A stretch of 64,000 nt of DNA from an uncultured Oscillospiraceae bacterium (GTDB taxonomy: Bacteria > Bacillota > Clostridia > Oscillospirales > QAMX01), in contig CAYUXI010000013.1 in assembly GCA_964448855.1 (NCBI GenBank), positions 674 through 64,673 on the forward strand. Direction: 5' to 3'. A program made the position numbers and the translations under genes. The notes under the pieces were generated by a model. That model did not search any database and had not been told where the DNA came from. It was given only the letters and a program-made list of their open reading frames with translations. Below, one piece after another: positions 1-64,000 of the stretch; position 1 is the stretch's first letter; every line of letters starts with the position of its first letter.

Positions 1-86
1 TGGGTGGCTACGGGGTGAAAGGGAGGCTTGGGTGGCTCGTCCAATGCTGACATTGCGGGGTGCGGCTGCTTTTTTTGCGTTTCCGG

Positions 87-115
87 TTGACTATTTCACA
101 TTTTCGCGGTAAAAT
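87..115 (+). promoter_or_regulatory. SigA-type promoter of the tagA-tmk operon
   Basis: TTGACT (87-92), 17-nt spacer, TAAAAT (110-115); RBS AAAGGAGG at 142-149. Confidence 0.7.
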
Positions 116-156
116 ATAGGATAGGTTGGTATAGACAGCTGAAAGGAGGCGCCGAT

Positions 157-912
157 TTGACTGATTTTGAGCAACGGGTAGACGTTTTGGGCGTTGGATT
201 GAATAACATTACCATGGACGGTGCCATTCACGCGGTGGAGGCTCTGGTGGAAGCGGATTCGCCCGCCTATATTGTCACGCCGAATCCGGAGATTATCAGC
301 TTTTGCCAACGCGATCCGGAGATCATGGCCGCCGTCAACGGCGCTTCTCTCGTGATTCCGGACGGTATCGGCGTCATTTACGCATTGAAAATGCTTCGCC
401 GCCCCATCGGCGGCCGTGTGCCGGGGGTAGAGCTCGGCGAAAACATTCTGCCGCTCGCCATTGAGCGCGGCTATCGGCTTTTCATATTTGGCGGGAAGCC
501 CGGCGTTGCCGAAAAGGCCGCCGAACGCCTTTCGGAAAAATATCCGGGGCTTCAGATCTGCGGCACAGCAGACGGCTATTTTTCGGACGATGACGAGGTG
601 TCTGCCCGCATTTCGGCGGCTGCGCCGGATCTGCTCTTTGTCTGTCTGGGTGCGCCGCGGCAGGAGCTGTGGATGGCTGCTCACGCCGGTCGTGTGCAGG
701 CGCGGCTGATGATCGGGCTCGGCGGCTCTGTGGACATCTACGCCGGGACGGTGAACCGTGCGCCGAAGTTCTGGCGCAAGCTGAACCTCGAATGGTTTTA
801 CCGGCTGATCTGCCAGCCGAAGCGCATCAGCCGTTTGGCTCGGAGTCTCCCCTCGTTTCTGCCGGCGGTCTGGCATCAGCGCCGCGCAGAAAACAAGCAG
901 AAGCGCGTTTGA
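157..912 (+). CDS. tagA: WecB/TagA/CpsF family glycosyltransferase
   Basis: TTG start after AAAGGAGG; motifs IVTPNPE, PDGIG, RVPGVEL, LGAPRQE, GLGGSVD, LEWFYRL. Confidence 0.9.
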   Translation: MTDFEQRVDVLGVGLNNITMDGAIHAVEALVEADSPAYIVTPNPEIISFCQRDPEIMAAVNGASLVIPDGIGVIYALKMLRRPIGGRVPGVELGENILPLAIERGYRLFIFGGKPGVAEKAAERLSEKYPGLQICGTADGYFSDDDEVSARISAAAPDLLFVCLGAPRQELWMAAHAGRVQARLMIGLGGSVDIYAGTVNRAPKFWRKLNLEWFYRLICQPKRISRLARSLPSFLPAVWHQRRAENKQKRV

Positions 913-938
913 AAAATGGATTGGAAATCAGGGATTGT

Positions 939-1610
939 ATGCATACACACGGTAAATTGTTCGTTTTGGAGGGCATTGACGGTTCCGGCAAAACCACCCA
1001 GTATGACCGGCTGCTGGCCCGTGCAGCTGCCGTCGGCCAGCCGATGACCGGCACCACCTTTCCGAATTATCAAAGCCCCTCCGGGAAGCTCGTTTCCCAA
1101 TATCTGAGCGGTGCGTTCGGCACGCGGCCGGACGATGTCAACGCCTATGCGGCGGCATCCATTTTTGCGGTGGATCGCTATGCCTCCTTCAAAACGGATC
1201 GGTGGGGCGAGGTCTGGCGTTCCGGCGGCACCGTTCTGTCCGCCCGCTACACCACGTCGAACGCCATCCATCAGGCGTCCAAGCTGCCCGCAGCCGAATG
1301 GCCATCCTTTTTCCGCTGGCTGGAGCAGTATGAGTTCGGCGATCTGGCGCTGCCCAAGCCGGACGACGTCTTCTTTCTGGAGATTCCGGTTGAGCTTTCG
1401 CTCCGTCTGGTCGCCGCCCGTGCCGAAGCGACTGGCGTTGCACGGGACATTCACGAGCAGGATGCAGCCTATCTGCTGCGCTGTGCCGAGGCGGCTGAGG
1501 CTGCCGCCACCTTCTTCGGCTGGACGCGGATTCCGGTCGCCGAAAACGGGCAGATGCGCCCTGTGGACGACATTCACGCGACACTTTCTCAGCTTCTTGA
1601 TCTTTCGTAG
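939..1610 (+). CDS. tmk: Thymidylate kinase
   Basis: LFVLEGIDGSGKTTQ P-loop, FPNY, DRY and PKPD motifs; start moved to ATG 939 (the track ORF begins upstream inside tagA). Confidence 0.85.
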   Translation: MHTHGKLFVLEGIDGSGKTTQYDRLLARAAAVGQPMTGTTFPNYQSPSGKLVSQYLSGAFGTRPDDVNAYAAASIFAVDRYASFKTDRWGEVWRSGGTVLSARYTTSNAIHQASKLPAAEWPSFFRWLEQYEFGDLALPKPDDVFFLEIPVELSLRLVAARAEATGVARDIHEQDAAYLLRCAEAAEAAATFFGWTRIPVAENGQMRPVDDIHATLSQLLDLS

Positions 1611-1644
1611 CAACCGATCCGGTTGCTGCCAGTGAGGTTTTTTT

Positions 1645-2547
1645 GTGCAGTTTCGAACACTTGAATTACAGGATCGTGCCATTGTCCAGCCGCTGATTGA
1701 TCAGGCGGGCTGTCTGGCCAGCGAGTCTTCGTTTGCCACCATGTTCATCTGGCAGGACATGACCCATGATCTTTTCTGCATCCGCGACGGGGTTCTCTTC
1801 CGCCGTGGAACGGGAACGCACCGCCTGCGCTATGCATTCCCCATCGGTGCCGATGACCCCTCCGCTGCGCTGGCGGCCATCCGTGCCGATGCGGCCGAGG
1901 CCGGTGGCCTGCCGGAATTCGACTGGCTGACGGCGGAGCAGCGCGAGCAGGTCGCCTCGATTTTTTCGGATCTCCCCTATTCCTTTTCCGAGCAGCCGGA
2001 GCTGGCCGATTATCTCTACAACACCGACGATCTGGCCAGTCTGCGCGGCAAAAAATACCACGCCAAGCGCAATTTTGTCAACCGTTTTTCCGCTGAATAC
2101 GCGGGGCGGTTCCGGCTCTGCCCGATCACGTCCGACTGTCTGGACGAGATCTGGGACTTCAACCGCAAATGGTGTACGCTGGAGGGCTATCTGCCGGGGC
2201 ACGGTGGTGTCGCATCCGAGTCCTGCGCCATTCACCGGGCGCTGGCCAGCTTTGAAGCGCTGGAGATGTCCGGGCAGGTGCTCTATGTGGACAACGCGAT
2301 GGTCGCCTACAGTCTGGCCTCTCCGATCTCACGCCGTGCGGCGGACGTCCATGCGGAAAAAGCGCTGGACGATTTCGTCGGTGCCTATGCCGTTATCAAC
2401 CAGGCCACCGCGCAGCAGCTGCAGGCGCAGCAGTATCCCTTCATCAACCGCGAAGAGGATCTCGGTCTGGATGGGCTCCGTCAGGCGAAGGCGTCCTACC
2501 ATCCGGCTATGCAGTTGATGATCTGGAAGGCACGGTTGAACGCATGA
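1645..2547 (+). CDS. DUF2156 (aminoacyl-phosphatidylglycerol synthase C-terminal-like) protein
   Basis: DYLY..DLASLRGKKYHAKRNFVNRF, HAEKA, INREEDLGLDGLRQAKASYHP motifs. Confidence 0.8.
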   Translation: MQFRTLELQDRAIVQPLIDQAGCLASESSFATMFIWQDMTHDLFCIRDGVLFRRGTGTHRLRYAFPIGADDPSAALAAIRADAAEAGGLPEFDWLTAEQREQVASIFSDLPYSFSEQPELADYLYNTDDLASLRGKKYHAKRNFVNRFSAEYAGRFRLCPITSDCLDEIWDFNRKWCTLEGYLPGHGGVASESCAIHRALASFEALEMSGQVLYVDNAMVAYSLASPISRRAADVHAEKALDDFVGAYAVINQATAQQLQAQQYPFINREEDLGLDGLRQAKASYHPAMQLMIWKARLNA

Positions 2548-3344
2548 CGGTGCGGCGCGCTGAAGCCTCCGATGTGGCGGCCATGACGGCGCTGTATGCG
2601 CAGTGCTTTTCCGACAGTGCTGCGTTTCGTGCAGGCGTCTTTACGCAGGTTCTGCCGCTCGGCGATGCACTGCTTTCCGAGGATGCGGCTGGCAAGCCCG
2701 CAGCCATGGTGCTGCTGCCGCAGTTTTCGCTCAGCAGCGGGCAAACCGTCGGATATCTGTATGCGCTCTGCACCCGGCCGGACTGCCGTGGGCAGGGGCA
2801 TATGACTGCGCTTTTGAACGCCGCACACCGCGTCTGCGCGGCGCGGGGCGACATCTGGACGATGTTGATTCCGGCGACGGGGTCTCTGGCACAGACCTAC
2901 GCACGGTTTGGATACGCGCCGGTCGGCTTCCTTCGGGAATGCACCGTGTCGGCTCCGCCCGCTTCGACGGTCTGTCCGCCGCTGCGGCGCGCCGTGGAAG
3001 CGGATGCTCCGCAGATCGACCGGCTGTGGCGGATGTCCGGCTCGCAGATGCGCCTGACGCGCCCCATGAGCCTGTACCGCTCGCTCGATCGGCTGTACGG
3101 CGCATCGGGCGGCGGCTTTTACCTCTGCGGCGGGGGCTATGTCTTCCTCGATGCGGAGGGGCCGTTGACCATTCGCGAAGCGGTCGCTTCGGACGGCGAT
3201 GTCGCTGCTTTGCTGCGTGCGGTGCCGAGCCATTTCGGGCTGGTGCAGGTGCGCTGTCGTCTGCCGTCCGACCATGGCGCTCCCTATGTCTATGCCCGCG
3301 GGGCGTCCTTCGTTTCCGGGGCACTGAACCTGCTCTTTGACTGA
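2544..3344 (+). CDS. GNAT family N-acetyltransferase
   Basis: YLYALCTRPDCRGQGHM acetyl-CoA motif, YARFGY; 4-bp overlap with the upstream gene. Confidence 0.8.
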   Translation: MTVRRAEASDVAAMTALYAQCFSDSAAFRAGVFTQVLPLGDALLSEDAAGKPAAMVLLPQFSLSSGQTVGYLYALCTRPDCRGQGHMTALLNAAHRVCAARGDIWTMLIPATGSLAQTYARFGYAPVGFLRECTVSAPPASTVCPPLRRAVEADAPQIDRLWRMSGSQMRLTRPMSLYRSLDRLYGASGGGFYLCGGGYVFLDAEGPLTIREAVASDGDVAALLRAVPSHFGLVQVRCRLPSDHGAPYVYARGASFVSGALNLLFD

Positions 3345-3394
3345 GTGCGGGATTCCGATATTTCTGTTTGATTTTTTTGAAAGGCGGACATTCT

Positions 3395-3952
3395 ATGATG
3401 ACGGATTCATCTGTGTATATTTTATTTGCCGACGGCTTTGAAGAAATCGAGGCCATCACTCCGGCGGACATTCTCCGCCGCATGGAGCTGGACGTTGTGC
3501 TGGTCGGCGTGACGGGGAAACAGGTGCGCGGGGCGCACGGCATGGAGCTGAGCATGGATCGCACGCTGAATCAGCTCCGCACACAGACACCGGCGGCCGT
3601 TCTGCTCCCCGGCGGGATGCCCGGTGCGCGCAATCTGGACAGCAACCGGCTGGTCGGCGACATGGTTCGCCGCGTGGCGGATGCGGGCGGCGTCATCGGC
3701 GCCATCTGCGCCGCACCCATGGTGATCGGGCGGCTTGGCCTTCTGCAGGGCAAGCGTGCCACCTGCTTCCCGGGGTTTGAGGAGCATCTCCTCGGCGCTG
3801 AGAAGCAGGCCGACCGCGTTGTGACGGACGGTCGGATTGTCACCGCAGCCGGTGCGGGTGTGGCGGCCGAGTTCGCCTTTGCAGTCGGCTCGCTGCTGAA
3901 GGATCCCGTGACCGCCGCGTTTGTTCGCCGTTCCATGCAGTTTGCCGACTAA
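3395..3952 (+). CDS. DJ-1/PfpI (YajL-like) protein
   Basis: DGFEEIEAI, LPGGMPGA, AICAAP, TCFPGFE; RBS GAAAGGCGG. Confidence 0.9.
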   Translation: MMTDSSVYILFADGFEEIEAITPADILRRMELDVVLVGVTGKQVRGAHGMELSMDRTLNQLRTQTPAAVLLPGGMPGARNLDSNRLVGDMVRRVADAGGVIGAICAAPMVIGRLGLLQGKRATCFPGFEEHLLGAEKQADRVVTDGRIVTAAGAGVAAEFAFAVGSLLKDPVTAAFVRRSMQFAD

Positions 3953-4010
3953 AGCGGAGCCGCCCGCTCGAAGTCCGGGCGGGCGGCGTTCCGATGGGTT
4001 TCGGCAAAAT

Positions 4011-4109
4011 TTAGCCGTTGCAGCAGGAAGAAAACAGAAGCAGAATGACTGCGATGATGAGAATGATCCACCAGCAGCTGTTCTCGTCAAAGATATTGTT
4101 GCAGCACAT
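4011..4109 (-). CDS. 32-aa Cys-flanked hydrophobic small protein (MCCNNIFDENSCWWIILIIAVILLLFSSCCNG), putative sporulation membrane protein
   Basis: Manual translation (below the ORF-track cutoff); RBS AGAAAGGT upstream; one transmembrane stretch; SigK-like promoter upstream. Confidence 0.7.
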   Translation of the reverse strand: MCCNNIFDENSCWWIILIIAVILLLFSSCCNG

Positions 4110-4184
4110 AATTCTGACCAACCTTTCTGAAAATATCAGCTATGGAAAAGCTGTTTTTCGGGGCGATTGCTGCCCTTTCGAGAT

Positions 4185-4213
4185 CATATTATGCTGCCGT
4201 GCGGCAATGTGTT
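4185..4213 (-). promoter_or_regulatory. SigK-like promoter for the small ORF 4011-4109
   Basis: Minus strand AACA-N16-CATAATATG matches the B. subtilis SigK consensus mACm-N16-CATAnnnT. Confidence 0.45.
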
Positions 4214-4265
4214 CCGTGCGGTTCGGCCAGGGCTCCCTCTGTCAGGAGCCGGAAAGGCATTTGCC

Positions 4266-5630
4266 ATGATGGACAATCAACCTTACGATTTTGACAATCT
4301 GCCGGGTGGTGAGGAATATACGCCGCCCGTCTCCAACAATGAGCTTCTGAACCGTCTGCTGTCGGAGGATTCATCACCCGCTCCGGAATCGAAGCAGCCC
4401 TCTCAGTCGTCCGAAGAGCTACCGCCCGTGGAACTACCGTCCGAAGAGCTACCGCCCGTGGAGCAACCGCTCATGGTTCAGTCGCCCAGCAAGCAGCCAG
4501 CTGCAGAGCTGCCGACTGAGCCGGATCCGCCGGACGAGGAACCGGACGATCGGCCGGAGGAAAAGCCGCGCAGCAGCATCGGCTGTCTCTCCAGCTTCAC
4601 CTACTGCATCCTGATTTTCGGCGTCTCCATTCTGCTCACGGCGCTGCTGATTCTGGCCGCCAACGATATGTTCGCGCTCGTCAAGTCCGATCAGGAAATC
4701 ACCATTGCCATCACGGACGACGATTCTCTCCGCGACATCGCCGATACGCTCTCTGACAACGGCATCATCCGCTATCCCTCCCTGTTCTGGACGTTTGCCA
4801 AAATGACCGATATGGATGACCGGATTCAGTCCGGCACCTACACGCTCAGCCCCTCCATGGACTACCGTTCCATTCTGTCCGCCATCCGCTACCGGCCAAA
4901 CACCCGGCAGGTCGTCACCGTGACCATTCCGGAGGGCATGACGCAGGACGATATTTTCGAATTGCTGGAGGAAAATGGCGTCTGCGAAGCGTATCTGCTC
5001 CGCGCCTATGCCAAATACTATGATTTTTCCTACAGCTTTCTAAAGGATCTCCCCTATTCCGACAAGCGGCTGGAGGGATATCTGTTCCCGGATACCTATG
5101 ATTTCTACATCGACGACTCGCCGGTGCGTGTGCTAAAAAAATTCCTCTCGAACTTCAGCCGGAAATGGGACGTTGATCTGAAGTCCCGCGCTGAAAATAT
5201 CAACATGAGCATCCGCGATATCACGATCATTGCATCGATGATTGAGCGCGAAGCGAAGTATGACGAGGAACGGCCTGTGATCGCCTCCGTCATACACAAC
5301 CGTCTGCGCAGCAGCCGGTTCCCCCATCTGCAGATTGACGCCACGGTGCAGTATGCCCTGCCGGAATGGAAGGAGCATCTGACCGAGGAGGACCTCAAAA
5401 TTGACAGCCCCTACAACACGTATCTCTGCGAAGGGCTGCCGATCGGGCCGATCTGCAACCCCGGTCTGGCCGCCATCCGTGCAGTGCTGTATCCGGAGGA
5501 TACGAACTACTACTACTATGTCGCACGGAAAAACGGCTGGCATTACTTTGCCTCCACCTATGACCAGCATCAGGAAAATATTCGCCGGGCGTCTGAAGAA
5601 GATCTTTTGACGCCGGGGGATGCCTCTTAA
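4266..5630 (+). CDS. mltG: Endolytic transglycosylase MltG (YceG family) with an acidic Pro-rich N-terminus
   Basis: VTIPEG, LEGYLFPDTY, IASMIEREA, LQIDATVQY, SPYNTY, GLPIGPICNPG; single TM segment. Confidence 0.92.
   Translation: MMDNQPYDFDNLPGGEEYTPPVSNNELLNRLLSEDSSPAPESKQPSQSSEELPPVELPSEELPPVEQPLMVQSPSKQPAAELPTEPDPPDEEPDDRPEEKPRSSIGCLSSFTYCILIFGVSILLTALLILAANDMFALVKSDQEITIAITDDDSLRDIADTLSDNGIIRYPSLFWTFAKMTDMDDRIQSGTYTLSPSMDYRSILSAIRYRPNTRQVVTVTIPEGMTQDDIFELLEENGVCEAYLLRAYAKYYDFSYSFLKDLPYSDKRLEGYLFPDTYDFYIDDSPVRVLKKFLSNFSRKWDVDLKSRAENINMSIRDITIIASMIEREAKYDEERPVIASVIHNRLRSSRFPHLQIDATVQYALPEWKEHLTEEDLKIDSPYNTYLCEGLPIGPICNPGLAAIRAVLYPEDTNYYYYVARKNGWHYFASTYDQHQENIRRASEEDLLTPGDAS
4408..4462 (+). 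repeat. Two identical 25-bp units with 30-bp period (SEELPPVE x2) in the mltG N-terminus
   Basis: CGTCCGAAGAGCTACCGCCCGTGGA at 4408-4432 and 4438-4462. Confidence 0.9.
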
Positions 5631-5653
5631 ATTACGGAAAGGATTGTTTCATT

Positions 5654-7387
5654 ATGGAGTATCATCTGAAATGTTCGGACGCGTTTCGTGCGTCCTGTTC
5701 CGAGTCCTGCCCCGAGCCGGGCATTGTTTTGCTGCATCTGACTGCGGATGCCGTGGTGTCGCCCGCCAAGCTGGAGCTGACCGTTTACTGGGAGATGCCA
5801 AATGCCGGCATTGCTCTGACATGGACGCCCGGCAACTATCGGGATAAGATCGTCGGGCCGAACTGGCGGCGGCTGAACGATTCGTGTGGGATGTCCGGTG
5901 CGCCGATCTATGTGAGCGTCGGCGACCACGATCAGAACTGTCTGACCATCGCCTGCTCGGACGCTAAAAATCGTGTCGGGATGCGCACCGGTGTGATTGA
6001 GGAGAACGGCTGCATGGACTGCCGCGTCCGCATCAACGTGGACAGCGCCATTTCGCACTACGAGGCGGATATCCGTCTGGATCACCGCGACCTGCCGTTT
6101 TACAAGTCGATTCAGGATGTCCAGCGCTGGTGGACGACCTATGACGGCTATACGCCCGCACCCGTCCCGTCGGATGCGCGGGAGCCGCTCTACTCCGCCT
6201 GGTACAGCTACCATCAGGCCATCGACGTGCCCGCCATTGTGCGCGAATGTGAATACTTCGCCAAGCTGGGGGCACGTGTGTTGATCGTCGATGACGGCTG
6301 GCAGACCGATGACGGGAACCGCGGCTATGACTACTGCGGCGACTGGCAGACCGCCGCTTCCAAGGTGCCCGATATGCGCGCCTTTGTCGATGCGGTTCAC
6401 GCGCAGGGGATGAAGTTTGTCCTCTGGTATTCCGTTCCGTTCGTCGGCGAATACACCGCCGCCTATGAGCGGTTCAAGGACAAGCTGCTCGGCACACGCG
6501 GGCACAACAATACATCCAAGACGCACGTGTTTGATCCGCGCTATCCGGAGGTTCGCGCTTATCTGATTGACCTGTACCGGAAGGCCGTGCTGGATTGGGA
6601 TCTGGACGGCTTCAAGTTTGACTTTGTGGACGCCTTCTATCAGTCGGATGAAACGGCGGAGGGCATGGATTATGTCTCGGTCTACGACGCGGTGGATCGT
6701 TTGATGAAGGACGTCATTGCCGAGCTGCGCACCATCAAGCCGGACATTCTGATCGAGTTCCGGCAGTCCTACATCGGCCCGCTGATGCGCACCTTCGGCA
6801 ATATGTTCCGCGTGGGCGATTGCCCCTGCGACGCGCAATCCAACCGCCTTTCCTCCCTCGCGCTGCGGATGCTCTGCGGCAACACCGCCATTCACTCCGA
6901 CATGGTCATGTGGCATCCGGAGGTCTGTGCGGAGCAGGCGGCCTATCAGCTGACCAGCGTGCTCTTTGCCGTGCCGCAGATTTCCGTCCGGCAGGATCAG
7001 CTTTCGCCGGAGCAGGCGGAAATGGTCGCCGCGTATCTCGCGCTGTGGCGGAAATACCGGGATGTGCTGCTCGACGGGGAAATGTTCTACCATGGCTATG
7101 CCAACGATTTCCCGTATGTCTCCTCGCGCAAGGGCCATACGCAGGTCGGTGCCGTCTACGGCGGCATGATCGCCTATTTCCCGGAGGTGACCGACGAGAT
7201 CGTCCTCGTCAACGCCTCGCCGGACAGCCGCATTCTGCTGGATGCGCCCTGTGCCGGAACGTATCGCTACACCATCGCGGATTGCTGCGGCAAACCGGCC
7301 GGCAGCGGCACCGTCGTGCTCAACGGTGCCTTCCCGGTGATTGATCACGTCCCGGTCAACGGCGTGGTCACGCTGACTCGCGCATAA
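5654..7387 (+). CDS. Glycoside hydrolase family 36 (alpha-galactosidase-like)
   Basis: PLYSAWY, IVDDGWQ, DGFKFDF nucleophile motif, FRVGDCP. Confidence 0.85.
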   Translation: MEYHLKCSDAFRASCSESCPEPGIVLLHLTADAVVSPAKLELTVYWEMPNAGIALTWTPGNYRDKIVGPNWRRLNDSCGMSGAPIYVSVGDHDQNCLTIACSDAKNRVGMRTGVIEENGCMDCRVRINVDSAISHYEADIRLDHRDLPFYKSIQDVQRWWTTYDGYTPAPVPSDAREPLYSAWYSYHQAIDVPAIVRECEYFAKLGARVLIVDDGWQTDDGNRGYDYCGDWQTAASKVPDMRAFVDAVHAQGMKFVLWYSVPFVGEYTAAYERFKDKLLGTRGHNNTSKTHVFDPRYPEVRAYLIDLYRKAVLDWDLDGFKFDFVDAFYQSDETAEGMDYVSVYDAVDRLMKDVIAELRTIKPDILIEFRQSYIGPLMRTFGNMFRVGDCPCDAQSNRLSSLALRMLCGNTAIHSDMVMWHPEVCAEQAAYQLTSVLFAVPQISVRQDQLSPEQAEMVAAYLALWRKYRDVLLDGEMFYHGYANDFPYVSSRKGHTQVGAVYGGMIAYFPEVTDEIVLVNASPDSRILLDAPCAGTYRYTIADCCGKPAGSGTVVLNGAFPVIDHVPVNGVVTLTRA

Positions 7388-7398
7388 AGCATTTCAAA

Positions 7399-7435
7399 AA
7401 CCGCCCCGGGCTGTTTGACACAGCTCGGGGCGGTT
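7399..7435. terminator. Hairpin between the convergent GH36 and hypothetical genes
   Basis: AACCGCCCCGGGCTG-tttgaca-CAGCTCGGGGCGGTT. Confidence 0.75.
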
Positions 7436-7496
7436 GCATTGTCTGTTTCAGGTACGGCGCGCGGGTGGGGTGCAGAAAAATCGCGGGTGGAGTGCG

Positions 7497-8243
7497 TCAG
7501 GCATAGCGGTACAGGTTTTCCCGGCCGCTCCGGCCAACGCACGAAACGGCCTGCATGGAGACGAGCAGGTTCAGCGCCTGCTGGGCATCGCGTCGGCGGA
7601 TATGCGCCGCAGCGGCCAGAACGGCGCTGGTAAACGGTTCCTCCATCCCCTGCGGCAGCAGGGCTGCATAGTCGGCGGGTGTGCGCAGGGCGATGACGGA
7701 GCGCAGCGCGGTGGGGATTTTTTCATAGCGCGTTGCGTGGCGTTTTCGCGTTTCGCCGGTTCCATCCAGCAATCGGTATTCGTCCAGCGTCAAGCAGACG
7801 AGATCGACCGTCAGCCCCGGCATTTGCAGCCGGGATTTGAGCGCACAGAGCTCCGACAGCGCCTCCAGCGGCTTGCCGTGGAGGCGGGAGCGCCTCGTTT
7901 CCACAACCTCCCCGCTCGTCGGCTCCAGCCAGAGGATGCGCGCATCGGTCACCACCGGGCAGACGATTCGAACATCCGTCACCGGCAAAAAGGCGTCCAG
8001 CTTCCGCGCCAGCCGGTGCAGCTGTGCCGTCTGGATTTCCACGGCGCACGTTTCCGTCAAGGCATCCGTCACGTAGCCCTGCAGCTTGCGTTCGTGGCGC
8101 GTCTCGTCCGGCTCATAGAAGTATTTCAGCGTGAGGTGCAGCGTTTTTTCGCCGAGAGAGCCAATCCCGTTTTCGCCGCGCTGCGCCTCGGCGGCGCGGA
8201 GGCAGGCTTCCGCAAACGATTGCTGCTGTTCCGTCTCAGTCAA
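7497..8243 (-). CDS. Conserved hypothetical protein, possible PD-(D/E)xK nuclease-like fold
   Basis: TTG start after GGAAGGAG; GIGSLGEKTLH and YVTD...VEIQT motifs; extended -10 TGGTATAAT upstream. Confidence 0.6.
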   Translation of the reverse strand: MTETEQQQSFAEACLRAAEAQRGENGIGSLGEKTLHLTLKYFYEPDETRHERKLQGYVTDALTETCAVEIQTAQLHRLARKLDAFLPVTDVRIVCPVVTDARILWLEPTSGEVVETRRSRLHGKPLEALSELCALKSRLQMPGLTVDLVCLTLDEYRLLDGTGETRKRHATRYEKIPTALRSVIALRTPADYAALLPQGMEEPFTSAVLAAAAHIRRRDAQQALNLLVSMQAVSCVGRSGRENLYRYA

Positions 8244-8336
8244 GGGTCATGGCTCCTTCCCGTTTTTTTGGATATCCGCCCTTGATTATACCACATTTTG
8301 CCGCATTTGAAAAGGGATTCCGTGCGTTTTTCCGGT

Positions 8337-10661
8337 TTATGTGACCGGCAGCTCGTGATCGGTATAATGCAGCACGATCACGGTGCGATCGTCGCCGTTG
8401 TCGTCCGTTTTCGCCATCCGCAGCAGCAGCTCGGACAGCTCCCGCGGATTGTCGCAGTGCAGCTTTTTCAGGCAGCTGCAAAATTCCTCCGGCGGTTGAC
8501 CCGCCAGGACACCGTCGCTGGTCAGGACGATCAGGTCGCCCGGCGTGAGTGCTGTCCGCGTCACACTGATTTCCTCCATCGACGGCTTGCCGCCCAGAAT
8601 GCGGACGTGGTAGGTGCTCCCGCATTTGCGCCGGAGGAAGGTCGGTGCGGCGCGATATTTGATCGTGTGGAGCTCGCCGGTTTTCGGGTGCACCACAGCA
8701 ATGTCCATTGTTGCAAAATTGTCGCCGTCTGAGCGAATCTGCACGGAGGAGCGGATGATATCGACAGCCTGTCCCGGCTCGATGCCCGCTCTGAGAAAGC
8801 TCTCCAGCAGCTTCACCGTTCGCACGGCCTCCTCCCGCGCTTCCGTCCCGCTGCCCATGCCGTCGCAGAGCACCACGTACATACTGCCGTCCTTCCCGGT
8901 GAAATACGTCCCACAGTCGCCGCTGATGCGTTCTCCGCGCTTTTTCTCGGCGGTTGCACCGATTTGGCAGGAGCACTCCGGGCGTTCGGAAAAGGTCATG
9001 CAGGAGAGGTGCCGTCCTTCCAGCTGCTCCGGCATCGCCATCCGCACGCCGCTGATGCGGCTGATGGCATCTGCCAGCTCTTCGCCGCGGCCGTTCAGCG
9101 TCCGTAGATTCGTCCCGCACAGCTCGACGTGCAGGCGATCCTCGCCGTCCCGGTAGGCAATCACCTCGGCCACTGCGCCGTATTCCGCCGTCAGGCGCTT
9201 CAGCTCCGCTTCCAACTTCGCCTCAAACTGCGGTTCATTTGACAGCTCCACCGCCTCCGCATCCAGCAGCGCCGACAGTTGGCCGTACTGCCGGGAGAGG
9301 AGCGCACGGTTGTCGCGGTACTCCCCTTTTCGGATGTGCCGCTCCCGTCCGGCGCGAATGGCGAGCGTCAGGCAGGCGCAGACATCGTCCAGCCGCGGGC
9401 AGCGCGTGCGGACGCTTTCACAGAAATCCGTCGGCTCCGCACGGCCACGACCCATCATGGCACGAAAGCCCGACGCCATTTCCCGGATGCAGCCTGTCCG
9501 GTTGTCGCAGCGGCCGCAGGAGGCCTCCAAGCCCTCCGCCAGCCAATCCGTTTCCTGCGCGTTCTCGCACGTCTGGGCGGGCTCCATGGTCTTCGCCAGA
9601 TCATCATAGGCACCCGCCAGACTTTGCAGCCTGGCCTGCATATGGCGGCGGATGTGGGCATCCGCGCCGCTGTGGTCGGTTGACATTTTACTGATCGGGC
9701 AGTGGAGCCACGCATCCGGCAGGAGTGCGAAGGCGGCTGCGCCGACGGCCGCTTCGATCACAGCACCGATCGACTGCGCTTCCGTCGGAAGGAGCAGAAT
9801 GGCCGCGCCGTGGACGACGACGACTGTCAGCGCTGCTGCCATGCGACCGCCGCGGATGCTCCATCCGGCAGTGAGGCCGCCGAGCGCATACAACGCCGTG
9901 CAGAGCGGAACACCGGAGCCGGTCAAATCCATGGTCAGGCCGATGGCCAGCCCCGCAACGGTTCCGCCGTAGGCTCCGGCTGCATACGCGGCGGTGAGCA
10001 CCAGTGCGACGGCGGCCATGCAGCCGATGCGAAGCGACAGGCTGCCGATGGAAAAGCCCGGCAGCGCTGCGCCGCAGAGGGCCAGCAGAACGAGCTGCGC
10101 GAGGAACTCTTTTTCCGCATCGAGCGCACCGGGCACGCGGCGGTTGGAGCCGTGGAGCGCCGTAGCGAACACGAGTGCTGCGGCCATGGAGAGCATCAGC
10201 TCTGCGAGATCGAGCAGCAGAGCCAGCGCACCGCCGCCCGAGGTCAGGTGCCAGACCATCCCCGTCAGGCCAATCGCCAGTCCGGTCGAGAGCATGGCAA
10301 AAAGCGGTGTACGCGTTCGGAACACCTGTCGCAGCGTCAGCTTGAGCATCATGGCGATCAGCGCGGCGGCCAGGTAGCGGATGCTGTCGATGCGGTTCCA
10401 GGCGGCGCAGGTGCCGATCAGAACGCCCGCCGCTGTCGCCAGCAGCCGTTTGTTTTTCTGCTGTGCCTGCAAAAACGACACGCCGAACGGTGCGCGGCTG
10501 CCGTAGATGATGGTCTGTGCCAGCAGGAAGCCGCCGGCCGCAGCCAGGCAGAGCGCCAGCACCTCCCGCTGTCCGGGCATCCGCTGTCCGGGCATCCGCT
10601 GTCCGGGCATCCGCTGTTCGCGTCCTTCTGTCGTGTTCGGGTCAAATTCCAAGAGTTTCAT
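8337..10661 (-). CDS. spoIIE: Stage II sporulation protein E (membrane PP2C phosphatase)
   Basis: About 10 N-terminal TM segments; C-terminal PP2C motifs ISGD, VLCDGMGSG, FATMD, TSDGV, GDDRTV; RBS AGGAAGGA before ATG 10661. Confidence 0.85.
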   Translation of the reverse strand: MKLLEFDPNTTEGREQRMPGQRMPGQRMPGQREVLALCLAAAGGFLLAQTIIYGSRAPFGVSFLQAQQKNKRLLATAAGVLIGTCAAWNRIDSIRYLAAALIAMMLKLTLRQVFRTRTPLFAMLSTGLAIGLTGMVWHLTSGGGALALLLDLAELMLSMAAALVFATALHGSNRRVPGALDAEKEFLAQLVLLALCGAALPGFSIGSLSLRIGCMAAVALVLTAAYAAGAYGGTVAGLAIGLTMDLTGSGVPLCTALYALGGLTAGWSIRGGRMAAALTVVVVHGAAILLLPTEAQSIGAVIEAAVGAAAFALLPDAWLHCPISKMSTDHSGADAHIRRHMQARLQSLAGAYDDLAKTMEPAQTCENAQETDWLAEGLEASCGRCDNRTGCIREMASGFRAMMGRGRAEPTDFCESVRTRCPRLDDVCACLTLAIRAGRERHIRKGEYRDNRALLSRQYGQLSALLDAEAVELSNEPQFEAKLEAELKRLTAEYGAVAEVIAYRDGEDRLHVELCGTNLRTLNGRGEELADAISRISGVRMAMPEQLEGRHLSCMTFSERPECSCQIGATAEKKRGERISGDCGTYFTGKDGSMYVVLCDGMGSGTEAREEAVRTVKLLESFLRAGIEPGQAVDIIRSSVQIRSDGDNFATMDIAVVHPKTGELHTIKYRAAPTFLRRKCGSTYHVRILGGKPSMEEISVTRTALTPGDLIVLTSDGVLAGQPPEEFCSCLKKLHCDNPRELSELLLRMAKTDDNGDDRTVIVLHYTDHELPVT
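10566..10617. repeat. 15-bp tandem repeat x3.5 (QRMPG repeats in the SpoIIE N-tail)
   Basis: CCGCTGTCCGGGCAT at 10566, 10581 and 10596, partial copy at 10611. Confidence 0.95.
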
Positions 10662-10717
10662 AGGGTGGTCTGTCCTTCCTGACAATGCTTTTGTATCGGG
10701 CGATGGCCCGCCTGTAT

Positions 10718-10752
10718 ATCATACCGTCCGGGTGGGGGTATTTTTTGTCGCA
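10718..10752 (-). promoter_or_regulatory. Putative Spo0A-activated SigA promoter of spoIIE
   Basis: -10 TATGAT (10718-10723) lies 22 nt from a 0A-box-like TGTCGCA (10746-10752, 6/7 match to TGNCGAA) at the -35 position, as in B. subtilis spoIIE/spoIIG promoters. Confidence 0.45.
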
Positions 10753-10871
10753 TTGGACAGACCGATTCTTTTTTCGCCGTCGGTTCTTTTTCGAAAATCC
10801 GACACATTCCAGCATTTGAAAACGCCGCATTCCATCTCGTTCGATCGAATGCGGCGTTTTTATGCATCTGT

Positions 10872-11345
10872 TTACTTATGATATTTGCGGTGGTTCAGAA
10901 TGGCAAAGGCGCGATAGAGCTGCTCCAGCGCCATGACACGCGCCAGGTGGTGCGGAAACGTCATTTTGGACATGGACAGCAGCCAGCCTGCTCGCTGCTT
11001 CAGGCGCGGACTGAGGCCGTTGGAGCCGCCGATCACGAGGCACAGGCGGCTGTCACCGCCGCTCGCCAGCGTGTCGATGCGGGCGGCGAAGGCTTCGCTC
11101 GCCAGCTGAGCGCCCTCCGGCGTCAGGACAATCAGGAATGCGCCCTTTGGAATCGCCCGCTCGATGGCATCGCATTCCGCTTCCAGCGCAGGGGCGATTT
11201 CCGAATCGTTGTCCACCGGGCGCTCCGGCAGCTCCAGCACCGTGACGGCTGCGAAGGGGCGCAGGCGCTTCAGGTATTCCTCGCAGGCGGCCTGATAGTG
11301 CTTTTCCTTCAGCTTGCCGACACAGATCAGTGTAACAGAGATCAT
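10872..11345 (-). CDS. rlmH: 23S rRNA (pseudouridine1915-N3)-methyltransferase RlmH
   Basis: ICVGKLKEK, VIGGSNGL, SKMTFPHHLARVMALEQLYRAF, KYHK. Confidence 0.96.
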   Translation of the reverse strand: MISVTLICVGKLKEKHYQAACEEYLKRLRPFAAVTVLELPERPVDNDSEIAPALEAECDAIERAIPKGAFLIVLTPEGAQLASEAFAARIDTLASGGDSRLCLVIGGSNGLSPRLKQRAGWLLSMSKMTFPHHLARVMALEQLYRAFAILNHRKYHK

Positions 11346-12214
11346 CAGTCGTGTTCCTCCGGTGCATCGGGCGGCGTATCCTCCGGGGATGTCCGGTTTC
11401 GATCATCCGCCGAGCGGACATATTCCGCATAGACGACCTGGGTCATCCGCATATACGGCATCAGGTAGAGCAGCGGCAAAAACATGAACAGTGCGCACAT
11501 CAGGTACCATCCGGCGAAGCTGACGATGCAGAGCACCCATTCCCACACATGGCCGCGCATGGCGCGCCACGAGCGCAGTGCGGCGGCAAACGGCCCCGCC
11601 TCCGGGTGGTCGAGAAAATAGTACGGTGTCAGCAGCAGGTGGATGGTGAAAAACGCGTAGACCAGCATACAGCCCAGTGAAACGGCGACGACGCGGCCAT
11701 CGACGAGCGACCAGTTGACCATCGGCGATGCAAAAGCGGTCAGCTGCTCCGACAGATCGGCCATCACAGCGTCCGCCGTATCGAGCAGCCAGCTGGCCGG
11801 GATGCTGTACAGCGCGAGGGAGATCAGGCCGGTCACGACGGTGTAGACGTAGTATTCCAGCACGCGCTTCAGCCGTTCGCCGTCGGAATACCAGAGGAAG
11901 ACATCCATCACGCGTGGCTCCTGGCGGCGAAACGCCTTCAGCAGGAATTCGGCAATGCCCAGCGTCAGCGGCACCAGCAGGAAGCTGGTCAGGACGGTCA
12001 GCAGCGCGGAGGAAAGATCAAAGCGATAGACCCAGATTTGCACCATGCAGGTCAGCCCGAATCTTTGCGTCAGGCCGGAAATCACCGTGGAGAGTGCGAA
12101 ACCGGTCACCGTTTCCAAGGCGAGTAGGAAAACGATTTTGAACAGATACGGCGCCATGGCCGGTTTGGCCAGACCTTTTGCCGTTCGAATGACCTGTGAG
12201 CGTGGCAGTTTCAT
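11345..12214 (-). CDS. DUF975 family membrane protein
   Basis: Multiple TM segments; ALLRSWRAMRGH-like motif (AAALRSWRAMRGH), SFAGWY, YLMPY. Confidence 0.7.
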   Translation of the reverse strand: MKLPRSQVIRTAKGLAKPAMAPYLFKIVFLLALETVTGFALSTVISGLTQRFGLTCMVQIWVYRFDLSSALLTVLTSFLLVPLTLGIAEFLLKAFRRQEPRVMDVFLWYSDGERLKRVLEYYVYTVVTGLISLALYSIPASWLLDTADAVMADLSEQLTAFASPMVNWSLVDGRVVAVSLGCMLVYAFFTIHLLLTPYYFLDHPEAGPFAAALRSWRAMRGHVWEWVLCIVSFAGWYLMCALFMFLPLLYLMPYMRMTQVVYAEYVRSADDRNRTSPEDTPPDAPEEHD

Positions 12215-12334
12215 AGGGCGACTGATTTCATCCTTTCTTTGCGGGCTGCACGTTGTCATCAGACAGAGCCCGTGAACAAACACGCCCGTCCGACATGGTA
12301 CGCACGTCGGACGGGGTGGATGGATCGTTCCGGA

Positions 12335-14011
12335 TCAGATGCCCGGAGCGTTGGGATCATCGGTATCGACCGGCTCTGTCGGCTGCGGAGCCGTAGTCGT
12401 CTCCGGCGGATTGGTGGCCGGTGGTTCGGTCACCGGCGGCTCCGTGACAGGCGGTTCCGTTTCGCTGACAGCCGGGCCGACATAGGTCAGGCCGTTGTAC
12501 GGGCTGTATTTGCTGGTGTTGACCTTGACCTCCTGCTGGAGGACGCCATCGACGTAGATCTGCTTATACAGCTCCACCTTGTAGCCCGGCATACCGCTGC
12601 GCACTTTTTTCTGCGTGCCCGGTGCGAGGGTCGAATCCTCGACATATTTCATCGTCTGTTCGTAGGTTTCCAGAACGACGGACTTGAACTTGATTGTCCG
12701 GTTGGCTGCCCGCGACTCCTTCCCGTAGATGGAGACGGTCAGGGTGCCGTTGCTGGCTTTGGCCGAAATCCGGATAGGCTCATCGGTGTTGTTGCGGAAG
12801 ACGTAGTCCAGAGAGCCGTAATAGAGGGTGGCGTCCATGCCGAGATCGACGTAGGAGACCTTGTAGGCGTGGACATAGCGGGAAATCTGATCCATTTCAG
12901 CGTACAGTGAGGCGACATAGAGCGTCGAGCTCACCTGGCAGATGCCGCCGCCGAGGCCCTCCTGCATCCCGCCGTTCTGGAAGACGGTCGCCGGTTTATA
13001 GCCCTTTTCCTTGGTTCGTTCGCCGACGACGCGGTTGAAGGAGAAGGTCTGTCCCGGCAGGACAACGGATTCATGGATGGCGGCAGTGGCCAGGCCGACG
13101 TTGACCGTGCGGTTGGCTTCTGCGGGGTTATAATAGGTGATGCACTGTCCAAGCAGGTCTTTGAAATACTGGTTCGGGAGCGTTTCCGCCGTGACAGCCG
13201 GTTGAATTTCCTGCTTGAGGAATGTCTTTTCCGTCCAGGTACCATCGGTCAGCTCCTGACGAATCTGGTCGATATCGATGTCGTAGCCGATGACTTCCTT
13301 GACGATGATGGTATTGTTGTCGGCGTCCACGTCATAATAGGCGTCGGCGGGGGCGCAGTAGATCATGGTATACAGTTCGTCGAGGTTTGGCATTTCCGGC
13401 GCTTTCGAGATCGTCTTCAGCTCCAGCTCACCGGTCTGATGGTCAACCAGCGCATTGACGACCTTCTGGAAGGCTTCCTCTTTATCAACAGAGGTGTGCT
13501 CCGCGCCGCGGTGGAAGGTCACGCCGTTTTCCGTCAGCTCGTACTCGGTATCGGAGCCGGTATCGATGTTGGCGACCAGCTCGTCAATCCGTTTGATGAT
13601 GTATTCCTCGTCCACGCCGGCGACGTCGCCCTTGATCGCCTGAATGGACTGATACTGGGCGATCAGCGACAGATCATAGCCCTTGCTTTTCATGTAGGCG
13701 GTCAGTGCGTCATAATCGACCGGGGCGTTTGCTTCATTGAGGCTGATTTTCACGGATGCACCGGCGGCTTTCACCGTCAGCGCCTGATCCTTCCGCGAAT
13801 CCGTGATATAGCCCTTGACGAGCATTTCCACTTCGCTGCCGGCAATCGGCGTGGAGGACATGGAGGGATTTCCCGTGACGTCGGGCGGATCCTGAAACGT
13901 ATCCTTCAGCTCACCGACCAGCCAGATTCCCAGCAGAATCAGCAGGACGGCAGAAATGGCCAGCAGAACGATCAGCGTAATTTTTGGCATTGTCGTTTTC
14001 TTTTTGCTCAT
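12335..14011 (-). CDS. VanW family protein (N-terminal TM, VanW, G5 domain, Pro/Thr-rich tail)
   Basis: [46 protein letters not shown]; TEPPV repeats. Confidence 0.85.
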   Translation of the reverse strand: MSKKKTTMPKITLIVLLAISAVLLILLGIWLVGELKDTFQDPPDVTGNPSMSSTPIAGSEVEMLVKGYITDSRKDQALTVKAAGASVKISLNEANAPVDYDALTAYMKSKGYDLSLIAQYQSIQAIKGDVAGVDEEYIIKRIDELVANIDTGSDTEYELTENGVTFHRGAEHTSVDKEEAFQKVVNALVDHQTGELELKTISKAPEMPNLDELYTMIYCAPADAYYDVDADNNTIIVKEVIGYDIDIDQIRQELTDGTWTEKTFLKQEIQPAVTAETLPNQYFKDLLGQCITYYNPAEANRTVNVGLATAAIHESVVLPGQTFSFNRVVGERTKEKGYKPATVFQNGGMQEGLGGGICQVSSTLYVASLYAEMDQISRYVHAYKVSYVDLGMDATLYYGSLDYVFRNNTDEPIRISAKASNGTLTVSIYGKESRAANRTIKFKSVVLETYEQTMKYVEDSTLAPGTQKKVRSGMPGYKVELYKQIYVDGVLQQEVKVNTSKYSPYNGLTYVGPAVSETEPPVTEPPVTEPPATNPPETTTAPQPTEPVDTDDPNAPGI

Positions 14012-14115
14012 ATGTTTTCTCCATCTGTCTACAGAAATGGGGTTCTCAGGCATCCATATTTCCGGGCGGCGAATGGCGCAGCGCCATAGGAGCCCTTTCC
14101 GGATGATACTCCTTT

Positions 14116-14144
14116 ATTATAGCAGTCTGCGGGCGGAAAATCAA
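14116..14144 (-). promoter_or_regulatory. SigA promoter of the VanW gene
   Basis: TTGATT-17-TATAAT with extended TG on the minus strand. Confidence 0.65.
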
Positions 14145-14238
14145 TGACAGTCCGCTTACAAACTGGATAATTTTTGGAAACAGCTGCAATTTCCGAACGG
14201 CAAGCCGTGTCACGGCGGTTCTCCGCCCGGACGGGAAA

Positions 14239-14267
14239 CCGCCCGGACAACAAAGCTGTCCGGGCGG
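14239..14267 (-). terminator. Terminator hairpin downstream of the sugar isomerase gene
   Basis: CCGCCCGGACA...TGTCCGGGCGG followed by TTT on the minus strand. Confidence 0.6.
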
Positions 14268-14348
14268 CGTTTGGATTCCGGTTTCGGTTTTGGCGGCGAT
14301 CCGGTCAACGTGCGGTTGGAGAGGCGTTTTGACCGGGCGGTGAGGTGT

Positions 14349-15200
14349 TCAGCAGTCCGGTGTTTCGTCCATCAGAGCCGCGATTCTCCGGCCTCTTTCC
14401 AGTGCCTGACGCAGATAGGCGTCCTGATCGAGTGCGGCATACCGGTCATGGGTGTTCCGACCCGGCTTTGCCTGGCTGCACAGCTCCATCATCAGGATGC
14501 CCTGATAGTGGGCGCGTTTCAGGCGTTTGCAGATACCGGCCCAGTCCGCCGTTCCGTCGAACGGCATCAGGTGGGCATCGTCCAGGAACGTCAGGACGGA
14601 CGGATCCGTCATGCCGAGGTTGTCGTTCAGGTGGGTGCAGATGAGCTTATCGCCGTAGCGCGCCGGGACGTCCTCGGCGTGATTGTAGCAGAGCTCATGG
14701 CCGGTATCCCAGCAGAAGCCGACGGCGGGCGAATCGGCGAAGGCGTCGATGAGCGCCTGCAGGTAGTTGATGTGCTCGACGTTTTCGAAGGCCAGGCGCA
14801 CCGGCGTCTCCTCTGCGGCCTTGATGATGCGTTCAAACCGTTTCAGACCCAGAGCGGACGGCGGCGTATTGCGATCCATGCCGATGATCGGGTGCATGAC
14901 CGCGATCGGGACATCGTTCTCCGCGCAGTCGTGGATGCAGCGAATCAGGACGGAGGCGAATTCGTCGCCGGCGTCCCCTTCATCCCACAGGGCGCTGCAC
15001 GGGCCAAACGGCGCGTGGATGGATTGATAGATCAGGCCAAGGGAGCGGATGCGCGCTGCCAGTGCGGCGACATCGGTTGTTTCATTCCAGTTCGTGAAGC
15101 AGGCATCAAAGCCCGCCCGTGCAATCGCGTCGATGGATTCTTCCGGTGTCTGAACATGGTATGCACCGGCATTGATTCCGATTTTCCAGGTTTCGCTCAT
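14349..15200 (-). CDS. Sugar phosphate isomerase/epimerase (AP endonuclease 2 TIM barrel)
   Basis: HAPF, LAFENV, CWDTGHE, THLNDN, HLMPFDG, MELC. Confidence 0.85.
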   Translation of the reverse strand: MSETWKIGINAGAYHVQTPEESIDAIARAGFDACFTNWNETTDVAALAARIRSLGLIYQSIHAPFGPCSALWDEGDAGDEFASVLIRCIHDCAENDVPIAVMHPIIGMDRNTPPSALGLKRFERIIKAAEETPVRLAFENVEHINYLQALIDAFADSPAVGFCWDTGHELCYNHAEDVPARYGDKLICTHLNDNLGMTDPSVLTFLDDAHLMPFDGTADWAGICKRLKRAHYQGILMMELCSQAKPGRNTHDRYAALDQDAYLRQALERGRRIAALMDETPDC

Positions 15201-15237
15201 AAAAGAATCATCTCCTTTGATTTCATTGATTTGTGAT

Positions 15238-16677
15238 TTAATACTGTCTGCCCCAGACCACCAGATGCTTGGCCGGTTTCCCGCAGCAGACGCAGACGTC
15301 GCCGATGGGCTCGCCGTCAAACGGGATGCAGCGGCTCTTGACGCCGCCGGTTTCATCCTTCAGCTGGTTTTCGCAGGCTTCGTCGCCGCACCACATTCCG
15401 CGGATGAAGCCCGGATGGTTTTTGGCAAGATCCAGGAATTCATCGTGGTTGTGCGCATCGTGCGTTTTCTGGTGCAGATTGTCGAGTGCGCGCTGATACA
15501 GGCCGTCATGCACCGCTTTCAGCGCGTCAGCCACGGCTGTCTCCAGTTCATCCAGCGATACGGCGATTTTTTCGCGGTTGTCGCGGCGAACCAGAACGCA
15601 GGCGTTGTTTTCAATGTCACGCGGGCCGATTTCCAGACGCAGCGGGATGCCCTTCATCTCGCACTGGCTGAACTTCCAGCCGGCGGAGTTGTCGCTGACA
15701 TCGACTGAGACGCGGAACGAACGGCTCAGGCGGGCGCGGAGCTCCTCCGCCTTTTCCAGAACGCCCGGCTTATGCGAGGCGATCGGCAGAATCATGACCT
15801 GAATCGGTGCGATGCCCGGCGGCAGAATCAATCCGCTGTCGTCGCCGTGGGTCATAATGACGGCGCCGATCATCCGGGTGGAGACGCCCCAGGACGTCTG
15901 ATGCGGATATTGCAGCTGGTTGTTCCGATCGGAATAGGTGATCTCAAAGGCGCGGGCGAAGCCGTCACCGAAATAGTGCGAGGTACCGCCCTGCAGTGCG
16001 ACGCCGTTGTGCATCATGGGCTCGATCGTGTAGGTTTCGACGGCACCGGCAAACTTCTCCTTGTCGGTTTTCCGGCCGGTAATTGCCGGAATGGCCAGCG
16101 TTTCGCGGTAGAAATCCTCATAGCACTTCAGCATCCGGAGCGTTTCTGCACGGGCTTCCTCTTCGGTTTCGTGCATGGTATGGCCTTCCTGCCACAGAAA
16201 TTCCGAGGTGCGGAGGAAGGGGCGCGTCGTCTTCTCCCAGCGCACAACGCTGCACCACTGGTTATACAGCTTCGGCAGGTCGCGGTAGGAGTGAATGATA
16301 TTCTTATAGTGTTCGCAGAACAGCGTTTCCGACGTCGGACGGACGCAGAGGCGTTCCGCCAGCTCCTGCTGGCCGCCGTGCGTGACCCACGCCACCTCCG
16401 GTGCAAAGCCCTCGACATGGTCTTTTTCCTTTTGCAGCAGGCTCTCCGGGATGAACATCGGCATATAGAGGTTCTCGTGTCCCATCTCCTTGAAGCGTCT
16501 GTCGAGATCATGCTGCATATTCTCCCAGATTGCGTAGCCATACGGGCGAATGACCATGCAGCCCTTGACGCCCGAATAGTCAGCCAGCTCGGCTTTTTTG
16601 ACGACGTCTGTGTACCATTGCGCAAAATCGACGTCCATCGACGTGATCTGCTCCACCATCTTTTTTTCCTGTGACAT
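15238..16677 (-). CDS. proS: Proline--tRNA ligase (archaeal/eukaryotic type)
   Basis: [55 protein letters not shown]. Confidence 0.97.
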
Positions 16678-16724
16678 AAAGATGTCCTTTCGTTCTGTGT
16701 ATTTCTGTATCCGTTGTTTCCGTC

Positions 16725-18392
16725 CTACGGGGCGGGGTTCACTTCGACAATCTGGGTCTGGCTCTTGTAGTAGCTCTTGTTGGCCAGGCGGCGCTCCAGC
16801 AGCGTGTCGCCGTTGTAGATGAGCTGATACGTTTCGCACTGATACCCGTCCTTGCCGCGCTGTGTCTGCCGCTGCGTTCCATAGGCCAGGTTTTCATTGT
16901 AAACATATTCCGTCGAATACGGGTAGGTATGCGTGGTCACGGTTTCCACCTCGACGCGGCGGCTGGGATCCGTCTTCGTGCCGTACAGACAGACCGTCAG
17001 GGTGCCGTCCTTCATCACGGCGCTGACGCGAACCGGATAGGCAGTATTGTTGACAAACCGGTAATCCAGATAGCCCCACTGCACCGTTGCGTCCTGACCC
17101 AGCGGCACATAGTCCACCGTGTATGCATGGACGGCGCGTTCGGTCACCTCCAGATCGGCGCGCAGTGTCGCCAGATAGATGGTTGAGGACACCTGGCAGA
17201 TGCCGCCGCCGGTTCCGTCCACCATTTCGCCGCCGGCAAAGACGATGGCCGGTTTGAAGCCCCGCGCCTCCGTGCGTTCGCCGACAATCTTATTGAAGGA
17301 GAATTCCTCGCCCGGCAGCAGAATGATCTCGTTGACCTTTTCCGTTGCCAGCTTCAGGTTGGTGGTGCGGTTGGCTTCGGCGCTGTTATACGGGGAGACC
17401 GCCTGTCCGAGCACATCGCGGAAGAGCAGCTCGCCGAGCATCTGCTTGGTCATCTGCGGGGTGGTGTAGATAAACGGGTAGGTTTTCTCCGTCCACGCCT
17501 CTTCGCTCTGCATATCCTCATTGATCTGATAGATATCGACGTCTTTCCCGATGATCTCCTCGACAATCTGATAGCCGCGGGAGCCGGATTTTTCAACGTA
17601 GGCGTCCTGTGCCGCGACGCAGAAGGTTTCCCTGAGGATGTTCCAGTCCGGGATTTCTGCCTTCGTGACCTTCGGCTCGACGACATACTCGCCATACGTG
17701 CCGGTTTCCAGCATACCGTGGACGGCATCGCCCAGCGCCGGGCGGTTGACCTCGACGCCGTCATTGCCGCGGGTAATCGTCAGGCCGGTGTCATCCAGCA
17801 GATAGCTGTACGCCTTGTAGGTCTGCGCCACGGAGGCCACGAGCGCATCAAGCGCCTGATTGACCGCGTCCCGGTCATAGCCGTTCAGGCCGGAGACGGA
17901 GAGCTTATGCTGCGTTTCGGATTTGATCAGCGCGTAGCGGCGGAAGACCGAACGGTCCCGCCCGTATGCATACGCCTGATGGGCAATCGACTGCGCGTCA
18001 ATCCCGGTCATGATGTCGCGGGCCTGAATGGTGACGCTCTGATCCAGACAGCGAACTGTCAGGCTGCGGCTGGAAAAATAGTTTTCGCTGTACTCATTCA
18101 GGGCGTTGACGGCTTCATCCCCCGTCATGCCGCCGAGCTGCACGCCGAGCGCCGTGACGCCGGGATAAATCCGGTCATAGCGGCTCACGCGGCTACAGAC
18201 CAGCGTCAGGCAGACGATGCCGGTCAGGAGCAGCAGCGAAAAGACGCTGATGCAGACCCAGAAAAAGGCCGGGCTGAGCCCCAGAATCTTTTTCCTGCCC
18301 TTGGCCTGCAGGTTGATTTCCGTTGTACGGAACTGTTTTTCGTCCCCCGGGTCATCCGGGAGCTGATCCAGAATTTTCTTCCAGTTATTCAA
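16725..18392 (-). CDS. Second VanW family protein (TM, peptidoglycan-binding region, VanW, G5)
   Basis: [44 protein letters not shown]; TTG start after AAAGGAGAG. Confidence 0.85.
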
Positions 18393-18530
18393 AATCGTCT
18401 CTCCTTTCGGAAGATCGCATGATGCTGCGCGATTCCATGGTGTATGATATCATAAAATGCACACAGGCGGCAACAACAGTGCGGTTACGATTTGGGAACG
18501 GTTCGGATACGAACGCGACCGCCGGAGTGA

Positions 18531-19928
18531 TCAGAAGCCGAAATAGGCCTTGGCGTTGTCATGCGAAATGCCTGCGACAATCCGGTTCAAGAGCGCCGGG
18601 TCGTTCGGGAATTCCCCGTCATCGACCCATGTGCCGATCAGGTTGCAGAGGATGCGGCGGAAGTATTCATGGCGCGGATAGGACAGGAAGCTACGGGAGT
18701 CAGTCAGCATACCGACAAAGGTGGACAGCAGGTTCAGGCTGGCCGTTTCGCGGAGCTGCTTCTCCATCCCGTCCTTATGGTCAATGAACCACCAGGCGGA
18801 GCCGAACTGCGTTTTGCCCCGGACACCTGTCCCTGTGAAGCAGCCGCAGAGTGCGAGCATGGCATAGAAATCCTTCGGGTTCAGCGTGTACAGAATGGTG
18901 CGCGGCAGCTCGGATTCCCGGTCAATCCGATCCAGCATACGCGACAGGCTGGAGGCGACTTCGAAGTCGGACATGGTGTCGAAGCCGGTATCCTTGCCGA
19001 TGCGGTTGAACATCTTCGTGCTGTTGTTCCGCATGGCGCCGCAGTGCAGCTGCATCGTCCAGTCCTTTTTGGCAAAATAACCGGCCAGGCAGAAGAGGAT
19101 GTAGGATTTGTATCCGTCCGCTTCCTCGGTGGTCAGAGTGCCGCCGTTCATCTTCTTGGCAAACACGCGCTGCGCTTCCGCGCCGTCCGCCTGTGTGGCC
19201 GGGAGGCGGCCAAAGTCATGGTCAGAGAGGCGGCAGCCGTGCTCAGCAAAATAGTCCACGCGGCGATACAGCGCCTTCAGCACGTCCTCCACGTTCTGAA
19301 TCGCGACGCCGGACACATCGGCCAGCTTGGCAATGTAGTCAGCAAAATCGTCCTTTTCGATCAGGACGGCGCGATCCGGCCGGAAGGTCGGGCGGACAGA
19401 GCAGCCCGATACCGGGTTGTTGGCGATGGCCTGATGCCATTCCAGCGAATCGATCGGGTCGTCCGTCGTGCAGATGACCTCGACGTTGGAGGAGGTGATG
19501 AAGCTGCGGGCAGACGTCTCCGGCTTGGCCAGGACGGCGTTCATCTGGTCATACAGCTCTCTCGCGTTGTCCGCAGTCAGCGCCTCGTCAATCCCGAAGA
19601 AGTGGTGCATTTCCAGGTGCGTCCAGTGGTAGAGCGGGTTGCCAACGGCGCATTCCAGCGTTTTGGCATAGGCCAAAAACTTGTCGAAATCGTCGGCATC
19701 GCCCGTGATATAGGCTTCATCCACACCGGCCAGGCGCATCAGACGCCATTTGTAATGGTCGCCGCCGAGCCACGCTTCCGTGATGGTCTGATAGCGGCGG
19801 TCGCCTGCGATTTCAGCCGGGCTGAGGTGGCAGTGATAGTCAATGATCGGGAGGGGCTCCGCGACGGAATGGAACAGGTTCTGTGCGGTTTTCCCCTTCA
19901 GGAGGAAATTTTCATGCATGAATTTCAT
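18531..19928 (-). CDS. uxaC: Glucuronate isomerase
   Basis: PIIDYHCHLSP, GDHYKWRLMR, CTTDDP, GSAWWFIDH, DSRSFLSYPRHEYFRRILC. Confidence 0.96.
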   Translation of the reverse strand: MKFMHENFLLKGKTAQNLFHSVAEPLPIIDYHCHLSPAEIAGDRRYQTITEAWLGGDHYKWRLMRLAGVDEAYITGDADDFDKFLAYAKTLECAVGNPLYHWTHLEMHHFFGIDEALTADNARELYDQMNAVLAKPETSARSFITSSNVEVICTTDDPIDSLEWHQAIANNPVSGCSVRPTFRPDRAVLIEKDDFADYIAKLADVSGVAIQNVEDVLKALYRRVDYFAEHGCRLSDHDFGRLPATQADGAEAQRVFAKKMNGGTLTTEEADGYKSYILFCLAGYFAKKDWTMQLHCGAMRNNSTKMFNRIGKDTGFDTMSDFEVASSLSRMLDRIDRESELPRTILYTLNPKDFYAMLALCGCFTGTGVRGKTQFGSAWWFIDHKDGMEKQLRETASLNLLSTFVGMLTDSRSFLSYPRHEYFRRILCNLIGTWVDDGEFPNDPALLNRIVAGISHDNAKAYFGF

Positions 19929-19938
19929 GTGGATGACC

Positions 19939-21318
19939 TCATTTCTCTTGTGTAGTGGTTGAACCGGCCAGCTGTGCCGCAACGCGGTTGACGTTGCCTG
20001 CGCCGCAGGTCAGGATCAGGTCGCCCGGCTGTGCCATTGCGGCCAGGCAGGCCGCCGCATCGTCCAGGGCGGGGATATATTGTGCGCCGGGAATCTCCGC
20101 CGTCAGGTCGGCAGAGGAAATCCCGAAGGTATTCTGTTCGCGTGCGGAATAAATATCCGTACAGACAACGACATCAGCCAGCCGCAGCACCTCGCAGAAG
20201 CGGTCCTTCAGTGCGACGGTTCTGGAATACGTATGCGGCTGGAACAGGCAGATAACCCGTTGGTAGCCAAGCGTTTTAGCGGTTTTCAGCGTGGTTTCCA
20301 GTTCATCCGGGTGGTGGGCGTAATCATCCACCACGACGGCGCCGTTGCAGGTGCCGATGCGCTGGAAGCGGCGCAGCACGCCGGTATAGCTCCGGAGGCC
20401 GCGTGCAATGACATCCGGGGCAAAGCCGTAGCCGCGGAGCACAGCGGCGACCGCCAGCGAATTGTCCAGGTTGTGCTGCCCAGGGACAGCCAGCTCGATG
20501 TCGCAGAGCGGCGTCCCGTTTTCGGTCAGGGTATAGGCCGCGCAGCCTTGCTGCATCCGAACAGCTTCCGCCCGGTATTGTCCGTCGCCGCCGAACGTCA
20601 GGATGCGGCGATTCAGACCGGCGACGGCGCGCATGGCGTTTTCATTCGCCGCGTTCACGACGACCAGCCCGTGCTCCGGTGTGTGCTCCGCGAACACGCG
20701 AAATGCGCCGATGATCTCTTCGATTCCGGAATAATAGTCGAGGTGATCAGGCTCGACATTCAAAATCACAGCCGTTTCCGGATACAGCTCGTGGAAGGAG
20801 CGGCGGTATTCGCACGACTCCGCGACGAACCAGGGGCTGTGACCCAGTGTATAGGTGCCGTGGATTTCCGGCAGCGGTGCGCCCAGAAACGCAGTCGGCG
20901 ACTGGTCATCCTGCAGCAGGACATGGGTCAGCATACCGGAGACCGTCGATTTCCCGTGTGTGCCCGAAACGCCGATCGAATGCGGGTATTCGCGCATGAT
21001 CTGTCCCAGCACCTGCGGGCGCTCGATGATGGGAATGCCGGCTGCCCGCGCATAAACGATATCCGGTGAGGTGTCGGCAATGGCGGCGTTGCGGACGATG
21101 ACCGCTGCGCCTTCGACATATTCCGGCCGGTGTCCGATGGCGACCGGGATGCCATGCTCGCGCAGCATGGCGGTATTCTCGGATTCGTCGCGGTCGCTGC
21201 CGGTGATGTGCGCACCGCGCCGGGCAAGCTCCAGCGCAAGGGAGGACATCATGACACCGCCGATTCCGATGAAGTGAATCCGTGCATGGTTTGCAACGGC
21301 CTGTTCAAGCTGTTCCAT
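19939..21318 (-). CDS. murC: UDP-N-acetylmuramate--L-alanine ligase
   Basis: IHFIGIGG, GTHGKSTV, ESCEY, EPDHLDYY, DDYAHHPDE, FQPHTYSRT. Confidence 0.95.
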   Translation of the reverse strand: MEQLEQAVANHARIHFIGIGGVMMSSLALELARRGAHITGSDRDESENTAMLREHGIPVAIGHRPEYVEGAAVIVRNAAIADTSPDIVYARAAGIPIIERPQVLGQIMREYPHSIGVSGTHGKSTVSGMLTHVLLQDDQSPTAFLGAPLPEIHGTYTLGHSPWFVAESCEYRRSFHELYPETAVILNVEPDHLDYYSGIEEIIGAFRVFAEHTPEHGLVVVNAANENAMRAVAGLNRRILTFGGDGQYRAEAVRMQQGCAAYTLTENGTPLCDIELAVPGQHNLDNSLAVAAVLRGYGFAPDVIARGLRSYTGVLRRFQRIGTCNGAVVVDDYAHHPDELETTLKTAKTLGYQRVICLFQPHTYSRTVALKDRFCEVLRLADVVVCTDIYSAREQNTFGISSADLTAEIPGAQYIPALDDAAACLAAMAQPGDLILTCGAGNVNRVAAQLAGSTTTQEK

Positions 21319-21353
21319 TCTGAAACAATCGCCTCCGATTTCAGGATTTGGCA

Positions 21354-22382
21354 CTACATCCGCTGAATCTGCCGTTTGCGGGCGATGTTCAGCGTTCCGT
21401 CCTGCATGGCAGTCAGGTTGTCGAGCGCTTTGCCGGTTCCGTAGGCCACGCACGACACCGCATCCTCTGCAATGTGTGTTTCAATCCCGGTATGGGATGC
21501 AATCAGCCGGTCAAAGCCGTAGACAAGGCTGCCACCGCCGGTCATGGTGATGCCGTTGGTGGAGATGTCGGAGACCAGCTCCGGCGGTGTCCGTTCCAGC
21601 ACGGAGTGTACCGCTTCGATGATATTCACGGTGACTTCTTCGAATGCTTCCATGATCTCCGAGGAGCTGACCATGAAGACCTTTGGCAGGCCGGACATCA
21701 GGCAGCGCCCCTTGACGTCCATCGTCAGGTCCTCCGGGCGCGGATAGACGCAGCCGATGTTGATTTTCAGCTCCTCCGCTGTGCGTTCGCCGATCATGAC
21801 ATTGTGCTTGCGCTTGATGTATTTGATGATGGCTTCGTCGAACTTGTCGCCGGCGATTTTGATCGAGCAGGATTCCACGATGCCGCCTAAGGACATAACA
21901 GCGATATCCGTTGTGCCGCCGCCGATATCGACGACCATGTTGCCGTTGGGCTTGGTGATGTCGATGCCTGCGCCGATGGCTGCGGCGACCGGCTCCTCAA
22001 TCAGGTAGACCTGTCGGCCACCGGCCTGCAGGCCTGCGTCAAAGACGGCGCGTTCCTCCACCTCCGTGATGCCGCTCGGCACGCAGATCACGATGCGTGG
22101 TTTGAACAGGCGAAAGCCGCAGACCTTTTTGATGAATTCGCGAATCATGCGCTGGGTGATTTCATAATCCGAAATCACGCCGTCTCGCAGCGGACGGATG
22201 GCAACGATGTTGCCGGGGGTGCGACCCAGCATCCGCTGAGCCTCCGTGCCGATGGCCAGCATCCGGCCGGTCTCCTTATTCAGCGCAACCACACTCGGTT
22301 CGCGCAGAACAATCCCTTTTCCTTTGACATAAACAAGGATCGTCGCGGTTCCGAGATCGATCCCGATGTCGCTTGTAAACAT
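21354..22382 (-). CDS. mreB: Rod shape-determining actin-like protein (MreB/Mbl)
   Basis: IGIDLGTA, EPSVVA, RPLRDGVISD, EEPVAAAIGAG, DIGGGTTD, TGGGSL. Confidence 0.93.
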   Translation of the reverse strand: MFTSDIGIDLGTATILVYVKGKGIVLREPSVVALNKETGRMLAIGTEAQRMLGRTPGNIVAIRPLRDGVISDYEITQRMIREFIKKVCGFRLFKPRIVICVPSGITEVEERAVFDAGLQAGGRQVYLIEEPVAAAIGAGIDITKPNGNMVVDIGGGTTDIAVMSLGGIVESCSIKIAGDKFDEAIIKYIKRKHNVMIGERTAEELKINIGCVYPRPEDLTMDVKGRCLMSGLPKVFMVSSSEIMEAFEEVTVNIIEAVHSVLERTPPELVSDISTNGITMTGGGSLVYGFDRLIASHTGIETHIAEDAVSCVAYGTGKALDNLTAMQDGTLNIARKRQIQRM

Positions 22383-22466
22383 ATCTGTCATCACAGTCTT
22401 TCTGAACGATTCTTCTGATGATATCAATCTATTCTATATTATATAACATTCGTGCGTTCATTTCAA

Positions 22467-23183
22467 CTACTTTTCTGTTTTTTGCTTCGTTCGGGCAATT
22501 GTCACGCAGACAACCTCCTCCGGCAGCAGGTAGGATACCGTTTTGGCGGCCTCTGCGAGGGTGGCACCGGTGGTCAGAATGTCGTCTGCCAGCAGGATGC
22601 GTTTGCCGATGGCCAGCGGTGCGCTGTTGGCAACCGGCATGAACACGCCGATGACGTTTGCGCGGCGCTGCTTCTCGTCCAGTGCGGACTGTGGCGGGGT
22701 ATCGGTCGTCTTTTCGATCAGCTGTGCAAAGGGCAGCTCCAGCCGTTCGGCCAGCGCTTCTGCAAACAGTCGCGCCTGATCATAGCCGCGCTGTCGCAGT
22801 CGTGCAGCCGAGACCGGGACATAGGTGACGAGCTCCGGCATGGTCAGGCTGCCGTCGCGGACGGCGCGCCGAACCGCCTCCGCCGCATAGGCGGCAAACA
22901 CCGGTGCATAGGAGCGGACGCTTTGAAACTTGTATCGCAGCACGGCATCCCGCAATGCGCCCTCATAGTAAAACGGTGCCACGATGAACGAGGCGAACGA
23001 AATCTGGCGTGTTTGCGCCGTCTGGCATTCCGCGCCGTTTGCCGTCGTTTTCGGCAATTGGTCTTCGCAGACGGAACAGACCGCGTTCTCCGCGCCGTCC
23101 ACGATGCGGCGGCAGATCGGGCAGCGCGAGGGATACAGGACAGACACCAGTCCCTGTCCGATTCGGCGCAGCCGCTTCAGCAT
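22467..23183 (-). CDS. comF: ComF family amidophosphoribosyltransferase-like protein
   Basis: CPIC...CSVC zinc ribbon, RQRGYDQA, ILLADDILTTGATL. Confidence 0.9.
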   Translation of the reverse strand: MLKRLRRIGQGLVSVLYPSRCPICRRIVDGAENAVCSVCEDQLPKTTANGAECQTAQTRQISFASFIVAPFYYEGALRDAVLRYKFQSVRSYAPVFAAYAAEAVRRAVRDGSLTMPELVTYVPVSAARLRQRGYDQARLFAEALAERLELPFAQLIEKTTDTPPQSALDEKQRRANVIGVFMPVANSAPLAIGKRILLADDILTTGATLAEAAKTVSYLLPEEVVCVTIARTKQKTEK

Positions 23184-25435
23184 GGCTCTTCGCCCGCCTG
23201 ATAGGCCGTCAGCCGCACCAGAAAGCCGCTGTAGCGCTTCAGGCGCCGCCGATTTTCCACCATGGCCGCCACCGATTCCGGGTTGCCGACGATGATCAGC
23301 AGCTCCTTGGCGCGGGTCATGGCCGTATAAAACAGGTTGCGGTTGACCAGTCGGGAGCGAACGAGCGACGCGACAAAGATGACGGCGCGGAATTCGCTGC
23401 CCTGCGCCTTGTGGACGGTGATGGCATAAGCGTGTTCCAGATCGTTGAGCATATCAAATGCGTAGTCGCAGGCTTTGTCATCGAATTCGACCGTGACCGT
23501 CTGCGCGGACGGATTGATCTGGCGAATGACGCCGATATCGCCGTTGAACACACCGCGCCCCTCTTCCGTTGCGGGCATTCCCGGCTGGCGCTTCCATTCG
23601 AGGTCGTAGTTGTTGCGGATTTGCATGACGCGATCGCCGACGCGGAACGTCGTCCGGCCATTGGCGCGCTCCGCCTTGCCCTCCGCAGCCGGGTTGATCA
23701 GGTCGCGCAGCACCTCATTCAGGCGAATCACGCCCTCCGCATATTGGCGGGACGGCGACAGCACCTGGATGTCCTCCGGCGGAATGCCCATATTTTGGGG
23801 CAGGCGGCGCGTGCAGAGATCGGCGACCGTGGCAACCACCTCGTCGCCCGTCCGGCGGTTCAGGAAAAAGAAATCCTTTTTGTTGTTGGAGAGCTTCGGC
23901 TGTTCGCCGCGGTTGACGGCGTGGGCATTCATGATGATGTCGCTTTCCTGCGCCTGGCGGAAGACCTCATCGAGGTGAATCGAGCGCGCCAGGCCGCTCC
24001 GGATGACATCCGACAGCACGGTGCCGGGGCCGACGGAGGGCAGCTGATCCGGGTCGCCGACCAGAATCAGGCGGCAGCTGTTTTTCACGGCGCGGAGCAG
24101 CGATGCAAACAGCGGCAGATCGACCATGGAGACCTCGTCTAAGATCACAGTATCCGCGTCGAGCGGGTTGTTTTCGTTGCGGGCAAAGCGCAGGCCGTTG
24201 TCCGCGTAGGTCACTTCCAGCAGCCGGTGAATCGTTTTCGCTTCGCGGCCACACAGCTCGCTGAGCCGTTTGGCTGCGCGGCCAGTCGGTGCGGCCAGCA
24301 GCGTTTTGGCGTTCATGCGGTCGAGCAGGCCGAGCATCCCGCGCACGGCGGTCGTTTTCCCGGTACCCGGTCCACCGGTCAGCACCATGACCGGTTCGGC
24401 CACCGATGCGGCCACCGCTTCGCGCTGCTTGGCAGAAAAGTCAAAGCCGAAGCTCTGCTCCAGCTCCGCAATGGCCTTGTCTACGCCGCGTGGCGGTTCA
24501 TAGTGGCGCGACGCCAGAAAGACCAGTCGCCGCGCCGTGGCGTCCTCCGCTTCGTACATTTCACGGAGATAGCACATCGTCACGCCGTTGATCGGGCAGA
24601 GGACGATGGTTTCGGCGGCGCGCATCAGCTCCATGGCTTCGGAGACCAGCTCCGGATCCAGCGACAGAAACTGCGCCGTTACATCCGTCAGGCGGTCGAG
24701 CGGCAGGCAGACGTGGCCTTCATTTTCGTTATAGGACAGTTCAAATGCAATCCCCGCCTGGATGCGTTCGAGCGATTCCGGGCCAAAGCCGAAGCTCTGC
24801 GCCATCTGATCGACCTGTCGAAAATCGACGCAGTACGGGTTCAGCACGAGCTGGTAGGGGTTTTCCGTGACAAAGTCGCGGCTTTTATGGCCGTAGCGCT
24901 TGTAGACGGCCATGGCCACCGACAGATCGATGCCGTATTCGGCAAAAAAGGTCATCAGCTCGCAGACGGCAATCTTCGTCCGCAGCTCAGCCGAAATCGC
25001 CTCGGCCGTTCTCTGGGTGATGCCGCGGATGGAGAGGAGCTCTTCGGGGTGATTCTCGAGGATTTCAAAGGTTTCGATGCCGAATTTGGAGACGATTTTC
25101 CGGGCAGTGACCGGGCCGATGCCCTTGATCGCGCCGGAGGCCAGATAGCGCAGAATCGCGCCCGTCTCTGCCGGGAGCATCCGGTCAATGTGCGTACACT
25201 TCAGCTGGCTGCCGTAGATGGCATGGGTCGTGTAGACGCCCTCGGCATAGATGCTTTCGCCCTCTCCGGGGTATGGAATCGTGCCGACAGCCGTCACAAC
25301 GCCGCCCTCTGCCAGCTCCACCTCAATCACCGAGTAGCCGTTTTCTTCATTTGTATAGACCACAGACACAATGTCTCCGCTGATGGTCACGGTTTCTCCG
25401 GCATCGGCCGGAACGGCATGGTATGCTTCCGTCAA
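23177..25435 (-). CDS. recD2: ATP-dependent RecD2-like DNA helicase
   Basis: HhH motif IKGIGPVTA, LTGGPGTGKTT, APTGRAAKRL, DEVSMVD, GDPDQLPSV, AYAITVHKAQGSEF. Confidence 0.93.
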   Translation of the reverse strand: MTEAYHAVPADAGETVTISGDIVSVVYTNEENGYSVIEVELAEGGVVTAVGTIPYPGEGESIYAEGVYTTHAIYGSQLKCTHIDRMLPAETGAILRYLASGAIKGIGPVTARKIVSKFGIETFEILENHPEELLSIRGITQRTAEAISAELRTKIAVCELMTFFAEYGIDLSVAMAVYKRYGHKSRDFVTENPYQLVLNPYCVDFRQVDQMAQSFGFGPESLERIQAGIAFELSYNENEGHVCLPLDRLTDVTAQFLSLDPELVSEAMELMRAAETIVLCPINGVTMCYLREMYEAEDATARRLVFLASRHYEPPRGVDKAIAELEQSFGFDFSAKQREAVAASVAEPVMVLTGGPGTGKTTAVRGMLGLLDRMNAKTLLAAPTGRAAKRLSELCGREAKTIHRLLEVTYADNGLRFARNENNPLDADTVILDEVSMVDLPLFASLLRAVKNSCRLILVGDPDQLPSVGPGTVLSDVIRSGLARSIHLDEVFRQAQESDIIMNAHAVNRGEQPKLSNNKKDFFFLNRRTGDEVVATVADLCTRRLPQNMGIPPEDIQVLSPSRQYAEGVIRLNEVLRDLINPAAEGKAERANGRTTFRVGDRVMQIRNNYDLEWKRQPGMPATEEGRGVFNGDIGVIRQINPSAQTVTVEFDDKACDYAFDMLNDLEHAYAITVHKAQGSEFRAVIFVASLVRSRLVNRNLFYTAMTRAKELLIIVGNPESVAAMVENRRRLKRYSGFLVRLTAYQAGEEPC

Positions 25436-25616
25436 AGGCGTCCCCTCCTGTCTCCCTTTATTCTACAACACTCCCGGCAAAAAAGCAAGTATCTTTCGCC
25501 GTGTGCGCAATGGATTGCGCTCCTGTTTTTCCGATTCGGCTCATTTTTTCCGCAAAAAGCACCCCACTGCTCAGGGGTCGGATGGAGCCTGGGCAATGGG
25601 GTGTCCGTTGAACGGT

Positions 25617-25898
25617 TCAGCATTCGTAGTCGGCGGCAAGGCGCGTGGCAATCAGGTGGTGAAAGTGCGTCTTCGCTTCCAGATGGAGCGGGTGGACGGT
25701 ATAATTTTGCAGCGCCTCACGGCTTTCGAATTCGGAATACAGCGCATAATCCGCGCCCTGGTAGGCCTGACGGATTTCCAGGTGCAGCAGACCCGGAATC
25801 TGCCCCACGAGGGGCTCCAGTGCGGCGCGGACAGTGGCCACGGCCGCCGCTTTGTCAGCGGTTTCCCGGAGGGTATAGAGAACGATATGCTTGACCAT
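25617..25898 (-). CDS. Dabb (stress-responsive A/B barrel) protein
   Basis: MVKHIVLY, IPGL, EFESREALQNYTVHPLH, ADYE. Confidence 0.85.
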   Translation of the reverse strand: MVKHIVLYTLRETADKAAAVATVRAALEPLVGQIPGLLHLEIRQAYQGADYALYSEFESREALQNYTVHPLHLEAKTHFHHLIATRLAADYEC

Positions 25899-25929
25899 GC
25901 AGGACAGCTCCTTTTGGCGGTTGAGATGG

Positions 25930-26430
25930 TTATTCCGAGCGCAGCGGTCGGGCGCGGCGGAAGCGCTTTTCACAGGCGCGCTTTTTCCGCTCCATGCGGC
26001 TCGTTTTGTACGCAAGCGGCTCGACCAGCACGGTATGGATCCCGGCGAGATTGCCGCCGACAATGTCCGTAAAAATCTGGTCACCGACAGCGACGGCCTC
26101 CCGGCGGCGAATCCGCAGCTTCCGGAGCGCGCGCAGATAGCCGATCGGCAGCGGCTTCATCGCCATGGAAACGCATTCGACGTTCAGCGCCTGGCAGAAG
26201 GGCAAAACCCGATGCGTTTTCCCGTTGGTGAGGATGCAGATTTGCAGCCCGCTCTCCCGGAGCTGTTGAATCCACCGGGCAATGGGTTCGCTGGGTTCCG
26301 TCTTATAATAGGGTGCGAGGGTATCATCGAGATCGCAGAGCACGGCCTTGACGCCGCGGCTCCGAAGCCATTCGGGTGTCAGGTCGCGGATGCTGTTCAT
26401 CTGCGTCACCGGGTAGAATATGCGGGTCAT
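25930..26430 (-). CDS. YqeG family HAD IIIA phosphatase
   Basis: DLDDTL, TNG, MKPLP, VGDQIFTDIVGGN. Confidence 0.88.
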   Translation of the reverse strand: MTRIFYPVTQMNSIRDLTPEWLRSRGVKAVLCDLDDTLAPYYKTEPSEPIARWIQQLRESGLQICILTNGKTHRVLPFCQALNVECVSMAMKPLPIGYLRALRKLRIRRREAVAVGDQIFTDIVGGNLAGIHTVLVEPLAYKTSRMERKKRACEKRFRRARPLRSE

Positions 26431-26599
26431 AGCAGCCTCCGATGCAGTCTGTCCTTCGGCAGCACTGCGTATCGCATCATGATGCCGGTTTCTGTGCATA
26501 TTATAGCATTGATGGCGGCGGAATTCCAGCAGATATTGTGTCAGAACCGTAAATTCTTTGGCCGAACCGTCTTGACTGGGCAGAGAGGGTGGATGTTTC

Positions 26600-27238
26600 A
26601 TGTCAGAAATTCCCGTTTTTCAGGTGTTGGGGGCTGCCGAAAGCGGTTCGGACAGCCGATACCGGCAGATGCGGCTCGGCTGGCGCTCATCGCCGGACGG
26701 CCTGCTGATTCCGAGCAAAGCGCTCCCCTGTCAGGTGCTGCACCTCTCCGGCGTTCTGCCGCCGGTTCCGGATGCTTTGGTGCAGCTGCTCCATGCAGAG
26801 TGTCGGCGGGTGGGTGCTGACGGCGTTTTTCTGGACATCCCGCCGGAGTCGGCGTCGCTGGCCGATACCGCTGCACGTCTTGCTCGCCTCGGCTGCACCG
26901 TCTACGGGCGGTCGGCGGCTGGCGGGATGATCCCGACGTACCCGGAGGCGGAGCGGCCGGAATCAGTCGGGCGGTTCGCCGTTTCCCTGACCCGCCGCGC
27001 CACGCTGACCACGCTCGGAAGCGACAGCGCCGTCCGTCAGACGCTTTCGCCGTCGGAGCTGCAGGCACTTCTGCGCCGTTATGCGCCGCAGGTCGCCTTT
27101 TCGCGTGAGCTGGCTGCCAATTACTGCACGCTGGCAGCCGATCAGAGGACACAGTTTCTGCTGTTTGATACCGATGAGACGATGCAGTTTCGTCTTCTGC
27201 GGCTGGCCGAATCCGGCGCGGTCGCCTGCTTTCTGTGA
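26600..27238 (+). CDS. Hypothetical protein, C-terminus resembles a degenerate GH18 spore-protein end
   Basis: ATG after GAGGGTGG; FSRELAANYCT...FLLFDTDETMQFRL; no catalytic DxDxE. Confidence 0.5.
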   Translation: MSEIPVFQVLGAAESGSDSRYRQMRLGWRSSPDGLLIPSKALPCQVLHLSGVLPPVPDALVQLLHAECRRVGADGVFLDIPPESASLADTAARLARLGCTVYGRSAAGGMIPTYPEAERPESVGRFAVSLTRRATLTTLGSDSAVRQTLSPSELQALLRRYAPQVAFSRELAANYCTLAADQRTQFLLFDTDETMQFRLLRLAESGAVACFL

Positions 27239-27398
27239 GGCGGGTGTCCGTCTGCGTATTTTTTCTGTCCGATGAAAAAAACCTGTCGTCAAGCGTGTTG
27301 TTTTGTGTTATAATGGTAACGGGTGATGCGGCAGCGCCGCACATATCCGGTGGCCGTGTCCCCGATCTGCATTCTGAATTCAGAAAGGATGAATTGCC

Positions 27399-28373
27399 AT
27401 GAACCAAGTGAAAGTCGCTTTCTGCGGCTGCGGAGGAATCTGCAAATTCCATCTGAGCCATCTCGTTCTCTTTGACGATGTCGAATTTGTCGGATTTTTT
27501 GACATTCGTCCGGAGCGCGCAGAAGAAAAACGGCAGATGGCCGGCGCAGGGACGGTCTATTCCAGCCTCTGCGAAATGCTCGACAGCGCGCAGCCGGACA
27601 TCCTCTACATCTGTGTTCCCCCGGATCAGCACGGCGAAATCGAATTTGAAGCCATTCGCCGCGGCATCAACTTCCTGGTTGAAAAACCAATGGCGTTGAA
27701 TATGACCCTTGCGCATTCCATCCGCGATGCAGCCGAAGCGGCCGGAATCATCACCGCCGTCGGCTTCCAGGATCGTTATCTCGACATCATCGCCCGGACG
27801 AAGGACTTCCTGACCGAGCACCAGGTCGCCTTTGTGGACGGTGCATGGGTCGGCGGCATTCCGGGTGCTTACTGGTGGCCGAAGTATGAGACGTCCGGTG
27901 GGCAGATTGTCGAACAGAATATCCACCATTTCGACATGGTGCGCAACCTGTTCGGCGAGCCGATCTCTGTTTACTGCACGGCGCGGCGCGGTCTGGTGGA
28001 GCGTGAGGGCTACGACCTGCACGACTGCTCCATCGCCACCATCACCTTTGAATCCGGTGTCCTTGCATCCATCTTCACCGGCTGCTACACAAACGGCCAC
28101 CCGGGCTATCACAACGGCCTGCACATTCACTGCGTGGACGGCGAAGTCGATTATCAGCTGCGCAACAACGTCACCTTCAAGACGCAGAATGCCACGCTGA
28201 ATTATCTGCGCGTGGAGGATGCGGGCATTACAGAGGATCGCACCGTCATCGACGCCATCAAGGCGCATGATCAGTCGCTCATCCGCTCCCCCTATCGCGA
28301 TGCCTGCAAGACACTGGCACTGACGCTGGCCTGCAACGAATCCATTCGAACCGGTCAGGTCATCCAACTCTAA
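27399..28373 (+). CDS. Gfo/Idh/MocA oxidoreductase
   Basis: GCGGI Rossmann motif, VEKPMA, VGFQDRY, GGQIVEQNIHHFD. Confidence 0.92.
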   Translation: MNQVKVAFCGCGGICKFHLSHLVLFDDVEFVGFFDIRPERAEEKRQMAGAGTVYSSLCEMLDSAQPDILYICVPPDQHGEIEFEAIRRGINFLVEKPMALNMTLAHSIRDAAEAAGIITAVGFQDRYLDIIARTKDFLTEHQVAFVDGAWVGGIPGAYWWPKYETSGGQIVEQNIHHFDMVRNLFGEPISVYCTARRGLVEREGYDLHDCSIATITFESGVLASIFTGCYTNGHPGYHNGLHIHCVDGEVDYQLRNNVTFKTQNATLNYLRVEDAGITEDRTVIDAIKAHDQSLIRSPYRDACKTLALTLACNESIRTGQVIQL

Positions 28374-28400
28374 TCCGTCTCTACGAAAGGAATTTTACCG

Positions 28401-29189
28401 ATGTTTACTCTTTCTGCCAATGCGGGCTGGTTTGAGGGCGACTCCTACCAGCGCTATTTCGAAGCCGCAAAGCGCGGCTTTACGGCCATTGAAGAGCTTC
28501 GCTGGCTGCACCTGGATCTCGATCGCGTGCGTGCCGTCATTGACGAGAGCGGCGTTGCACAGTCTGCGCTGCTGTTCCAGTCCCACGACGAGGACAAGGC
28601 TGCGCTGATCGCCAACCAGCACGGGATTGTCTGGGAGGATGCCGCAGACGCCTTTGCCTCCTCGATCGAGGAGACGCTGGTCGCCGCGCTGAAGATGAAT
28701 GTCAAGAACATCGTTGTCACCACCGGCAACGAGCGTTCGGACGTCTCGCGGTATGTCCAGCACACCAACGTCGTCACGGCGCTGCGCCGCGGCGCCGACA
28801 TTGTCCGCGGCTCGGGCGTTCAGCTCGTTTTGGAGCCATTGAATGTTCTGGTGAATCACAAGGGCTATTACCTGGTCACGACGGCGGAATCCGTCGAGAT
28901 CATTGACGAGGTCGGTTCGCCGGATGTCCGTCTGCTGTACGATGTCTATCACCAGCAGATCAGCGAGGGCAACGTCATCGACACCATCCGCAACAACATT
29001 TCGAAGATCGGGCATATCCACACCGGCGACGTCCCCGGCCGTCAGGAGCCGGGCACCGGCGAGCTGAACTACAAGAACATCTTCAAGGCCATTGCCGAAA
29101 CGGGCTATGACGGCTTTGTGACGTTTGAGTGCGGCCGCAGTGTCGATGTGGACACGGTCTGCCGGAATATGCTCGCCCTGCTGCCGTAA
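28401..29189 (+). CDS. Hydroxypyruvate isomerase-like TIM barrel
   Basis: LEPLN, YDVYHQQISEGN, HTGDVPGRQEPGTGELNY. Confidence 0.9.
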   Translation: MFTLSANAGWFEGDSYQRYFEAAKRGFTAIEELRWLHLDLDRVRAVIDESGVAQSALLFQSHDEDKAALIANQHGIVWEDAADAFASSIEETLVAALKMNVKNIVVTTGNERSDVSRYVQHTNVVTALRRGADIVRGSGVQLVLEPLNVLVNHKGYYLVTTAESVEIIDEVGSPDVRLLYDVYHQQISEGNVIDTIRNNISKIGHIHTGDVPGRQEPGTGELNYKNIFKAIAETGYDGFVTFECGRSVDVDTVCRNMLALLP

Positions 29190-29219
29190 GCAGTCACAGG
29201 GGAAAGGAGCGTTTTGCAT

Positions 29220-30086
29220 ATGGCTGAAGCAAAGCAGCTGACCCGGCCGGACTGGCAGGCACCGCGCATCGACCTGTCCGGGCGGCGGCTGGTCTGGCAC
29301 GATGAATTTGACGGCGACACGCTGGACAGTTCCAAATGGAAGTGCATCGCCTGGCCGGAAACGGCGAAATGCGACGTCACCTGCAACGTCTACGCGGCGG
29401 ATATGGTTTCCGTACACGACGGCTGCGTCTGGCTTCGCTGTGAATTCCGAAAGGACGGCCCCTATGGGCCGGGCTTCTACTCCGGCTGGATCAGCACAGA
29501 GGACAGTCTCTGCACAACCTATGGCTACTACGAAATCCGCTGTCGGGTGCCGAAGGCCGAGGGAATGCACGCGGCCTTCTGGACGTATGCCAACGAGAAG
29601 CCCTATGCCGGCTGCGGCCGGGACGGGACGGAAATTGACATTTTCGAAACCGCCCGCTATCGCGTGGACGGCACGGATGCGGAGGCCAACAGCGCCTACG
29701 CCATCACCATTCACACCGGCGACGAGGCCGGGAAGCTGATGTCGTATGGCTGTCCGGACGTTGTCACGCTGGAGCCGGCGGGGCATCACCTATACGACGG
29801 CTTCCACACGTTCGGGCTGGAATGGACGCCGACGGCCTATCATTTCTATTATGACGGGCTGGAGGTTCAGTGCATTGATTTTTCCAGCGGTCCGGTTGGG
29901 CGCTTTGTCGGCACCTGCTCGCGTCCGGAGTTCATCTACCTCTCCACGCACGTCGGCAGCCGCATCGCCTCGGACGGGCATATCATCGCGGATTGGAACG
30001 GCAATGCGTTTCGGAATCCGGCCGGAACCTTCCCGGCGGATTTCGTCATCGACTATCTGCGCTATTATGCGCCGAAGGATGCGTAA
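29220..30086 (+). CDS. Glycoside hydrolase family 16, no signal peptide
   Basis: LVWHDEFDG, YGYYEIR, AFW, catalytic EIDIFE, FHTFGLEW, IDYLRYY. Confidence 0.88.
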   Translation: MAEAKQLTRPDWQAPRIDLSGRRLVWHDEFDGDTLDSSKWKCIAWPETAKCDVTCNVYAADMVSVHDGCVWLRCEFRKDGPYGPGFYSGWISTEDSLCTTYGYYEIRCRVPKAEGMHAAFWTYANEKPYAGCGRDGTEIDIFETARYRVDGTDAEANSAYAITIHTGDEAGKLMSYGCPDVVTLEPAGHHLYDGFHTFGLEWTPTAYHFYYDGLEVQCIDFSSGPVGRFVGTCSRPEFIYLSTHVGSRIASDGHIIADWNGNAFRNPAGTFPADFVIDYLRYYAPKDA

Positions 30087-30131
30087 TGCTTTCTCCTCCG
30101 CTCAAAAAATCTGGTTCAGGACGGTTCATGC

Positions 30132-31133
30132 ATGAGCAAAATCAAGTATCTCTTTCAGCGGGTCTGTCGGATTGACTACGGGCGGTTGTTCCGCACCATC
30201 CGGCAGACGGCAGACGTTTCAGGGCGAAGCCGCATCGGGATCGCCTTTGATATGCTGCGCTGCGCCATTCGCTATACGGCTGCGCCGGCCGATTACGCGT
30301 TGTTTGAGTTCTGGGCGCTGACGCCTGCACAGCGGAAGACGTATGTCACCCGCGGCGTCAACGACCGGCTCGTCAAAAAATACAACGATCGGTCGCTCTG
30401 GCACATTTTTGACAACAAGGCGGAATTCAACACCCGCTATGCGGCCTACGTCGGGCGCGACTGGATGCAGCTTGCACCCGACGGGTTTGAAGCGTTTGAC
30501 GCGTTCTGTTCCCGCCATTCCTGCATCTTTTACAAGCCGCTCAGCCTCTCCTGTGGGTGGGGCATTGAGAAAATCGACGTGGCCTCCGTTCCGGATCGCC
30601 ACGCGCTCTTTGATCGGCTGGTGCAGAAGGAAGGCGGCGGTCTGATCGAGGAGCAGATTGTGCAGCACCCGGAGATGAACCGGATGTTCCCCGGCTCCGT
30701 CAACACGATTCGCCTCGTCACCATCAACGATGGCCACGACGTCACCGTTGTCTTTTCGTTCCTGCGCGTGGGCAACGGCAAATTTGTGGACAACCTGAAC
30801 AGCGGCGGGATGGCAGCACCCATCGACCCGGCCACCGGCATTGTGACGCACCCCGCAGCTGACAAGGACTACAAGGCCTACGACTGTCATCCGGCCACCG
30901 GAACGCCGTTTGTCGGCTTCCAGATTCCCCGGTTTGCCGAGGCCGTTGCGCTCGTCAAGGAGGCGGCCACGCTGGAGCCGCGCATGGGCTACATCGGGTG
31001 GGACATTGCCGTCACGCCGGACGGGCTCTGTCTGGTGGAGGCCAACAGCTTCCCAGGTCATGACATCCTCCAGCTGCCGCCGCACGTTCCGGACAAGATT
31101 GGTCTTATGAGCCGGATTGAGCGGTTTCTCTAA
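30132..31133 (+). CDS. Sugar-transfer-associated ATP-grasp protein
   Basis: FDNKAEF, KPLSLSCGWG, SVNTIR, VDNLNSGG, GWDIAVT, VEAN. Confidence 0.8.
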   Translation: MSKIKYLFQRVCRIDYGRLFRTIRQTADVSGRSRIGIAFDMLRCAIRYTAAPADYALFEFWALTPAQRKTYVTRGVNDRLVKKYNDRSLWHIFDNKAEFNTRYAAYVGRDWMQLAPDGFEAFDAFCSRHSCIFYKPLSLSCGWGIEKIDVASVPDRHALFDRLVQKEGGGLIEEQIVQHPEMNRMFPGSVNTIRLVTINDGHDVTVVFSFLRVGNGKFVDNLNSGGMAAPIDPATGIVTHPAADKDYKAYDCHPATGTPFVGFQIPRFAEAVALVKEAATLEPRMGYIGWDIAVTPDGLCLVEANSFPGHDILQLPPHVPDKIGLMSRIERFL

Positions 31134-31143
31134 CAATTTCCAT

Positions 31144-31193
31144 AAAAAAGGATCCGGTCTGACGGTTCGTACCGCCAGACCGGAATTTTTTTG
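31144..31193. terminator. Bidirectional terminator between the ATP-grasp gene and gatD
   Basis: A-tract, TCCGGTCTG...CAGACCGGA stem, T-tract. Confidence 0.75.
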
Positions 31194-31206
31194 ATGCAAT
31201 GGATTT

Positions 31207-31944
31207 TCAGCTGTTTGCGCGTTTCAGAAGCTCCGACACCGTGATTTCATAGGCGCGGTCGCTGTGCTCCGTTTCGCCGGAGATGGAGACGGCCTGGCCG
31301 GTTTTCCGCTCGATGAGCCATGCGGCCAGCCAGCGCTTCAGCCACGGGTTGCGCGCCAGCACCGGGCCGATGGCGTAGGTCGCCAGGACGTTGCCGGTTC
31401 GGATGCCTTCGTCCGGCGCTTCCGCGCCGTTGTCCGTCAGGATGCCGCCGGGGCCGAACCGCGCATGGAAGAGCGGCGCTGCGACGTGCTGCAGATATCC
31501 GCTCTTATTGATGAAGCCGGCCAGCAGCTGCTCCGACATCGGCGATTCATAGAGGACGTCGCCGAGCTGACGGCCGTCTGTCCGGACTGCGTCGCAGTCG
31601 GTCAGACCCAGGCACGGCAGCGCTTCGCCCGACGGCAGCTGCAGCGTCCGCGCCGTCAGGTCCGCGGCAGAGCCGGTGAAGAGCATGGGCACCCCGTCTG
31701 CGGCGGCGCTTTGGAGCTCGGATGCATACGGCAGCAGTGCGCGCCGCGCCAGCTCCAGCTTGCGCTCCGTGCCGGCGCCGGCATACACAAAATCCACATG
31801 GTTCAGGTGGAGGGGCTCCCCCAGCGCGACAGCTTCCACATCGACCGCATGGCCTGCGGCCTGCAGCGTCCGCTGCAGCACGAGCAGGTTGGCGGCTTCG
31901 CCGTACAGGTTCAGGAGTTCCGGATACAGGTGGACAATCTTCAT
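31207..31944 (-). CDS. gatD: GatD/CobQ-like glutamine amidotransferase
   Basis: HLYPELLNLYGE, GFINKSG, GPVLARNP; coupled to the MurT-like gene. Confidence 0.75.
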   Translation of the reverse strand: MKIVHLYPELLNLYGEAANLLVLQRTLQAAGHAVDVEAVALGEPLHLNHVDFVYAGAGTERKLELARRALLPYASELQSAAADGVPMLFTGSAADLTARTLQLPSGEALPCLGLTDCDAVRTDGRQLGDVLYESPMSEQLLAGFINKSGYLQHVAAPLFHARFGPGGILTDNGAEAPDEGIRTGNVLATYAIGPVLARNPWLKRWLAAWLIERKTGQAVSISGETEHSDRAYEITVSELLKRANS

Positions 31945-33278
31945 CAGAGGTTCTCCTTTCTTTCGACGGCGTCCGACGGCAGGCGCGACAGGAATTTGTC
32001 GCGGTCGGAGAAGCAGGTGATGACGTACAGATCCTGCTGCTCTGCGAACACGGCGGACAGCTCGTCCAGCGTCGGCAGCAGATGGATTTTTTCGGGCGGG
32101 ATGTCGGTATAGTCGAGTCGGGTGGCCAGGTCATACCGATAGGTTCCGGCGAGGTAGATGTTCCGGATGGACGGATGGTTCAGTCGTTCAAAGGTGATAT
32201 CCCAGAGCCAGGACGTCTCGCCGGTGAAATATTTGCGGCTGATGGCGTCAACGATCAGCAGCACATCGCCGCCACTCCGGACGGCCAGGTCAATCGACTG
32301 GTCGTAGGAGGTGGAATTTTCATGCTTGGAGGTCAGCAGTGCAATTTTCCGGCCATTCTGCATCCAGCTGCGGGTGCGGCCGTTTTTGAAGATGTAATCG
32401 CTGATCGTCTCAGCAATCAGCGCCGGCTGGACGCCCAGCTCAGCCGCAACGGCATACGCCGCCAGCATATTGTACAGCTGGTACAGCACGCGCAGATTCG
32501 TATGCAGTGCGGTTTCGCCGTTGACCGTCAGGGTGCCACTGTCGAGATCGGCCGATGTAATGGCATAGTCACAGTCCTGCCGGTGATAGCCGCAGGCATC
32601 GCAGCGGTAGAGGCCGAAGCCCGGCCGGTGGCTGTCGGTAAAGGTCAGCGGTGCGCCGCATTTGGGGCAATAGACCGCATCCTGATACCGGGCGGGCTGC
32701 TCCGGCAGACCGGCGGACGCATCGATGCCGAACCATTTGACATCGGCGACCTCCTCGGCCAGCAGGGATACCAGCGGGTCATCGGCGTTCAGAATCAGCT
32801 TCATGTTCGGGTGGACGGCTTCGCGGATGCGCTGCCAGATGAATTCCGGGTGGCCGTTTCGCGTCATCTGGTCGCGGTAGAGGTTCAGCACAGCAAAATG
32901 CGTGGGCTGCATATAGCGGAAGGTGTGCCGCGCATACTGTTCATCCGACTCCATGACGATCACGTCGCTTTTCACGCGGCCTGTCCAGGTGGCGTTCCGG
33001 ATGAGCATCGTCGCGATGCCCTCGATCTGGTTGGAGCCTTCGCGGTTCCAGCAGACGTGCATCCCGGCGCGTTCCAGAATGCGGACGATCATTTCAACGG
33101 TTGAGGTTTTGCCGTTGGAGCCGGTCACTGCGACGACATACGGTGGGAGCTGAATGCGGGCAATGATGTCGGGGCAGATTTTCAGCGCGAGCTGACCGGG
33201 CTTGGACGAGCCCTTTTTCACGATGCGTCCGGCCAGCACCGCCAGCTTACAGACCATGATGGCAAGGAATTTTCTCAT
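31944..33278 (-). CDS. murT: MurT-like Mur ligase (lipid II amidation)
   Basis: VTGSNGKTST, NREGSN, ESDE, NLYRDQMTRNG, CPKC...CDAC zinc motif, SWLWD. Confidence 0.85.
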   Translation of the reverse strand: MRKFLAIMVCKLAVLAGRIVKKGSSKPGQLALKICPDIIARIQLPPYVVAVTGSNGKTSTVEMIVRILERAGMHVCWNREGSNQIEGIATMLIRNATWTGRVKSDVIVMESDEQYARHTFRYMQPTHFAVLNLYRDQMTRNGHPEFIWQRIREAVHPNMKLILNADDPLVSLLAEEVADVKWFGIDASAGLPEQPARYQDAVYCPKCGAPLTFTDSHRPGFGLYRCDACGYHRQDCDYAITSADLDSGTLTVNGETALHTNLRVLYQLYNMLAAYAVAAELGVQPALIAETISDYIFKNGRTRSWMQNGRKIALLTSKHENSTSYDQSIDLAVRSGGDVLLIVDAISRKYFTGETSWLWDITFERLNHPSIRNIYLAGTYRYDLATRLDYTDIPPEKIHLLPTLDELSAVFAEQQDLYVITCFSDRDKFLSRLPSDAVERKENL

Positions 33279-34183
33279 ACGCTCTCCTCCGTATCGAGTT
33301 CCGGAATCGGAACCTGTTTCGCTTCGTCAATATCTGCCGCAATCTGCCGCACCAGAGCGTCCGCATTCGCAAAGCGCTGCTCCGGGCGCAGGAATGCATA
33401 CAGGGCAAGGACAGCCGCCTCGCCGTAGGTCGGTTCTCCGGAATAGGAAAACAGGTGCGTTTCGCAGTCATAGATGCCGTCCTGATAGAACGTCGGCCGT
33501 GTGCCGAAATTGGTGATGGAGCGGTATGTCCGGCCGCGCAGGTGGACAGACGATGCATACACACCGGCACGTGGGCGGAGCAGCTCCTCCGGCAGTGTGA
33601 GGTTCATGGTGGCAAAGCCCAGCTGCTGTCCGCGGCCATCGCCCGGAACCGTCTGTCCGGTCAGCAGGTACGGGTGCCCCAGCAGTCGATTGGCTTCCGC
33701 CAGCCGCCCCGCTTCCATGCAGCCGCGGATGCGCGTGGAGCTGATGACGCCGCCGGCTTCGCAGACGGCCTCCACCGTATCGACCGGGAGCAGCTGGCGC
33801 AAGCGCTCCGGGTTGCCGATGCCGCCGCAGCCGAAGCGGAAGCTGCTGCCGCAGACGGCATGGGTCACTTTCAGGCGGCCCATCAGCGTTTCCGCGGCGA
33901 ACGCATCCCACGGCGTCGCCTGCATGGACGCGTCAAAGGGCAATTCGATCAGCTCAACGCCGGGAAAGAGCCGGTTCAGCAGCAGCGCCTTGGACTGTCG
34001 ATCGGACAGCAATCGCACTTCCTCCTGCCGGACGGCGTTTTTGGGGCGGCGGTCAAATGTGATGACGCACGGCGTTTGGCCGGTTTTCATCGCAAGCTCT
34101 GCCGCGCGGCGGATCACCGCCTGGTGGCCGCGGTGCAGCCCGTCAAAAAAGCCGAGCGCCGCGACACGTCCCTGTTCTGGCAT
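33275..34183 (-). CDS. ribF: Bifunctional riboflavin kinase/FAD synthetase
   Basis: LGFFDGLHRGHQ, FRFG, ISSTRIR, GFATMN, TNFGTRPTF, ETHLF. Confidence 0.95.
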   Translation of the reverse strand: MPEQGRVAALGFFDGLHRGHQAVIRRAAELAMKTGQTPCVITFDRRPKNAVRQEEVRLLSDRQSKALLLNRLFPGVELIELPFDASMQATPWDAFAAETLMGRLKVTHAVCGSSFRFGCGGIGNPERLRQLLPVDTVEAVCEAGGVISSTRIRGCMEAGRLAEANRLLGHPYLLTGQTVPGDGRGQQLGFATMNLTLPEELLRPRAGVYASSVHLRGRTYRSITNFGTRPTFYQDGIYDCETHLFSYSGEPTYGEAAVLALYAFLRPEQRFANADALVRQIAADIDEAKQVPIPELDTEESV

Positions 34184-34200
34184 GATATTCCTCCCCGCCG

Positions 34201-35130
34201 TCAGTCGTTTGATTCGTTTTGTCCGAAAAATCGTTTTTCAATGAGAACCTGGCCGTTTTCCACCGAGCCGACGGCCAGAAATTCCCCGGATTCGCCATAA
34301 AAGCGCCGAGCTGCCGTCTGCGGCTTTCCATCGTCTGCCACGCATTCCGCCGGAATGTCGAGGCCGGTTTTCAGGTAGCGCTCCCCCAATGCGTTCAGGA
34401 CGGCGCGAGGGCGGTCAGCGAACACGTCATCGATCGGCCGCACAAAGCGGTAATCCCCGGCAGCCACGTGCGCTTCCAGCTGTTCGAGTGTCAGCGCATC
34501 ATGGACAGAGAAGCGGCCAACCGCCGTCCGGCGCAGCGAGGCCATGGTGCCGTACACGTTCAGCGCCCGGCCGATATCACGGCAGAGCGAGCGGATATAC
34601 GTCCCCTTGGAGCAGGCGACGCGGAGGGTGAAGCGTTGGCTTTCTTCATCGGCGCGGAGAAGCTCCAGCGAATGAATGACGATCTGTCTCGGCGTCGGCT
34701 CCACTTCCTTCCCGGCGCGGGCGAGCTCATACATTTTCCGGCCGCCGATTTTGATAGCGGAGTAGATGGGCGGAATCTGCTCCAGCGGGCCGGTAAAATG
34801 CGGGAGTATAGCGGCCACCTCCGCCGCTGTGCAGTGCGACGGTGAAGCGGCGGTCACGGTACCCGTGACGTCCCCGGTGTCCGTTTCCTCGCCCAGCTGC
34901 AGCTCAGCGAGATATTCCTTGTCGCAGCCGGTCACATAGGCGCAGACCTTCGTTGCGCGGCCGAAGCAGATCAGGTTCAGGCCGGTCGCAATCGGGTCGA
35001 GTGTCCCCGTATGACCGGCGGATTTGACGCCGTAGATGCGTTTGAAGCGGGAGACGAGTGCCTGTGACGACAGCCCCTGCGGCTTATCGGCCAGGAACAT
35101 ACCGCTGACTGGTTTTTCCTGTTGTTCCAT
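34201..35130 (-). CDS. truB: tRNA pseudouridine(55) synthase
   Basis: DKPQG, GHTGTLDPIATG, QIPPIYSAIK, CSKGTYIRSL. Confidence 0.96.
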   Translation of the reverse strand: MEQQEKPVSGMFLADKPQGLSSQALVSRFKRIYGVKSAGHTGTLDPIATGLNLICFGRATKVCAYVTGCDKEYLAELQLGEETDTGDVTGTVTAASPSHCTAAEVAAILPHFTGPLEQIPPIYSAIKIGGRKMYELARAGKEVEPTPRQIVIHSLELLRADEESQRFTLRVACSKGTYIRSLCRDIGRALNVYGTMASLRRTAVGRFSVHDALTLEQLEAHVAAGDYRFVRPIDDVFADRPRAVLNALGERYLKTGLDIPAECVADDGKPQTAARRFYGESGEFLAVGSVENGQVLIEKRFFGQNESND

Positions 35131-35150
35131 AGACGAAAGACCCGTTCCTC

Positions 35151-36122
35151 TCATGCGTTGCAGTCTGGCAGACCGTCGGCAATTTTCCGGCAGACCGCCT
35201 CCACCGCGTCCTTTGGCGACACCGGCAGGCTGCATCCGGCGGCACCGACATGGCCGCCGCCGCCAAACGCGGCGCAGACAGCCGACGCATCCACCGCGCC
35301 GTTCGTCCGGACAGAGATTTTCGTCGTGCCGTCCGGCTGTTCATAGGCGGAGACACCGGCCAGGACGCCCTCGATTTTTCTGGGGAGGGAGGAGAGGTCA
35401 TCCAGATCGTCCTCCGTTGCGCCCGTTTCACGGCGCATCTGCTGTGTGACTGTGATGGCGGCAATGCGGTCATTGGCGAAAAACTGCATTTCCTCGTAGA
35501 TCATCCGCTCGATTTCGATGCGCGCACGGCGTTTTTTCTCAAAAAATTCGTGGTTCAGCGCAGCGAGCTCAATCCCTTCCCGGAGGCAGGCTGCCGCGAT
35601 TTCATGCGTTTGCGCCGTGGTATTGGCAAACAAAAAGCAGCCGGTATCCGTGGCCAGAGCGATGTACAGCAGGGTGGCCAGCTCCCGATCCATCGGGAGC
35701 TGCATGGCCTGAATCAGGCCGAAAATGAGTTCGCCCGTGGCGGCCGCAGTCGGATCGTCGATTTTGGCGACACGCGCCGTCATGGCATTGGCCATATGGT
35801 GGTCAATGATGTAATCGATGCGATCGGCGTATTCCCGTGCCGGGGCGCTCAGCTGGGATTCGGACGCGACATCGACCGTCACGACGGCATAGGCCTGATC
35901 GTCCTCCGGCAAACCGGCATACGGCGTCAGATAGCTTTTCAGGCGATCCGTGATTTCCGGATTCCAGCAAATCATGGCACGTTTGCCGAGGCGGCGCAGC
36001 GCCAGGCAGAGCGCCGCAGCGGAGCAGACCGTATCGCCGTCCGGTCTGCGGTGTGTCAGAATCAGAAATTGATCATCGGCTTTCATCTGCTGTGCCATGC
36101 TGCACAGGTTCGCCTTATCCAT
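35151..36122 (-). CDS. nrnA: DHH family phosphoesterase (NrnA-like)
   Basis: HRRPDGD, IDHH, ATDTGCF, GGGGHVGAAG. Confidence 0.9.
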   Translation of the reverse strand: MDKANLCSMAQQMKADDQFLILTHRRPDGDTVCSAAALCLALRRLGKRAMICWNPEITDRLKSYLTPYAGLPEDDQAYAVVTVDVASESQLSAPAREYADRIDYIIDHHMANAMTARVAKIDDPTAAATGELIFGLIQAMQLPMDRELATLLYIALATDTGCFLFANTTAQTHEIAAACLREGIELAALNHEFFEKKRRARIEIERMIYEEMQFFANDRIAAITVTQQMRRETGATEDDLDDLSSLPRKIEGVLAGVSAYEQPDGTTKISVRTNGAVDASAVCAAFGGGGHVGAAGCSLPVSPKDAVEAVCRKIADGLPDCNA

Positions 36123-36156
36123 ATCGTTTTGTGTCCCCTTTTGATGTTTTTGCAGG

Positions 36157-36522
36157 TTATTCTTCCGCGTGCTGCGTCTCCGATGCGGTCAGCTCCTGCA
36201 TCAGCTCCAGCGTATGCTGGCCGCGCAGCATCCCCTTATCGGCGACGAACGTCAGCTCCGGCGTATTGCGGAGCTGCATGGCCGATGCAAGCGCCCGGCG
36301 GATATACCCGGCGGAGGAACGGAAGCCCTTCAGCGTTTCGTTCAGATGCGATTCATCGCCGAGTGCGCTGATATAGACGCGGGCATATTTGGAATCATTG
36401 GAGACCTCCACCCGCGTCACGCTGACAATCCCGCTGATGCGCGGATCCTTCAGGGTCGGAATGATTTCGCTGATTTTTGTTTTGATTTCATCGCCCACGC
36501 GGACGGATCGGTAATTGGCCAT
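36157..36522 (-). CDS. rbfA: Ribosome-binding factor A
   Basis: KDPRI, SVTRVEVSND, AGYIR, LRNTPELTF. Confidence 0.95.
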   Translation of the reverse strand: MANYRSVRVGDEIKTKISEIIPTLKDPRISGIVSVTRVEVSNDSKYARVYISALGDESHLNETLKGFRSSAGYIRRALASAMQLRNTPELTFVADKGMLRGQHTLELMQELTASETQHAEE

Positions 36523-36619
36523 TTTCAGACTCCTCTCTCTAAAAACACGGAAATCCCGGCAAAAGCCGGGATTTCTGCAAGCGGAGCGTCCGGCTGCGCG
36601 TTGTATGCGCAATCCGCGC

Positions 36620-38956
36620 TTAAATCTGAACCATCAGGAAGTTTTCGATGATGTCGCCCTCTTTGATGTCGCCAAAGCGTTCCAGGCTGATTCCGCATTC
36701 AAAGCCGGTCGCCACTTCGCGGGCGTCGTCCTTAAAGCGCTTCAGGCTGGAGATTTCGCCCTCGTGGATGACCACGCCGTCGCGGACGAGGCGAACCTTG
36801 GCCGAGCGCTGCACCTTGCCGTCCTTGACCATGCAGCCGGCAATCGTTCCGGCGCCGGTGACCTTGAAGACCTGGCGAACCTCTGCCGTACCCAGAATTT
36901 CCTCGCGGAATTTCGGGGCGAGCATCCCCTTGATGGCCGCTTTGACCTCGTCAATGCATTCGTAAATGACGCGGTACATCCGCATATCGATGCCCTTCTG
37001 TTCCGCCGACATCCGGGTATTGATATCCGGGCGGACGTTGAAGCCGATGACGATTGCGCTGGAGGCGTAGGCCAGCATGATATCGTTTTCGTTGATCGCG
37101 CCGACACCGGTATGAATGATGCGGACGCGGACTTCCTCGTTGGACAGCTCCTCCAGAGAGGCTTTCAGCGCTTCAGCGGAGCCCTGAACATCGGCTTTGA
37201 GGATGATGTTCAGATCCTTGACGCTGCCGTCCTGGATGTTGGCAAACAGATCCTGCAGCGACATTTTCTGTGCAGCCGATGCGCTGGCATCGCGTTCCTT
37301 CTGTTTGCGCTCCTCGACCAGCTCACGCGCCATGCGTTCATCGCCGGCCACGCGGAAATGGTCACCCGCGCCGGGTGCCTCATCGAGACCGATGATTTCG
37401 ACCGGCATGGACGGACCGGCGGCATTGATTTTCTGGCCCTTGTCATTGGTCATGGCGCGGACACGGCCAACAGACGTCCCGGCAATGACCAGGTCGCCGA
37501 CGTGGAGTGTCCCGTTCTGAACCAGCAGGGTGGCCACAGCGCCGCGGTTCTTATCCAGGCGCGCCTCAATGACGGCACCGGATGCCTCGCGGTTCGGGTT
37601 GGCCTTCAGCTCCTGCATATCGGAAACCAGCAGCACCATTTCCAGCAGCTCCGGCAGGCCGGTTCCGTTGGTGGCGGAGACTTTGCAGATGACCGTATCG
37701 CCACCCCATTCCTCCGGGAGCAGGTCATGCTCCGTCAGCTGGCGCAGGACGCGATCCGGGTCGGCGCTCGGTTTATCCATTTTGTTGACCGCGACAATGA
37801 TCGGCACATTGGCCGCTTTGGCGTGGTTAATCGCTTCGATGGTCTGCGGCATCACGCCGTCATCCGCTGCGACGACGAGAATGGCGACGTCTGTGACGGA
37901 TGCGCCGCGGGCGCGCATGGAGGTAAAGGCGGCGTGTCCCGGTGTGTCCAGGAAGGTGATCACGCGGCCATTGGCTTTGATCTGATAGGCGCCGATGTGC
38001 TGTGTAATGCCGCCCGCTTCGCCCGAAACGACGTGCGTTTTGCGGATGGCGTCCAGCAGTGACGTTTTGCCGTGGTCAACGTGACCCATGACGACAACGA
38101 CCGGGTCGCGCGGCACCAGCTCGGATGCATCATCGACGTGATCGACGTCTGCAAAGAGGCGTTCCTCGATGGTGCGGTGGATTTCATGCTCGATCTTTGC
38201 GCCGAACTCCATCGCAACCAGGCTGGCGGTATCGAAGTCAATGACGTCCGAAACGGCGGCCATGACGCCCAGCTTCACCAGCTGCTTCACAACCTCTGCA
38301 CCCGTCTTCTTCAGGCGGGAGGCCAGCTCACCGACGGAAATTTCATCGGGGATGGAGACCTTGATCGGCTGCTTTTTGCGAACCTCCTGCTGCAGGCGGC
38401 GCATTTTTTCCTGTTCCTCCAGCCGGCGCTTCTGGCTGAAGTTGGACGGCTTTTTATCCGCCGCCTTCTTGATTTTCTGCTTGCCGGAGCCGGCATTTGC
38501 GGCTTTTTCCGGCACCATATCATCGACGTGTTCATCGTATTTGGACATATCGACGTTGGAGTTCCGCGTATCGACGTAGCGGCGTTCCGGCTTTTTCGGC
38601 TTCGCCGGTTCCTTCGGCGCTTCGGCCGTCTTCGGCTGTTCACCGGTCGGCTGTGCAGCTTCTGCCGGTTTCGCGGATTCCTTCTCGGCCTCTGCCTGAG
38701 CCGGTACGGATGTTTCGACTGCCGCCGGCGCATCCTGTTCAGCAATCCGCGTTTTGCTCAGTGCTTCTTCAATATCACTGACCTCGTTCATTTTCGTGAT
38801 CTCGTTAAAAATCAGATTCAGTTCACTGTCTTCGAGCACCTTTGCCGGACTTTTCGGGACTTCTCCATGATCCGACAGAATCTGCATGACCACCTTATTG
38901 CGAACGTCAAAATCCTTTGCGACATCGCTGATCCGTGTTTTATTTATGTTGCTCAA
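36620..38956 (-). CDS. infB: Translation initiation factor IF-2
   Basis: [46 protein letters not shown]. Confidence 0.98.
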
Positions 38957-39264
38957 ACAGGGTCACCTCCAAATTTCATCTGCTCCGAAAGCTGTGCATA
39001 AATTGCATCGCTGATGGTAACATTGGGCCGCGTCTCGCTGGACAGAGCACGTTCCAGCGCTCGGGTTTTCCGGGCTTTCGCCAGGCAGGCCTCATTGCGG
39101 CAAAGATATGCGCCTCTTCCGTTTTTCTTGCCCCGGAAGTCGAGACTGATGCCGTTTTCGTCGCCGTCCGGCGGAAGCACCACCCGGATCAGCTCGCGCT
39201 TTTCTTTCATCACGCGGCATCCGACACACATTCTCATCGGGATTTTCTTCTGCGGCATACCCAT
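38953..39264 (-). CDS. ylxR: YlxR (RnpM) family RNA-binding protein
   Basis: [23 protein letters not shown]. Confidence 0.92.
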
Positions 39265-39310
39265 ATCCACCTCCGGTTCTATTCGATTCCGTTTTGAAAA
39301 CGGCTGCGGC

Positions 39311-40384
39311 TTATTCCGCCTCGTTTTCCACGGATTGGGACTTGATATCGATTCGATAGCCGGTCAGCTTGGCGGCCAAACGAGCATTCTGCCCTTCTCG
39401 GCCGATGGCCAACGACAGCTGTTCATCGGCGACAACCACCTTGCAGCTCTTATCCTCCGGCGTGACATCCACGCTGATGACGGTGGCCGGAGCCAGTGCC
39501 GCCGCGATAAACTGCGCCGGGTCGTCCGAATATTTGACGATATCGATTTTTTCGCCGCGCAGCTCGTTGACGATTCCGGCAACTCTCGTCCCCTTCGGGC
39601 CGACACAGGCACCAACCGGGTCAACGTTCGGGTCGTTGGCTTTGACGGCGATTTTGGAGCGCAGGCCGGCTTCGCGGGCGACGGAGACGATTTCGACGAT
39701 GCCGTCGTAGATTTCCGGCACTTCCATCTCAAAGAGGCGTTTGACCAGCCCCGGATGAGAGCGGGAAATTTGCAGCTGCGGGCCCTTCAGGGTGCGCTGG
39801 ACACCGACCAGATAAACCTTCATGCGGTCGCCCTCGCGAATCGGTTCATTCTTGATCTGTTCAGCCGGCGGCAGGACAAAGGTCTGCTCCTCCGAGCTGC
39901 CCGGCAGTGTCAGAATCATATTGCCCGTGCGGAGGTCGATCTTGATCACCTGTGCCGTCAGAATTTCCTGTTCCTTGGAGGAATATTCGCGGTACAGCGC
40001 GCCGCGCTCCGACTCACGGATGCCCTGAATGATGACCTGCTTGGCGGTTTGCGCGGCGATTCGGCCAAACTGCTTCGTGTCCACTTCAACCGGAACCACC
40101 TGGCCGATGGTCGGGGCGCCGGACACATGGCGGCGCGCATCCTCCGGGCTGATCTCGGTGAGCGGATCTGTCACCGGGTCGGCGATCGTTTTGTGCGCGT
40201 ACATCCGCATGGACATGGTTTTTGGATCCATCGCGAACGAAACCTCACCATTCGGCGAATATTCGCGGTGATAGGCGGCTGTCAGCGCCTGCTGAATTTT
40301 TTCGATCATATAATCTTTGGGGATATTTTTTTCTTTTTCCAGTGCTTCCAGCGCCAGAAACAGGTTATCTCCGGATTTATCCAT
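39311..40384 (-). CDS. nusA: Transcription termination factor NusA
   Basis: FGRIAAQTAKQVIIQ, SRSHPGLVKRLFEMEVPEI, REAGLRSKIAV, QLSLAIGREGQNARLAAKLTG. Confidence 0.97.
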   Translation of the reverse strand: MDKSGDNLFLALEALEKEKNIPKDYMIEKIQQALTAAYHREYSPNGEVSFAMDPKTMSMRMYAHKTIADPVTDPLTEISPEDARRHVSGAPTIGQVVPVEVDTKQFGRIAAQTAKQVIIQGIRESERGALYREYSSKEQEILTAQVIKIDLRTGNMILTLPGSSEEQTFVLPPAEQIKNEPIREGDRMKVYLVGVQRTLKGPQLQISRSHPGLVKRLFEMEVPEIYDGIVEIVSVAREAGLRSKIAVKANDPNVDPVGACVGPKGTRVAGIVNELRGEKIDIVKYSDDPAQFIAAALAPATVISVDVTPEDKSCKVVVADEQLSLAIGREGQNARLAAKLTGYRIDIKSQSVENEAE

Positions 40385-40431
40385 GAATTTGAAGCCCCTC
40401 TCTCCCGGCCTATGCAGCCGACGAATTTGTA

Positions 40432-40911
40432 TTAAAAGTCAAAATGGATGCGGCATTGTGCCATATCGGCACGCTTCAGCCGTTTTTCTTCGCCGTTTTC
40501 TTCCAGAATCAGTTCACTGTCTGTGCGGCCAAGCAGCTTGGCTGTCAGGCTTTTGCGGCCGGAGTCATCCGGATGATACAGCTTCAGATCGACCATGCTG
40601 CCGGCGAACCGGTCAAAATCGCTGTCGCGGTACAGCTCGCGGTTGATGCCCGGTGAGCTGACCTCCAGGCAGTAGCTCTGTTCGATCGGGTCGGCTTCAT
40701 CCAGCCAGGTATCCAGTGCGCGGTTGACCGATTCGCACATATTGATATCGACGCCGCCGGGCGGATCCGTATCCAGCAGAACGCGGAGCACCCATTCGCC
40801 CGCCTCGCGGAGAAACTTCACATCCCATATCTGGCAGCCGACCTCTTCCGCGAACGGCGTCGCTGCCTGCGTCACGAGTTGTACGATCTCCTTTGCGTTC
40901 ATCGTTTTCAA
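40432..40911 (-). CDS. rimP: Ribosome maturation factor RimP
   Basis: CESVNRALD, YCLEVSSPGINREL. Confidence 0.92.
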   Translation of the reverse strand: MKTMNAKEIVQLVTQAATPFAEEVGCQIWDVKFLREAGEWVLRVLLDTDPPGGVDINMCESVNRALDTWLDEADPIEQSYCLEVSSPGINRELYRDSDFDRFAGSMVDLKLYHPDDSGRKSLTAKLLGRTDSELILEENGEEKRLKRADMAQCRIHFDF

Positions 40912-40940
40912 ACCATCCTGTTCCGTAAAATTCTCTCATT

Positions 40941-40967
40941 CAACAAGAAAGAGCGGGAAACCCGCTC
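40941..40967 (-). terminator. Leader hairpin with U-tract upstream of rimP (attenuator-like)
   Basis: Minus strand GAGCGGG-TTT-CCCGCTC-TTTCTT between the promoter and rimP. Confidence 0.55.
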
Positions 40968-41052
40968 CATCCAGACAAATCGAACAGGCCGCCTGTCAAA
41001 GCAGCAAACCGTCGAACCTCCGGGCGACGCCCATGCGTGCCCTCACGCGTTT

Positions 41053-41081
41053 ATTATATCACACAAGTCCTGTTTATGCAA
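41053..41081 (-). promoter_or_regulatory. SigA promoter of the rimP-nusA-infB operon
   Basis: TTGCAT-17-TATAAT. Confidence 0.75.
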
Positions 41082-41179
41082 GCCTTTTTCGAGATTTTTT
41101 ACCGAAAAAATGGGCGGAACACGCATTTCCGGCATCGTCAGCCGTCCGTTTGGCCGATTTGCCCGCACAGCCGCCGCAC

Positions 41180-42718
41180 TCAGCGATTGTCCTCCGGCTG
41201 CACCAGATGCCACCCGGCCTCGTCCCGCACAAGTGTCAGGCTGCCGGAGCGCAGGATTCCCGGCGCATACGACAAGCACCATGCATCCGCCTCGGCATAG
41301 GGCGTGTAGACAATCCGGTAGGTTTCGCTCGTTTCGGTGCTGGTCTGCTCGTTTCGGCTCACGCTCCAGCTTTTCATCCGAACCGTCGGATACGCATGGA
41401 GGCCGTCCGGCAGCAGCACGCCAAGGGTATGCCAGTCGTTCCGGGCGACGGCGGTGGCAAACGCCTGCGCCAGCTGCTGCGCCGTGGCCGTTTGCAGCGC
41501 ATCCGCCGACAGCTGTGTCCCCGGCTGCAGCAGGTACTGTTCGACCGGGCAGACCTTCAGCGCGACGGGTGAAACAGAGACGGTCTGCGTCTGTCCGCTC
41601 ATCAGGTTGACGTAGGTGCAGGTGTCCGAATCATGGAAAAAGACGACGGCATTGCCCGCGCCATCCGTGCGGTAGTCCATCAGAGAGCCCAGCAGCAGCG
41701 CCTGATCCTCATCCTCCGGGTATTTGACGATGGCAAGCTGATCTTCCCCGTTGTCGCCGTTGCGGCGCACCAGCGCACGGGAGCCGCCGGTCGTCATCAC
41801 CACACCGCTCCGATATTCGGCGGAGTGGCCGATCAGGTTGCCGAAAAACAGCTTTTCGCCGCCTGCTTCGGTCGAACCGAACAGCAAGCCCTCCGTCAGG
41901 ACGGCATAGAGCCGGTCTCCGGCCATTTCGATGCGATCGAGCAATTCACCGTTGGCTATCCATGAATAGGTAGAGTCGCTGGCGCGGTCGTGAAAATAGA
42001 GGGTGCCGTGCGACACGTGGAGCTCCGTCAGGTAGCCGTTGCCCGTGCGGCCGACCGTATAGATGACGGTTCGTTCGCCCGTGCCGATGGTTTGCCGGAT
42101 GATTCGCTCGACGCCGAAGTCGCTGGCGATGTAGTAGAGGGCGTCATTCAGAAAGACTGCCGTCTGCCGCGTCGGCGACAGGGCGCAGCCGTTGAGCAGT
42201 GTGGTGGACCAGACGCCGTTCAGCGGGTCATAGCTATACAGCAGTGTCTCCCCGGAAACACTCTCCGGGTCGCCTAGGAAATAGAGCACGCCGTTTTTCA
42301 TGGCACCGCTGCCGAAGGGCATCCGGTAATAGGTGGTCAGCTCTGTTCCGTCCATGTTGACGGCGCAGAGCTCACCCGTATCCCGATTGCGGAAAAACAC
42401 CCGGTTTTCCAGAATCAGAAACTCCCGATCGGCCGGGAGGTCACAGATCGCCGTGGATTGCCCGGTAGTCAAGTCCAGGCTGGTCAGGCGGTTGTCCAGC
42501 GGAGAAACGAGGACAATCGTGCTGCCGCGTCGCCAGAGCTGCGTAGACAGCACGGTTTTCTCCTGGCGGATGGTGTCCAGCGGATCCTGAAACGTTGGCG
42601 GTGCGCTCGTCTGTTCGGGGGCTTTTGTATCCGAGCCGGACGCACCGACGGCGCGACAGGCCGACAGCGACAGCAGCAGAGCGATAACAGACAGCAGCAG
42701 GACGCAGCTTTTTTTCAC
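41180..42718 (-). CDS. Lipoprotein of unknown function (beta-rich, propeller-like)
   Basis: GTG start after GGAGG; MKKSCVLLLSVIALLLSLSAC lipobox; repeated beta-strand pattern. Confidence 0.65.
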   Translation of the reverse strand: MKKSCVLLLSVIALLLSLSACRAVGASGSDTKAPEQTSAPPTFQDPLDTIRQEKTVLSTQLWRRGSTIVLVSPLDNRLTSLDLTTGQSTAICDLPADREFLILENRVFFRNRDTGELCAVNMDGTELTTYYRMPFGSGAMKNGVLYFLGDPESVSGETLLYSYDPLNGVWSTTLLNGCALSPTRQTAVFLNDALYYIASDFGVERIIRQTIGTGERTVIYTVGRTGNGYLTELHVSHGTLYFHDRASDSTYSWIANGELLDRIEMAGDRLYAVLTEGLLFGSTEAGGEKLFFGNLIGHSAEYRSGVVMTTGGSRALVRRNGDNGEDQLAIVKYPEDEDQALLLGSLMDYRTDGAGNAVVFFHDSDTCTYVNLMSGQTQTVSVSPVALKVCPVEQYLLQPGTQLSADALQTATAQQLAQAFATAVARNDWHTLGVLLPDGLHAYPTVRMKSWSVSRNEQTSTETSETYRIVYTPYAEADAWCLSYAPGILRSGSLTLVRDEAGWHLVQPEDNR

Positions 42719-42761
42719 GGGCAATCCCTCCGATCGGTTCAGTTGGGTGGTTTTTGGAACG

Positions 42762-43490
42762 TTACAGCACCAGATCGGCCAGACAGGGGCAATGATCCGA
42801 TGCCACAAGCTGCGGAATCTCCGCCGATACGGCGTGGAATTCCGGGGATGCAAAAATATAATCGATTTTGATGGTTGGCCGCTCCGACGGGAAGCTCCGG
42901 GTCTGCTCCGGCAGGAGGCTGCCGGTATCTTGAAACACCTCTGACAGCGGCTGTAGAATCGGATGCTCCGGCGGCAGGTTCAGGTCGCCCAGCATCAGCA
43001 TGGGCGCTTTGCGGCGCTCCGCCAGCTCCAGAACGGCTGCCACGGCATTCCGCTGTTCCGGCGGCGTCAGGCCAAAGTGCGTGATCAGCACATCGAAGCG
43101 CTCCGGCGCGTCGAATTCCGCGTGCAGGATGCAGCGCGGCTCACAGCCCGCCTCCGACAGCGGCAGCGGGATAGAAATGGTTTTTGCGCTGCGGATGGGC
43201 AGGCGGGAGAGGATGGCGTTGCCATACGGCCCGTTGCCCTGATCGTCGATGGCCTTGGCGAAATAGACATGGTCATAGCCCAGCGCGTCGGCGAGCAGGA
43301 GGGCCTGTTCCCGGTAGGCCGGGGAGACGCCGCGGTCGCGTACCTCATTCAGGCCGACGATATCCGGATGGTATGCGCGAATCACGTCCGCAATCTGCGG
43401 CAGGTTCAGCTGCTCCGGTTCACCCAGCACGGCGCGGTGATGATCCGCGCCGTGCTGGATGTTATACGTCATGACACGCAAATTCATCAC
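42762..43490 (-). CDS. Endonuclease/exonuclease/phosphatase family protein
   Basis: MTYNIQHG, GLNEV, YGNAILSR, LGDLN, IDYIF, SDH. Confidence 0.9.
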   Translation of the reverse strand: MMNLRVMTYNIQHGADHHRAVLGEPEQLNLPQIADVIRAYHPDIVGLNEVRDRGVSPAYREQALLLADALGYDHVYFAKAIDDQGNGPYGNAILSRLPIRSAKTISIPLPLSEAGCEPRCILHAEFDAPERFDVLITHFGLTPPEQRNAVAAVLELAERRKAPMLMLGDLNLPPEHPILQPLSEVFQDTGSLLPEQTRSFPSERPTIKIDYIFASPEFHAVSAEIPQLVASDHCPCLADLVL

Positions 43491-44692
43491 CGTGCTGTCT
43501 CCTGTTTGTCCGACCGGTACAGGCAGCGGCCGTCGCGGTAGACGCGCTGCATCCGGATGTCATTGTCGAACACGGTGAGATCGGCCTTGAAGTCCGGTGC
43601 CACGCGGCCGCGATCGTTCAGGCCCATGATGCGTGCCGGTGTTGCCGTCGCCATGCGGACAGCGTCCTCGATCGTTGCACCGGCGACATCGCGCATCACG
43701 CGAACCAGCCGATCCGTTGTGGCGACGCTCCCGGCGAACGCCGTGCGATCCATCAGCTTGGCGACGCCGTCCTCGATAATGACCGGGACGCCCGTCTCGC
43801 GGTCGCCCAGCATGGAGGTGCCGCTCGTCTGTCCGGCGGCGCGCATCGAGTCGGTAATCAGGGCGATATGTGCCGGCCCCTTGGTCTGATAGATGAGCTT
43901 CAGCAGCGTCTGCGGCAGGTGGACGCCGTCGGCAATGATTTCCACGTCCAGGTCATCCGTGATGAAGGCCGTTTCCACGGGGCCTGCATGGCGGAAGGCA
44001 TGAATCCGCTGCACGCCGGCCATGGCCGAATACAGGTGGGTGCAGAGGGAGAAGCCGTTTTCAAACGCCTCGATGACCTGTTCATAGACCGCCATCGTGT
44101 GTCCCATGGACGGCAGAATGCCCGATGCGCGGAGGCGGCGACCCATTTTCAGTGCGCCCGGCAGCTCCGGCGCGATGCTCCAGCGGACGATATCGTCCGA
44201 ATGCGACAGGATGTCCTCGACCTCCTGCAGGTCGGGATTGCGCACATAGCGCGGATCCATTGCGCCCTTCTGCGCGATGTTGAAATAGGGGCCTTCCAGA
44301 TGGAGGCCGCACAGCGCGGCGCCGTCATTTTTCATCGTTTTGGCCTTGCGGTACGCATCAAACACCGGGAACAGCGATTCATTGGTGGAGCTGACGGTGG
44401 AGGGGAAAATGGAGGTGGTGCCGTGCTCCAGATGCGCTCTGGCCGCGCCGAGGATGCCCTCTGCCTCCCCGTCCATAAAGTCGAAGCCGCCGCCGCCGTG
44501 CGTATGGAGGTCAATGAAGCCCGGCGCGATGTAGCTGTCCTCGACGTCGATTCGTTCGTCGCACGCCACATCGCCCGTTGCGCCGGTGCCGACCGCCAGA
44601 ATCCGGCCGTCCGCATCGTCAAACAGGACATAGCCGTCCTTCAGGACTCTCCACGGTGTGATGACATTTCCATGATATAAAAGCGTTTTCAC
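43487..44692 (-). CDS. nagA: N-acetylglucosamine-6-phosphate deacetylase
   Basis: PGFIDLHTHG, HLEGPY, SMGHT, THLYSAM, IIADGVH, LITDSM, ATPAR. Confidence 0.92.
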   Translation of the reverse strand: MKTLLYHGNVITPWRVLKDGYVLFDDADGRILAVGTGATGDVACDERIDVEDSYIAPGFIDLHTHGGGGFDFMDGEAEGILGAARAHLEHGTTSIFPSTVSSTNESLFPVFDAYRKAKTMKNDGAALCGLHLEGPYFNIAQKGAMDPRYVRNPDLQEVEDILSHSDDIVRWSIAPELPGALKMGRRLRASGILPSMGHTMAVYEQVIEAFENGFSLCTHLYSAMAGVQRIHAFRHAGPVETAFITDDLDVEIIADGVHLPQTLLKLIYQTKGPAHIALITDSMRAAGQTSGTSMLGDRETGVPVIIEDGVAKLMDRTAFAGSVATTDRLVRVMRDVAGATIEDAVRMATATPARIMGLNDRGRVAPDFKADLTVFDNDIRMQRVYRDGRCLYRSDKQETAR

Positions 44693-44762
44693 GAAGATTT
44701 TCTCCTTTTTTTGGCACAAGTCCCCTGCCGCCGAAGCGCTGCTCCGGCGGCAGGGGCTGTGA

Positions 44763-46331
44763 TTATTTCAGCATACTGGCTTCCCAGCAATCCGGCGCTT
44801 TGAGGCCGAACAGCGCAGCGACGGTCGGTGCGACATTCGCCAGACCGAATTCGCCGTCTGCCAGTTCAACGGTACGCTCCTTGTCGTAGACGATGAACGG
44901 AACCGGGTTCAGCGAGTGCGCGGTGCGCACCTGCAGCTTGCCTTTCTTATTCTTTTCGGCCATTTCATCGGCATTGCCGTGGTCAGCCGTCACGATCAGG
45001 GTGACATTTTCCTCGTCACAGACGGCCTTCAGCCGTGCAAGCATCAGATCCAGCGCGGAGACGGCGACGATGGCCGCGTCCATGCTGCCGGTGTGGCCGA
45101 CCATATCGCCGTTCGGGAAGTTGCAGCGGAGGAAGCCGTACTTCTTCGAGCGGATGGCGTCGATCAGATCATCCGTGATTTTGGCGCATTTCATCCACGG
45201 CCGCTGGTCAAACGGGACGAGGTCGGAGGGGATTTCGTGGAAGGTTTCGAGCTGTTCATCGAACTTGCCGCTCTTGTTGCCGTTCCAGAAATAGGTCACA
45301 TGGCCGTATTTCTGCGTTTCGCTGACGGCGTACTGGGCGATGTTGTTTTCGATCAGGAGCTCGGAGAGCGTATGGCGGATTTCCGGCGGATTGACGAGGA
45401 AGCGCTTCGGCAGCTTCAGGTCGCCGTCATACTGCAGCATCCCGGCATAGACGACCTGCGGACGGCGTTCGCGGTCAAAGAACGTGAACTGGTCGTCGTC
45501 AAACGCCATGCTGATTTCAATGGCGCGGTCGCCGCGGAAGTTGAAGAAGATCACGCTGTCGTTGTCTTCGATGGTGCCGACCGGCTGGCCGTTGTCGCCG
45601 ATGACGAACGGCGGCAGATCCTGGTCAATCGCACCGGTCTCTTCGCGCAGCGTCTCAATGGCGGCCTTGGCCGTCGCGAACTGGCGACCCTTGCCGAGGA
45701 CGTGTGTATCCCAGCCGAGCTTGACCATATTCCAGTTGGCCTGATAGCGGTCCATGGTGATGACCATGCGGCCGCCGCCGGATGCGATTTTCGCGTCAAA
45801 CGCGCTGTCGTTCAGCTCAGCCAGCTTTTCCTCCAGCGCATCGACATACGTCAGCGCGGAGGTGGCGGGGACATCGCGGCCATCCAGCAGGATGTGGACG
45901 CGGCAGCGGCGGACGCCGTCGGCCTTGGCGCGTTCCAGCATGGCAAACAGGTGGCTGATGTTGGAGTGGACATTGCCGTCCGACAGCAGGCCCAAAAAGT
46001 GCAGTGTGGAGCCGTTCTGCACGCAGTTGCCGCTCGCCTCTTTCCAGGCGTCGGAGTCGTAGATTTTGCCGCTTTCGATGGATTCATTGACCAGCTTGGC
46101 GCCCTGCGAATAAATCTGGCCGCAGCCGAGGGCGTTGTGGCCGACCTCGCTGTTGCCCATATCGTCATCGGTCGGCAGACCGACGGCGGTGCCGTGTGCC
46201 TTCAGGCGAACCGTCGGGCATTCAGCCAGCAGCTGATCAAGCGTCGGCGTGTGTGCCGCCGTGACGGCATCGCCGATGCCGGTTTTCGAAAATCCTACGC
46301 CGTCCATGACGACAAGAAGAATGGGTTTCAT
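44763..46331 (-). CDS. gpmI: 2,3-bisphosphoglycerate-independent phosphoglycerate mutase
   Basis: VVMDGVG, MGNSEVGH, LDGRDVP, NFRGDR, ETQKYGHVTYF, DMVGHTG, TADHGNA. Confidence 0.97.
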   Translation of the reverse strand: MKPILLVVMDGVGFSKTGIGDAVTAAHTPTLDQLLAECPTVRLKAHGTAVGLPTDDDMGNSEVGHNALGCGQIYSQGAKLVNESIESGKIYDSDAWKEASGNCVQNGSTLHFLGLLSDGNVHSNISHLFAMLERAKADGVRRCRVHILLDGRDVPATSALTYVDALEEKLAELNDSAFDAKIASGGGRMVITMDRYQANWNMVKLGWDTHVLGKGRQFATAKAAIETLREETGAIDQDLPPFVIGDNGQPVGTIEDNDSVIFFNFRGDRAIEISMAFDDDQFTFFDRERRPQVVYAGMLQYDGDLKLPKRFLVNPPEIRHTLSELLIENNIAQYAVSETQKYGHVTYFWNGNKSGKFDEQLETFHEIPSDLVPFDQRPWMKCAKITDDLIDAIRSKKYGFLRCNFPNGDMVGHTGSMDAAIVAVSALDLMLARLKAVCDEENVTLIVTADHGNADEMAEKNKKGKLQVRTAHSLNPVPFIVYDKERTVELADGEFGLANVAPTVAALFGLKAPDCWEASMLK

Positions 46332-46369
46332 ATTGTTTCCAGCTTTCTTTTCAGATTTGATATCCTGTT

Positions 46370-47236
46370 TTATTTGCAGTCAATCCAGCGCTTCAGGTTG
46401 GCAATGCCGCATTCGATCGCCTGCAGTGTTTTTTCCATGCCTTCAAATTCAACGGTGACATAGCCGTCATATCCGGCGGTTTTCAGGATGCGGAGATCCT
46501 GGCGCACCGGGACGACGCCGTGACCGATGACCGTGCCGCGCAGGTAATTCCCGGCGCGGGAGCAGAACCAGCCGTCTCCGGGGTTGTCCTCCATGCCGGA
46601 TTTGCGGAGGAAGTCCTTGGCGTGGACATGGACGGTGAACGGAGCCACCTTGCCGACGGCAATGGCGCTGTCCTCATCGGCGCAGAGGAAGTTGCCCATA
46701 TCGCAGAGCGCACCGTAATTTGTATGGTTGACAGCCGTGACCAGTGCGACAATCCGGTCGGCGTCCTGTGCGAACAGGCCGTGGTTCTCGCTGCAGGTGC
46801 GGATGCCGCGTTCGGCGGCATATTCCGTGACGCGGCGGCAGCTCTCCGCCAGGCGCGGCAGGACGGCGGGGAAGGTGCGGATGCCCTGATACCACGCCGG
46901 GAAGCCGTATGCGACGTCGTGCCGCATGACGGGGACGCCCAGGATTTCGGCCAGATCGACCTCACGGCACGCCTGTTCCACGGCATCGTCCGGGTTTTCG
47001 TCCTTCAGGAAATTCGCGCCGACGGCATACGCCACGATCGGCAGGCCGATTTTTTCGCTGTATGCGCGCAGCTCACGGGCGCGCTCTTCCTTCGTCATGC
47101 CCTCCGGCACGTCAAAGCCGGCGAACTCAAAGCCGTCTGCGCCGTGCTGCTTTGCGTGATCCATGGCGTCAAAGATGGTGAAATCCGCGTTGATCGCCTG
47201 GCTGTAGCTGTAGGAAGTGACCGATACTTTCATCAT
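46370..47236 (-). CDS. Sugar phosphate isomerase/epimerase
   Basis: SENHG, CDMGNF, HVHAKDF, VEFEG. Confidence 0.85.
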   Translation of the reverse strand: MMKVSVTSYSYSQAINADFTIFDAMDHAKQHGADGFEFAGFDVPEGMTKEERARELRAYSEKIGLPIVAYAVGANFLKDENPDDAVEQACREVDLAEILGVPVMRHDVAYGFPAWYQGIRTFPAVLPRLAESCRRVTEYAAERGIRTCSENHGLFAQDADRIVALVTAVNHTNYGALCDMGNFLCADEDSAIAVGKVAPFTVHVHAKDFLRKSGMEDNPGDGWFCSRAGNYLRGTVIGHGVVPVRQDLRILKTAGYDGYVTVEFEGMEKTLQAIECGIANLKRWIDCK

Positions 47237-47276
47237 AATCTCTCCTCGATTCAATCGGATACGGGGCAGGCCCGCA

Positions 47277-48407
47277 TCAGTTTAGAAAATCCTTCAGGCG
47301 TTTGGAACGGCTCGGATGGCGGAGCTTGCGGAGCGCCTTCGCCTCAATCTGGCGGATGCGTTCCCGCGTGACATTGAACTCCTTGCCCACCTCTTCCAGC
47401 GTGCGGGAACGGCCGTCCTCCAGGCCGAAGCGCAGCTTCAGCACCATTTCCTCGCGCGGAGTCAGCGTTTTCAGAACGCCCATCAGCTGTTCCTTCAGCA
47501 GCAGGAAGCTCGCCGCCTCCGCCGGTTCCGGCACATCGTCATCCGGGATGAAGTCGCCCAGGTGGCTATCTTCCTCTTCGCCGATCGGCGTTTCCAGAGA
47601 GACAGGATCCTGCGCAATCTTCATGATTTCGCGGACTTTGTCGATGTTCATGTTCATTTCTTCGGCAATTTCTTCCGGCTGCGGGTCATGTCCGAGCTCC
47701 TGCAGCAGCTGGCGGGAGACGCGGGTGACCTTGTTGATGGTTTCGACCATATGTACCGGGATGCGGATGGTTCTGGCCTGATCGGCAATGGCGCGGGTAA
47801 TGGCCTGACGAATCCACCAGGTGGCATAGGTTGAAAATTTATAGCCCTTTGTATAGTCAAACTTTTCGACGGCCTTGATCAGGCCGAGGTTGCCCTCCTG
47901 AATCAGATCCAGAAAGTGCATATTGCGACCCATGTAGCGCTTTGCAATGCTGACGACCAGTCGGAGGTTCGCCTCCACCAGCCGCTGCTTGGCGGCGACG
48001 TCGCCCGCGGCCATCCGGTGCGCCAGCTCCGTCTCCTCATCGCTGGACAGCAGATCGACCTTGCCGATTTCCTTCAGGTACATCCGGACGTGGTCGTCCA
48101 CGGCCAGATTTTCCATCAGGGATGCGTCGCTCAAATCCTCCGGCGGGATTTCCTCCAGGCTGTCCAAATCCATATCCTCGTCAGAAATCAGGTCGTCATC
48201 CGCCTGATTGACGTAATCCACCTGGATTTCAATACCCATATTTTCGAGGCCGTCAATGAATTTATCGATCTGCTCGCCGTCCAGGTTCAAATCCTCCAGC
48301 GTTTCGGAAACCTCCTTGTAGTTCAGCTTCCCGCGTTTTTTCCCCTGTTCGATAATATCGTGCAGAACGTTCATTTTTCCTTCGTTTTCCACTGCGTTAT
48401 CCTCCAT
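47277..48407 (-). CDS. rpoD: RNA polymerase primary sigma factor SigA
   Basis: [71 protein letters not shown]. Confidence 0.98.
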
Positions 48408-50157
48408 CCCGCTGTTTGTTCTTCATCTTTACCATGCGTTCCAGCATATCCTGCTGATCTCCGCCGTCCGCCATAAGGCGGCGGCGCGACAGCGCTGCGC
48501 ACAAATCCTCCAGCTCCCGCTCCGGGTTGATATGCGGTCGTTTGGCCGCAAGAATCCGGCTCAGCAGGCGAACCGTACTGTCGTCGGCCTCGCCGCTGAT
48601 GCGGTTGAGGTGGAATGACGCATCCGTCTGGATTTTCTGCACCAGCATTTCAAAAATCCGCGCCAGCTCCGCCGATGTAAAATCCTCCGGCTGAAGCCGG
48701 GCAGCGGCGCGTTCGGCCAGCGCCGGGCGCTCCGCGATCAGCGCAATCAGGTCTTCCTCGGCACGAGCCGAGGCCGGATTTTCATAGTGGACGCCCATCT
48801 CCCGTGGCGGCTGAATGCGCTGCTCCATGCTGACGTCGGCCGCGTGCTGCTTTTTCTGTTCGGCGCGGACACGCTTTTTGCGAATCGCCGCAATTTCGGC
48901 CAGCACGGCATCCCGACTGACGCCGGCCGCCTCCGCCACGCGCCCGGCATAGACCTCCGTTTCAATTTTGGAGCCCAGCTCCGCCAGCAGCTGTGCCGCG
49001 CTGCGGATATAGCGGATGCGCTCCTCGTCATTTTGCAGATCGACGCCCGCCTTCAAGGCGGCCAAGCGGTAATCCATCTGCTCCTCGCTGCGCTCCAGCA
49101 CCCGTGCAAACGCTTCCGCGCCGTTGGTGCGGATGAATTCATCCGGGTCTTTTCCGCCCGGAACGCGCAGAATCCGGACGGTTTTCTCCGTCACCTGTGA
49201 CAGAACCTTCACCGCCCGCTCCGTCGCTGCCGTTCCGGCGGCATCCGTGTCATAGGCGATGATGATCTGATCGGCGGCCTTGGCCAGCATCCGCGCCTGC
49301 TCCTCCGTCAATGCGGTACCCAGCGAAGCGACGGCAAAGCCAAAGCCGGCCTGATGCAGCGAAACGACGTCCATATAGCCCTCCACCAGCAGAATCCGGT
49401 GGTCGCCGGATTTTTTGGCCAGCTGGTAGGCATACAGGTTATTTTTCTTGGAGAAAACGGGCGTATTCCCCGTATTCAGATATTTTTGTCCCTTGACATC
49501 GGCAGCCAGCACGCGGCCGCCGAAGCCCACCACGTTCCCGCGGACGTCAATGATCGGGAACATGAGCCGGTGTCGGAACGTATCATAAATGCTGCGTTCG
49601 CCCTTTTTGGCCAGGCCGGCCTCCACCAGCTCATAGTCGGCGAAGCCCTGACCCTTTAGGTACCGCGTCAGCGCATCCCAGGAGTCGGGGGCATAGCCGA
49701 TGCCAAACCGGCGAATCGTCGCCGCAGTCAGGCCGCGGCGGCGCACATAGGCCAGCGCCTCCTCCGAGGTTTTGTCCGCCAGCCGGTCATGGAAAAACCG
49801 GGCAGCGAGGCGGTTCGCCTCCAGTGTGCGTTTGCGGAGGTCGGCCATTCGGTCATTTTCGCCCTGCGGCATTTCCATATGGTACATTTCGGCCAGGAAC
49901 GCCACGGCCTCCGGGAATTCGAGCCGTTCGACCTCCATGATGAACTGAATGACGCCGCCGCCCTTTCCGCAACCGAAGCAATAGTACAGCCCCTTGTCAT
50001 CATCCACCGTAAAGGAAGCGGTTTTCTCCCCATGGAACGGGCAGAGTCCCCAGAGGCGACCGCCGCGATTGGTCAGCTGTGTATAGCGGGAAACGACCTG
50101 TGCCAGATCGGCACGCGCCGTCAGCTCATCCAGAAATTCCGGGGGAATTCGCGCCAT
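48397..50157 (-). CDS. dnaG: DNA primase
   Basis: [11 protein letters not shown]...CFGC zinc finger, [41 protein letters not shown]. Confidence 0.97.
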
Positions 50158-50200
50158 ATCCATCGCCTCCTTTTCCGAGATCGGGCACTGCTGCGGCGGT

Positions 50201-50944
50201 TTACAGAATGGCCTCCGTGCCGTCCAGCGCGATGACAACCGGGATATCCAGCTTCTTCGCCAGCGCCTGAATCAGCGGGACGCCGCTGCGGCCATATTGG
50301 ATGCCGTAATGATTGAAGATGATTTTTTCCGTGCCGGAATCCTTGAGAATCGGCTCATACAGCGCCGCATCGAAATGCGCCGTTTCGCAGACGACGATCT
50401 GCGGGCGCTCTGCCAGCAGCGGCAGCGGGAAATCGACGTCCGGGCTGCGGAGATCCCCGGTAAACAGGATTTTCTTGCCGGTTGCCACTTCCTCGAGCAG
50501 GAACGAATAGGAAAAATCGCAGTGCTGTGTCCGGCAGGCCGTCACGCGGAGAACCCCGTCCTCAAAAATGACACCGGGCTGAATCACGCGGAAATCCATC
50601 GGGCGCATGGCCATCTGCAGTGTGGAGAACCAGCCGTTCAGCGCCTGAATGCCCCGTTCGTGCGGGAAAAAGATGGCTGCATCGACCGTCCGGAAATACC
50701 AGTTGGCCAGGTCGACAAAGCTGAGCAGGCCGTCGATGTGGTCGCCGTGGAGATGCGTCAGGAAGATGCCCTTGACGGAATCCGGTGCCATGTCGCGTGT
50801 GATCAGTTCGTCAATCGCCTGCATCCCCATATCGACAAAATAGCGGTTCGCCCCGCATTCGACGAGTGCGCAGGAGCAGTGCCGGTGCTTTTCCGGCACG
50901 CCGTGGCTTGTCCCTAAAAAAATCAGTCTCATGATCTGTTTCAC
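50201..50944 (-). CDS. Metallo-beta-lactamase fold hydrolase (RNase Z-like)
   Basis: FLGTSHGVP, FVDMG, THLHGDH, FTGD. Confidence 0.85.
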   Translation of the reverse strand: MKQIMRLIFLGTSHGVPEKHRHCSCALVECGANRYFVDMGMQAIDELITRDMAPDSVKGIFLTHLHGDHIDGLLSFVDLANWYFRTVDAAIFFPHERGIQALNGWFSTLQMAMRPMDFRVIQPGVIFEDGVLRVTACRTQHCDFSYSFLLEEVATGKKILFTGDLRSPDVDFPLPLLAERPQIVVCETAHFDAALYEPILKDSGTEKIIFNHYGIQYGRSGVPLIQALAKKLDIPVVIALDGTEAIL

Positions 50945-50975
50945 GCTTCCTTTCTGTTTGGAGCTGTGTTGTTTT

Positions 50976-52049
50976 TCAGAAAATATGCCAGTTTTTTGGG
51001 ATATAGATCTCTTTGAAAATTTCGACGGCGTAGCGGTCCGTCATGCTGGACAGATAGTCGCACAAAACACGCGGGATGCTCTCCCGCGCCAGCATGGCCA
51101 GGTACATGGGCGGCAGCTCCTCGAGCCGCCGTTCAAAATACCGGTACAGCTCTTCGAGAATCAGCCGAGCCTTGGATTCCTCGCTTTTGGCCGTCGGGTT
51201 TTGGTAGACATGGGCAAACAGGAAATCGCGCAGCCCGTCTGTCGCTGCGCCGACGCCGGGCGACATGGCAATGACAAAGCCCTGCGCCGTCAGCCCGCTG
51301 TTTTGGATGGCGTCAACGACCATCGTATTGATTCGGTCGTGCGTCGTGCGGCCGAGAATGTCGCCAAACGCAGACGGGATATCGGATTCGTGCAGGACAC
51401 CGGCGCGGACGGCATCGTCGATGTCGTGGTTGATGTACGCGACGCGATCCGACATGGCGACGATGCGCCCTTCAAAGGTGTCGGCGCGTTTGGGGCCGGT
51501 ATGGCAGAGAATCCCATCGCGAACCTCTGCGGTCAGATTCAGACCCCGGCCGTTGTTTTCCAGCACATCCACAACGCGGAGGCTGTTTTCATTGTGCTTG
51601 AAGGAAATGCCGGCGATTTCCGCCAATGCACGTTCGCCCGCATGGCCAAACGGGGTGTGCCCCAGATCGTGTCCCAGGGCGATGGCCTCTGTCAGGTCTT
51701 CGTTCAGGCAAAGAGCACGCGCAATGGTGCGGGCAATCTGCGACACTTCGAGCGTATGCGTCAGGCGGGTTCGGTAATGGTCGCCGTCCGGCGACAGGAA
51801 CACCTGCGTTTTATGCTTGAGGCGGCGAAACGACTTCGCGTGCAGGATTCTGTCCCGGTCGCGCTGGAAGCAGGTGCGGACAGGGCATGGCGGCTCCTCC
51901 CGGAGACGCCCGGCAGAGTCCCCTGCAAATGCAGCCGACGCGCAGAGCGATTCCCGCTCCCGCCGTTCATTTTGCAGACGAATGCGATGTATTTCAGCAG
52001 TTTGCGCGTCCATGGGATCACCGTCCATCCGTTGTCCGTTTCGGTTCAT
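50976..52049 (-). CDS. dgt: Deoxyguanosinetriphosphate triphosphohydrolase (HD domain)
   Basis: FQRDRDRILHAKSFRRLKHKTQVF, RTRLTHTLEV, GHDLGHTPFGHAGE, YLSSMTDRYA. Confidence 0.93.
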   Translation of the reverse strand: MNRNGQRMDGDPMDAQTAEIHRIRLQNERRERESLCASAAFAGDSAGRLREEPPCPVRTCFQRDRDRILHAKSFRRLKHKTQVFLSPDGDHYRTRLTHTLEVSQIARTIARALCLNEDLTEAIALGHDLGHTPFGHAGERALAEIAGISFKHNENSLRVVDVLENNGRGLNLTAEVRDGILCHTGPKRADTFEGRIVAMSDRVAYINHDIDDAVRAGVLHESDIPSAFGDILGRTTHDRINTMVVDAIQNSGLTAQGFVIAMSPGVGAATDGLRDFLFAHVYQNPTAKSEESKARLILEELYRYFERRLEELPPMYLAMLARESIPRVLCDYLSSMTDRYAVEIFKEIYIPKNWHIF

Positions 52050-52191
52050 GCCGCCCTTGTCAAAAGCGCTCTATTCATAGAATCCGCATTTCGTGCGGAA
52101 ACCCCTCTTTTTGCGAGAGCGATTTCATCATTTTCGGCTCATCGCCCGATTGAACGGGCGATTTTTCCGGTTTCTTTGTAGAATTTGTCGC

Positions 52192-53127
52192 TTATTGCAG
52201 ACCCATTGCCGCGTTCAGGCGTTCTGACAGCTCATGCGCGGCGTTGTAGCCCATGCGTTTGTTGCGGTCGTTCATGGCGGCGACCTCAATGATGATGGCC
52301 AGGTTGCGCCCCGGGCGCACCGGAACCGTCAGGGACGGCACGTCGATGCCCAAAATGTTCGTATATTCCGTATCCTCGCCCAGGCGGTCATAGATTTTGC
52401 CCTCTTTCCAGGGCTCCAGATGAATCACCAGATCCACCTTTTCCGTCATTTTGACGGCAGCCATACCAAACAGGCGCTTGACGTCAATGATGCCGATGCC
52501 GCGCAGCTCGACGAAGTGGCGAATGATTTCCGGCGCGCTGCCCACCAGCGTTTTCGACGAGACGCGTTTGATCTCGACGGCATCGTCGGCGATCAGGCGG
52601 TGGCCGCGCTTCACAAGCTCGATGGCCGTTTCGCTCTTGCCGACACCGCTGTCGCCCATGAGCAGAATGCCCTCGCCGTACACCTCAATCAGCACGCCGT
52701 GCCGGGTGATGCGCGGAGCCAGGTGGATTTTCAGCGCAGCGATCAGCGCGCTCAACGTGGTGGAAGAGTCTTCCTTTGTCCGCAGAATCGTCACGCCGTA
52801 CTCCTTCGCCAGCTCCAGACATTCGGGATACGGCTCAATGTTGCGCGTGATGATCAGCGCGGGAATGTTCATTTTGAAGAGCTTTTCCAGAGAGGAACGG
52901 CGGCGTTCCGGCGTAAACCGGCTCAGGAAGGTCGTTTCGACCTTGCCGATCATCTGGAGACGTTCATTGTCGAAGAAATCATAAAAACCGGCCAGCTGAA
53001 GCCCACAGCGATTGACGTCGTCCGAATAGACCAGAATATCCCGATAGCCCTCCGGTGCCGTTTCAACTGTAAAGGCCAGCTCATCAATCAGCGTTCCGAG
53101 TGCCACACTGTATCGGACACTATCCAT
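52192..53127 (-). CDS. hprK: HPr(Ser) kinase/phosphorylase
   Basis: RCGLQLAGF, HGVLIEVYGEGILLMGDSGVGKSETAIEL, ADD, ELRGIGII, PVRPGRNLAIIIEVAA. Confidence 0.97.
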   Translation of the reverse strand: MDSVRYSVALGTLIDELAFTVETAPEGYRDILVYSDDVNRCGLQLAGFYDFFDNERLQMIGKVETTFLSRFTPERRRSSLEKLFKMNIPALIITRNIEPYPECLELAKEYGVTILRTKEDSSTTLSALIAALKIHLAPRITRHGVLIEVYGEGILLMGDSGVGKSETAIELVKRGHRLIADDAVEIKRVSSKTLVGSAPEIIRHFVELRGIGIIDVKRLFGMAAVKMTEKVDLVIHLEPWKEGKIYDRLGEDTEYTNILGIDVPSLTVPVRPGRNLAIIIEVAAMNDRNKRMGYNAAHELSERLNAAMGLQ

Positions 53128-53207
53128 TTTGGAACATCTCCTCTCTGTTGTGAACCGGTGCATTTCCGTCGCGAAAAGCTCCCGGTTCCAATTCTCATCC
53201 ATTCTTT

Positions 53208-53237
53208 ATTATACCATATCTGTGCCCTTTCCTGCAA
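53208..53237 (-). promoter_or_regulatory. SigA promoter of hprK
   Basis: TTGCAG-18-TATAAT with extended TG. Confidence 0.6.
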
Positions 53238-53282
53238 GTCTGTGCCGTTCGGAACGGGGCGATTTCTTCTCCACTACACGCA

Positions 53283-53311
53283 TTGACGTGCGAATCGATC
53301 TATGGTATACT
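53283..53311 (+). promoter_or_regulatory. SigA promoter of the nucleotidyltransferase gene, divergent from hprK
   Basis: TTGACG-17-TATACT with extended TG at 53303-53304. Confidence 0.7.
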
Positions 53312-53413
53312 GAATTAGGAGTTCCTCGACCCGTGCATGAGCCGCGTGATGTCTCCATGACGTATGATTGTCCTGTCAGCCAGCCGTTTTTGATGAGAGG
53401 AGTGTGTCCTTCC

Positions 53414-55102
53414 ATGCCATCTATGACCGATCGATTGATGCAGTTTCTTCAGCTGCACGCATCTGCCAAATCCCCTGCAGCGTTGGATGTCGTCGCTTTC
53501 CTGTCCGCACACCGTGTTCCCCTGCCGAGCGCCGCAGCGCCTGAAGATCTGGGTCAGAAAATTCAGCTGATTACGCAGCAGTATGTCCAGACAAAGCTGC
53601 TCAATGCCATGCAGGAGTTGCTTTTGTGTTTCCAATCGCACAGCATCGACATCCTGTTTCTGAAAGGTCCGCTGCTGGGATTGGAGCTGTATGGTGAAAC
53701 CGGAATCCGTCCAACGTCCGATCTCGATCTGTTTGTTCCGGATGCTCAGGTTGCCGATGCGCTGGAGGCATTGACGCAGCTCGGTTATACCCGAACAAAC
53801 GGCACGCCCTACTCCGGGAAGGATCGTGTTTATGACCTGAACCGTGGCGATATGCGTCTGAAAATGATGGGGCGACATCTGACTGCCGTTCGATCTTCCA
53901 AAAACTGGACGATCACGCTGGAATTGCACGCCACGCTGTTTCGGCACTATGATACCGTTTCACCAACCTCTTTGGCATCACAGGCAGACCTGATTGTTTC
54001 TGACAGCCGCACCCTATCCTGTCAGGGGGTTGACTATCCCGTTCCGGGCGTTTTGGATTCGTTCCTGATGCTCTGCACGCACTTTGCACGGCATACGGTG
54101 GAAGCAGTGACCGCATTCTGTGCCAAAAAGCAGCAGCCGCGTTTTCCGCTGCATCAGCTGCATGATCTCGCACTCTTTTTTGAGCACTGGTCGGATGTGC
54201 TGTCAGCTTCCGACCTTTTGGCGCGTGCCATAGCGTTCGGCAGTCAGGCCGATCTGGCATTTGCCTGCCGCTATCTGCAGGAGGTTTACGGAATCGACCT
54301 TTGGCAATCCATTGCCCCTGATCTTTTGGGTGAAGCCGATGATGATTTTGAAAACGATATCGTATGGAGCATTTTGCGGCAGCTTTCCGCCACAGAGCTG
54401 CTGTTTTGCGCACCATCAGACAATCTTGCCCGTTTGAAAAGCGTTGCTCCTGCTCGCCGCTGTTATGAGCTCCAGACCGGGCGCGAGCTTTCTGCCGTTC
54501 TGGCCGACTGCGAGGTTCGGGAGGTCTTTGATGATCCGTCCCGGCCACCTTTGCGGGAGCCTTATTCCTTTCGTTGGGGTGCTGCGCGTTCAGATGATCA
54601 GCTCATGTTTTGCGTGGAAATTCCAACAGAGCGTGTTGTTTTTCTGGAAGGATGCCAGAAAAACTTTCGTCGCAACTGTACCCGCTCCGACTGTCCGAGA
54701 GACTGTGCTGCGCAGCACGGCGCCAACACGCTGATTCGTTTGCTGCTGCCCGGAACCTGCTGTTCAGTCGAGGCCGGAAGCTGCATGAATCGCTATGAAA
54801 TCAGCGTGATCCAGACAGCAGAAGGTCTCCGGATAACCGCAGACCGCAATGGGCATCCATTTGCTCTATCCGGTGCGGCTGTTGCAGAGAAAGATGGCTG
54901 CTGGCAATTTCGGTTTCAGTTGCCGATACCTGATCCCGGCGATTCCAACGCGCTGCCTTTTATGATTTCCCGTGAAATTCTGCTTCCATTTGCTCACCGT
55001 CCGGATCAGGCCATCGCCTTCAGCGTGCGCTGGCTGAACAGTGTGGCGGTTTCACATCAGACCTGTCTGAGCTGCGGGCTGCTGCTGGCATCCCGCCGGT
55101 GA
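53414..55102 (+). CDS. Nucleotidyltransferase family protein (NTP_transf_5-like) with a C-terminal extension
   Basis: FLKGPLLGLELYGETGIRPTSDLDLFV signature, LELH, LCTHFARH, LHDLAL; RBS GAGAGGAG. Confidence 0.8.
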   Translation: MPSMTDRLMQFLQLHASAKSPAALDVVAFLSAHRVPLPSAAAPEDLGQKIQLITQQYVQTKLLNAMQELLLCFQSHSIDILFLKGPLLGLELYGETGIRPTSDLDLFVPDAQVADALEALTQLGYTRTNGTPYSGKDRVYDLNRGDMRLKMMGRHLTAVRSSKNWTITLELHATLFRHYDTVSPTSLASQADLIVSDSRTLSCQGVDYPVPGVLDSFLMLCTHFARHTVEAVTAFCAKKQQPRFPLHQLHDLALFFEHWSDVLSASDLLARAIAFGSQADLAFACRYLQEVYGIDLWQSIAPDLLGEADDDFENDIVWSILRQLSATELLFCAPSDNLARLKSVAPARRCYELQTGRELSAVLADCEVREVFDDPSRPPLREPYSFRWGAARSDDQLMFCVEIPTERVVFLEGCQKNFRRNCTRSDCPRDCAAQHGANTLIRLLLPGTCCSVEAGSCMNRYEISVIQTAEGLRITADRNGHPFALSGAAVAEKDGCWQFRFQLPIPDPGDSNALPFMISREILLPFAHRPDQAIAFSVRWLNSVAVSHQTCLSCGLLLASRR

Positions 55103-55203
55103 AGCTTTCGTCGTTTGCTGCAGCCGCCAATTCGCAAAGCCGAATCGGCTGATTATCGAACCTGTACTCGACACATTTGCCAGACCGGGACATCGCATAT
55201 GAA

Positions 55204-55402
55204 TTGAAGGATTTTTACAATTTTGGTGTTGGTATGGTGGTGTATTTGTGAAAGCGCAGACTGAACCTGTTTCAGGTGATGTCTGCGCTTTTTTCGTTTT
55301 TTTGTAAAGAAACGGCCATACCATTGCACCGACAAGGAATCAATAAGGAGAAGGTCGGATCATGGGAACTGAATGGAAAAAGAGTCGGTATGCATTCTTT
55401 AT
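55204..55402 (+). repeat. Copy 1 of the duplicated rSAM leader plus first 13 codons
   Basis: 55204-55296 matches 55547-55638 (2 substitutions, 1 T indel); 55338-55402 is identical to 55687-55751 (65 bp). Confidence 0.95.
55251..55294 (+). terminator. Intrinsic terminator-like hairpin in leader copy 1
   Basis: AAAGCGCAGAC...GTCTGCGCTTT followed by a T-tract. Confidence 0.7.
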
Positions 55403-55433
55403 GTTTTCTATGTTTCTTTCACTAAGCTCTTGA
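55362..55433 (+). pseudogene. Truncated 5' stub of the rSAM gene (MGTEWKKSRYAFF + 10 unrelated residues)
   Basis: Identical RBS and first 13 codons to the 55711 CDS, then TGA at 55431-55433. Confidence 0.75.
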
Positions 55434-55458
55434 CAGTCGAATGAAAATCTGATATAAT
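55430..55458 (+). promoter_or_regulatory. Perfect-consensus SigA promoter upstream of the rSAM operon
   Basis: TTGACA (55430-55435), 17 nt, TATAAT (55453-55458). Confidence 0.9.
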
Positions 55459-55546
55459 TTAGATAATTAAAGAATTCAATGATTTCATCAGTAAGCAACC
55501 AGATGAGCCCGCACTCAGTTTAGCATGCAAAGAAACCGCATGGTAT

Positions 55547-55751
55547 TTGAAGGATTTTTACAGTTTTGGTGTTGGTATGGTGGTGTATTTGTGAAAGCGC
55601 AGACTGAGCCTGTTTCAGGTGATGTCTGCGCTTTTTCGGGCTTTGCCAAGAAAAATCAAAACCGGTCATACCATTTATCAGCAAGTAATCAATAAGGAGA
55701 AGGTCGGATCATGGGAACTGAATGGAAAAAGAGTCGGTATGCATTCTTTAT
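55547..55751 (+). repeat. Copy 2 of the duplicated leader (the one attached to the intact rSAM gene)
   Basis: See copy 1; contains hairpin 55594-55634, RBS AAGGAG and ATG 55711. Confidence 0.95.
55594..55636 (+). terminator. Terminator-like hairpin inside the rSAM 5' leader (attenuator candidate)
   Basis: 11-bp stem plus T5 between the promoter and the start codon. Confidence 0.65.
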
Positions 55752-57033
55752 TGAGCAGGAAAATGGCGAAATGATCATTTATCATTCGGCAACAGGTTTT
55801 ATCTTACAATGTACAGAACCGGAATACATTGAAAAGGCAGTAAAGATCGCCAATCAATCCGTTTTTGAAATGGATGAAGAAAATGACCTGATGTGTTTGC
55901 TACGAGACAAAGGCGTTCTTTTGGCAAACGATTTTGACGAAGATGCTCAAGTTCGGCAATTGTACGATCGGGTCGTTATGCACAGGAATCAACTTTCTCT
56001 GACATTAATTGTAACGAGGCAGTGTAATTTCCGTTGCGTTTACTGCGGTCAGAAACACGAGAGCAACAAGCGTATGTCTCGTGAAGTCTATGATAGAATC
56101 ATATCGTTGATCGAAAAAACATGCCATGATAAAAAGATAGACAGTGTCTCTGTTTCTTTTTTTGGCGGAGAACCGCTTTTGGAATGTGAAAGAATTCTAT
56201 ATTTTTTGGATAAATTACAGGAATTTTCAAAAAAGACCGGGATTCCCTATTATGCAGGAATGACCACAAATGCATATTTGCTGACGAAAAATAATTTTGA
56301 GCGTTTGGCACAGCTGAATTGTTTGGATTATCAAATAACACTGGATGGTATGGATGAGACTCATGACCAAAAAAGATATCTCATAGGAAAAAGGAAAACA
56401 TGGAAAACCATCGTAGATAATCTGCTCTATATCAAGTCAACAGATTATCCTTTTAAAATCATTTTGAGGACAAATTTCGATACAGAAGTTTTGCAATCAG
56501 TAGATTCTTATTTGAATTTCGTATCGGAAAATTTGAATGATGATCGTATCCTGATGTATCATGAAACCATTAAAGACCACGGGAATCCCGAACAAAACGA
56601 ATACATGTCGCAATCTGAAGCAATTTTCAGCAATGTCGAAATTTCCCGTCTTTTGAAAGAGAAGAATTTGAAATCGTCACTTGTTTTTTCTTCAACAACC
56701 CCTGCCTGTTCGATGTGTCGAGCAGGAATTCCTGATTATTATGTAATCGATTACGATGGAAGTATCAAAAGATGTACTCACCGATTGGATACCGAACCAA
56801 ACTACCTAGGAAATCTGTCAGATGATGGTTCCATGATCATTGACCATTCTCTGGATGCAAAATGGATTTATCGGGACTATTTGTCTGATGATAAATGTAA
56901 AGAGTGCAAATTACTTCCTCTGTGTTTTGGAAAACGTTGTCCTGTTGCGCGGGTAGACCCCCAATTGGCGTTCGACTGTAACAAAGATTTACGTGCTTTG
57001 GAATTGGAGGAAATCCTACGCGTTCATTTGTAA
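55711..57033 (+). CDS. Radical SAM/SPASM peptide maturase
   Basis: CNFRCVYC (CxxxCxxC), FFGGEPLL, TTNAYLL, QITLDG; SPASM Cys ACSMC, KRC, CKECKLLPLCFGKRCP, FDC; ~85-aa N-terminal extension (RRE-like). Confidence 0.92.
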   Translation: MGTEWKKSRYAFFIEQENGEMIIYHSATGFILQCTEPEYIEKAVKIANQSVFEMDEENDLMCLLRDKGVLLANDFDEDAQVRQLYDRVVMHRNQLSLTLIVTRQCNFRCVYCGQKHESNKRMSREVYDRIISLIEKTCHDKKIDSVSVSFFGGEPLLECERILYFLDKLQEFSKKTGIPYYAGMTTNAYLLTKNNFERLAQLNCLDYQITLDGMDETHDQKRYLIGKRKTWKTIVDNLLYIKSTDYPFKIILRTNFDTEVLQSVDSYLNFVSENLNDDRILMYHETIKDHGNPEQNEYMSQSEAIFSNVEISRLLKEKNLKSSLVFSSTTPACSMCRAGIPDYYVIDYDGSIKRCTHRLDTEPNYLGNLSDDGSMIIDHSLDAKWIYRDYLSDDKCKECKLLPLCFGKRCPVARVDPQLAFDCNKDLRALELEEILRVHL

Positions 57034-57074
57034 AGAGACAGGATAAACTATTCAGGAAGAAAGGAGGATCAAGT

Positions 57075-57212
57075 ATGCATGTGATTCAAGATGCAGCGAC
57101 CCCCGCAGTGATTGCACGCAGAGCGCAAAGCAATGGTTGTGATTGCAATTGTGATTGTCATGGTGGTTCCGGTAGCTCCGGGGGAACCAATTGCAATTGT
57201 CATTGCAGCTAA
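57075..57212 (+). CDS. Cys-rich RiPP precursor 1, 45 aa: MHVIQDAATPAVIARRAQSNGCDCNCDCHGGSGSSGGTNCNCHCS
   Basis: Manual translation, not in the ORF track; strong RBS GAAAGGAGG 6 nt upstream; 7 Cys; paralogous to precursor 2. Confidence 0.88.
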   Translation: MHVIQDAATPAVIARRAQSNGCDCNCDCHGGSGSSGGTNCNCHCS

Positions 57213-57246
57213 TCGTCCCAATCTGCACAACAATTTTATTGAAAGG

Positions 57247-57390
57247 ATGAGAAAATACCATATCTTAAAAGACATTACGATTCCTGCGTCCATTGCACGC
57301 AACAACCAGGAAAATGGTTGTGATTGCGATTGTAATGAAGGTTGCAATGGCGGTTCTGCCGGTAGAAATTGCCACTGTCTTTGCAGCTAA
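57247..57390 (+). CDS. Cys-rich RiPP precursor 2, 47 aa: MRKYHILKDITIPASIARNNQENGCDCDCNEGCNGGSAGRNCHCLCS
   Basis: 3' half of track ORF 57112-57390; aligns with precursor 1 in leader and core; start uncertain because GAAAGG abuts the ATG. Confidence 0.82.
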   Translation: MRKYHILKDITIPASIARNNQENGCDCDCNEGCNGGSAGRNCHCLCS

Positions 57391-57397
57391 GCCGTCT

Positions 57398-57437
57398 GTC
57401 ACGGCAGGCAGATTTTTTGAAATCTGCCTGCCGTGAC
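57398..57437 (+). other. 18-bp perfect stem-loop between the precursors and the ABC gene
   Basis: GTCACGGCAGGCAGATTT-tttg-AAATCTGCCTGCCGTGAC; no strong U-tract follows. Confidence 0.85.
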
Positions 57438-57483
57438 TCCAAATCTTTCCAATCATCCAACACACAGAAAAGAGGATTCTGTT

Positions 57484-59298
57484 ATGAAAACCTTGAAAAG
57501 GGTACTTGGCTGCCAGTCTTTTATGCTAAAGCGAATGTATCGGGACAGCAAGCGGCTTTTTTATGTGACACTGATTCAGTCGATTCTGACCGGTATGTAT
57601 CCAACCATCGAGCTGGTTATCAGTAGGAACCTGATTGATGCCCTGGTACGGCTTTCCCTGCGGAATGCCATGATCAGTATTGCACTCCTGATCGGCAGCT
57701 CTCTGCTCTATTACGTTCTGAAAAAGCTGCTGAGCTTGATTGCTGCCAATTCATATCAGCTGATTCGACGCCAGATGCGGTTTGATCTTTTTGAAAAGAC
57801 CTGTTCTCTCGATCTGGCCGTGGCAGATTTGCCGGAAAACAGAACCCTGTATGAAGAAGCGCATGGTGCCAATCAGAACAACCGATGTATGCGTGTTCTG
57901 GATTCCTTTTTCAGCATTTTCACCGCCTGTATCACGTTGATTTCTTCCTATATCGTGATGATCGCGGTCGATCCATGGATTATGATTGTCATTGTCGCAG
58001 TGGTGATTCTGCAATCATTTATCACCATTCGCTCGCAGAAGCTGGCTTATGAGACCTGGCGGGAAGATGCCCGAACCAACAAGGAGGCGTCCTATGTTCT
58101 GGGGTTGCTGTTTGACCGCAACTGTGCCTTTGAAATGCGGCTGCACAATCTGTCACAATGGGTCATTCGGAAATACAACAAGGTGCAGACCAAATCCGAT
58201 CAGCTCTGGCTTGAAAATAACAAAAAGCAGCAGAGAAACGATGTTTTGAATTTTGCCGTACAGCTGGTGCAGAAAGCAATTCTTTACGTTTACCTGGCGC
58301 TGCAGATGCTTTACGCCAATATGACCATTGCGAATTTCACGCTGTGCTTCAATTCTCTGAACCAGATTTCCAACAATCTGGTCGCCCTGATCCGCACATT
58401 TATTGATATTTTTGAGGATTCCAAGTATATTTACAGCTATAAGAAATATCTGGCGTTGGAAAACACAATTGCCGTCCATCGGCCGGATGAAAAGCCGGTC
58501 GCCAGAAATGAAGCCCGCAACAACGAAATTGTCTTTGATCACGTCAGCTTCCGTTATCCGGAAGCACCGGCAGACGTTCTGCACGATATCAACCTGCATC
58601 TGGAGCCGCAGAAGTTTTATGTCATCGTCGGTGCGAACGGCGCCGGGAAAACGACGCTGATCAATCTGCTGATGCGTTTGTATGATCCGTCGAGCGGTTC
58701 GATTCGTTTGGGGCCAACCGATATTCGCGACTATGATTTTCAAAGCTATCGGGACTGTTTCGGTGCGGTTTTCCAGAATTTCAAGGTTTTTGATTATTCG
58801 TTCTTTGAAAACATCACGCTGTCCGAAGAGGAAAACGAGGAGATCGATGCAGAGGTTCAGCAGGTCATTCAGAAGGCCGGATTGGCCAACAAGGTGTCGC
58901 AGCTTGCCAAAGGGATGCACACCTGTGTCGGTAAAGCGTTTGACCAGGATGGCATCAAGTTATCCGGCGGCGAATACCAGAAGGTTGCTCTGGCCAGAGC
59001 GCTGTACAGAGACAGTCAGATTCTGATTCTGGACGAGCCATCCAGCGCGTTGGATGCATTGGCAGAGGATGATTTGATTCAGACCTTCCAGCGAGCCAGC
59101 ACCAACCAGACGGTTTTCTATATATCGCACCGTCTCTCCGTGGCACGCTTTGCATATCGCGTGATTTTTATCGGCGATCATACGATTTTGGGCTACGGCA
59201 GCCACGACGAGCTGATGCAGACCTGTCCGCAGTATGCAGAGATGTATACGGCACAGGCCAAATATTACACGGAAACAGAAACTGCCCCTTCGCACTGA
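57484..59298 (+). CDS. ABC exporter (fused TMD + NBD), no C39 peptidase domain
   Basis: TM helices followed by VGANGAGKTTL, LSGGEYQKVALARA, LILDEPSSALD, ISHRLS. Confidence 0.93.
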   Translation: MKTLKRVLGCQSFMLKRMYRDSKRLFYVTLIQSILTGMYPTIELVISRNLIDALVRLSLRNAMISIALLIGSSLLYYVLKKLLSLIAANSYQLIRRQMRFDLFEKTCSLDLAVADLPENRTLYEEAHGANQNNRCMRVLDSFFSIFTACITLISSYIVMIAVDPWIMIVIVAVVILQSFITIRSQKLAYETWREDARTNKEASYVLGLLFDRNCAFEMRLHNLSQWVIRKYNKVQTKSDQLWLENNKKQQRNDVLNFAVQLVQKAILYVYLALQMLYANMTIANFTLCFNSLNQISNNLVALIRTFIDIFEDSKYIYSYKKYLALENTIAVHRPDEKPVARNEARNNEIVFDHVSFRYPEAPADVLHDINLHLEPQKFYVIVGANGAGKTTLINLLMRLYDPSSGSIRLGPTDIRDYDFQSYRDCFGAVFQNFKVFDYSFFENITLSEEENEEIDAEVQQVIQKAGLANKVSQLAKGMHTCVGKAFDQDGIKLSGGEYQKVALARALYRDSQILILDEPSSALDALAEDDLIQTFQRASTNQTVFYISHRLSVARFAYRVIFIGDHTILGYGSHDELMQTCPQYAEMYTAQAKYYTETETAPSH

Positions 59299-59313
59299 GA
59301 GGAGCTGATTATC

Positions 59314-60192
59314 GTGCCTGTATATTGTATATACGGTTTGTCCGTGGAATCCAATCTCGACTTGTCTGATGTAGATGCAGGTCATCCGGGGATCTGTGAT
59401 ATGCGGCTCCATGTGTCCTTTGCAGAAATGCCACCGGTTCAGCCCATACGGATTCTGGAATCTGAGCAATGGTTGACCATTGAGCTCTTCCCCTTCGCGG
59501 TTTATCGGTTGAGCAGGCATTCCAATGATGTTTTTTGTCAGGCTGCGGATTATGAGTCCTTTTACTCAACATTTTTCAATCTGCCGTTTTCGGTCTTTCT
59601 TGTACAACGCGGCGATCTGCTTTTGCATGCCTCATCACTGGTTCACAGTCAGACAGGTGAGTTGCTCGCTTTTGCCGGACAGAAAGGTGTCGGAAAAAGT
59701 ACGCTGGTACAACTTCTGTGTGGGGAAACGTATCAGATTTATGCAGATGATACCCTACGAATTCCGATGGATACCTCAATGGGATTTCGAGGAAATTCGC
59801 TTTTGAAAATAACACCGGAGACATCTGCCCTCATTCAGGGCAGGCTGCAACTGACGGGACATCAAAATGCAGTCGGAAAAAATTATGCAGCTATTCCAAC
59901 AGACTCCCGGCAACGTCAGATTCGGGCAATTGTTCAATTGGCACGAACTTCGGATGCGTCTTTTTCCATCCGACCGGTGAACACCCCGTTACAGCGTACA
60001 CAAATCATCTGCAGGCACCTGACAGGTATCCCATTCTGGACAGCTTCTATGATTCAAAAGGTCATGCAGCTTGTCAAAAGCGTTGAAATACCTGTTTATT
60101 CCATGCGAATCCCCGATTCTCTGCATTGGTTGGAGCAGCAAACGCCGGACATACGCTCTGCGCTTGAACAGGTAACGAACGAAATTCCCTGA
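59314..60192 (+). CDS. HPr-kinase-like protein of the lasso-cluster (PadeK/PsmK-like) type
   Basis: N-terminal YCIYGLSVESNL, LLHASSL, GQKGVGKSTL Walker A, YADD; GTG start after GAGGAG. Confidence 0.75.
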   Translation: MPVYCIYGLSVESNLDLSDVDAGHPGICDMRLHVSFAEMPPVQPIRILESEQWLTIELFPFAVYRLSRHSNDVFCQAADYESFYSTFFNLPFSVFLVQRGDLLLHASSLVHSQTGELLAFAGQKGVGKSTLVQLLCGETYQIYADDTLRIPMDTSMGFRGNSLLKITPETSALIQGRLQLTGHQNAVGKNYAAIPTDSRQRQIRAIVQLARTSDASFSIRPVNTPLQRTQIICRHLTGIPFWTASMIQKVMQLVKSVEIPVYSMRIPDSLHWLEQQTPDIRSALEQVTNEIP

Positions 60193-60201
60193 CATCCATT
60201 C

Positions 60202-60237
60202 AAAAAGCGTCTGCACGCATTTTGTGCAGACGCTTTT
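60202..60237. terminator. Bidirectional terminator closing the RiPP operon
   Basis: AAAAGCGTCTGCAC-gcatttt-GTGCAGACGCTTTT. Confidence 0.85.
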
Positions 60238-60321
60238 GCGTGTCGTCATGAGGAAAAACGCCTTTTGTCGGATAACAGGTCATTTTCTCTGTGATTCAAG
60301 GAGATCTGTAACTTCACATTT
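60202..60321 (-). ncRNA. Candidate ~120-nt small RNA
   Basis: Lies between a minus-strand TTGACA-17-TATAAA promoter and the bidirectional terminator; no convincing ORF. Confidence 0.4.
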
Positions 60322-60327
60322 CAGAGC

Positions 60328-60356
60328 TTTATAATACCGCAGTATTTGTTTGTCAA
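60328..60356 (-). promoter_or_regulatory. Near-consensus SigA promoter facing the RiPP operon terminator
   Basis: TTGACA (60356-60351), 17 nt, TATAAA (60333-60328). Confidence 0.7.
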
Positions 60357-60473
60357 CGGTTTCCTGAAAAGACACTGAAAAGATGCAACTGCAAAGGGAG
60401 CCATTGGTCGTTGAAAAGCAAGCCAACAAGAAGAGATGTACAGACATGATCGGCTGTATGGCGTGCGTGAAGC

Positions 60474-60514
60474 CAAGAAAGAATCCGCAGGTCGTTGAAA
60501 CAGCCTGCGGATTC
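60474..60514 (-). terminator. clpB terminator
   Basis: GAATCCGCAGG...CCTGCGGATTC followed by TTTCTT on the minus strand. Confidence 0.75.
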
Positions 60515-60563
60515 CGGTCGGTCATTGTGATTAGAAAGTGTGTAGATGCTTGCTCAGCCGCGT

Positions 60564-63215
60564 TCAGCGCACTTCGTCGGGTGAATAGACTTCACCGGTC
60601 AGCACCGGGTGGCAGGTCAGACGGCCATCGGCTGCGTCGAGCACGAGGGTGGAGCCGGCATCCAGATTGCCTGCCAGAATTTCGCGGGCAATGAGCGTTT
60701 CCGCCATGCTTTGCAGGCAGCGTTTCAGCGGCCGTGCGCCGTAAACCGGGTCGTAGCCCTGATCGATGATGAGCGCCTTGGCCGCATCGGTCACTTCCAG
60801 CTGCAGTCCGCCCGCGGCGCGGTCGGCCATACGCGTTTGCAGACCGGCCAGCAGCAGATCGACGATGGCGTTCAGGTTTTCCTTGGTCAGCGGTTTGAAG
60901 AAGACGATCTCGTCCAGGCGGTTCAGGAATTCCGGTCGGAACGCTGTCCGGAGCTCAGCCTGCACACTGGCGCGTGCAGCTTCGCTGACGGAGCCGTCCG
61001 GCAGGATGCCGTCCAGCAGATACTGGCTGCCGAGGTTGGAGGTCAGGATGATGATCGTGTTTTTGAAATCGACGGTGCGACCCTGGCTGTCGGTGATGCG
61101 GCCATCGTCCAGAATTTGCAGCAGGATATTGAACACATCCGGGTGCGCCTTCTCCACCTCATCGAACAGGATGACGCTGTACGGGTGGCGGCGGACGGCT
61201 TCGGTGAGCTGGCCGCCCTCGTCATAGCCGACATATCCCGGAGGCGCACCAATCAGGCGGGACACGCTGAACTTCTCCATGTACTCCGTCATGTCAATCC
61301 GCACCAGACTGCGCTCGTCATCGAACAAGCTCTCGGCCAGCGTTTTGGCCAGCTCCGTTTTGCCGACACCGGTCGGCCCTAAGAAGAGGAAGCTGCCGAT
61401 CGGGCGGTTGGGGTCTGCGATACCGGCACGGCTGCGCTGAATGGCTTCGCTGACCAATCGCACCGCCTCATCCTGTCCGACGACGCGCCGGTGCAGGATA
61501 TCCTCCAGCCGCAGCAGCTTTTCCCGTTCGCCCTCGACGAGCCGGGATACGGGGATGCCCGTCCAGCGCCCAACGACCTCGGCTATCTCCTCATCGGTCA
61601 CGGTGGAACGGACGAGTCGGTTCTGGTTCTGCCGTTCTGCCATCTGTTCGGCCTCCGCCAGCTGTTTTTTCAGCGTCGGCAGCTCGGAATATTGCAGGCG
61701 CGCCGCCTTTTCATATTCGCCGTGCAGCTGAGCCTGTTCCATTTCGCCGGTTTTCTTCTCGATCTCCGTTTTGATTTGCTTAACGGTTTCCGCCGCTTCC
61801 TTCTCCGATGTCCAGCGCGCCTTCATTTCGCGGAGCTGATCCTGCTTTTCCGCAAGCTCCGCCGTCAGCTTGGCCAGACGGTCTTTGGAGAGCTGATCCT
61901 CCTCTTTTTTCAGCGACATTTCCTCGATTTCCATCTGCATGATCTCGCGGCGCAGATCGTCCAGCTCGCTCGGCATGGAGTCAATCTCCGTGCGAATCAT
62001 GGCACACGCCTCATCGACCAGGTCAATCGCCTTATCCGGCAGGAAGCGGTCGGTGATATACCGGTTGGACAGCGTGGCCGCCGCCACCAGTGCGTTGTCG
62101 TGGATGCGGACGCCGTGGAAGATTTCATACCGCTCCTTCAGTCCGCGCAGGATGGAAATCGTATCCTCCACGGTCGGCTCCTCGACGATGACCGGCTGGA
62201 ATCTCCGTTCCAGCGCGGCGTCCTTTTCGATGTATTTGCGGTACTCGTCCAGTGTGGTCGCACCGATGCAGTGCAGCTCGCCACGCGCCAGCATCGGCTT
62301 CAGCAGGTTGCCCGCGTCCATGGAGCCCTCTGTTTTCCCGGCACCGACAATCGTGTGCAGTTCATCGATGAAGAGCAGGATGCGGCCGTCCGCCTTTTTG
62401 ACCTCATTCAGGACGGCTTTCAGGCGCTCCTCAAATTCGCCGCGGTATTTTGCACCGGCCACCAGTGCGCCCATATCCAGCGAAAAAATCGTCTTTTCCT
62501 TCAGGCCGTCCGGCACGTCGCCCCGCACGATTCGCTGCGCCAGTCCCTCAGCGATGGCGGTTTTCCCGACGCCCGGTTCACCGATCAGGACGGGGTTGTT
62601 TTTGCTTTTGCGGGACAGGATGCGGATCACGCTCCGGATTTCGGCGTCCCGGCCGATGACCGGATCCAGCTTCTGCGCCCGTGCGCGTTCGACCAGGTCT
62701 GTGCCGTATTTGTTCAGCACGTCATACGTATCCTCCGGATGGTCGCTTGTCACCGGTGCGCTTTTCACGCGGGACAGCTCCTGCAGGAAGCGTTCCTGCG
62801 TCACGCCGTGCCGTTGGAAAATCCCCTGTACCGTCCGGCCGCCCTCGGCAATCAGACCCAGCATCAGGTGTTCAACGGAGAGGTATTCGTCCTTCAGCTG
62901 TTCCGCCATTTTTTCGGCATAGCGGAGCACAGCCGACACCTCGTTCGACGGATACAGGTCGCCGCCCGTCCCCGTCACCTTCGGCAGCCGTTCCATTTCG
63001 GCATTCAGCTCGCCCAGCATGGCGCCGACCAGATCGGTGTTGCCGCTCTGCCGGCCCATCCGTTCCAGAAGCGTCCCGATCAGGCCGCCCTCCTGCGACA
63101 GCAGCGCATACGCCAGGTGCTCCGGTGCGAGCGTCTGATTCTGTTTGTCCCGCGCCAGATTTTGTGCGCGGTTGATCACATCTATCGTCTTTTGTGTCAT
63201 TTTTTCTGCATTCAT
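60564..63215 (-). CDS. clpB: ATP-dependent chaperone ClpB
   Basis: Two AAA+ modules ([17 protein letters not shown]), coiled-coil M-domain, [18 protein letters not shown]. Confidence 0.97.
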
Positions 63216-63263
63216 AAAAAGGATCCTCCCTTTCCGTTTGTTTCATCCATGATTCCGGATGTT

Positions 63264-63926
63264 TTAGAGTATCAGTGAGCGGGTCTTCCAATCGTCCGCA
63301 TACAGCTCCGCGAGCGTCTGTGCATCCGCGCCGCCAACACACGCCTTCAGCATCCGATCCACCAGCCGGACATAATCGGTCATGGCGCCGGACAGCTCCT
63401 CCGCATGGAGCGGGTACGCCGTGGTCAGTCCGTTTTTTCGCACCGGATACATGAGAGGGCGCAGGAACCGCCCGTTGTCGAGGACGCAGGTATTTGTCTG
63501 CGGCAGCAGCTGCTCCTCAATTCGGCAGAAGCAGCGGAAAAACCGGTTCAGCAGCTCGAGCAGACCCTCCGACTGCGTGCGAAAGATCACCGTCAGTGTG
63601 CCGATCATCTCGCCCGGATGGAATTCGTTGGCCAGCTCGACCTCATATCGGAGTGTCGGCCGGTATTTATACGCCAGGCTGGAGCGCACCGCAACGCGCT
63701 GTGCGCTCGGTGCAGCCATCGGAACCAGCTCTCCGGTCGCCGACAGCAGCCGTTCCATATCCGAAAAAATATCGCGCAGCTGCTGCTCCGGGGTGCGCAT
63801 TTCCACCCGTTCCGCCAGAATCATGTTGACGAGGTTGGAGCGGTTCGTCCCCATTCGGTGCGCCAGTGCATCGACCTCGCGCATGATATCGTCCGACAGC
63901 ATCAGGCTGTATAATGTTTTTTTCAT
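63264..63926 (-). CDS. Ribbon-helix-helix domain protein upstream of clpB
   Basis: N-terminal YSLMLSDDIMREVDALAHRMGTNRSNLVNMILAE has an RHH pattern; C-terminal domain unknown. Confidence 0.7.
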   Translation of the reverse strand: MKKTLYSLMLSDDIMREVDALAHRMGTNRSNLVNMILAERVEMRTPEQQLRDIFSDMERLLSATGELVPMAAPSAQRVAVRSSLAYKYRPTLRYEVELANEFHPGEMIGTLTVIFRTQSEGLLELLNRFFRCFCRIEEQLLPQTNTCVLDNGRFLRPLMYPVRKNGLTTAYPLHAEELSGAMTDYVRLVDRMLKACVGGADAQTLAELYADDWKTRSLIL

Positions 63927-64000
63927 GGAGCGCATCCTCCCTTTCCGTCTGCCGTTGCAGGATATCTGCCCGGCGCTTTTATTGTAGCACGTTTCATGTA

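Follow-up and report, generated by a model that had tools for sequence, protein, structure and literature searches.

Described pathways for ranthipeptides and sactipeptides, including SCIFF (CteB), freyrasin (PapB) and the CefB, TIGR04463 and Clo7bot families, employ a full-length radical SAM (rSAM)/SPASM maturase with a CxxxCxxC triad and a 7-Cys auxiliary-cluster motif, accompanied by short Cys-rich precursors encoded beside it and an ABC exporter. PapB is reported to form Cys-Asp/Glu thioethers (PMC9413430). In turn, the lasso peptide clusters of paeninodin and pseudomycoidin encode an HprK-superfamily kinase (PadeK/PsmK), an NTP_transf_5-type transferase (PsmN) and an ABC exporter; their precursors end in Ser, which is phosphorylated by the kinase, after which PsmN adds a hexose (PMC12639078; PMC6993621). 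A module of an HprK-like kinase, an NTP transferase and a transporter resembling MsbA was also reported outside lasso clusters, in Bacillota, for linear polyphosphorylated peptides (LPPs), whose kinase LppK phosphorylates Ser3 of its core and not the C-terminus (Popov et al., 2026; PMC13381572). Site choice therefore varies within the kinase family. NCBIfam models another HprK-like protein, ScmC (TIGR04249/PF27840), as a "SynChlorMet cassette protein." ScmC and the HprK-related kinase A/B proteins sit in peptide-modification cassettes, and the SynChlorMet cassette includes rSAM/SPASM proteins; the phyla and the partner proteins by which these systems are defined differ from the present ones.

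We analyzed a 64,000-nucleotide stretch of a contig from an uncultured gut bacterium of the Oscillospiraceae (hereafter, the window). A check of its sequence recovered the originally predicted gene layout, i.e., six genes, a promoter-like site and a terminator, each where it had been placed and all on the plus strand (Table 1). The rSAM/SPASM gene, the genes of two 7-Cys precursors, the MsbA-like ABC exporter gene and the 292-aa kinase-like gene constitute a low-GC island (GC 0.45 vs. 0.60 in the host), and these gene identities support the proposal of a RiPP-type cluster in which twin 7-Cys precursors are combined with an rSAM/SPASM maturase, an HprK-like kinase and an exporter. We consider it reasonably probable that the interval represents a horizontally acquired RiPP operon (rSAM/SPASM, two precursors, MsbA-like exporter, HprK-like kinase) inserted beside a resident NTP_transf_5 gene, that it belongs to a cluster family conserved in Clostridia, and that it follows the cross-linking and phosphorylation pathway proposed below.

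TABLE 1. Features of the cluster and its upstream region in the window.
Feature	Coordinates	Strand	Evidence
Candidate sigma-70-like promoter, TTGACG-17-TATACT, upstream of the NTase gene	53283..53311	+	10/12 consensus matches, pattern match only
NTP_transf_5 nucleotidyltransferase (NTase), 562 aa	53414..55102	+	PF14907, E 8.5e-30
Intrinsic terminator (hairpin, then U-run) behind the NTase gene; first copy of the duplicated segment	55250..55292	+	-26.4 kcal/mol, z -4.9
rSAM-start remnant: ribosome-binding site and first 13 codons, running into a 23-aa ORF	55362..55433	+	Direct repeats D1, D2
Perfect consensus promoter TTGACA-17-TG-TATAAT	55430..55458	+	12/12 consensus matches
Second hairpin copy, weaker U-tail, 5' leader of the rSAM operon	55593..55635	+	-30.6 kcal/mol, z -4.8
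Radical SAM/SPASM peptide maturase, 440 aa	55711..57033	+	PF04055 (Radical_SAM), PF13353 (Fer4_12)
Precursor 1, 45 aa, MHVIQDAATPAVIARRAQSNGCDCNCDCHGGSGSSGGTNCNCHCS	57075..57212	+	ORF with GGAGG ribosome-binding site
Precursor 2, 47 aa if ATG start (start uncertain), ends ...NGCDCDCNEGCNGGSAGRNCHCLCS	57247..57390	+	ORF
Perfect 18-bp stem-loop directly 3' of the precursor genes, without U-tail	57398..57437	+	Inverted repeat I5, 100% complementary; -34.2 kcal/mol, z -9.8
MsbA-like ABC exporter, 604 aa, membrane and ATPase domains	57484..59298	+	PF00005; residues 62-592 in an MsbA-type alignment
HprK-like (PEPCK-fold) P-loop kinase, 292 aa	59314..60192	+	Family profiles, AF2 model
Intrinsic terminator closing the operon	60201..60238 (about)	+	-24.6 kcal/mol, z -5.5, then UUUU

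Unlike the paeninodin and pseudomycoidin clusters, the present one contains neither a macrolactam synthetase nor a B1/B2 peptidase, RRE or [Y/W]xxP leader motif, and its class-defining enzyme is the rSAM. The lack of a lasso cyclase and a B peptidase, remarked on originally, was borne out: the interval, flanked on its two sides by the housekeeping hprK gene and by clpB, leaves no room for either. The view that the tailoring enzymes were borrowed from lasso pathways as such needs correction: the kinase, NTP_transf_5 and MsbA-like ABC genes form a portable tailoring module that is not lasso-specific and is reported to work in linear polyphosphorylated peptides (PMC13381572). Compared with the LPP clusters that carry this module, the present cluster lacks an SpI-like peptidase and a discrete RRE and has a different leader, while LPPs are linear, are made without an rSAM and are phosphorylated by LppK at Ser3 of the core and not at the C-terminal site predicted here. 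In one related locus (L092), a member of the present family lies back-to-back with an LPP-like cluster encoding YxxP-leader peptides, an ScmC-type kinase, a PqqD RRE and an S24/S26-like peptidase. The original prediction had assigned the combination to no characterized class; our literature search found no paper describing an rSAM together with an HprK-like kinase, nor any thioether RiPP for which a conserved HprK-like kinase and NTP_transf_5 gene are described.

About 10 other loci carry this gene set around rSAM homologs of 40-94% identity; the arrangement is thus not due to chance. These diverged loci come from uncultured Clostridia and typically show the order rSAM, precursor, ABC, kinase, NTP_transf_5. 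In seven of them, located on independent metagenomic contigs (L003, L089, L091, L092, L094, L097, and L098), an rSAM gene (40-66% identity) precedes a small ORF rich in CxCxC, an ABC gene (35-60%) and a kinase homolog (30-39%), and most also carry the NTP_transf_5 gene. Other genomes thus also pair the kinase with this rSAM clade, a point on which the original prediction had been staked. In nearly all related loci, an exporter ortholog of 35-60% identity comes after the precursor gene; a C39 peptidase domain was not detected in the window exporter by profile searches, and neither a leader peptidase nor a stand-alone RRE is present in the cluster. In every host the GC content of the cluster is below that of its flanks (e.g., 0.36 vs. 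0.55 in L098), and close relatives with the same hprK neighborhood are devoid of the cluster.

Segments 55189-55402 and 55532-55751 are a duplication (direct repeats D1 and D2, 92-99% identity) that includes the rSAM-start remnant and is not found in the same-species locus L001. The first hairpin copy is almost fully kept in L001, with one mismatch in the aligned stretch and diverging flanks, and the second is identical to L001 in the aligned stretch. Between both repeat copies lies a unique 129-bp insert of 33% GC, without a second copy in the window or any fetched locus, which contains the perfect consensus promoter that likely drives the rSAM operon. The second hairpin may possibly act as an attenuator, and the stem-loop 3' of the precursor genes is likely a transcript-stabilizing or partial-termination element that would set the precursor-to-enzyme ratio.

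In the window NTase, the NTase domain is N-terminal (residues 43-293) with an intact SDLDL motif (polymerase-beta-type, metal-binding), and the remaining ~270 aa have no assigned function. The expected co-occurrence of kinase and NTase with this rSAM stood in part: an NTP_transf_5 gene follows the kinase in most related loci, while that of the window, judging from its sequence and context, is probably a resident neighbor not co-transferred with the island. It differs from the island in GC content (0.55 vs. 0.45), is located upstream instead of in the usual place after the kinase, and is set apart from the rSAM gene by an intervening terminator and a distinct consensus promoter. It shows 22-33% identity, over partial alignments only (54-221 residues), to the cluster-type NTases that follow the kinase. 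In addition, an ortholog of 52% identity occupies the same position in L103, adjoining hprK and divergent from it; an unrelated ABC gene (26% identity) comes next there, and no rSAM, precursor or kinase gene is present. Hence, there is a substantial possibility, only a little short of an even chance, that the NTase lies outside the pathway, with the functional cluster confined to 55.4-60.2 kb and the product bearing phosphate but nothing further. Yet nearly every related cluster has an NTP_transf_5 gene along with the kinase, and the only locus whose island has no 3' NTase directly adjoins one, which is unlikely to be a coincidence; moreover, L001 and L002 show this arrangement as well, and the NTase is missing from the island-free relatives L100-L102. 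This alternative concerns a single component and is compatible with the acquired RiPP operon as the main explanation.

The best NCBIfam models for the window rSAM are all rSAM/SPASM maturases of Cys-rich peptides. It aligns over its full length with the CefB, TIGR04463, geopeptide, Clo7bot and PapB models, yet it scores far below the trusted cut-off of each family (best score 180 bits vs. 600) and its reaction can therefore not be transferred with confidence. The triad C105/C109/C112 and seven C-terminal (SPASM) Cys are invariant among 36 homologs, and an N-terminal RRE was not detectable in the enzyme. Its best solved relative is CteB (5wgg; E 5.6e-27), the thioether-forming SCIFF maturase, and homology to CteB and PapB-type enzymes is the basis on which we infer thioether formation. 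The precursors of related kinase-less clusters contain CGCGC motifs, and since Gly has no beta-carbon, a ranthi-type Cys-to-Asp/Asn link cannot be universal in this rSAM clade. Further differences from ranthipeptide and sactipeptide pathways are the conserved HprK-like kinase and, usually, the NTP_transf_5 gene of the present family, as well as the alternating C-D/N-C-x-C pattern of the window precursors, which matched no precursor model in profile searches.

Both precursors have a predicted leader of ~20 aa with the pattern M-x-I/V-x-Q/E-D ... NG, followed by a core that begins with C-D-C-x-C, contains 7 Cys and ends in Ser (CDCNCDCHGGSGSSGGTNCNCHCS in precursor 1, CDCDCNEGCNGGSAGRNCHCLCS in precursor 2). 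Orthologous peptides of precursor 1 occur in L001, L003, and L086; the L001 counterpart of precursor 2 (...NGCNCNCNCHGGSDGGSGGTKCNCRCS) lacks an ATG, its probable start being ATT or ATA. The C-terminal Ser is present in 11/11 precursors from kinase-bearing loci, being the sole Ser of the entire precursor in L091, L092, and L097, whereas precursors of the two kinase-less relatives (L093 and L099) end in E, G or C. In this set, the C-terminal Ser tracks perfectly with the presence of the kinase. The CxCxCxC ... CxCxC pattern of the window precursors, with His and Asp, resembles metal-thiolate motifs, and one could envisage metallothionein- or metallophore-like peptides that bind zinc, copper or iron through CxCxC and His motifs, provided that the rSAM modification does not consume all thiols. 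Genes for ZIP-family (PF02535) metal permeases adjoin the cluster in two independent contexts, L089/L090 and L091 (two copies, 69% identical), and L093 has a gene for a CsoR-type metal repressor ~3 kb upstream. We regard a metal-binding role as unlikely, however, as no ZIP gene or metal regulator neighbors the cluster in the window, L003, L092, L097, or L098, the ZIP proteins (57-62% identity between both loci) could simply be host orthologs, and the closest enzymes of known function make thioethers, which removes thiols.

As for the 292-aa protein, family-level evidence, drawn from profiles and a structural model, confirms it as a real HprK/PEPCK-fold P-loop protein, although in sequence it is only distantly similar to HprK proteins. 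Taken alone, the window protein yields a weak HprK_rel_B match only (E 1.7e-5), and scores far below the cut-offs of the curated HprK-like models (24 vs. 200 bits). Among its 74 homologs, NCBIfam matches were to HprK_rel_A (45), HprK_rel_B (44), ScmC (13) and HPr(Ser) kinase itself (5), and nine of the 74 matched Pfam Hpr_kinase_C. H105, G127-K128 and D145-D146 (H...GxGKS...ADD) are invariant in all 74 and align with the same motif in the genuine HprK of the window (hhalign E 3.2e-5); hhalign with the ScmC-type kinase of an LPP-like cluster gave a probability of 97% (E 9e-11). The likeness to PadeK/PsmK was assessed through NCBIfam and ScmC profiles only. The AF2 model (pLDDT 96) has a PEPCK-like fold, with PEPCK as the top Foldseek match (E 5e-9); all top 50 matches are PEPCK, and HprK is absent from them. 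The sole plasmid match is annotated as Hpr(Ser) kinase/phosphatase and adjoins a nucleotidyltransferase and sulfotransferases. We predict that the kinase probably phosphorylates the last Ser of the precursors. That it might instead be a P-loop NTPase of another role, i.e., an accessory, scaffold or immunity protein, could be argued from the generic P-loop matches in Pfam, the Walker A matches that alone emerged from PDB sequence searches, and the status of the matching HprK-related NCBIfam models as functionally uncharacterized "hypothetical equivalogs." This seems improbable given that conservation extends beyond the P-loop to the HprK-specific His and ADD motifs, the fold is PEPCK/HprK-like, its presence coincides with the precursor C-terminal Ser, and experimentally proven peptide kinases of the same superfamily act in the same kind of module.

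The least probable alternative is a decaying remnant without a current product. In its favor, an additional T in the T6 run at 56202-56207 splits the rSAM into 167 + 257 or 282 aa in 7-13 contigs that belong to the same 90% protein cluster, and the kinase is frameshifted in L001 and split in L089/L090. Against it, all five island genes are intact in the window and have good ribosome-binding sites as well as a consensus promoter and a terminator; homologs of 40-94% identity retain the core residues, and the homopolymer indels may reflect errors of assembly or phase variation that is reversible.

For the horizontally acquired RiPP operon that we favor, transcription would start from the consensus promoter, and the strong hairpin that follows the gene of precursor 2 would enrich precursor mRNA. 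The 45- and 47-aa precursors would each comprise the ~20-aa leader and the core starting at C-D-C-x-C, in which the rSAM/SPASM enzyme would introduce intramolecular cross-links via cysteines, most likely sacti- or ranthipeptide-type thioethers with the Asp/Asn between Cys as plausible acceptors. The HprK-like kinase would then phosphorylate the invariant C-terminal Ser once or more, like PadeK and PsmK in lasso pathways, and the neighboring NTase may add a further group on the phosphate, as PsmN does with hexose, before the product would be exported by the ABC transporter. Every part of the cluster is of a known type, and its novelty resides in the combination only. The island is predicted to yield small cysteine-rich peptides cross-linked by a radical SAM enzyme, and it represents a conserved, uncharacterized cluster family of anaerobic Clostridia.

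ORF calling combined with domain search recognized six co-oriented plus-strand genes between the housekeeping genes hprK and clpB (see the table), and re-deriving the layout at 53-60 kb returned every coordinate of the original prediction unchanged. We hold with high confidence that this is a RiPP cluster belonging to a conserved family, whose most likely product is an exported small peptide, Cys-cross-linked and phosphorylated on its C-terminal Ser. The original reading as a RiPP cluster with a radical SAM (rSAM)/SPASM enzyme, precursors and kinase stands, while the view that the kinase and nucleotidyltransferase (NTase) are on loan from lasso pathways does not hold as such, as the same module, complete with ABC exporter, makes linear polyphosphorylated peptides in Bacillota (LPPs; PMC13381572).

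Features of the hprK-clpB interval (window coordinates)
Feature	Position	Strand	Remark
hprK	52192-53202	minus	TIGR00679, 366 bits
NTP_transf_5 nucleotidyltransferase	53414-55102	plus	
radical SAM/SPASM enzyme	55711-57033	plus	
small ORF (precursor) 1	57075-57212	plus	
small ORF (precursor) 2	57247-57390	plus	
MsbA-like ABC exporter	57484-59298	plus	
292-aa P-loop protein	59314-60192	plus	
strong intrinsic terminator	~60201-60238		after the kinase gene; from folding
clpB	60564-63215	minus	

A cryptic lasso cluster was ruled out: with all ORFs between hprK and clpB accounted for, none encodes a lasso macrolactam synthetase (asparagine-synthetase-like) or B1/B2 proteins (RRE and transglutaminase-like peptidase), as had been claimed from the start, and space for these genes is lacking. 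The GC content amounts to ~0.60 across the rest of the window vs 0.37-0.49 over 55-60 kb. In every host compared, the cluster lies clearly under its flanks in GC, and relatives sharing the hprK-dnaG neighbourhood retain the same context with the cluster missing; thus, the island behaves as a mobile accessory island. In the same neighbourhood, between an HD-domain gene and dnaG, we found a metallo-beta-lactamase-fold gene (50201-50944, minus strand), whose ortholog in the same-species contig L001 is flagged as PF23023 (Anti-Pycsar Apyc1-like). Its position within a conserved operon of housekeeping genes makes a cellular phosphodiesterase the probable identity, rather than a counter-defence gene of a phage.

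With the rSAM protein as query, a database search retrieved 634 relatives, and the genomic context was fetched for 12 of them (see the table of loci). In several uncultured gut Clostridia, the family forms islands of low GC content, most commonly in the order rSAM, precursor, ABC, kinase and NTase. Across the kinase-bearing loci, identity to the window proteins is 35-60% for the ABC exporter and 30-39% for the kinase homolog. The expected co-occurrence of kinase and NTP_transf_5 genes with this rSAM clade in other genomes was seen in L003, L089, L091, L092, L097 and L098. Precursors had to be recovered by translation, for gene callers often skip them or choose the wrong frame. In a scan of species genomes with the rSAM profile, all of the matches listed show ≤38% identity and come without kinase or CxCxC precursors, so that they say nothing on co-occurrence, and a metagenome scan with the kinase profile gave at least three loci.

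Gene context of rSAM relatives in contigs fetched for comparison
Contig	rSAM identity to window	Context
L001, L002	94%	arrangement and site same as window; same species
L003	66%	then Cys-rich small ORF, 60% ABC, 39% kinase homolog, NTP_transf_5
L086	60%	then Cys-rich small ORF; contig ends soon after
L089	46%	then split kinase homolog, ABC, NTP_transf_5; Cys-rich ORF upstream of rSAM
L091	45%	then Cys-rich small ORF, ABC, kinase homolog, NTP_transf_5
L094	44%	then Cys-rich small ORF, ABC, kinase homolog (NTase outside the count)
L092, L097	42% each	then Cys-rich small ORF, ABC, kinase homolog, NTP_transf_5
L098	40%	then Cys-rich small ORF, ABC, kinase homolog, NTP_transf_5
L093 (Tepidibacter)	37%	more distant rSAM; left with rSAM, precursor, ABC only
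L099	35%	more distant rSAM; left with rSAM, precursor, ABC only

Translation of the two small ORFs yielded MHVIQDAATPAVIARRAQSNGCDCNCDCHGGSGSSGGTNCNCHCS and MRKYHILKDITIPASIARNNQENGCDCDCNEGCNGGSAGRNCHCLCS, with leaders MHVIQDAATPAVIARRAQSNG and MRKYHILKDITIPASIARNNQENG, respectively; each peptide contains seven Cys, as predicted, ends in Ser and lacks a YxxP motif in its leader. Neither matches any NCBIfam or Pfam family at E≤0.01, the SCIFF and CLI_3235 models included. Precursor cores within the family are highly divergent (e.g., CDCNCDCHGGSGSSGGTNCNCHCS, HCNCSCGYGNGGNGGNDCNCHCGKGNGGNGGTDCNCGCGYTS, CDCVCPQVCPNAGCPEINVGCNNCIATS, CDCHCDEPQTACINVGACS and CDCNCVQVACPQVGCPTFNPGCS). C-terminal Ser is present in 11/11 precursors from kinase-bearing loci, and in L091, L092 and L097 this residue is the sole Ser of the entire precursor; the precursors of the kinase-less loci L093 and L099 end in Glu, Gly or Cys. 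Of the evidence at hand for kinase action on these peptides, the strongest is that the C-terminal Ser tracks the presence of the kinase. In paeninodin and pseudomycoidin, HprK-family kinases phosphorylate the C-terminal Ser, after which PsmN, the NTP_transf_5-type enzyme of pseudomycoidin, adds a hexose to the phosphate (PMC12639078; PMC6993621). Judging from this pattern of residues, the kinase of the island probably phosphorylates the C-terminal Ser of its precursors. The start of precursor 2 (57247-57262) is uncertain: the sole purine-rich ribosome-binding site, GAAAGG, directly adjoins the ATG. In the L001 ortholog of this peptide (~9150-9170), which has no ATG, translation probably begins at ATT or ATA, downstream of a good AGGAGG site. 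Precursor 2 is followed by a perfect 18-bp hairpin (-34 kcal/mol, z -9.8).

The 292-aa protein is, as far as motif conservation and a modelled fold can tell, an HprK-like kinase. Searched alone, it gave a weak HprK_rel_B match (E 1.7e-5) and otherwise P-loop noise only in Pfam, NCBIfam and PDB. An exhaustive HMM search gathered 1153 relatives, and a profile was built from a 74-sequence alignment, in which just H105, G127-K128 and D145-D146 are invariant. They fall within H...GxGKS...ADD, the motif typical of HprK catalytic domains (a conserved His, a Walker A GxGKS/T and (I/L)xADD), and hhalign aligns it with its counterpart in the HprK encoded in the window (E 3.2e-5). Among the 74 members, HprK_rel_A matches 45, HprK_rel_B 44, ScmC (an HprK-like protein) 13, Pfam Hpr_kinase_C nine and HPr(Ser) kinase five; hhalign against the ScmC-type kinase next to a PqqD RRE in L092 returned a probability of 97% (E 9e-11). 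The AF2 model derived from the deep alignment reached a pLDDT of 96 (an earlier one from 5 sequences, with a pLDDT of 63, was set aside). Its best 50 Foldseek matches are all PEP carboxykinases, with E down to 5e-9, HprK chains not being among these 50; the HprK catalytic C-domain belongs to the PEPCK fold superfamily. The sole plasmid match is an annotated Hpr(Ser) kinase/phosphatase located beside a nucleotidyltransferase and sulfotransferases. The invariant motif, the family matches and the PEPCK-like fold bear out the original description of an HPrK-like gene. A T-run is the site of a frameshift in the L001 kinase gene (11227-12104), and in L089 (9334-10039) and L090 (3034-3739), two independent samples of another species, the gene is split into 140-aa and 114-aa ORFs.

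In the rSAM enzyme, the CxxxCxxC triad (C105, C109 and C112; PF04055, E 3.6e-15) and the SPASM cysteines C336, C355, C396, C399, C405, C410 and C423 show no variation across 36 homologs. The Pfam SPASM model reported no match for this protein at E≤0.01; in the translation, the cysteines are spaced as CX13GX4C and CX2CX5CX4C, the expected pattern being CX9-15GX4C ... CX2CX5CX3-4C ... C. An N-terminal RRE was not shown by hhalign against a PqqD protein. The top family models are those of Cys-rich-peptide maturases (CefB, TIGR04463, geopeptide, Clo7bot and PapB), and among solved structures CteB, the SCIFF maturase that forms thioethers, comes closest (E 5.6e-27). All named NCBIfam equivalogs score under their trusted cut-offs: CefB 180.6/600 bits, TIGR04463 176.5/525 and PapB 112.5/340; the SCIFF and CcpM/CLI_3235 models put forward in the original prediction leave the precursors unmatched and the rSAM at 54.9/425 and 90.4/500 bits for SCIFF and CcpM, respectively. 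PapB is described as linking Cys to Asp or Glu (PMC9413430). Precursor cores of the family open with a conserved C-D/N-C-x-C, and with such a core start Cys-Asp/Asn thioethers would be plausible. In turn, kinase-less relatives possess CGCGC cores, so the chemistry may differ across the clade, e.g., by alpha-carbon links. Since the enzyme scores well under every trusted cut-off and clade chemistry may differ, we can only infer that it forms thioethers, a proposal which we regard as evenly balanced. Insertion of a single T into the T6 run of the rSAM gene (56202-56207) gives a product ending in ILYFFG before a stop (P0295, 167 aa) and a second ORF (P0296 or P0294); such split products occur in a further 7-13 contigs belonging to the same 90% cluster (same species) and could reflect phase variation, pseudogenisation or assembly error.

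As for the NTase, gene and domain are as predicted (PF14907, 104.6 bits vs a cut-off of 31.2), and S102-D103-L104-D105 aligns with SDIDI of a cluster NTase, the role of DxD being taken from the PsmN D134A/D136A mutant (PMC6993621). It is probably not a co-transferred member of the cluster. The gene is placed upstream of the rSAM, and related clusters carry theirs after the kinase; the stretch between NTase and rSAM contains a terminator and a separate consensus promoter; the GC content of the NTase is 0.55 vs 0.45 for the island; and its identity to NTases of the cluster type is just 22-33%, in partial alignments spanning 54-221 residues. The nearest non-self homolog (52%) resides in contig L103 (9001-12705) of a related genome in the same place, divergent from hprK, beside an unrelated ABC gene (26% identity) and without rSAM, precursor or kinase. 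Taken together, position, terminator, GC content, low identity and the L103 ortholog indicate that the NTase was probably in place here before the island arrived. In contigs L100-L102, from other close relatives, the corresponding position (~8234-9001) is a ~770-bp gap with no called gene and no NTase match. Usual clusters unite an NTase with kinase and precursor; the NTase of the window differs from the island in GC content and has an ortholog at the same site in a genome without the cluster; strikingly, the one island lacking an NTase of its own directly adjoins one. Functional recruitment of this NTase is possible, and we regard its having a part in the pathway as somewhat less likely than not.

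The region between NTase and rSAM carries a genome-specific rearrangement of ~345 bp at 55189-55751, where segment 55189-55402 duplicates 55532-55751, a segment comprising the terminator hairpin, the ribosome-binding site and the opening 13 codons of the rSAM gene. The copies are separated by a unique 129-bp insert of 33% GC with a perfect sigma-70 consensus promoter, TTGACA-17-TATAAT (55430-55458); L001 has one copy of the segment and no insert. A mobile element was rejected as the source of the insert, as no further copies exist in the window or the loci. A ~70-nt element, TTGGTGTTGGTATGGTGGTGTATTTGTGAAAGCGCAGAC...GTCTGCGCTTTTT, which holds the terminator hairpin, is found at 55224-55295 and 55567-55640 and in L001 at ~7450-7520; it is nearly identical between the two genomes, with flanks of only ~70% identity, and, positioned in the operon leader, may be an attenuator. 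Rfam detected nothing in 52-61 kb, which argues against a known riboswitch in the leader.

A close parallel is provided by LPPs, where the same kinase/NTase/ABC trio works outside lasso biosynthesis with an RRE and a SpI-like peptidase (Popov et al., 2026; PMC13381572). There, phosphorylation depends on LppK, and LppN remained silent upon heterologous expression (PMC13381572). None of the LPP-defining features, i.e., the SpI-like leader peptidase, discrete RRE and YxxPxVLxHQ leader motif (PMC13381572), is found in the window interval. In L092, an LPP-like cluster (4869-7762, minus strand) is positioned back-to-back with the rSAM cluster and encodes two Y-x-x-P-leader peptides (MRYEEPQMEITLIEAEDIITSS... 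and MKYIEPKIEITIFEKEDIV...), a ScmC-type kinase, a PqqD RRE, an S24/S26-like peptidase with a GTSMRP motif and a 353-aa protein ending in GWSDWWTPEY, a tail shared with one of the peptides. NCBIfam models the HprK-like ScmC as 'SynChlorMet cassette protein', and this cassette also contains rSAM/SPASM proteins. The literature found, incomplete in coverage, contains no description of an HprK-like kinase joined to an rSAM/SPASM maturase and CxCxC precursors, in line with the original remark that the combination was not recognised as a characterised class. It is a new combination and an uncharacterised family, not a new category, every enzyme family being known and no concept being overturned.

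Accessory genes vary among the relatives. In L003 (12242-14969) and L091 (12261-14847), a short NTP_transf_5 gene (~300 aa) is followed by genes for a PP-binding (acyl) carrier protein (ACP) and a 476-485-aa protein with weak HAD/NIF phosphatase matches, possibly FkbH-like; this pair suggests an extra acyl- or glyceryl-type decoration in some relatives. ZIP-family (PF02535) metal permease genes adjoin the cluster in L089 (13189-13977) and L090 (6889-7677), two such genes lie beside it in L091 (4341-5132 and 6393-7178) in a differing context, and a CsoR-type metal repressor gene is located ~3 kb upstream in L093. These neighbours may point to a metal link or be coincidental; a metal-related role of the peptides, drawn from the ZIP genes flanking the cluster in L089/L090 and L091, is a minority reading.

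Phosphorylation of RiPPs is rare, the reports found being limited to paeninodin-type lassos, LPPs, a cyanobactin kinase domain and few others (PMC13381572; PMC12639078). The broadest proposal, possible but rather doubtful, is an undescribed RiPP subclass of gut/rumen Clostridia, in which rSAM-linked CxCxC peptides would be (poly)phosphorylated on the invariant C-terminal Ser by the HprK-like kinase and then decorated further at the phosphate by NTP_transf_5 and, in some relatives, the ACP and HAD-like pair, giving a product that is maybe zinc-related. If true, this would be the first phosphorylated thioether RiPP, and the kinase/NTase/ABC module would prove a general plug-in, able to serve class-defining enzymes that are unrelated to each other. 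A conserved family joining an rSAM/SPASM cross-linking enzyme to an HprK-like kinase would also give the module its third scaffold. The family makes a clean prediction, +80 Da on the last Ser, and its cores of ~25 aa offer very small substrates for studying rSAM action on alternating Cys motifs. As the family occurs in several uncultured gut Clostridia, its products may matter for competition or metal economy there.

Follow-up and report, generated by a model that had tools for sequence, protein, structure and literature searches.

The window, by which we mean the whole 64-kb stretch of DNA that was analysed, contains a low-GC island (GC profile) carrying a RiPP operon of an uncultured gut Oscillospiraceae, and the region described here is best explained as the promoter and 5' leader of that operon, which encodes an rSAM/SPASM maturase, two Cys-rich precursors, and an ABC exporter. 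All genes named below lie on the forward strand. The first gene of the island (53414..55102) is of the NTP_transf_5 family (Pfam PF14907, E = 1e-29), with its start fixed by the 562-aa gene call in orthologous loci, and has a promoter-like site of its own at 53283-53311 (TTGACG-17-TATACT with TG; promoter scan). Alignments placed a spacer, U (55103..55188, +), between its stop codon and the first leader copy; U is collinear with that of a second lineage, L, yet strongly diverged from it. The 440-aa maturase (55711..57033) has the rSAM core domain (PF04055 at 3.6e-15 and PF13353 at 6.3e-10) and the 4Fe-4S cluster motif CNFRCVYC in its translation, and it fell into no named equivalog, the best NCBIfam matches being CefB, TIGR04463, and PapB-type models, all below their curated cutoffs (scores of 181 vs 600, 177 vs 525, and 113 vs 340). 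Downstream are two Cys-rich precursor peptides of 45 aa (57075..57212; ...NGCDCNCDCHGGSGSSGGTNCNCHCS) and 47 aa (57247..57390; a 47-aa gene is also called in locus L020), a perfect 18-bp hairpin terminator 3' of the second precursor (57398-57437), an ABC exporter of 604 aa (57484..59298, start per the gene call in orthologous loci), and, as the last gene of the island in the GC profile, a P-loop protein (59314..60192) weakly similar to HprK-related kinases (TIGR04355, E = 1.7e-5, far below cutoff). A metatranscriptomic RNA contig covered 56948-57394 at a depth of 40. Distant rSAM homologues (L003-L012, 61-66% identity) had different neighbours, and leader homology was absent from them.

The order of the locus is U-R1-X-R2-rSAM, in which R (~200-245 nt) is the 5' leader together with the first 13 codons of the maturase gene. 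R1 (55189..55402, +) holds a leader copy, SD, ATG, and rSAM codons 1-13, while R2 (55506..55751, +) holds the predicted functional leader and the same 13 codons, with a 5' UTR of ~245 nt from the inferred start, and is orthologous to the single leader of loci L001, L014, and L019. Positions 55189-55293 and 55532-55636 are 92% identical without gaps, and the core of this block (55204-55296 vs 55547-55638) differs by two A/G substitutions, at 55225 and 55265, and by an indel of 1 nt in a T-run. A second block of 65 nt is identical in the two copies (55338-55402 = 55687-55751) and contains the SD, the ATG, and MGTEWKKSRYAFF; the start-to-start spacings of the two blocks are 343 and 349 nt. A preliminary description of this DNA had claimed such a duplication, and both blocks, the substitutions, the indel, and the 65-nt identity hold. 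No further copy of either block was found in the 64-kb window (0 of 100 shuffles matched). The middles of the two leaders are alignable though diverged (55294-55337 vs 55637-55686, 63% identity and 8 gap columns), and the R1 middle is 89% identical to the leader of L020, a natural allele. On these alignments copy 1 of the window is a mosaic, its middle belonging to a different class of leader alleles. Identity falls from 100% to none after 55402, R2 continuing into rSAM, and copy 1 ends in a 23-codon stub ORF (55362..55433, +; MGTEWKKSRYAFF plus 10 aa) whose TGA stop lies inside the -35 hexamer TTGACA, exactly as had been described. The tail of the stub is unconserved because indels shift its frame in lineage L.

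Between the copies lies X, a promoter-bearing segment of ~105 nt (55403..55505, +) without a homologue elsewhere in the window. Its TTGACA-17-TATAAT has the -35 hexamer at 55430-55435, a TG at 55450-55451, and the -10 hexamer at 55453-55458 (+), with an inferred start near 55465, and in the promoter scan this TG-extended site (55430-55458) was the sole 12/12 site in the region. The perfect promoter previously noted between the copies is thus confirmed, and its hexamers are kept at 12/12 in all four of the diverged versions that retain the maturase gene (W, the type of the window, V, L, and K), with a spacer differing at 6-7 of 17 positions; the X homologues in L013 and L019 likewise combine 12/12 hexamers and a 17-nt spacer length with variable spacer sequence. 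Metatranscriptome contigs from two runs with patchy cover included neither X nor the leaders. We rejected X as a diverged form of rSAM codons 14 onward, to which it did not align, and as an outward promoter borne by an IS or MITE, since X has no terminal inverted repeats and no further copy in the window or the compared loci; the sequence flanking X on both sides is 200+ nt of leader, in contrast to the few-bp target-site duplication of an IS or MITE.

Locus L019 comes from a sister species, 86% identical to the window in the hprK flank; in it the NTP_transf gene is followed by a spacer of ~75 nt, an X with TTGACA-17-TATAAT, one leader, and rSAM, without copy 1. Because X stands there before a lone leader, copy 1 being absent, it is the promoter that belongs to this operon; X-R2 is a native pairing of promoter and leader, and copy 1 is the surplus part. 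The native unit X-R would consist of X, a sigma-A promoter of consensus type, and then R, a leader that is both conserved and structured.

Each leader copy contains the same 12+5-bp hairpin. In terminator 1 (55251..55306, +) the hairpin at 55251-55291 precedes TTTTTTCGTTTTTTT (fold -26.4 kcal/mol, z = -6.5), and in terminator 2 (55594..55639, +) the hairpin at 55594-55634 precedes TTTTT (-27.7 kcal/mol, z = -5.0). Terminator 2 comes after promoter X and before the ribosome-binding site of rSAM, and the succession of promoter (55430-55458), hairpin plus U5, and SD (55696) is that of a terminator leader, an arrangement conserved in W, L, K, and a further version, M. The G/U-rich box, hairpin, and U-run form 66 aligned positions that are identical between W and L, against 70-78% in the neighbouring segments, and the hairpin is kept in L019 via a G-C to G-U change. 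The invariant G/U-rich box (55570..55591, +) is the 5' strand of a long-range helix predicted with RNAalifold and pair counts, and its partner strand (55663..55683, +) lies 3' of the terminator. This partner strand has 11 transition-only vs 3 transversion columns, compared with 8 vs 17 in its unpaired neighbours (Fisher p = 0.008), and these pair-preserving transitions support the predicted secondary structure, for which five sequences gave two double-sided compensatory pairs and a non-discriminating shuffle control. In the predicted consensus fold, the SD and start region (55696..55715, +) is also engaged, by the basal helices, with the SD GGAGA (55696-55700) pairing with 55555-55559 and the start-codon region (55709-55715) with 55537-55543, and these pairs vary little. 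The leader itself resembles an RNA whose structure is conserved and whose apex bears a strong terminator, and it may act as an attenuator.

We rejected the long frame within the conserved block (46-56 codons, ending at the SD) as a conserved protein; W and L differ at its codon positions 1/2/3 by 7/13/9 (manual count), and the frame is broken in L019. A short frame (..GVGMVVYL*) has no SD, and its stop directly borders the hairpin, as TGA in W, as TAA in M, and in K as a new TGA that arose after a 1-nt insertion; a short ORF ending against the hairpin in three lineages is a possible regulatory clue, though only a hint. Firmicutes operons have terminator-based 5' leaders such as attenuators and riboswitches, which the present leader resembles in its consensus promoter, in a long and structured 5' UTR where a strong intrinsic terminator precedes the SD, and in a core sequence conserved beyond coding DNA. 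Unlike them, it gave no Rfam match at E <= 1 in a scan of 50-64 kb and no convincing alternative (antiterminator) pairing in a comparison of folds, and the element is known from a single species group. It is a candidate new regulatory RNA.

The composite structure is not confined to one assembly. U-R1-X-R2-rSAM was seen as separate unitigs in gut metagenomes of at least five studies, with repeat unitigs deeper than single-copy parts. In seven W-type runs from three studies (X2, X6, X11, X12, X24, X7, and X9; Logan contigs), each of the expected unitigs matched the window at 100% identity. Relative to the flanks, depth was ~1.2-3x (mostly ~2x or more) for the repeat unitigs of 65 and 44 nt and roughly 0.6-1.5x for the unique pieces of 133, 221, and 139 nt. 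The ENA contigs L016 and L017 contain the window sequence unchanged. In exact-pattern scans of genome contigs, a 51-mer of the SD region gave no match and the hairpin pattern matched only the MAG behind L013; two scans of metagenome contigs gave no match. An assembly artefact, in the form of a mis-joined or chimeric contig, had been proposed as the outcome that would overturn the description, but with an identical unitig structure and raised repeat depth in many independent runs and ENA contigs, and diverged versions in other lineages that include a MAG and an independent junction-bearing Logan contig, we consider this vanishingly unlikely.

The composite was found in three lineages of one uncultured Oscillospiraceae species, and the repeats differ in extent among them. 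They are perfect over 65 nt and a further ~45-60 nt in W, the lineage of the window, and over 195 nt in V; in L (L013) they run for 243 nt with a single mismatch. In each case two long, similar direct repeats thus flank X, as homologous recombination would call for. The junction between the end of R1 and X is the same in W and L013, namely GCATTCTTT|(A)TGT(C)TTTTCTAT, while X itself is diverged between them, and because diverged lineages share this junction we concluded that the composite arose once. After this single origin R1 and R2 would have been homogenised by gene conversion, to an extent differing among lineages. One junction in three lineages, with copies that are being homogenised, points to a composite that is old and more than a passive scar. 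Whether spacer U might be a decayed X or a copy of the R-end|X junction was assessed with shuffle tests, and the similarity was not significant (p = 0.02-0.95); an origin by tandem duplication followed by deletion thus gains no support from these tests.

The scar reading had been put forward at the outset as the displacement of an older rSAM allele by an incoming homologue. In its pure form, an incoming X-R2-rSAM, arranged as in L019, would have become fused to a resident allele at codon 13/14 through homology-facilitated illegitimate recombination, copy 1 being the remnant of the resident and the single-leader alleles being ancestral and never invaded. Such an event would account for the likeness of the copy 1 middle to a distinct natural allele (89% to L020, as against 63% to copy 2), for X-R without copy 1 in the sister species, for the sharp break in identity after codon 13, and perhaps for CATT..TTT at both partners, a possible microhomology. 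However, L013 and the single-leader L014 do not differ at any of 2,882 flanking bases, yet the X of L013 is diverged from every other sampled X and so did not arrive recently from one of the lineages sampled; in addition, the single-leader forms in L and V bear the lineage-specific sequence of the composite found in their own lineage, and neither the microhomology nor the U-to-junction similarity is significant across tests (p = 0.02-0.95). We regard a pure recombination scar as unlikely. What survives of the reading is the L020-like middle of copy 1 and the occurrence of X-R alone in L019, whereas the age and homogenisation of the composite count against the rest. The earlier interpretation is thus partly supported: the deletion and scar readings both hold truth and do not exclude one another.

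Single-leader alleles without X but with an intact rSAM 5' end were present in lineage L (L001, L002, and L014), with a gap of 272 nt vs 608-624 nt. In runs X28 and X30, contigs connect 55085 directly with 55527, and the L-type R1|X junction is present in X31. L014, a single-leader allele, and L013, a composite, show no differences across their flanks (1,600 + 1,282 nt). Lineage V has a single leader of its own in L025, independent of L, in which a separate later deletion took most of rSAM. The single form is U-R-rSAM, with exactly one repeat retained. Together with L019, which keeps X, these loci supply the single-copy versions for which a comparison of related genomes had been suggested. With long direct repeats on either side of the promoter, homologous recombination of R1 with R2 would excise X along with one of the repeats, 343-351 nt in all, and would leave a single leader behind the terminator-bearing spacer of the upstream gene, without a dedicated promoter. 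In the single-copy strains, the promoter scan found only one other strong upstream promoter, ~2 kb off, before NTP_transf. The single-copy L alleles carry A5 and both L013 copies carry A6, so these alleles are not a trivial collapse of the exact L013 sequence.

Based on these data, the best explanation is that the promoter has been lost naturally on two or more occasions, in lineage L and in lineage V, and repeat-mediated loss is supported. The direction was probably deletion and not insertion, with recombination between the copies as the likely mechanism, and the promoterless alleles would be expected to lose operon expression; alternatively, recombination with a composite strain of the same species could have given X-R2 back to a single-leader strain. 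The deletion product that had been predicted is found among alleles in L and V, but none was seen in contigs of the window's own lineage, where X/flank depth averages ~0.95 and contig depths cannot reveal a minority form.

A stronger proposal is that the repeats are maintained as a programmed or selected bet-hedging switch that yields promoterless, non-producing cells at appreciable frequency, with producers restored through gene conversion or through DNA taken up from the same species. In its favour, three lineages keep the repeats long and near-perfect even with a non-coding stub, and single-leader forms are independent in two lineages. In V-type runs, whose noisy contig k-mer depths span 0.44-1.30 for X/flank and 1.22-2.09 for R/flank, the X unitig stood at 0.44-0.80x flank depth in six of seven runs, and the 195-nt repeat unitig, at 1.2-2.1x overall, reached 1.2-1.8x instead of 2x in the same runs, both deficits tracking together, a pattern suggestive of mixed populations in the V-type runs only. 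These depths are noisy, however, and the W-type scatter (0.62-1.28, mean ~0.95) is not significantly different from V; repeats longer than k hide a minority form in contigs; the deletion is irreversible within a clone; and the operon is also lost by a frameshift and large deletions, which resembles ordinary decay of a dispensable trait. We consider a bet-hedging switch improbable. Of the one-way switch first suggested, the deletion form exists and is one-way, but regulatory switching is unsupported. More doubtful still is the idea that the ~190-nt leader is a new cis-regulatory RNA gating a strong constitutive promoter, with the upstream decoy copy maintained for the sake of promoter excisability; were this true, this gut commensal would be heritably polymorphic for producing or not producing a Cys-rich peptide, with repeat-mediated bet-hedging built from the operon's own leader.

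Promoter loss is best read as one among several recurrent operon-inactivating routes, alongside a T6-to-T7 frameshift in the maturase gene (T-run at 56202-56207), seen in many samples of the window's lineage, and two independent internal rSAM deletions. Taken as a whole, we think it likely that a native X-R unit gave rise once to the composite, that recombination between the repeats then removed X, and that this is one route of operon inactivation among several. By placing the promoter between direct repeats, the partial duplication makes operon expression genetically fragile. The locus is a clean natural example in which promoter plus one leader, composite, and promoterless form are all preserved in public metagenomes. 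When the frameshift and the rSAM deletions are counted in, it documents recurrent loss of peptide production in a gut Oscillospiraceae bacterium, a pattern relevant to the producer/cheater dynamics of bacteriocin-like RiPPs, and it carries a warning for genome mining, in that a seemingly "intact" cluster may be a promoterless allele.

Several known systems invite comparison. Gut bacteria undergo phase variation through invertible promoters (invertons), and the present locus is similar in that repeats bracket a promoter upstream of a gut commensal's dispensable surface/secreted-product operon, of which ON and OFF alleles both occur naturally. Unlike invertons, the repeats here are direct and the OFF state is a deletion; a repeat search found no inverted pair bracketing 55430-55458, and the ORFs across 44-64 kb were housekeeping or RiPP genes only, with no site-specific recombinase near the locus. 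Phase variation by tandem duplication is known from pneumococcal cap3A. In Burkholderia thailandensis, an IS-flanked duplication of 208.6 kb shows RecA-type duplication/deletion heterogeneity between direct repeats (PMC9946442, PMC12124856). As in that case, two long direct repeats permit homologous recombination that changes copy number and thereby expression, and both forms occur in closely related genomes; the repeats here, however, consist of leader sequence from the operon itself (65-243 nt) and not of IS elements, and the unit lost is a 105-nt promoter in a one-way deletion. Homology-facilitated illegitimate recombination during natural transformation was reportedly described by de Vries and Wackernagel in 2002. 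The process is discussed in PMC6382021 and PMC8116780. Our composite shares with it one sharp non-homologous junction, after codon 13, with continuous homology on the other side, and a recipient 5' end partly duplicated beside incoming DNA, but differs in that the junction microhomology is not significant and the structure is old and common to several lineages. Finally, rSAM/SPASM RiPP clusters of the ranthipeptide or Cys-rich-peptide type include PapB, CefB, and TIGR04463 (PMC9413430, PMC10288494), which the operon resembles in its rSAM/SPASM maturase adjoining short Cys-rich precursors and an ABC exporter; it differs from those clusters in family-specific NCBIfam scores far under cutoff.

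The low-GC island at window positions 55000-60300 (35-51% GC vs 54-62% in dnaG, rpoD, hprK and clpB, the housekeeping genes on its flanks) lies between hprK and clpB of this uncultured Oscillospiraceae bacterium and begins with a duplicated locus. It encodes an NTP_transf_5 protein, a radical-SAM/SPASM RiPP maturase (rSAM, 55711-57033; best matches CefB, TIGR04463 and PapB-type, every one below cutoff), two Cys-rich precursors, an ABC exporter and a P-loop protein. Island content varies between species: in a more distant relative (L023; NTP_transf 52% identical), the same hprK-linked site holds nothing but NTP_transf and an ABC transporter. One contig of a gut metatranscriptome (X21), at depth 40, covered exactly the rSAM end and both precursor genes (56948-57394), ending just 5' of an 18-bp hairpin terminator (57398-57437), with the remaining island at about 3-8. 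Because no promoter-like site lies ahead of 56948, this contig may represent precursor mRNA that has been processed and is stable.

Comparison of the window with itself showed that 55189-55293 recurs at 55532-55636. As the preliminary description had it, the leader block is near-identical in its core (55204-55296 vs 55547-55638; two A/G substitutions and one T-run indel), a 65-nt perfect repeat (55338-55402 and 55687-55751) includes the SD, the ATG and MGTEWKKSRYAFF, and copy 1 ends in a 23-codon stub whose TGA stop falls within the -35 hexamer of a promoter. That promoter, TTGACA-17-TATAAT with a TG extension at 55430-55458, stands between the copies and is the region's sole 12/12 sigma-70-type site. 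No other copy of either repeat block was found in the window, nor a match in any shuffle. The repeated block holds a 12+5-bp hairpin followed by a U-run (fold -26 to -28 kcal/mol, z -5 to -6.5). A 19-nt direct repeat of 84% identity, between leader copy 1 (55295-55313, CGTTTTTTTGTAAAGAAAC) and the rSAM stop codon (57021-57039, CGTTCATTTGTAAAGAGAC), is probably due to chance; it was absent from the deletion junctions observed in two related loci, L025 and L022.

In runs from three studies carrying the window's own lineage (W), the locus splits in Logan contigs into precisely the unitigs expected of a de Bruijn graph for the duplicated structure, all 100% identical to the window. The repeat unitigs (65 and 44 nt) stood at about 1.2-3x flank depth, most near or above 2x, and the unique unitigs (133, 221 and 139 nt) at roughly 0.6-1.5x. 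Together with two ENA contigs of the same sequence (L016, L017), these data rule out an assembly artefact and confirm the duplication.

We reached related loci through the maturase and NTP_transf proteins, and alignment of their leaders revealed three architectures, described here by the spacer 3' of NTP_transf_5 (U), the leader with the first 13 rSAM codons (R) and the promoter segment (X). Architecture A, U'-X-R-rSAM, was found in L019, where X is immediately 5' of a single leader and copy 1 is absent; its hprK flank is just 86% identical to the window, which marks it as a sister species (lineage K). The composite C, U-R1-X-R2-rSAM, occurs in W and in two other lineages of the same species, V (runs X13-X20; a perfect 195-nt repeat unitig at about 1.2-2.1x flank depth) and L (MAG L013; 243-nt repeats with one mismatch, spaced 351 nt), with run X31 independently carrying an L-type R1-end|X junction. 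Architecture S, U-R-rSAM, has one leader and lacks X (L001, L002, L014), and contigs in runs X28 and X30 join window position 55085 directly to 55527. The S form is also carried by L025, a V-type single-leader allele with V-specific bases at 55204-55213. The composite arose once, since W and L013 share the R1-end|X junction despite diverged X. W, V, L and K all keep perfect promoter hexamers at 17-nt spacing but differ in spacer sequence, a pattern indicative of purifying selection on a functional promoter.

The rSAM proteins of L013 (C) and L014 (S) are identical, and the two loci show zero differences over 1,600 nt in NTP_transf and 1,282 nt in rSAM; between W and L these segments diverge by 13% and 6.5%. 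Because S occurs in two lineages (L and V), each time bearing its own lineage's sequence, the simplest reading of these alignments is that X and one repeat were lost recurrently through R1-R2 recombination, as the preliminary description had predicted. Within a small sampling, S is known from L and V, whose perfect repeats are the longest, and was not found in W, a distribution that fits length-dependent recombination. Alternatively, the composite strain may have regained X-R2 from a conspecific. A further caveat on the deletion reading is an A-run that reads A5 in the lineage L S alleles vs A6 in both L013 copies. Mixed populations were sought by contig depth; a form joined inside a repeat longer than k leaves no contig of its own. 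In seven V-type runs, X/flank depth was 0.80, 0.70, 0.44, 1.30, 0.74, 0.59 and 0.77, and R/flank depth 1.71, 1.56, 1.51, 2.09, 1.78, 1.22 and 1.68, in the same order; X/flank in W-type runs scatters over 0.62-1.28. The V-type depths are compatible with 20-50% single-leader genomes, a lead and not a finding. In S strains the sole strong upstream promoter is about 2 kb off, 5' of NTP_transf, and its transcripts would need to read through the leader terminator.

For the leader RNA, window copy 2 and lineage L agree at all 66 aligned positions from a GU box through the hairpin to the U-run, with 70-78% identity in neighbouring leader segments and 93.5% in rSAM coding DNA. In the predicted consensus fold, the invariant G/U-rich box (55570-55591) pairs with 55663-55683, 3' of the terminator, and the SD (55696-55700) and AUG region pair with 55555-55559 and 55537-55543. 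The variable partner strand of the box changes nearly always by transitions that keep the pair (11 transition-only columns vs 3 with transversions), as against 8 vs 17 among unpaired neighbours (Fisher p = 0.008). No Rfam family matched the leader, and we infer a putative terminator-based regulatory leader downstream of a constitutive promoter. A short ORF, ..GVGMVVYL* (55578-55593 and 55235-55250), ends right at the base of the terminator hairpin, and three lineages keep the stop there with different codons (TGA, TAA or, in L019, a new TGA that follows a 1-nt insertion). The ORF has no SD ahead of it and may reflect leader-peptide attenuation or chance.

The two window copies are 98% identical both in the GU box and hairpin and from the SD to codon 4, patches best explained by gene conversion. 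The copy 1 middle is 63% identical to copy 2 with 8 gap columns, whereas it matches, at 89% with zero gaps, the leader of L020 (lineage M), in which the middle is as in copy 1; the Logan contigs listed for the lineage M rSAM allele begin at a break, 168 nt (L020) and 22 nt (L021) 5' of the ATG. On this comparison the diverged middle is a second natural leader allele, which supports the earlier proposal of a scar as regards the origin of copy 1. The composite may first have formed by tandem duplication then deletion, or by an illegitimate join that placed an X-R allele at codon 13/14. Spacer U was not significantly similar to X or to the junction.

The operon is also broken in other ways. A T6-to-T7 frameshift at 56202-56207 splits rSAM into 167 aa and a remainder of 257 or 282 aa, according to the start called; T7 occurs in many W-type samples (X6, X11, L016, L017; cluster members P0122-P0124 on 7 to 13 contigs), and T6 is intact in the window and run X2. 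Homopolymer phase variation or plain pseudogenisation could account for this difference. Two independent deletions each leave the rSAM 5' end fused with the 3' end of one Cys-rich precursor gene: in L025 (5640-6230) the equivalent of 55799 to about 57320 is lost, and in L022, from a sister species (5640-6420), rSAM is lost after about codon 60 (55892 to about 57310). In L022 the -10 hexamer is now TATAAC and the leader hairpin is degraded. Promoter loss is one among several inactivation routes of a repeatedly broken operon, which argues more for the decay of a trait that is dispensable and probably costly than for a dedicated switch. Both readings of the preliminary description, switch-like deletion and scar, find partial support.

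An inverton is ruled out, as the repeats are direct and a recombinase is absent nearby, and an IS or MITE promoter was likewise rejected. Mechanistically, the locus works like known repeat-mediated duplication/deletion polymorphisms, such as that of Burkholderia thailandensis (PMC9946442).

What the first reader, a model, noticed from the sequence alone, without database searches (positions are those of the whole stretch)
55547..55700. Candidate new attenuator: 13-codon WW/CxC uORF, terminator hairpin and a covarying outer stem
In both copies GAAGGA is followed 11 nt later by TTG GTG TTG GTA TGG TGG TGT ATT TGT GAA AGC GCA GAC TGA (MVLVWWCICESAD*; 55223-55264 and 55566-55607). This uORF is identical in the two copies and both substitutions fall outside it. 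Its last codons form the 5' arm of the terminator stem, so full translation should block termination. In the otherwise diverged segment both copies keep (C/T)CATACCA (55316-55323, 55666-55673), which pairs with TGGTATGG in the uORF; neighbouring CACCG and TATCA can each pair with TGGTG. Translation-coupled attenuators upstream of Firmicute ABC/ABC-F genes (e.g. B. subtilis vmlR, bmrBCD) are established. A Cys/Trp-sensing or product-sensing control of a Cys-rich RiPP operon is inference.
Basis: partly seen in the sequence, partly recalled or inferred. Interest (0 to 1): 0.65.

Follow-up and report, generated by a model that had tools for sequence, protein, structure and literature searches.

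The report
Terminator-bearing leader of a peptide operon
Between a textbook promoter and a radical-SAM peptide operon of a gut Oscillospiraceae bacterium lies a highly conserved G/U-rich tract and strong terminator hairpin, probably an attenuator, but relatives do not conserve the proposed 13-codon Trp/Cys-sensing leader peptide.

Summary
Both copies carry the TTG..TGA frame, its last codons form the 5' arm of a strong intrinsic terminator (-26 kcal/mol, U5-6), and a downstream CATACCA complement exists.

The two copies are one duplicated unit, so their identity is not independent evidence. Four related lineages were more informative. A 71-nt block (G/U tract plus hairpin) is 71/71 identical in a relative whose flanks are only 69-77% identical. 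The ancestral-looking form (L057) is promoter, single leader with terminator, then rSAM. No other promoter-like site was seen by eye, so the operon appears to depend on read-through.

The proposed sensor fails. The GAAGGA Shine-Dalgarno exists only in the window's lineage. In the intact L057 locus TGG has become TGA at codon 5 (MVLV*). In L061 the middle of the frame is shifted and has no Cys.

The "covarying" outer stem has no pair changed on both sides. Only transitions opposite G/U occur, and for the promoter-proximal copy the duplex is no stronger than background.

No Rfam family, no antiterminator and no informative RNA coverage were found.

Verdict: a probable leader attenuator with an unknown sensor. 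The Trp/Cys leader-peptide model is not supported, and interest is modest.

The parts
55430..55458 (+). Consensus sigma-70 promoter TTGACA-17-(TG)TATAAT; predicted transcription start about 55465
   Evidence: 12/12 match, extended -10. The -35 and -10 are conserved in L001 and L057, and -10 is TATAAC in the decayed L061.
55465..55565 (+). 5' part of the leader, 77% identical to L001; no conserved antiterminator found
   Evidence: Pairing of this part with the G/U tract is no better than shuffles.
55566..55592 (+). Invariant G/U-rich tract (UUGGUGUUGGUAUGGUGGUGUAUUUGU), copy 2
   Evidence: Part of the 71-nt block that is 71/71 identical to L001 while the flanks are 69-77% identical. There are few changes in L055, L057 and L061.
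55566..55607 (+).
   Evidence: Present. Not conserved as a peptide or as a translated unit in relatives.
55577..55594 (+). Alternative mini-frame ATG GTG GTG TAT TTG TGA (MVVYL*), whose stop abuts the terminator stem; GGUG lies 5 nt upstream
   Evidence: Kept as MVVFL-TAA in L055 and MMVHLH-TGA in L057, and lost in the decayed L061. Translation is untested.
55593..55636 (+). Intrinsic terminator hairpin: 12-bp stem, 3x3 internal loop UGA/GAU, 5-bp stem, UUU loop, then U5
   Evidence: -26.3 kcal/mol. Among intact loci only G-U-preserving changes occur. The simple terminator scan missed it because its loop limit is 3-8 nt.
55666..55681 (+). 3' complement of the G/U tract (TCATACCA ... TATCAG), copy 2
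   Evidence: Pairing is retained through transitions only, and the energy is not above background for this copy.
55694..55713 (+). Strong RBS (AAGGAGAAGG) and ATG of the radical SAM/SPASM maturase (gene 55711-57033)
   Evidence: SD dG -12.7 kcal/mol.
55223..55293 (+). Copy 1 of the 71-nt block (G/U tract plus terminator), 120 nt after the stop of the nucleotidyltransferase gene; probably serves as that gene's terminator
   Evidence: The RNA contig of run X21 over the NTase gene stops at 55172, and none covers copy 1.
55316..55332 (+). Copy-1 3' complement (CCATACCA ... CACCGA), 'type A' spacer; forms a strong duplex with the tract
   Evidence: Duplex -27.9/-28.1 kcal/mol, 0 of 1000 and 0 of 500 shuffles as good. 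The same spacer type precedes the intact gene in L055 (-26.7).
55362..55433 (+). Copy-1 remnant: RBS plus the first 13 codons of rSAM, then an unrelated tail (23 codons); the stop overlaps the -35 box
   Evidence: The tail's frame is not conserved in L001.

Best explanation
The element is the 5' leader of the radical-SAM peptide (RiPP) operon, and it contains a promoter-proximal intrinsic terminator that acts as an attenuator.

Proposed sequence of events:
- A near-perfect sigma-70 promoter (55430-55458) starts transcription at about 55465.
- After about 100 nt comes an invariant G/U-rich tract, immediately followed by a strong hairpin and U-run (55593-55636).
- By default this should stop most transcripts at about 170 nt.
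- The rSAM maturase, the two Cys-rich precursors, the exporter and the kinase are expressed only from transcripts that read through.

The most likely control point is the invariant G/U tract that abuts the 5' arm of the hairpin. Something occupying it would hinder hairpin formation and raise read-through. The occupant could be a ribosome on the 5-6-codon AUG mini-frame that ends at the stem base, or an unknown RNA-binding factor. Alternatively the terminator is simply leaky and sets a fixed low ratio.

In read-through RNA the tract can pair with a complement 30-45 nt past the U-run, enclosing the hairpin. This pairing comes too late to influence termination, so it would affect only folding, stability or translation of the full-length mRNA.

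Copy 1 (55223-55293) is a secondary partial duplicate that now ends the upstream nucleotidyltransferase transcript.

What is shown: the anatomy, the conservation, and (by eye) the absence of another promoter-like site. What is inferred: that termination happens, that it is modulated, and by what.
For: - Perfect promoter, conserved in L001 and L057.
- Hairpin of -26.3 kcal/mol followed by U5-6 in all intact variants.
- The block of G/U tract plus hairpin is 71/71 identical between the window and L001. The 100 nt before it are 77% identical, the 74 nt after it 69%, and rSAM third codon positions differ at 12%.
- In L057 and L055 the hairpin differs only by G-U-preserving changes.
- L057 shows the simple form: NTase stop, promoter, single leader with terminator, rSAM. 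The terminator therefore belongs to the leader and is not just a by-product of the duplication.
- No other promoter-like site between the U-run and the RBS was seen by eye (window; relatives: sequences).
- The block occurs only at this locus: two matches in the window, no foreign contexts in three metagenomes, and the covariance model finds it only in close relatives.
- The AUG mini-frame with GGUG 5 nt upstream, and a stop at the stem base, is kept in all four intact lineages, including a TGA-to-TAA change and a 1-nt indel that still leaves an in-frame TGA.
- In five of six variants, the 3' strand opposite the tract has 8 transition-only and 0 transversion columns. The unpaired spacer has 13 against 12, plus many indels (my hypergeometric estimate is about 0.015).
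Against: - There is no direct RNA evidence. The only metatranscriptome contigs found (X21, X41) do not cover 55173-55697.
- No antiterminator or other alternative fold competing with the hairpin is conserved.
- The whole leader folds no better than shuffles (z -0.85).
- Only four lineages exist, all close, so covariation cannot be tested. No pair changes on both sides.
- The mini-frame is lost in L061, although that locus has lost most of rSAM, and its SD is only 4 nt.
- Firmicutes largely uncouple transcription from translation (established knowledge; discussed in PMC9226507). A ribosome would reach the hairpin in time only with RNA polymerase pausing, and I found no conserved TTNTTT pause motif by eye.
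- Perfect nucleotide identity of the block could partly reflect gene conversion or recent exchange rather than selection.
Confidence: 0.5

Rival explanations
1. First reader's model. The 13-codon frame TTG..TGA (MVLVWWCICESAD) is translated, and ribosome position on its Trp/Cys codons, or full translation into the 5' arm, decides whether the terminator forms. This would couple the Cys-rich peptide operon to Trp or Cys supply.
For: - The frame exists in both copies, and its last four codons are the 5' arm of the hairpin.
- GAAGGA lies 11 nt upstream in the window (dG -6.2 kcal/mol).
- A TTG..TGA frame of 13 codons also exists in L001, L055 and L061.
- The conserved block starts exactly at the TTG.
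Against: - The SD is absent in L001, L055 and L057 (dG -1.3 to -1.6 kcal/mol), and none is visible in the L061 sequence.
- The start codon is TTG.
- In the intact L057 locus codon 5 is TGA (MVLV*), 22 nt before the stem, and a 1-nt indel follows.
- In L061 the peptide is MSWYGGAFAWSTD, without Cys.
- L055 has two non-synonymous and no synonymous changes.
- A ribosome stalled at the Cys codons would cover the 5' arm and raise expression when Cys is scarce. That is the wrong sign for a Cys-consuming product.
Confidence: 0.05
2. No regulation at all. The hairpin is an ordinary, somewhat leaky terminator and insulator that ends the nucleotidyltransferase transcript. It was carried along when the leader was duplicated. 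The block's perfect conservation reflects gene conversion between copies and recent exchange between strains, and the complement downstream is chance pairing of a promiscuous G/U tract.
For: - Copy 1 sits 120 nt after the NTase stop.
- In L057 I saw no clear terminator between the NTase stop and the promoter, so the leader hairpin is the first one met.
- Gene conversion is evident: the L001 copies are identical over about 245 bp, and L060's copy 2 carries copy 1's loop variant.
- The G/U tract pairs as well with average genomic windows as with its partner in W2, L001 and L057.
Against: - A plain terminator does not need an invariant 27-nt G/U tract in front of it, nor invariant loops.
- The flanks diverged to 69-77% identity while the block stayed 71/71 identical between two genomes whose genes differ by 6-14%.
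- A consensus promoter aimed straight at a strong terminator, with no other promoter seen for the operon, is hard to explain without a role for read-through.
Confidence: 0.2
3. The promoter-to-terminator unit (about 170 nt), and likewise the NTase 3' UTR ending in copy 1, produces a stable small RNA. Its conserved single-stranded G/U tract next to the terminator is a seed that pairs with C/A-rich targets, for example the CCAUACCA..CACCGA site in the operon's own 5' UTR.
For: - The architecture of seed plus terminator hairpin plus U-run is typical of 3'-end-defined sRNAs (established knowledge).
- The block is conserved as a module in both copies even where the flanks diverged.
- A strong promoter would make the short RNA abundant.
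- The type A spacer offers a -27 to -28 kcal/mol target.
Against: - No RNA contig covers the leader in either metatranscriptome, although short RNAs are usually lost in such libraries.
- No target stands out in the 64-kb window. The best sites are GC-rich coding sequence paired through wobbles.
Confidence: 0.1
4. The leader is a ligand- or protein-binding structured RNA (riboswitch-like three-way junction). The junction would comprise the outer helix (G/U tract with its complement), the long hairpin with its tandem G-A internal loop, and a small third hairpin. It would control translation or stability of the read-through mRNA rather than termination.
For: - Pairing of the tract with the 3' complement is retained in five of six variants by transitions only.
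- The small hairpin after the U-run in type A spacers shows one true compensatory change (CGUUU..AAACG in W1 against CGGUU..AACCG in L055).
- Copy 1 folds far better than shuffles (z -3.6).
- The hairpin loops are invariant.
Against: - There is no Rfam match.
- The promoter-proximal copy folds no better than shuffles.
- L057 has a rearranged 3' partner.
- The hairpin plus U-run is a textbook terminator.
- There are too few sequences for a covariation test.
Confidence: 0.1

Closest known systems
B. subtilis vmlR leader (short-uORF, ribosome-stalling transcription attenuator; PMC9226507)
   Same: Both are Firmicute 5' leaders with an intrinsic terminator before the first gene. Both have a very short upstream frame (3 codons in vmlR; 5-6 codons for the ATG mini-frame here) with a weak SD. 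Both are followed by a further structure near the gene's RBS.
   Different: vmlR works through three overlapping structures (anti-antiterminator, antiterminator, terminator) and NusG-dependent pausing at TTNTTT. No antiterminator or pause motif was found here. vmlR controls an ABC-F resistance factor, whereas here the first gene is a radical SAM maturase and the ABC protein is an MsbA-like exporter. Translation of any short frame here is untested.
Leader-peptide attenuators of amino-acid operons (E. coli trp/his type) and the pyrBI type, in which a translating ribosome physically blocks the terminator (own knowledge)
   Same: A short frame overlaps the 5' arm of a terminator, as in pyrBI, where close coupling of ribosome and polymerase prevents hairpin formation.
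   Different: The regulatory codons (WW, CxC) and the frame are not conserved (L057, L061). The SD is lineage-specific. No 2:3 antiterminator exists. The operon consumes Cys rather than making it. Clostridia are not known to rely on tight transcription-translation coupling.
Fixed-ratio internal terminators of RiPP and lantibiotic operons, for example the partial terminator after nisA (own knowledge)
   Same: A hairpin within a RiPP operon sets the ratio of transcripts on either side. This cluster also has such a hairpin after precursor 2 (57398-57437), and run X41 shows an abundant RNA ending there.
   Different: The hairpin studied here lies before the first gene, directly behind a consensus promoter. 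It is preceded by an invariant 27-nt tract, which a purely stoichiometric terminator would not need.
Uncharacterised premature terminators in Firmicute 5' leaders (survey: PMC2965389)
   Same: It is a promoter-proximal terminator with a rapidly evolving, unannotated sensor region, confined to a narrow clade.
   Different: Nothing specific: this is the class it most safely belongs to.

Membership tests
Leader-peptide (ribosome-mediated) transcription attenuator sensing an amino acid | A translated leader frame with a start codon and Shine-Dalgarno, conserved among relatives | tested here: not met
   SD dG is -6.2 kcal/mol only in the window lineage and -1.3 to -1.6 in L001, L055 and L057. The frame is cut to 4 codons in the intact L057 locus.
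Leader-peptide (ribosome-mediated) transcription attenuator sensing an amino acid | Regulatory codons for the sensed amino acid are conserved in frame | tested here: not met
   WWCIC in W and L001, WWCFC in L055, none in L057 (MVLV*), and MSWYGGAFAWSTD in L061.
Leader-peptide (ribosome-mediated) transcription attenuator sensing an amino acid | Mutually exclusive antiterminator and terminator pairings | tested here: not met
   RNAalifold and single folds of the leader, with and without the 3' arm, show no conserved competitor of the hairpin. Only a weak 6-bp UUUGUG/CGCAGA alternative appears.
Leader-peptide (ribosome-mediated) transcription attenuator sensing an amino acid | An intrinsic terminator between the promoter and the first structural gene | tested here: met
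   Hairpin of -22 to -26 kcal/mol plus U5-6, about 130-170 nt after the predicted start, in W2, L001 and L057.
Antibiotic-responsive short-uORF attenuators (vmlR, bmrCD type) | A short uORF whose translation is required for induction | not testable with these tools
   A candidate ATG mini-frame (55577-55594) with GGUG 5 nt upstream is kept in the intact lineages. Translation needs toeprinting or reporters.
Antibiotic-responsive short-uORF attenuators (vmlR, bmrCD type) | The controlled gene is a resistance ABC-F or multidrug ABC transporter | tested here: not met
   The first gene is a radical SAM/SPASM maturase. The ABC gene is fourth and MsbA/exporter-like.
Any curated cis-regulatory RNA family (Rfam 15: riboswitches, T-box, protein-binding leaders) | A match to a family covariance model | tested here: not met
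   No match near any gathering score on the window leader or on L057. The best E-values are about 1-7, to unrelated families.
Rho-independent (intrinsic) terminator | A G+C-rich stem-loop directly followed by a U-run, kept by structure-preserving changes | tested here: met
   97-100% of cells are paired in the two hairpin helices. The changes are G-C to G-U and G-U to A-U, with the only break in the decayed L061.
   0 of 14 outer-helix pairs change on both sides, and 342 of 500 shuffles reach the observed share of paired cells. There is only one-sided transition bias.

The most novel reading that the evidence does not exclude
The invariant G/U tract plus hairpin is a new, clade-specific regulatory module for a kinase/nucleotidyltransferase-tailored radical-SAM peptide operon. 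Read-through would be switched by occupancy of the tract, either by a ribosome on the 5-codon AUG mini-frame that ends at the stem base (sensing translation status) or by an unknown factor. The abundant terminated about-170-nt RNA, and the identical module at the end of the NTase transcript, could additionally act in trans on the complement in the operon's 5' UTR.
Probability: 0.15. Interest if true: 0.55.

Novelty: new member of a known kind. Interest (0 to 1): 0.3.

Why it matters
Little is known about how ribosomal peptide (RiPP) clusters of uncultured gut Clostridia are switched on. This cluster has no regulator gene nearby, at least between hprK and clpB, so a cis-acting leader would be its main control. 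Knowing that the operon sits behind a consensus promoter and a strong terminator has a practical use. Anyone trying to express this kinase/NTase-tailored Cys-rich peptide in another host should remove or bypass the hairpin.

For regulatory RNA biology the case is modest. It adds one more unannotated promoter-proximal terminator with a very well conserved flanking tract, confined to a few closely related strains. It also illustrates that a plausible 'leader peptide' read from one genome can dissolve once relatives are compared.

Tried and rejected
- **rSAM protein scans.** These found one close relative in genome contigs (L001) and only 22-30% identical enzymes in metagenome contigs.
- **More distant rSAM homologues.** Homologues at 60-66% identity (L043-L052) have short or unrelated upstream regions and no such leader. 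NTase homologues at 52% (L062, L063) are followed directly by an ABC gene.
- **Upstream pairing of the G/U tract.** RNAalifold suggested pairing with the 5' leader. I rejected it because it is no better than shuffles (fraction of shuffles as good: 0.47-0.91).
- **Trans targets of the tract in the window.** The best sites are GC-rich coding sequence paired through wobbles. I rejected them as background.
- **Longer frames.** A 56-codon frame through the hairpin (55525-55695) and the reverse-strand frames are not conserved outside the block. This was read.
- **Two-layer G-quadruplex, T-box, TRAP/PyrR/RAT-type sites, NusG TTNTTT pause.** I considered these by eye. The G-runs are broken in L057, there is no T-box match in Rfam, and there are no regular triplet repeats or conserved TTNTTT.
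- **Other searches.** blastn against plasmids and phages found nothing. The viral contigs pattern scan gave two chance matches without a hairpin.
- **RNA runs.** Only Logan contigs were available. They do not cover the leader, so they neither show nor exclude a 3' end at 55636.

Full report
**1. What is there**

The region 55190-55760 holds two copies of one unit. The unit consists of a short conserved stretch (TTGAAGGATTTTTACA), a G/U-rich tract, a long hairpin with a U-run, a spacer, a strong RBS, and the first 13 codons of a radical SAM/SPASM maturase. Copy 1 spans 55196-55413 and copy 2 spans 55540-55757. Between them lies a perfect sigma-70 promoter, TTGACA-17-TATAAT with an extended -10, at 55430-55458.

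The genes around it form a RiPP cluster:
- NTP_transf_5 nucleotidyltransferase, ending at 55102.
- rSAM/SPASM maturase, 55711-57033.
- Two Cys-rich precursors.
- An MsbA-like ABC exporter.
- An HprK-like kinase.

The hairpin (55593-55636) has a 12-bp stem, a symmetric UGA/GAU internal loop, a 5-bp stem and a UUU loop, followed by U5. Its energy is -26.3 kcal/mol.

**2. The two copies are not independent evidence**

The same duplication with the same promoter is present in the only close relative in the genome collection. That relative is L001, an uncultured Oscillospiraceae MAG whose rSAM is 94% identical in protein.

Unitigs from three unrelated gut-metagenome studies reproduce the window's arrangement, with the shared pieces at roughly double depth. 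The duplication is therefore real.

I saw the matching single-copy, promoter-less contigs (L053, L054). I cannot exclude that these Logan contigs merely collapse a perfect repeat.

**3. Comparative evidence**

Members of the rSAM 90% cluster and NTase homologues gave six distinct leader variants:
- W2 and W1, the window's two copies.
- L001.
- L055.
- L057.
- L061.

The findings were these.

(a) A 71-nt block runs from the TTG to the end of the U-run. It is 71/71 identical between the window and L001. By contrast, the 100 nt before it are 77% identical, the 74 nt after it are 69% identical, the rSAM gene is 93.7% identical with 12% of third positions changed, and the NTase 3' part is 85.7% identical. 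The block is clearly constrained at the nucleotide level, loops included.

(b) L057 has an intact 440-aa rSAM and shows the simple layout: NTase stop, consensus promoter, one leader with the terminator, then rSAM. The sequence just upstream of its promoter is homologous to the sequence that follows copy 1's remnant in the window. The ancestral state is therefore most simply promoter-leader-rSAM, with copy 1 as a later partial duplicate. I saw no other promoter-like site between the U-run and the RBS in any variant. This was judged by eye: for the window, and the sequences for the relatives. The operon therefore appears to depend on read-through of this hairpin.

(c) The block occurs nowhere else that I could search. 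There are two hits in the 64-kb window and no foreign contexts in the three metagenomes. Covariance model R1 finds it only in the close relatives. There is no Rfam family and no plasmid or phage match. rSAM homologues at 60-66% identity lack the leader.

**4. The 13-codon leader peptide does not hold up**

|---|---|---|---|
| Window (W1, W2) | MVLVWWCICESAD | -6.2 | MVVYL-TGA |
| L001 | MVLVWWCICESAD | -1.6 | MVVYL-TGA |
| L055 | MVLVWWCFCKSAD | -1.3 | MVVFL-TAA |
| L057 (intact locus) | MVLV* | -1.6 | MMVHLH-TGA |
| L061 (decayed locus) | MSWYGGAFAWSTD | none visible (not computed) | lost |

- The GAAGGA Shine-Dalgarno is specific to the window's lineage. L001 and L057 have GAAATG there and L055 has AAACTG.
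- L055 differs by two non-synonymous and no synonymous changes.
- In L057 codon 5 is TGA, which ends the frame 22 nt before the stem, and a 1-nt indel follows.
- In L061 two compensating indels give a peptide without Cys. That locus has lost most of rSAM and is decaying, so it counts for little. L057 is intact and counts fully.
- A stalled ribosome at the Cys codons would cover the 5' arm and raise expression when Cys is scarce. That is the wrong sign for a Cys-consuming product.

I put this model at about 5%.

**5. A different short frame**

In another frame, ATG GTG GTG TAT TTG TGA (55577-55594; MVVYL*) ends exactly at the base of the stem. It has GGUG, which pairs with the CACC of the 16S 3' end, 5 nt upstream. 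It is kept in all four intact lineages, as the table shows, and lost only in the decayed L061.

A ribosome terminating there would cover the 5' arm. This resembles the very short regulatory frames of Firmicute attenuators such as the three-codon MIN frame of vmlR (PMC9226507). There are three caveats:
- The ATG lies inside an invariant tract that may be conserved for other reasons.
- The SD is only 4 nt.
- No pause signal or antiterminator was found.

I treat this as a sub-hypothesis (about 10-15%), not a finding.

**6. The outer stem**

On the six-variant alignment, 91-94% of cells in the two proposed outer helices pair. However, no pair changes on both sides, and the shuffle control does not separate the structure from chance. 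Because the 5' strand is all G and U, any transition on the 3' strand keeps pairing.

The only informative statistic is therefore the kind of change. With L057 left out, the 3' strand has 8 transition-only and 0 transversion columns and no indels. The unpaired spacer has 13 against 12, plus about 15 gapped columns. My hypergeometric estimate is about 0.015, and the columns were chosen post hoc.

Duplex energies split by spacer type:

| Spacer type | Variants | Duplex energy (kcal/mol) | Shuffles as good |
|---|---|---|---|
| Type A | W1, L055 | -27 to -28 | 0 of 500-1000 |
| Type B | W2, L001, L057 | -17 to -20 | p 0.05-0.17 |

The type B values equal the average for any 60-nt window here (-18.2, sd 3.8). 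L057's partner is rearranged. One true compensatory change supports the small hairpin that follows the U-run in type A spacers: CGUUU..AAACG in W1 against CGGUU..AACCG in L055.

So some structure in the read-through RNA is plausible (about 50%), but 'covarying outer stem' is not established. In any case the 3' strand is made after the U-run, so it cannot decide termination.

**7. RNA evidence**

Only Logan contigs of two metatranscriptomes were available.
- **X21** covers the NTase gene up to 55172, then rSAM from 55698, with nothing in between. The rSAM contig crosses the end of the repeat without the branch that DNA unitigs show. Copy 1's continuation is therefore not detectably transcribed, which is consistent with termination at copy 1. 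Coverage is too patchy to conclude more.
- **X41** has a single deep contig at 56948-57394, covering the precursors and ending in adapter just before the hairpin at 57398-57437. It says nothing about the leader.

**8. Conclusion**

The safest reading is a promoter-proximal intrinsic terminator acting as an attenuator of a RiPP operon, with a strongly constrained G/U tract as the likely control point and an unknown sensor (confidence about 0.5).

The rivals are:
- a plain leaky terminator kept uniform by gene conversion (0.2);
- an sRNA-like module (0.1);
- a structured RNA acting on translation or stability (0.1);

The element belongs to a known kind, the uncharacterised premature terminators of Firmicute leaders (PMC2965389), and is confined to a few closely related gut strains. 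I rate interest at 0.3.

Noticed in passing
L058 1501-2824, L059, L060 (window-type strains; homologous to window 55711-57033): In several ENA assemblies that carry the same duplication, the rSAM maturase is called as two pieces (167 aa plus 257 or 282 aa). This suggests a frameshift or nonsense mutation in some natural strains. Cluster members P0121-P0128 are such fragments.
   Followed up: no
L061 4150-4960: In a sister lineage a deletion fuses about codon 57 of rSAM to the C-terminal part of a precursor gene, removing the maturase and a precursor. Its leader is also degraded: -10 is TATAAC, there is an A-C mismatch in the terminator stem, and the U-run is interrupted.
   Followed up: partly
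window 56948-57437: Metatranscriptome run X41 has one deep contig (depth 40) covering exactly 56948-57394, that is the last 85 nt of rSAM plus both precursor genes. It ends in Illumina adapter just before the strong hairpin at 57398-57437. The precursor mRNA therefore looks like a separate abundant species, either from its own promoter inside the rSAM 3' end or from processing, with a discrete 3' end.
   Followed up: partly
L053 and L054 2690-3060: Logan contigs of L001-type strains show NTase, a single leader, then rSAM, without the promoter-bearing insert. This is either natural deletion by recombination between the perfect repeats or assembly collapse. If real, these strains lack the operon's only obvious promoter.
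   Followed up: partly
window 55294-55335 vs 55637-55685; L055 80-150: The spacer after the terminator exists as two alleles. Type A (W1, L055) has a second small hairpin and a very strong complement to the G/U tract. Type B occurs in W2, L001, L057 and L061. The window carries one of each, which suggests recombination between alleles rather than simple divergence after duplication.
   Followed up: partly
window 55362-55433: Copy 1 keeps the strong RBS and 13 rSAM codons, then runs into unrelated sequence. Its TGA stop overlaps the -35 box of the promoter. The tail's frame is not conserved in L001, so it is probably not a functional peptide.
   Followed up: partly
L043 1-7320: The next-nearest cluster (rSAM 66% identical) has a different layout: NTase, glyoxalase-like gene, ABC, rSAM, 40-aa precursor, second ABC, unknown gene, second NTase. 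Only 68 nt lie before rSAM, with no terminator-bearing leader.
   Followed up: no
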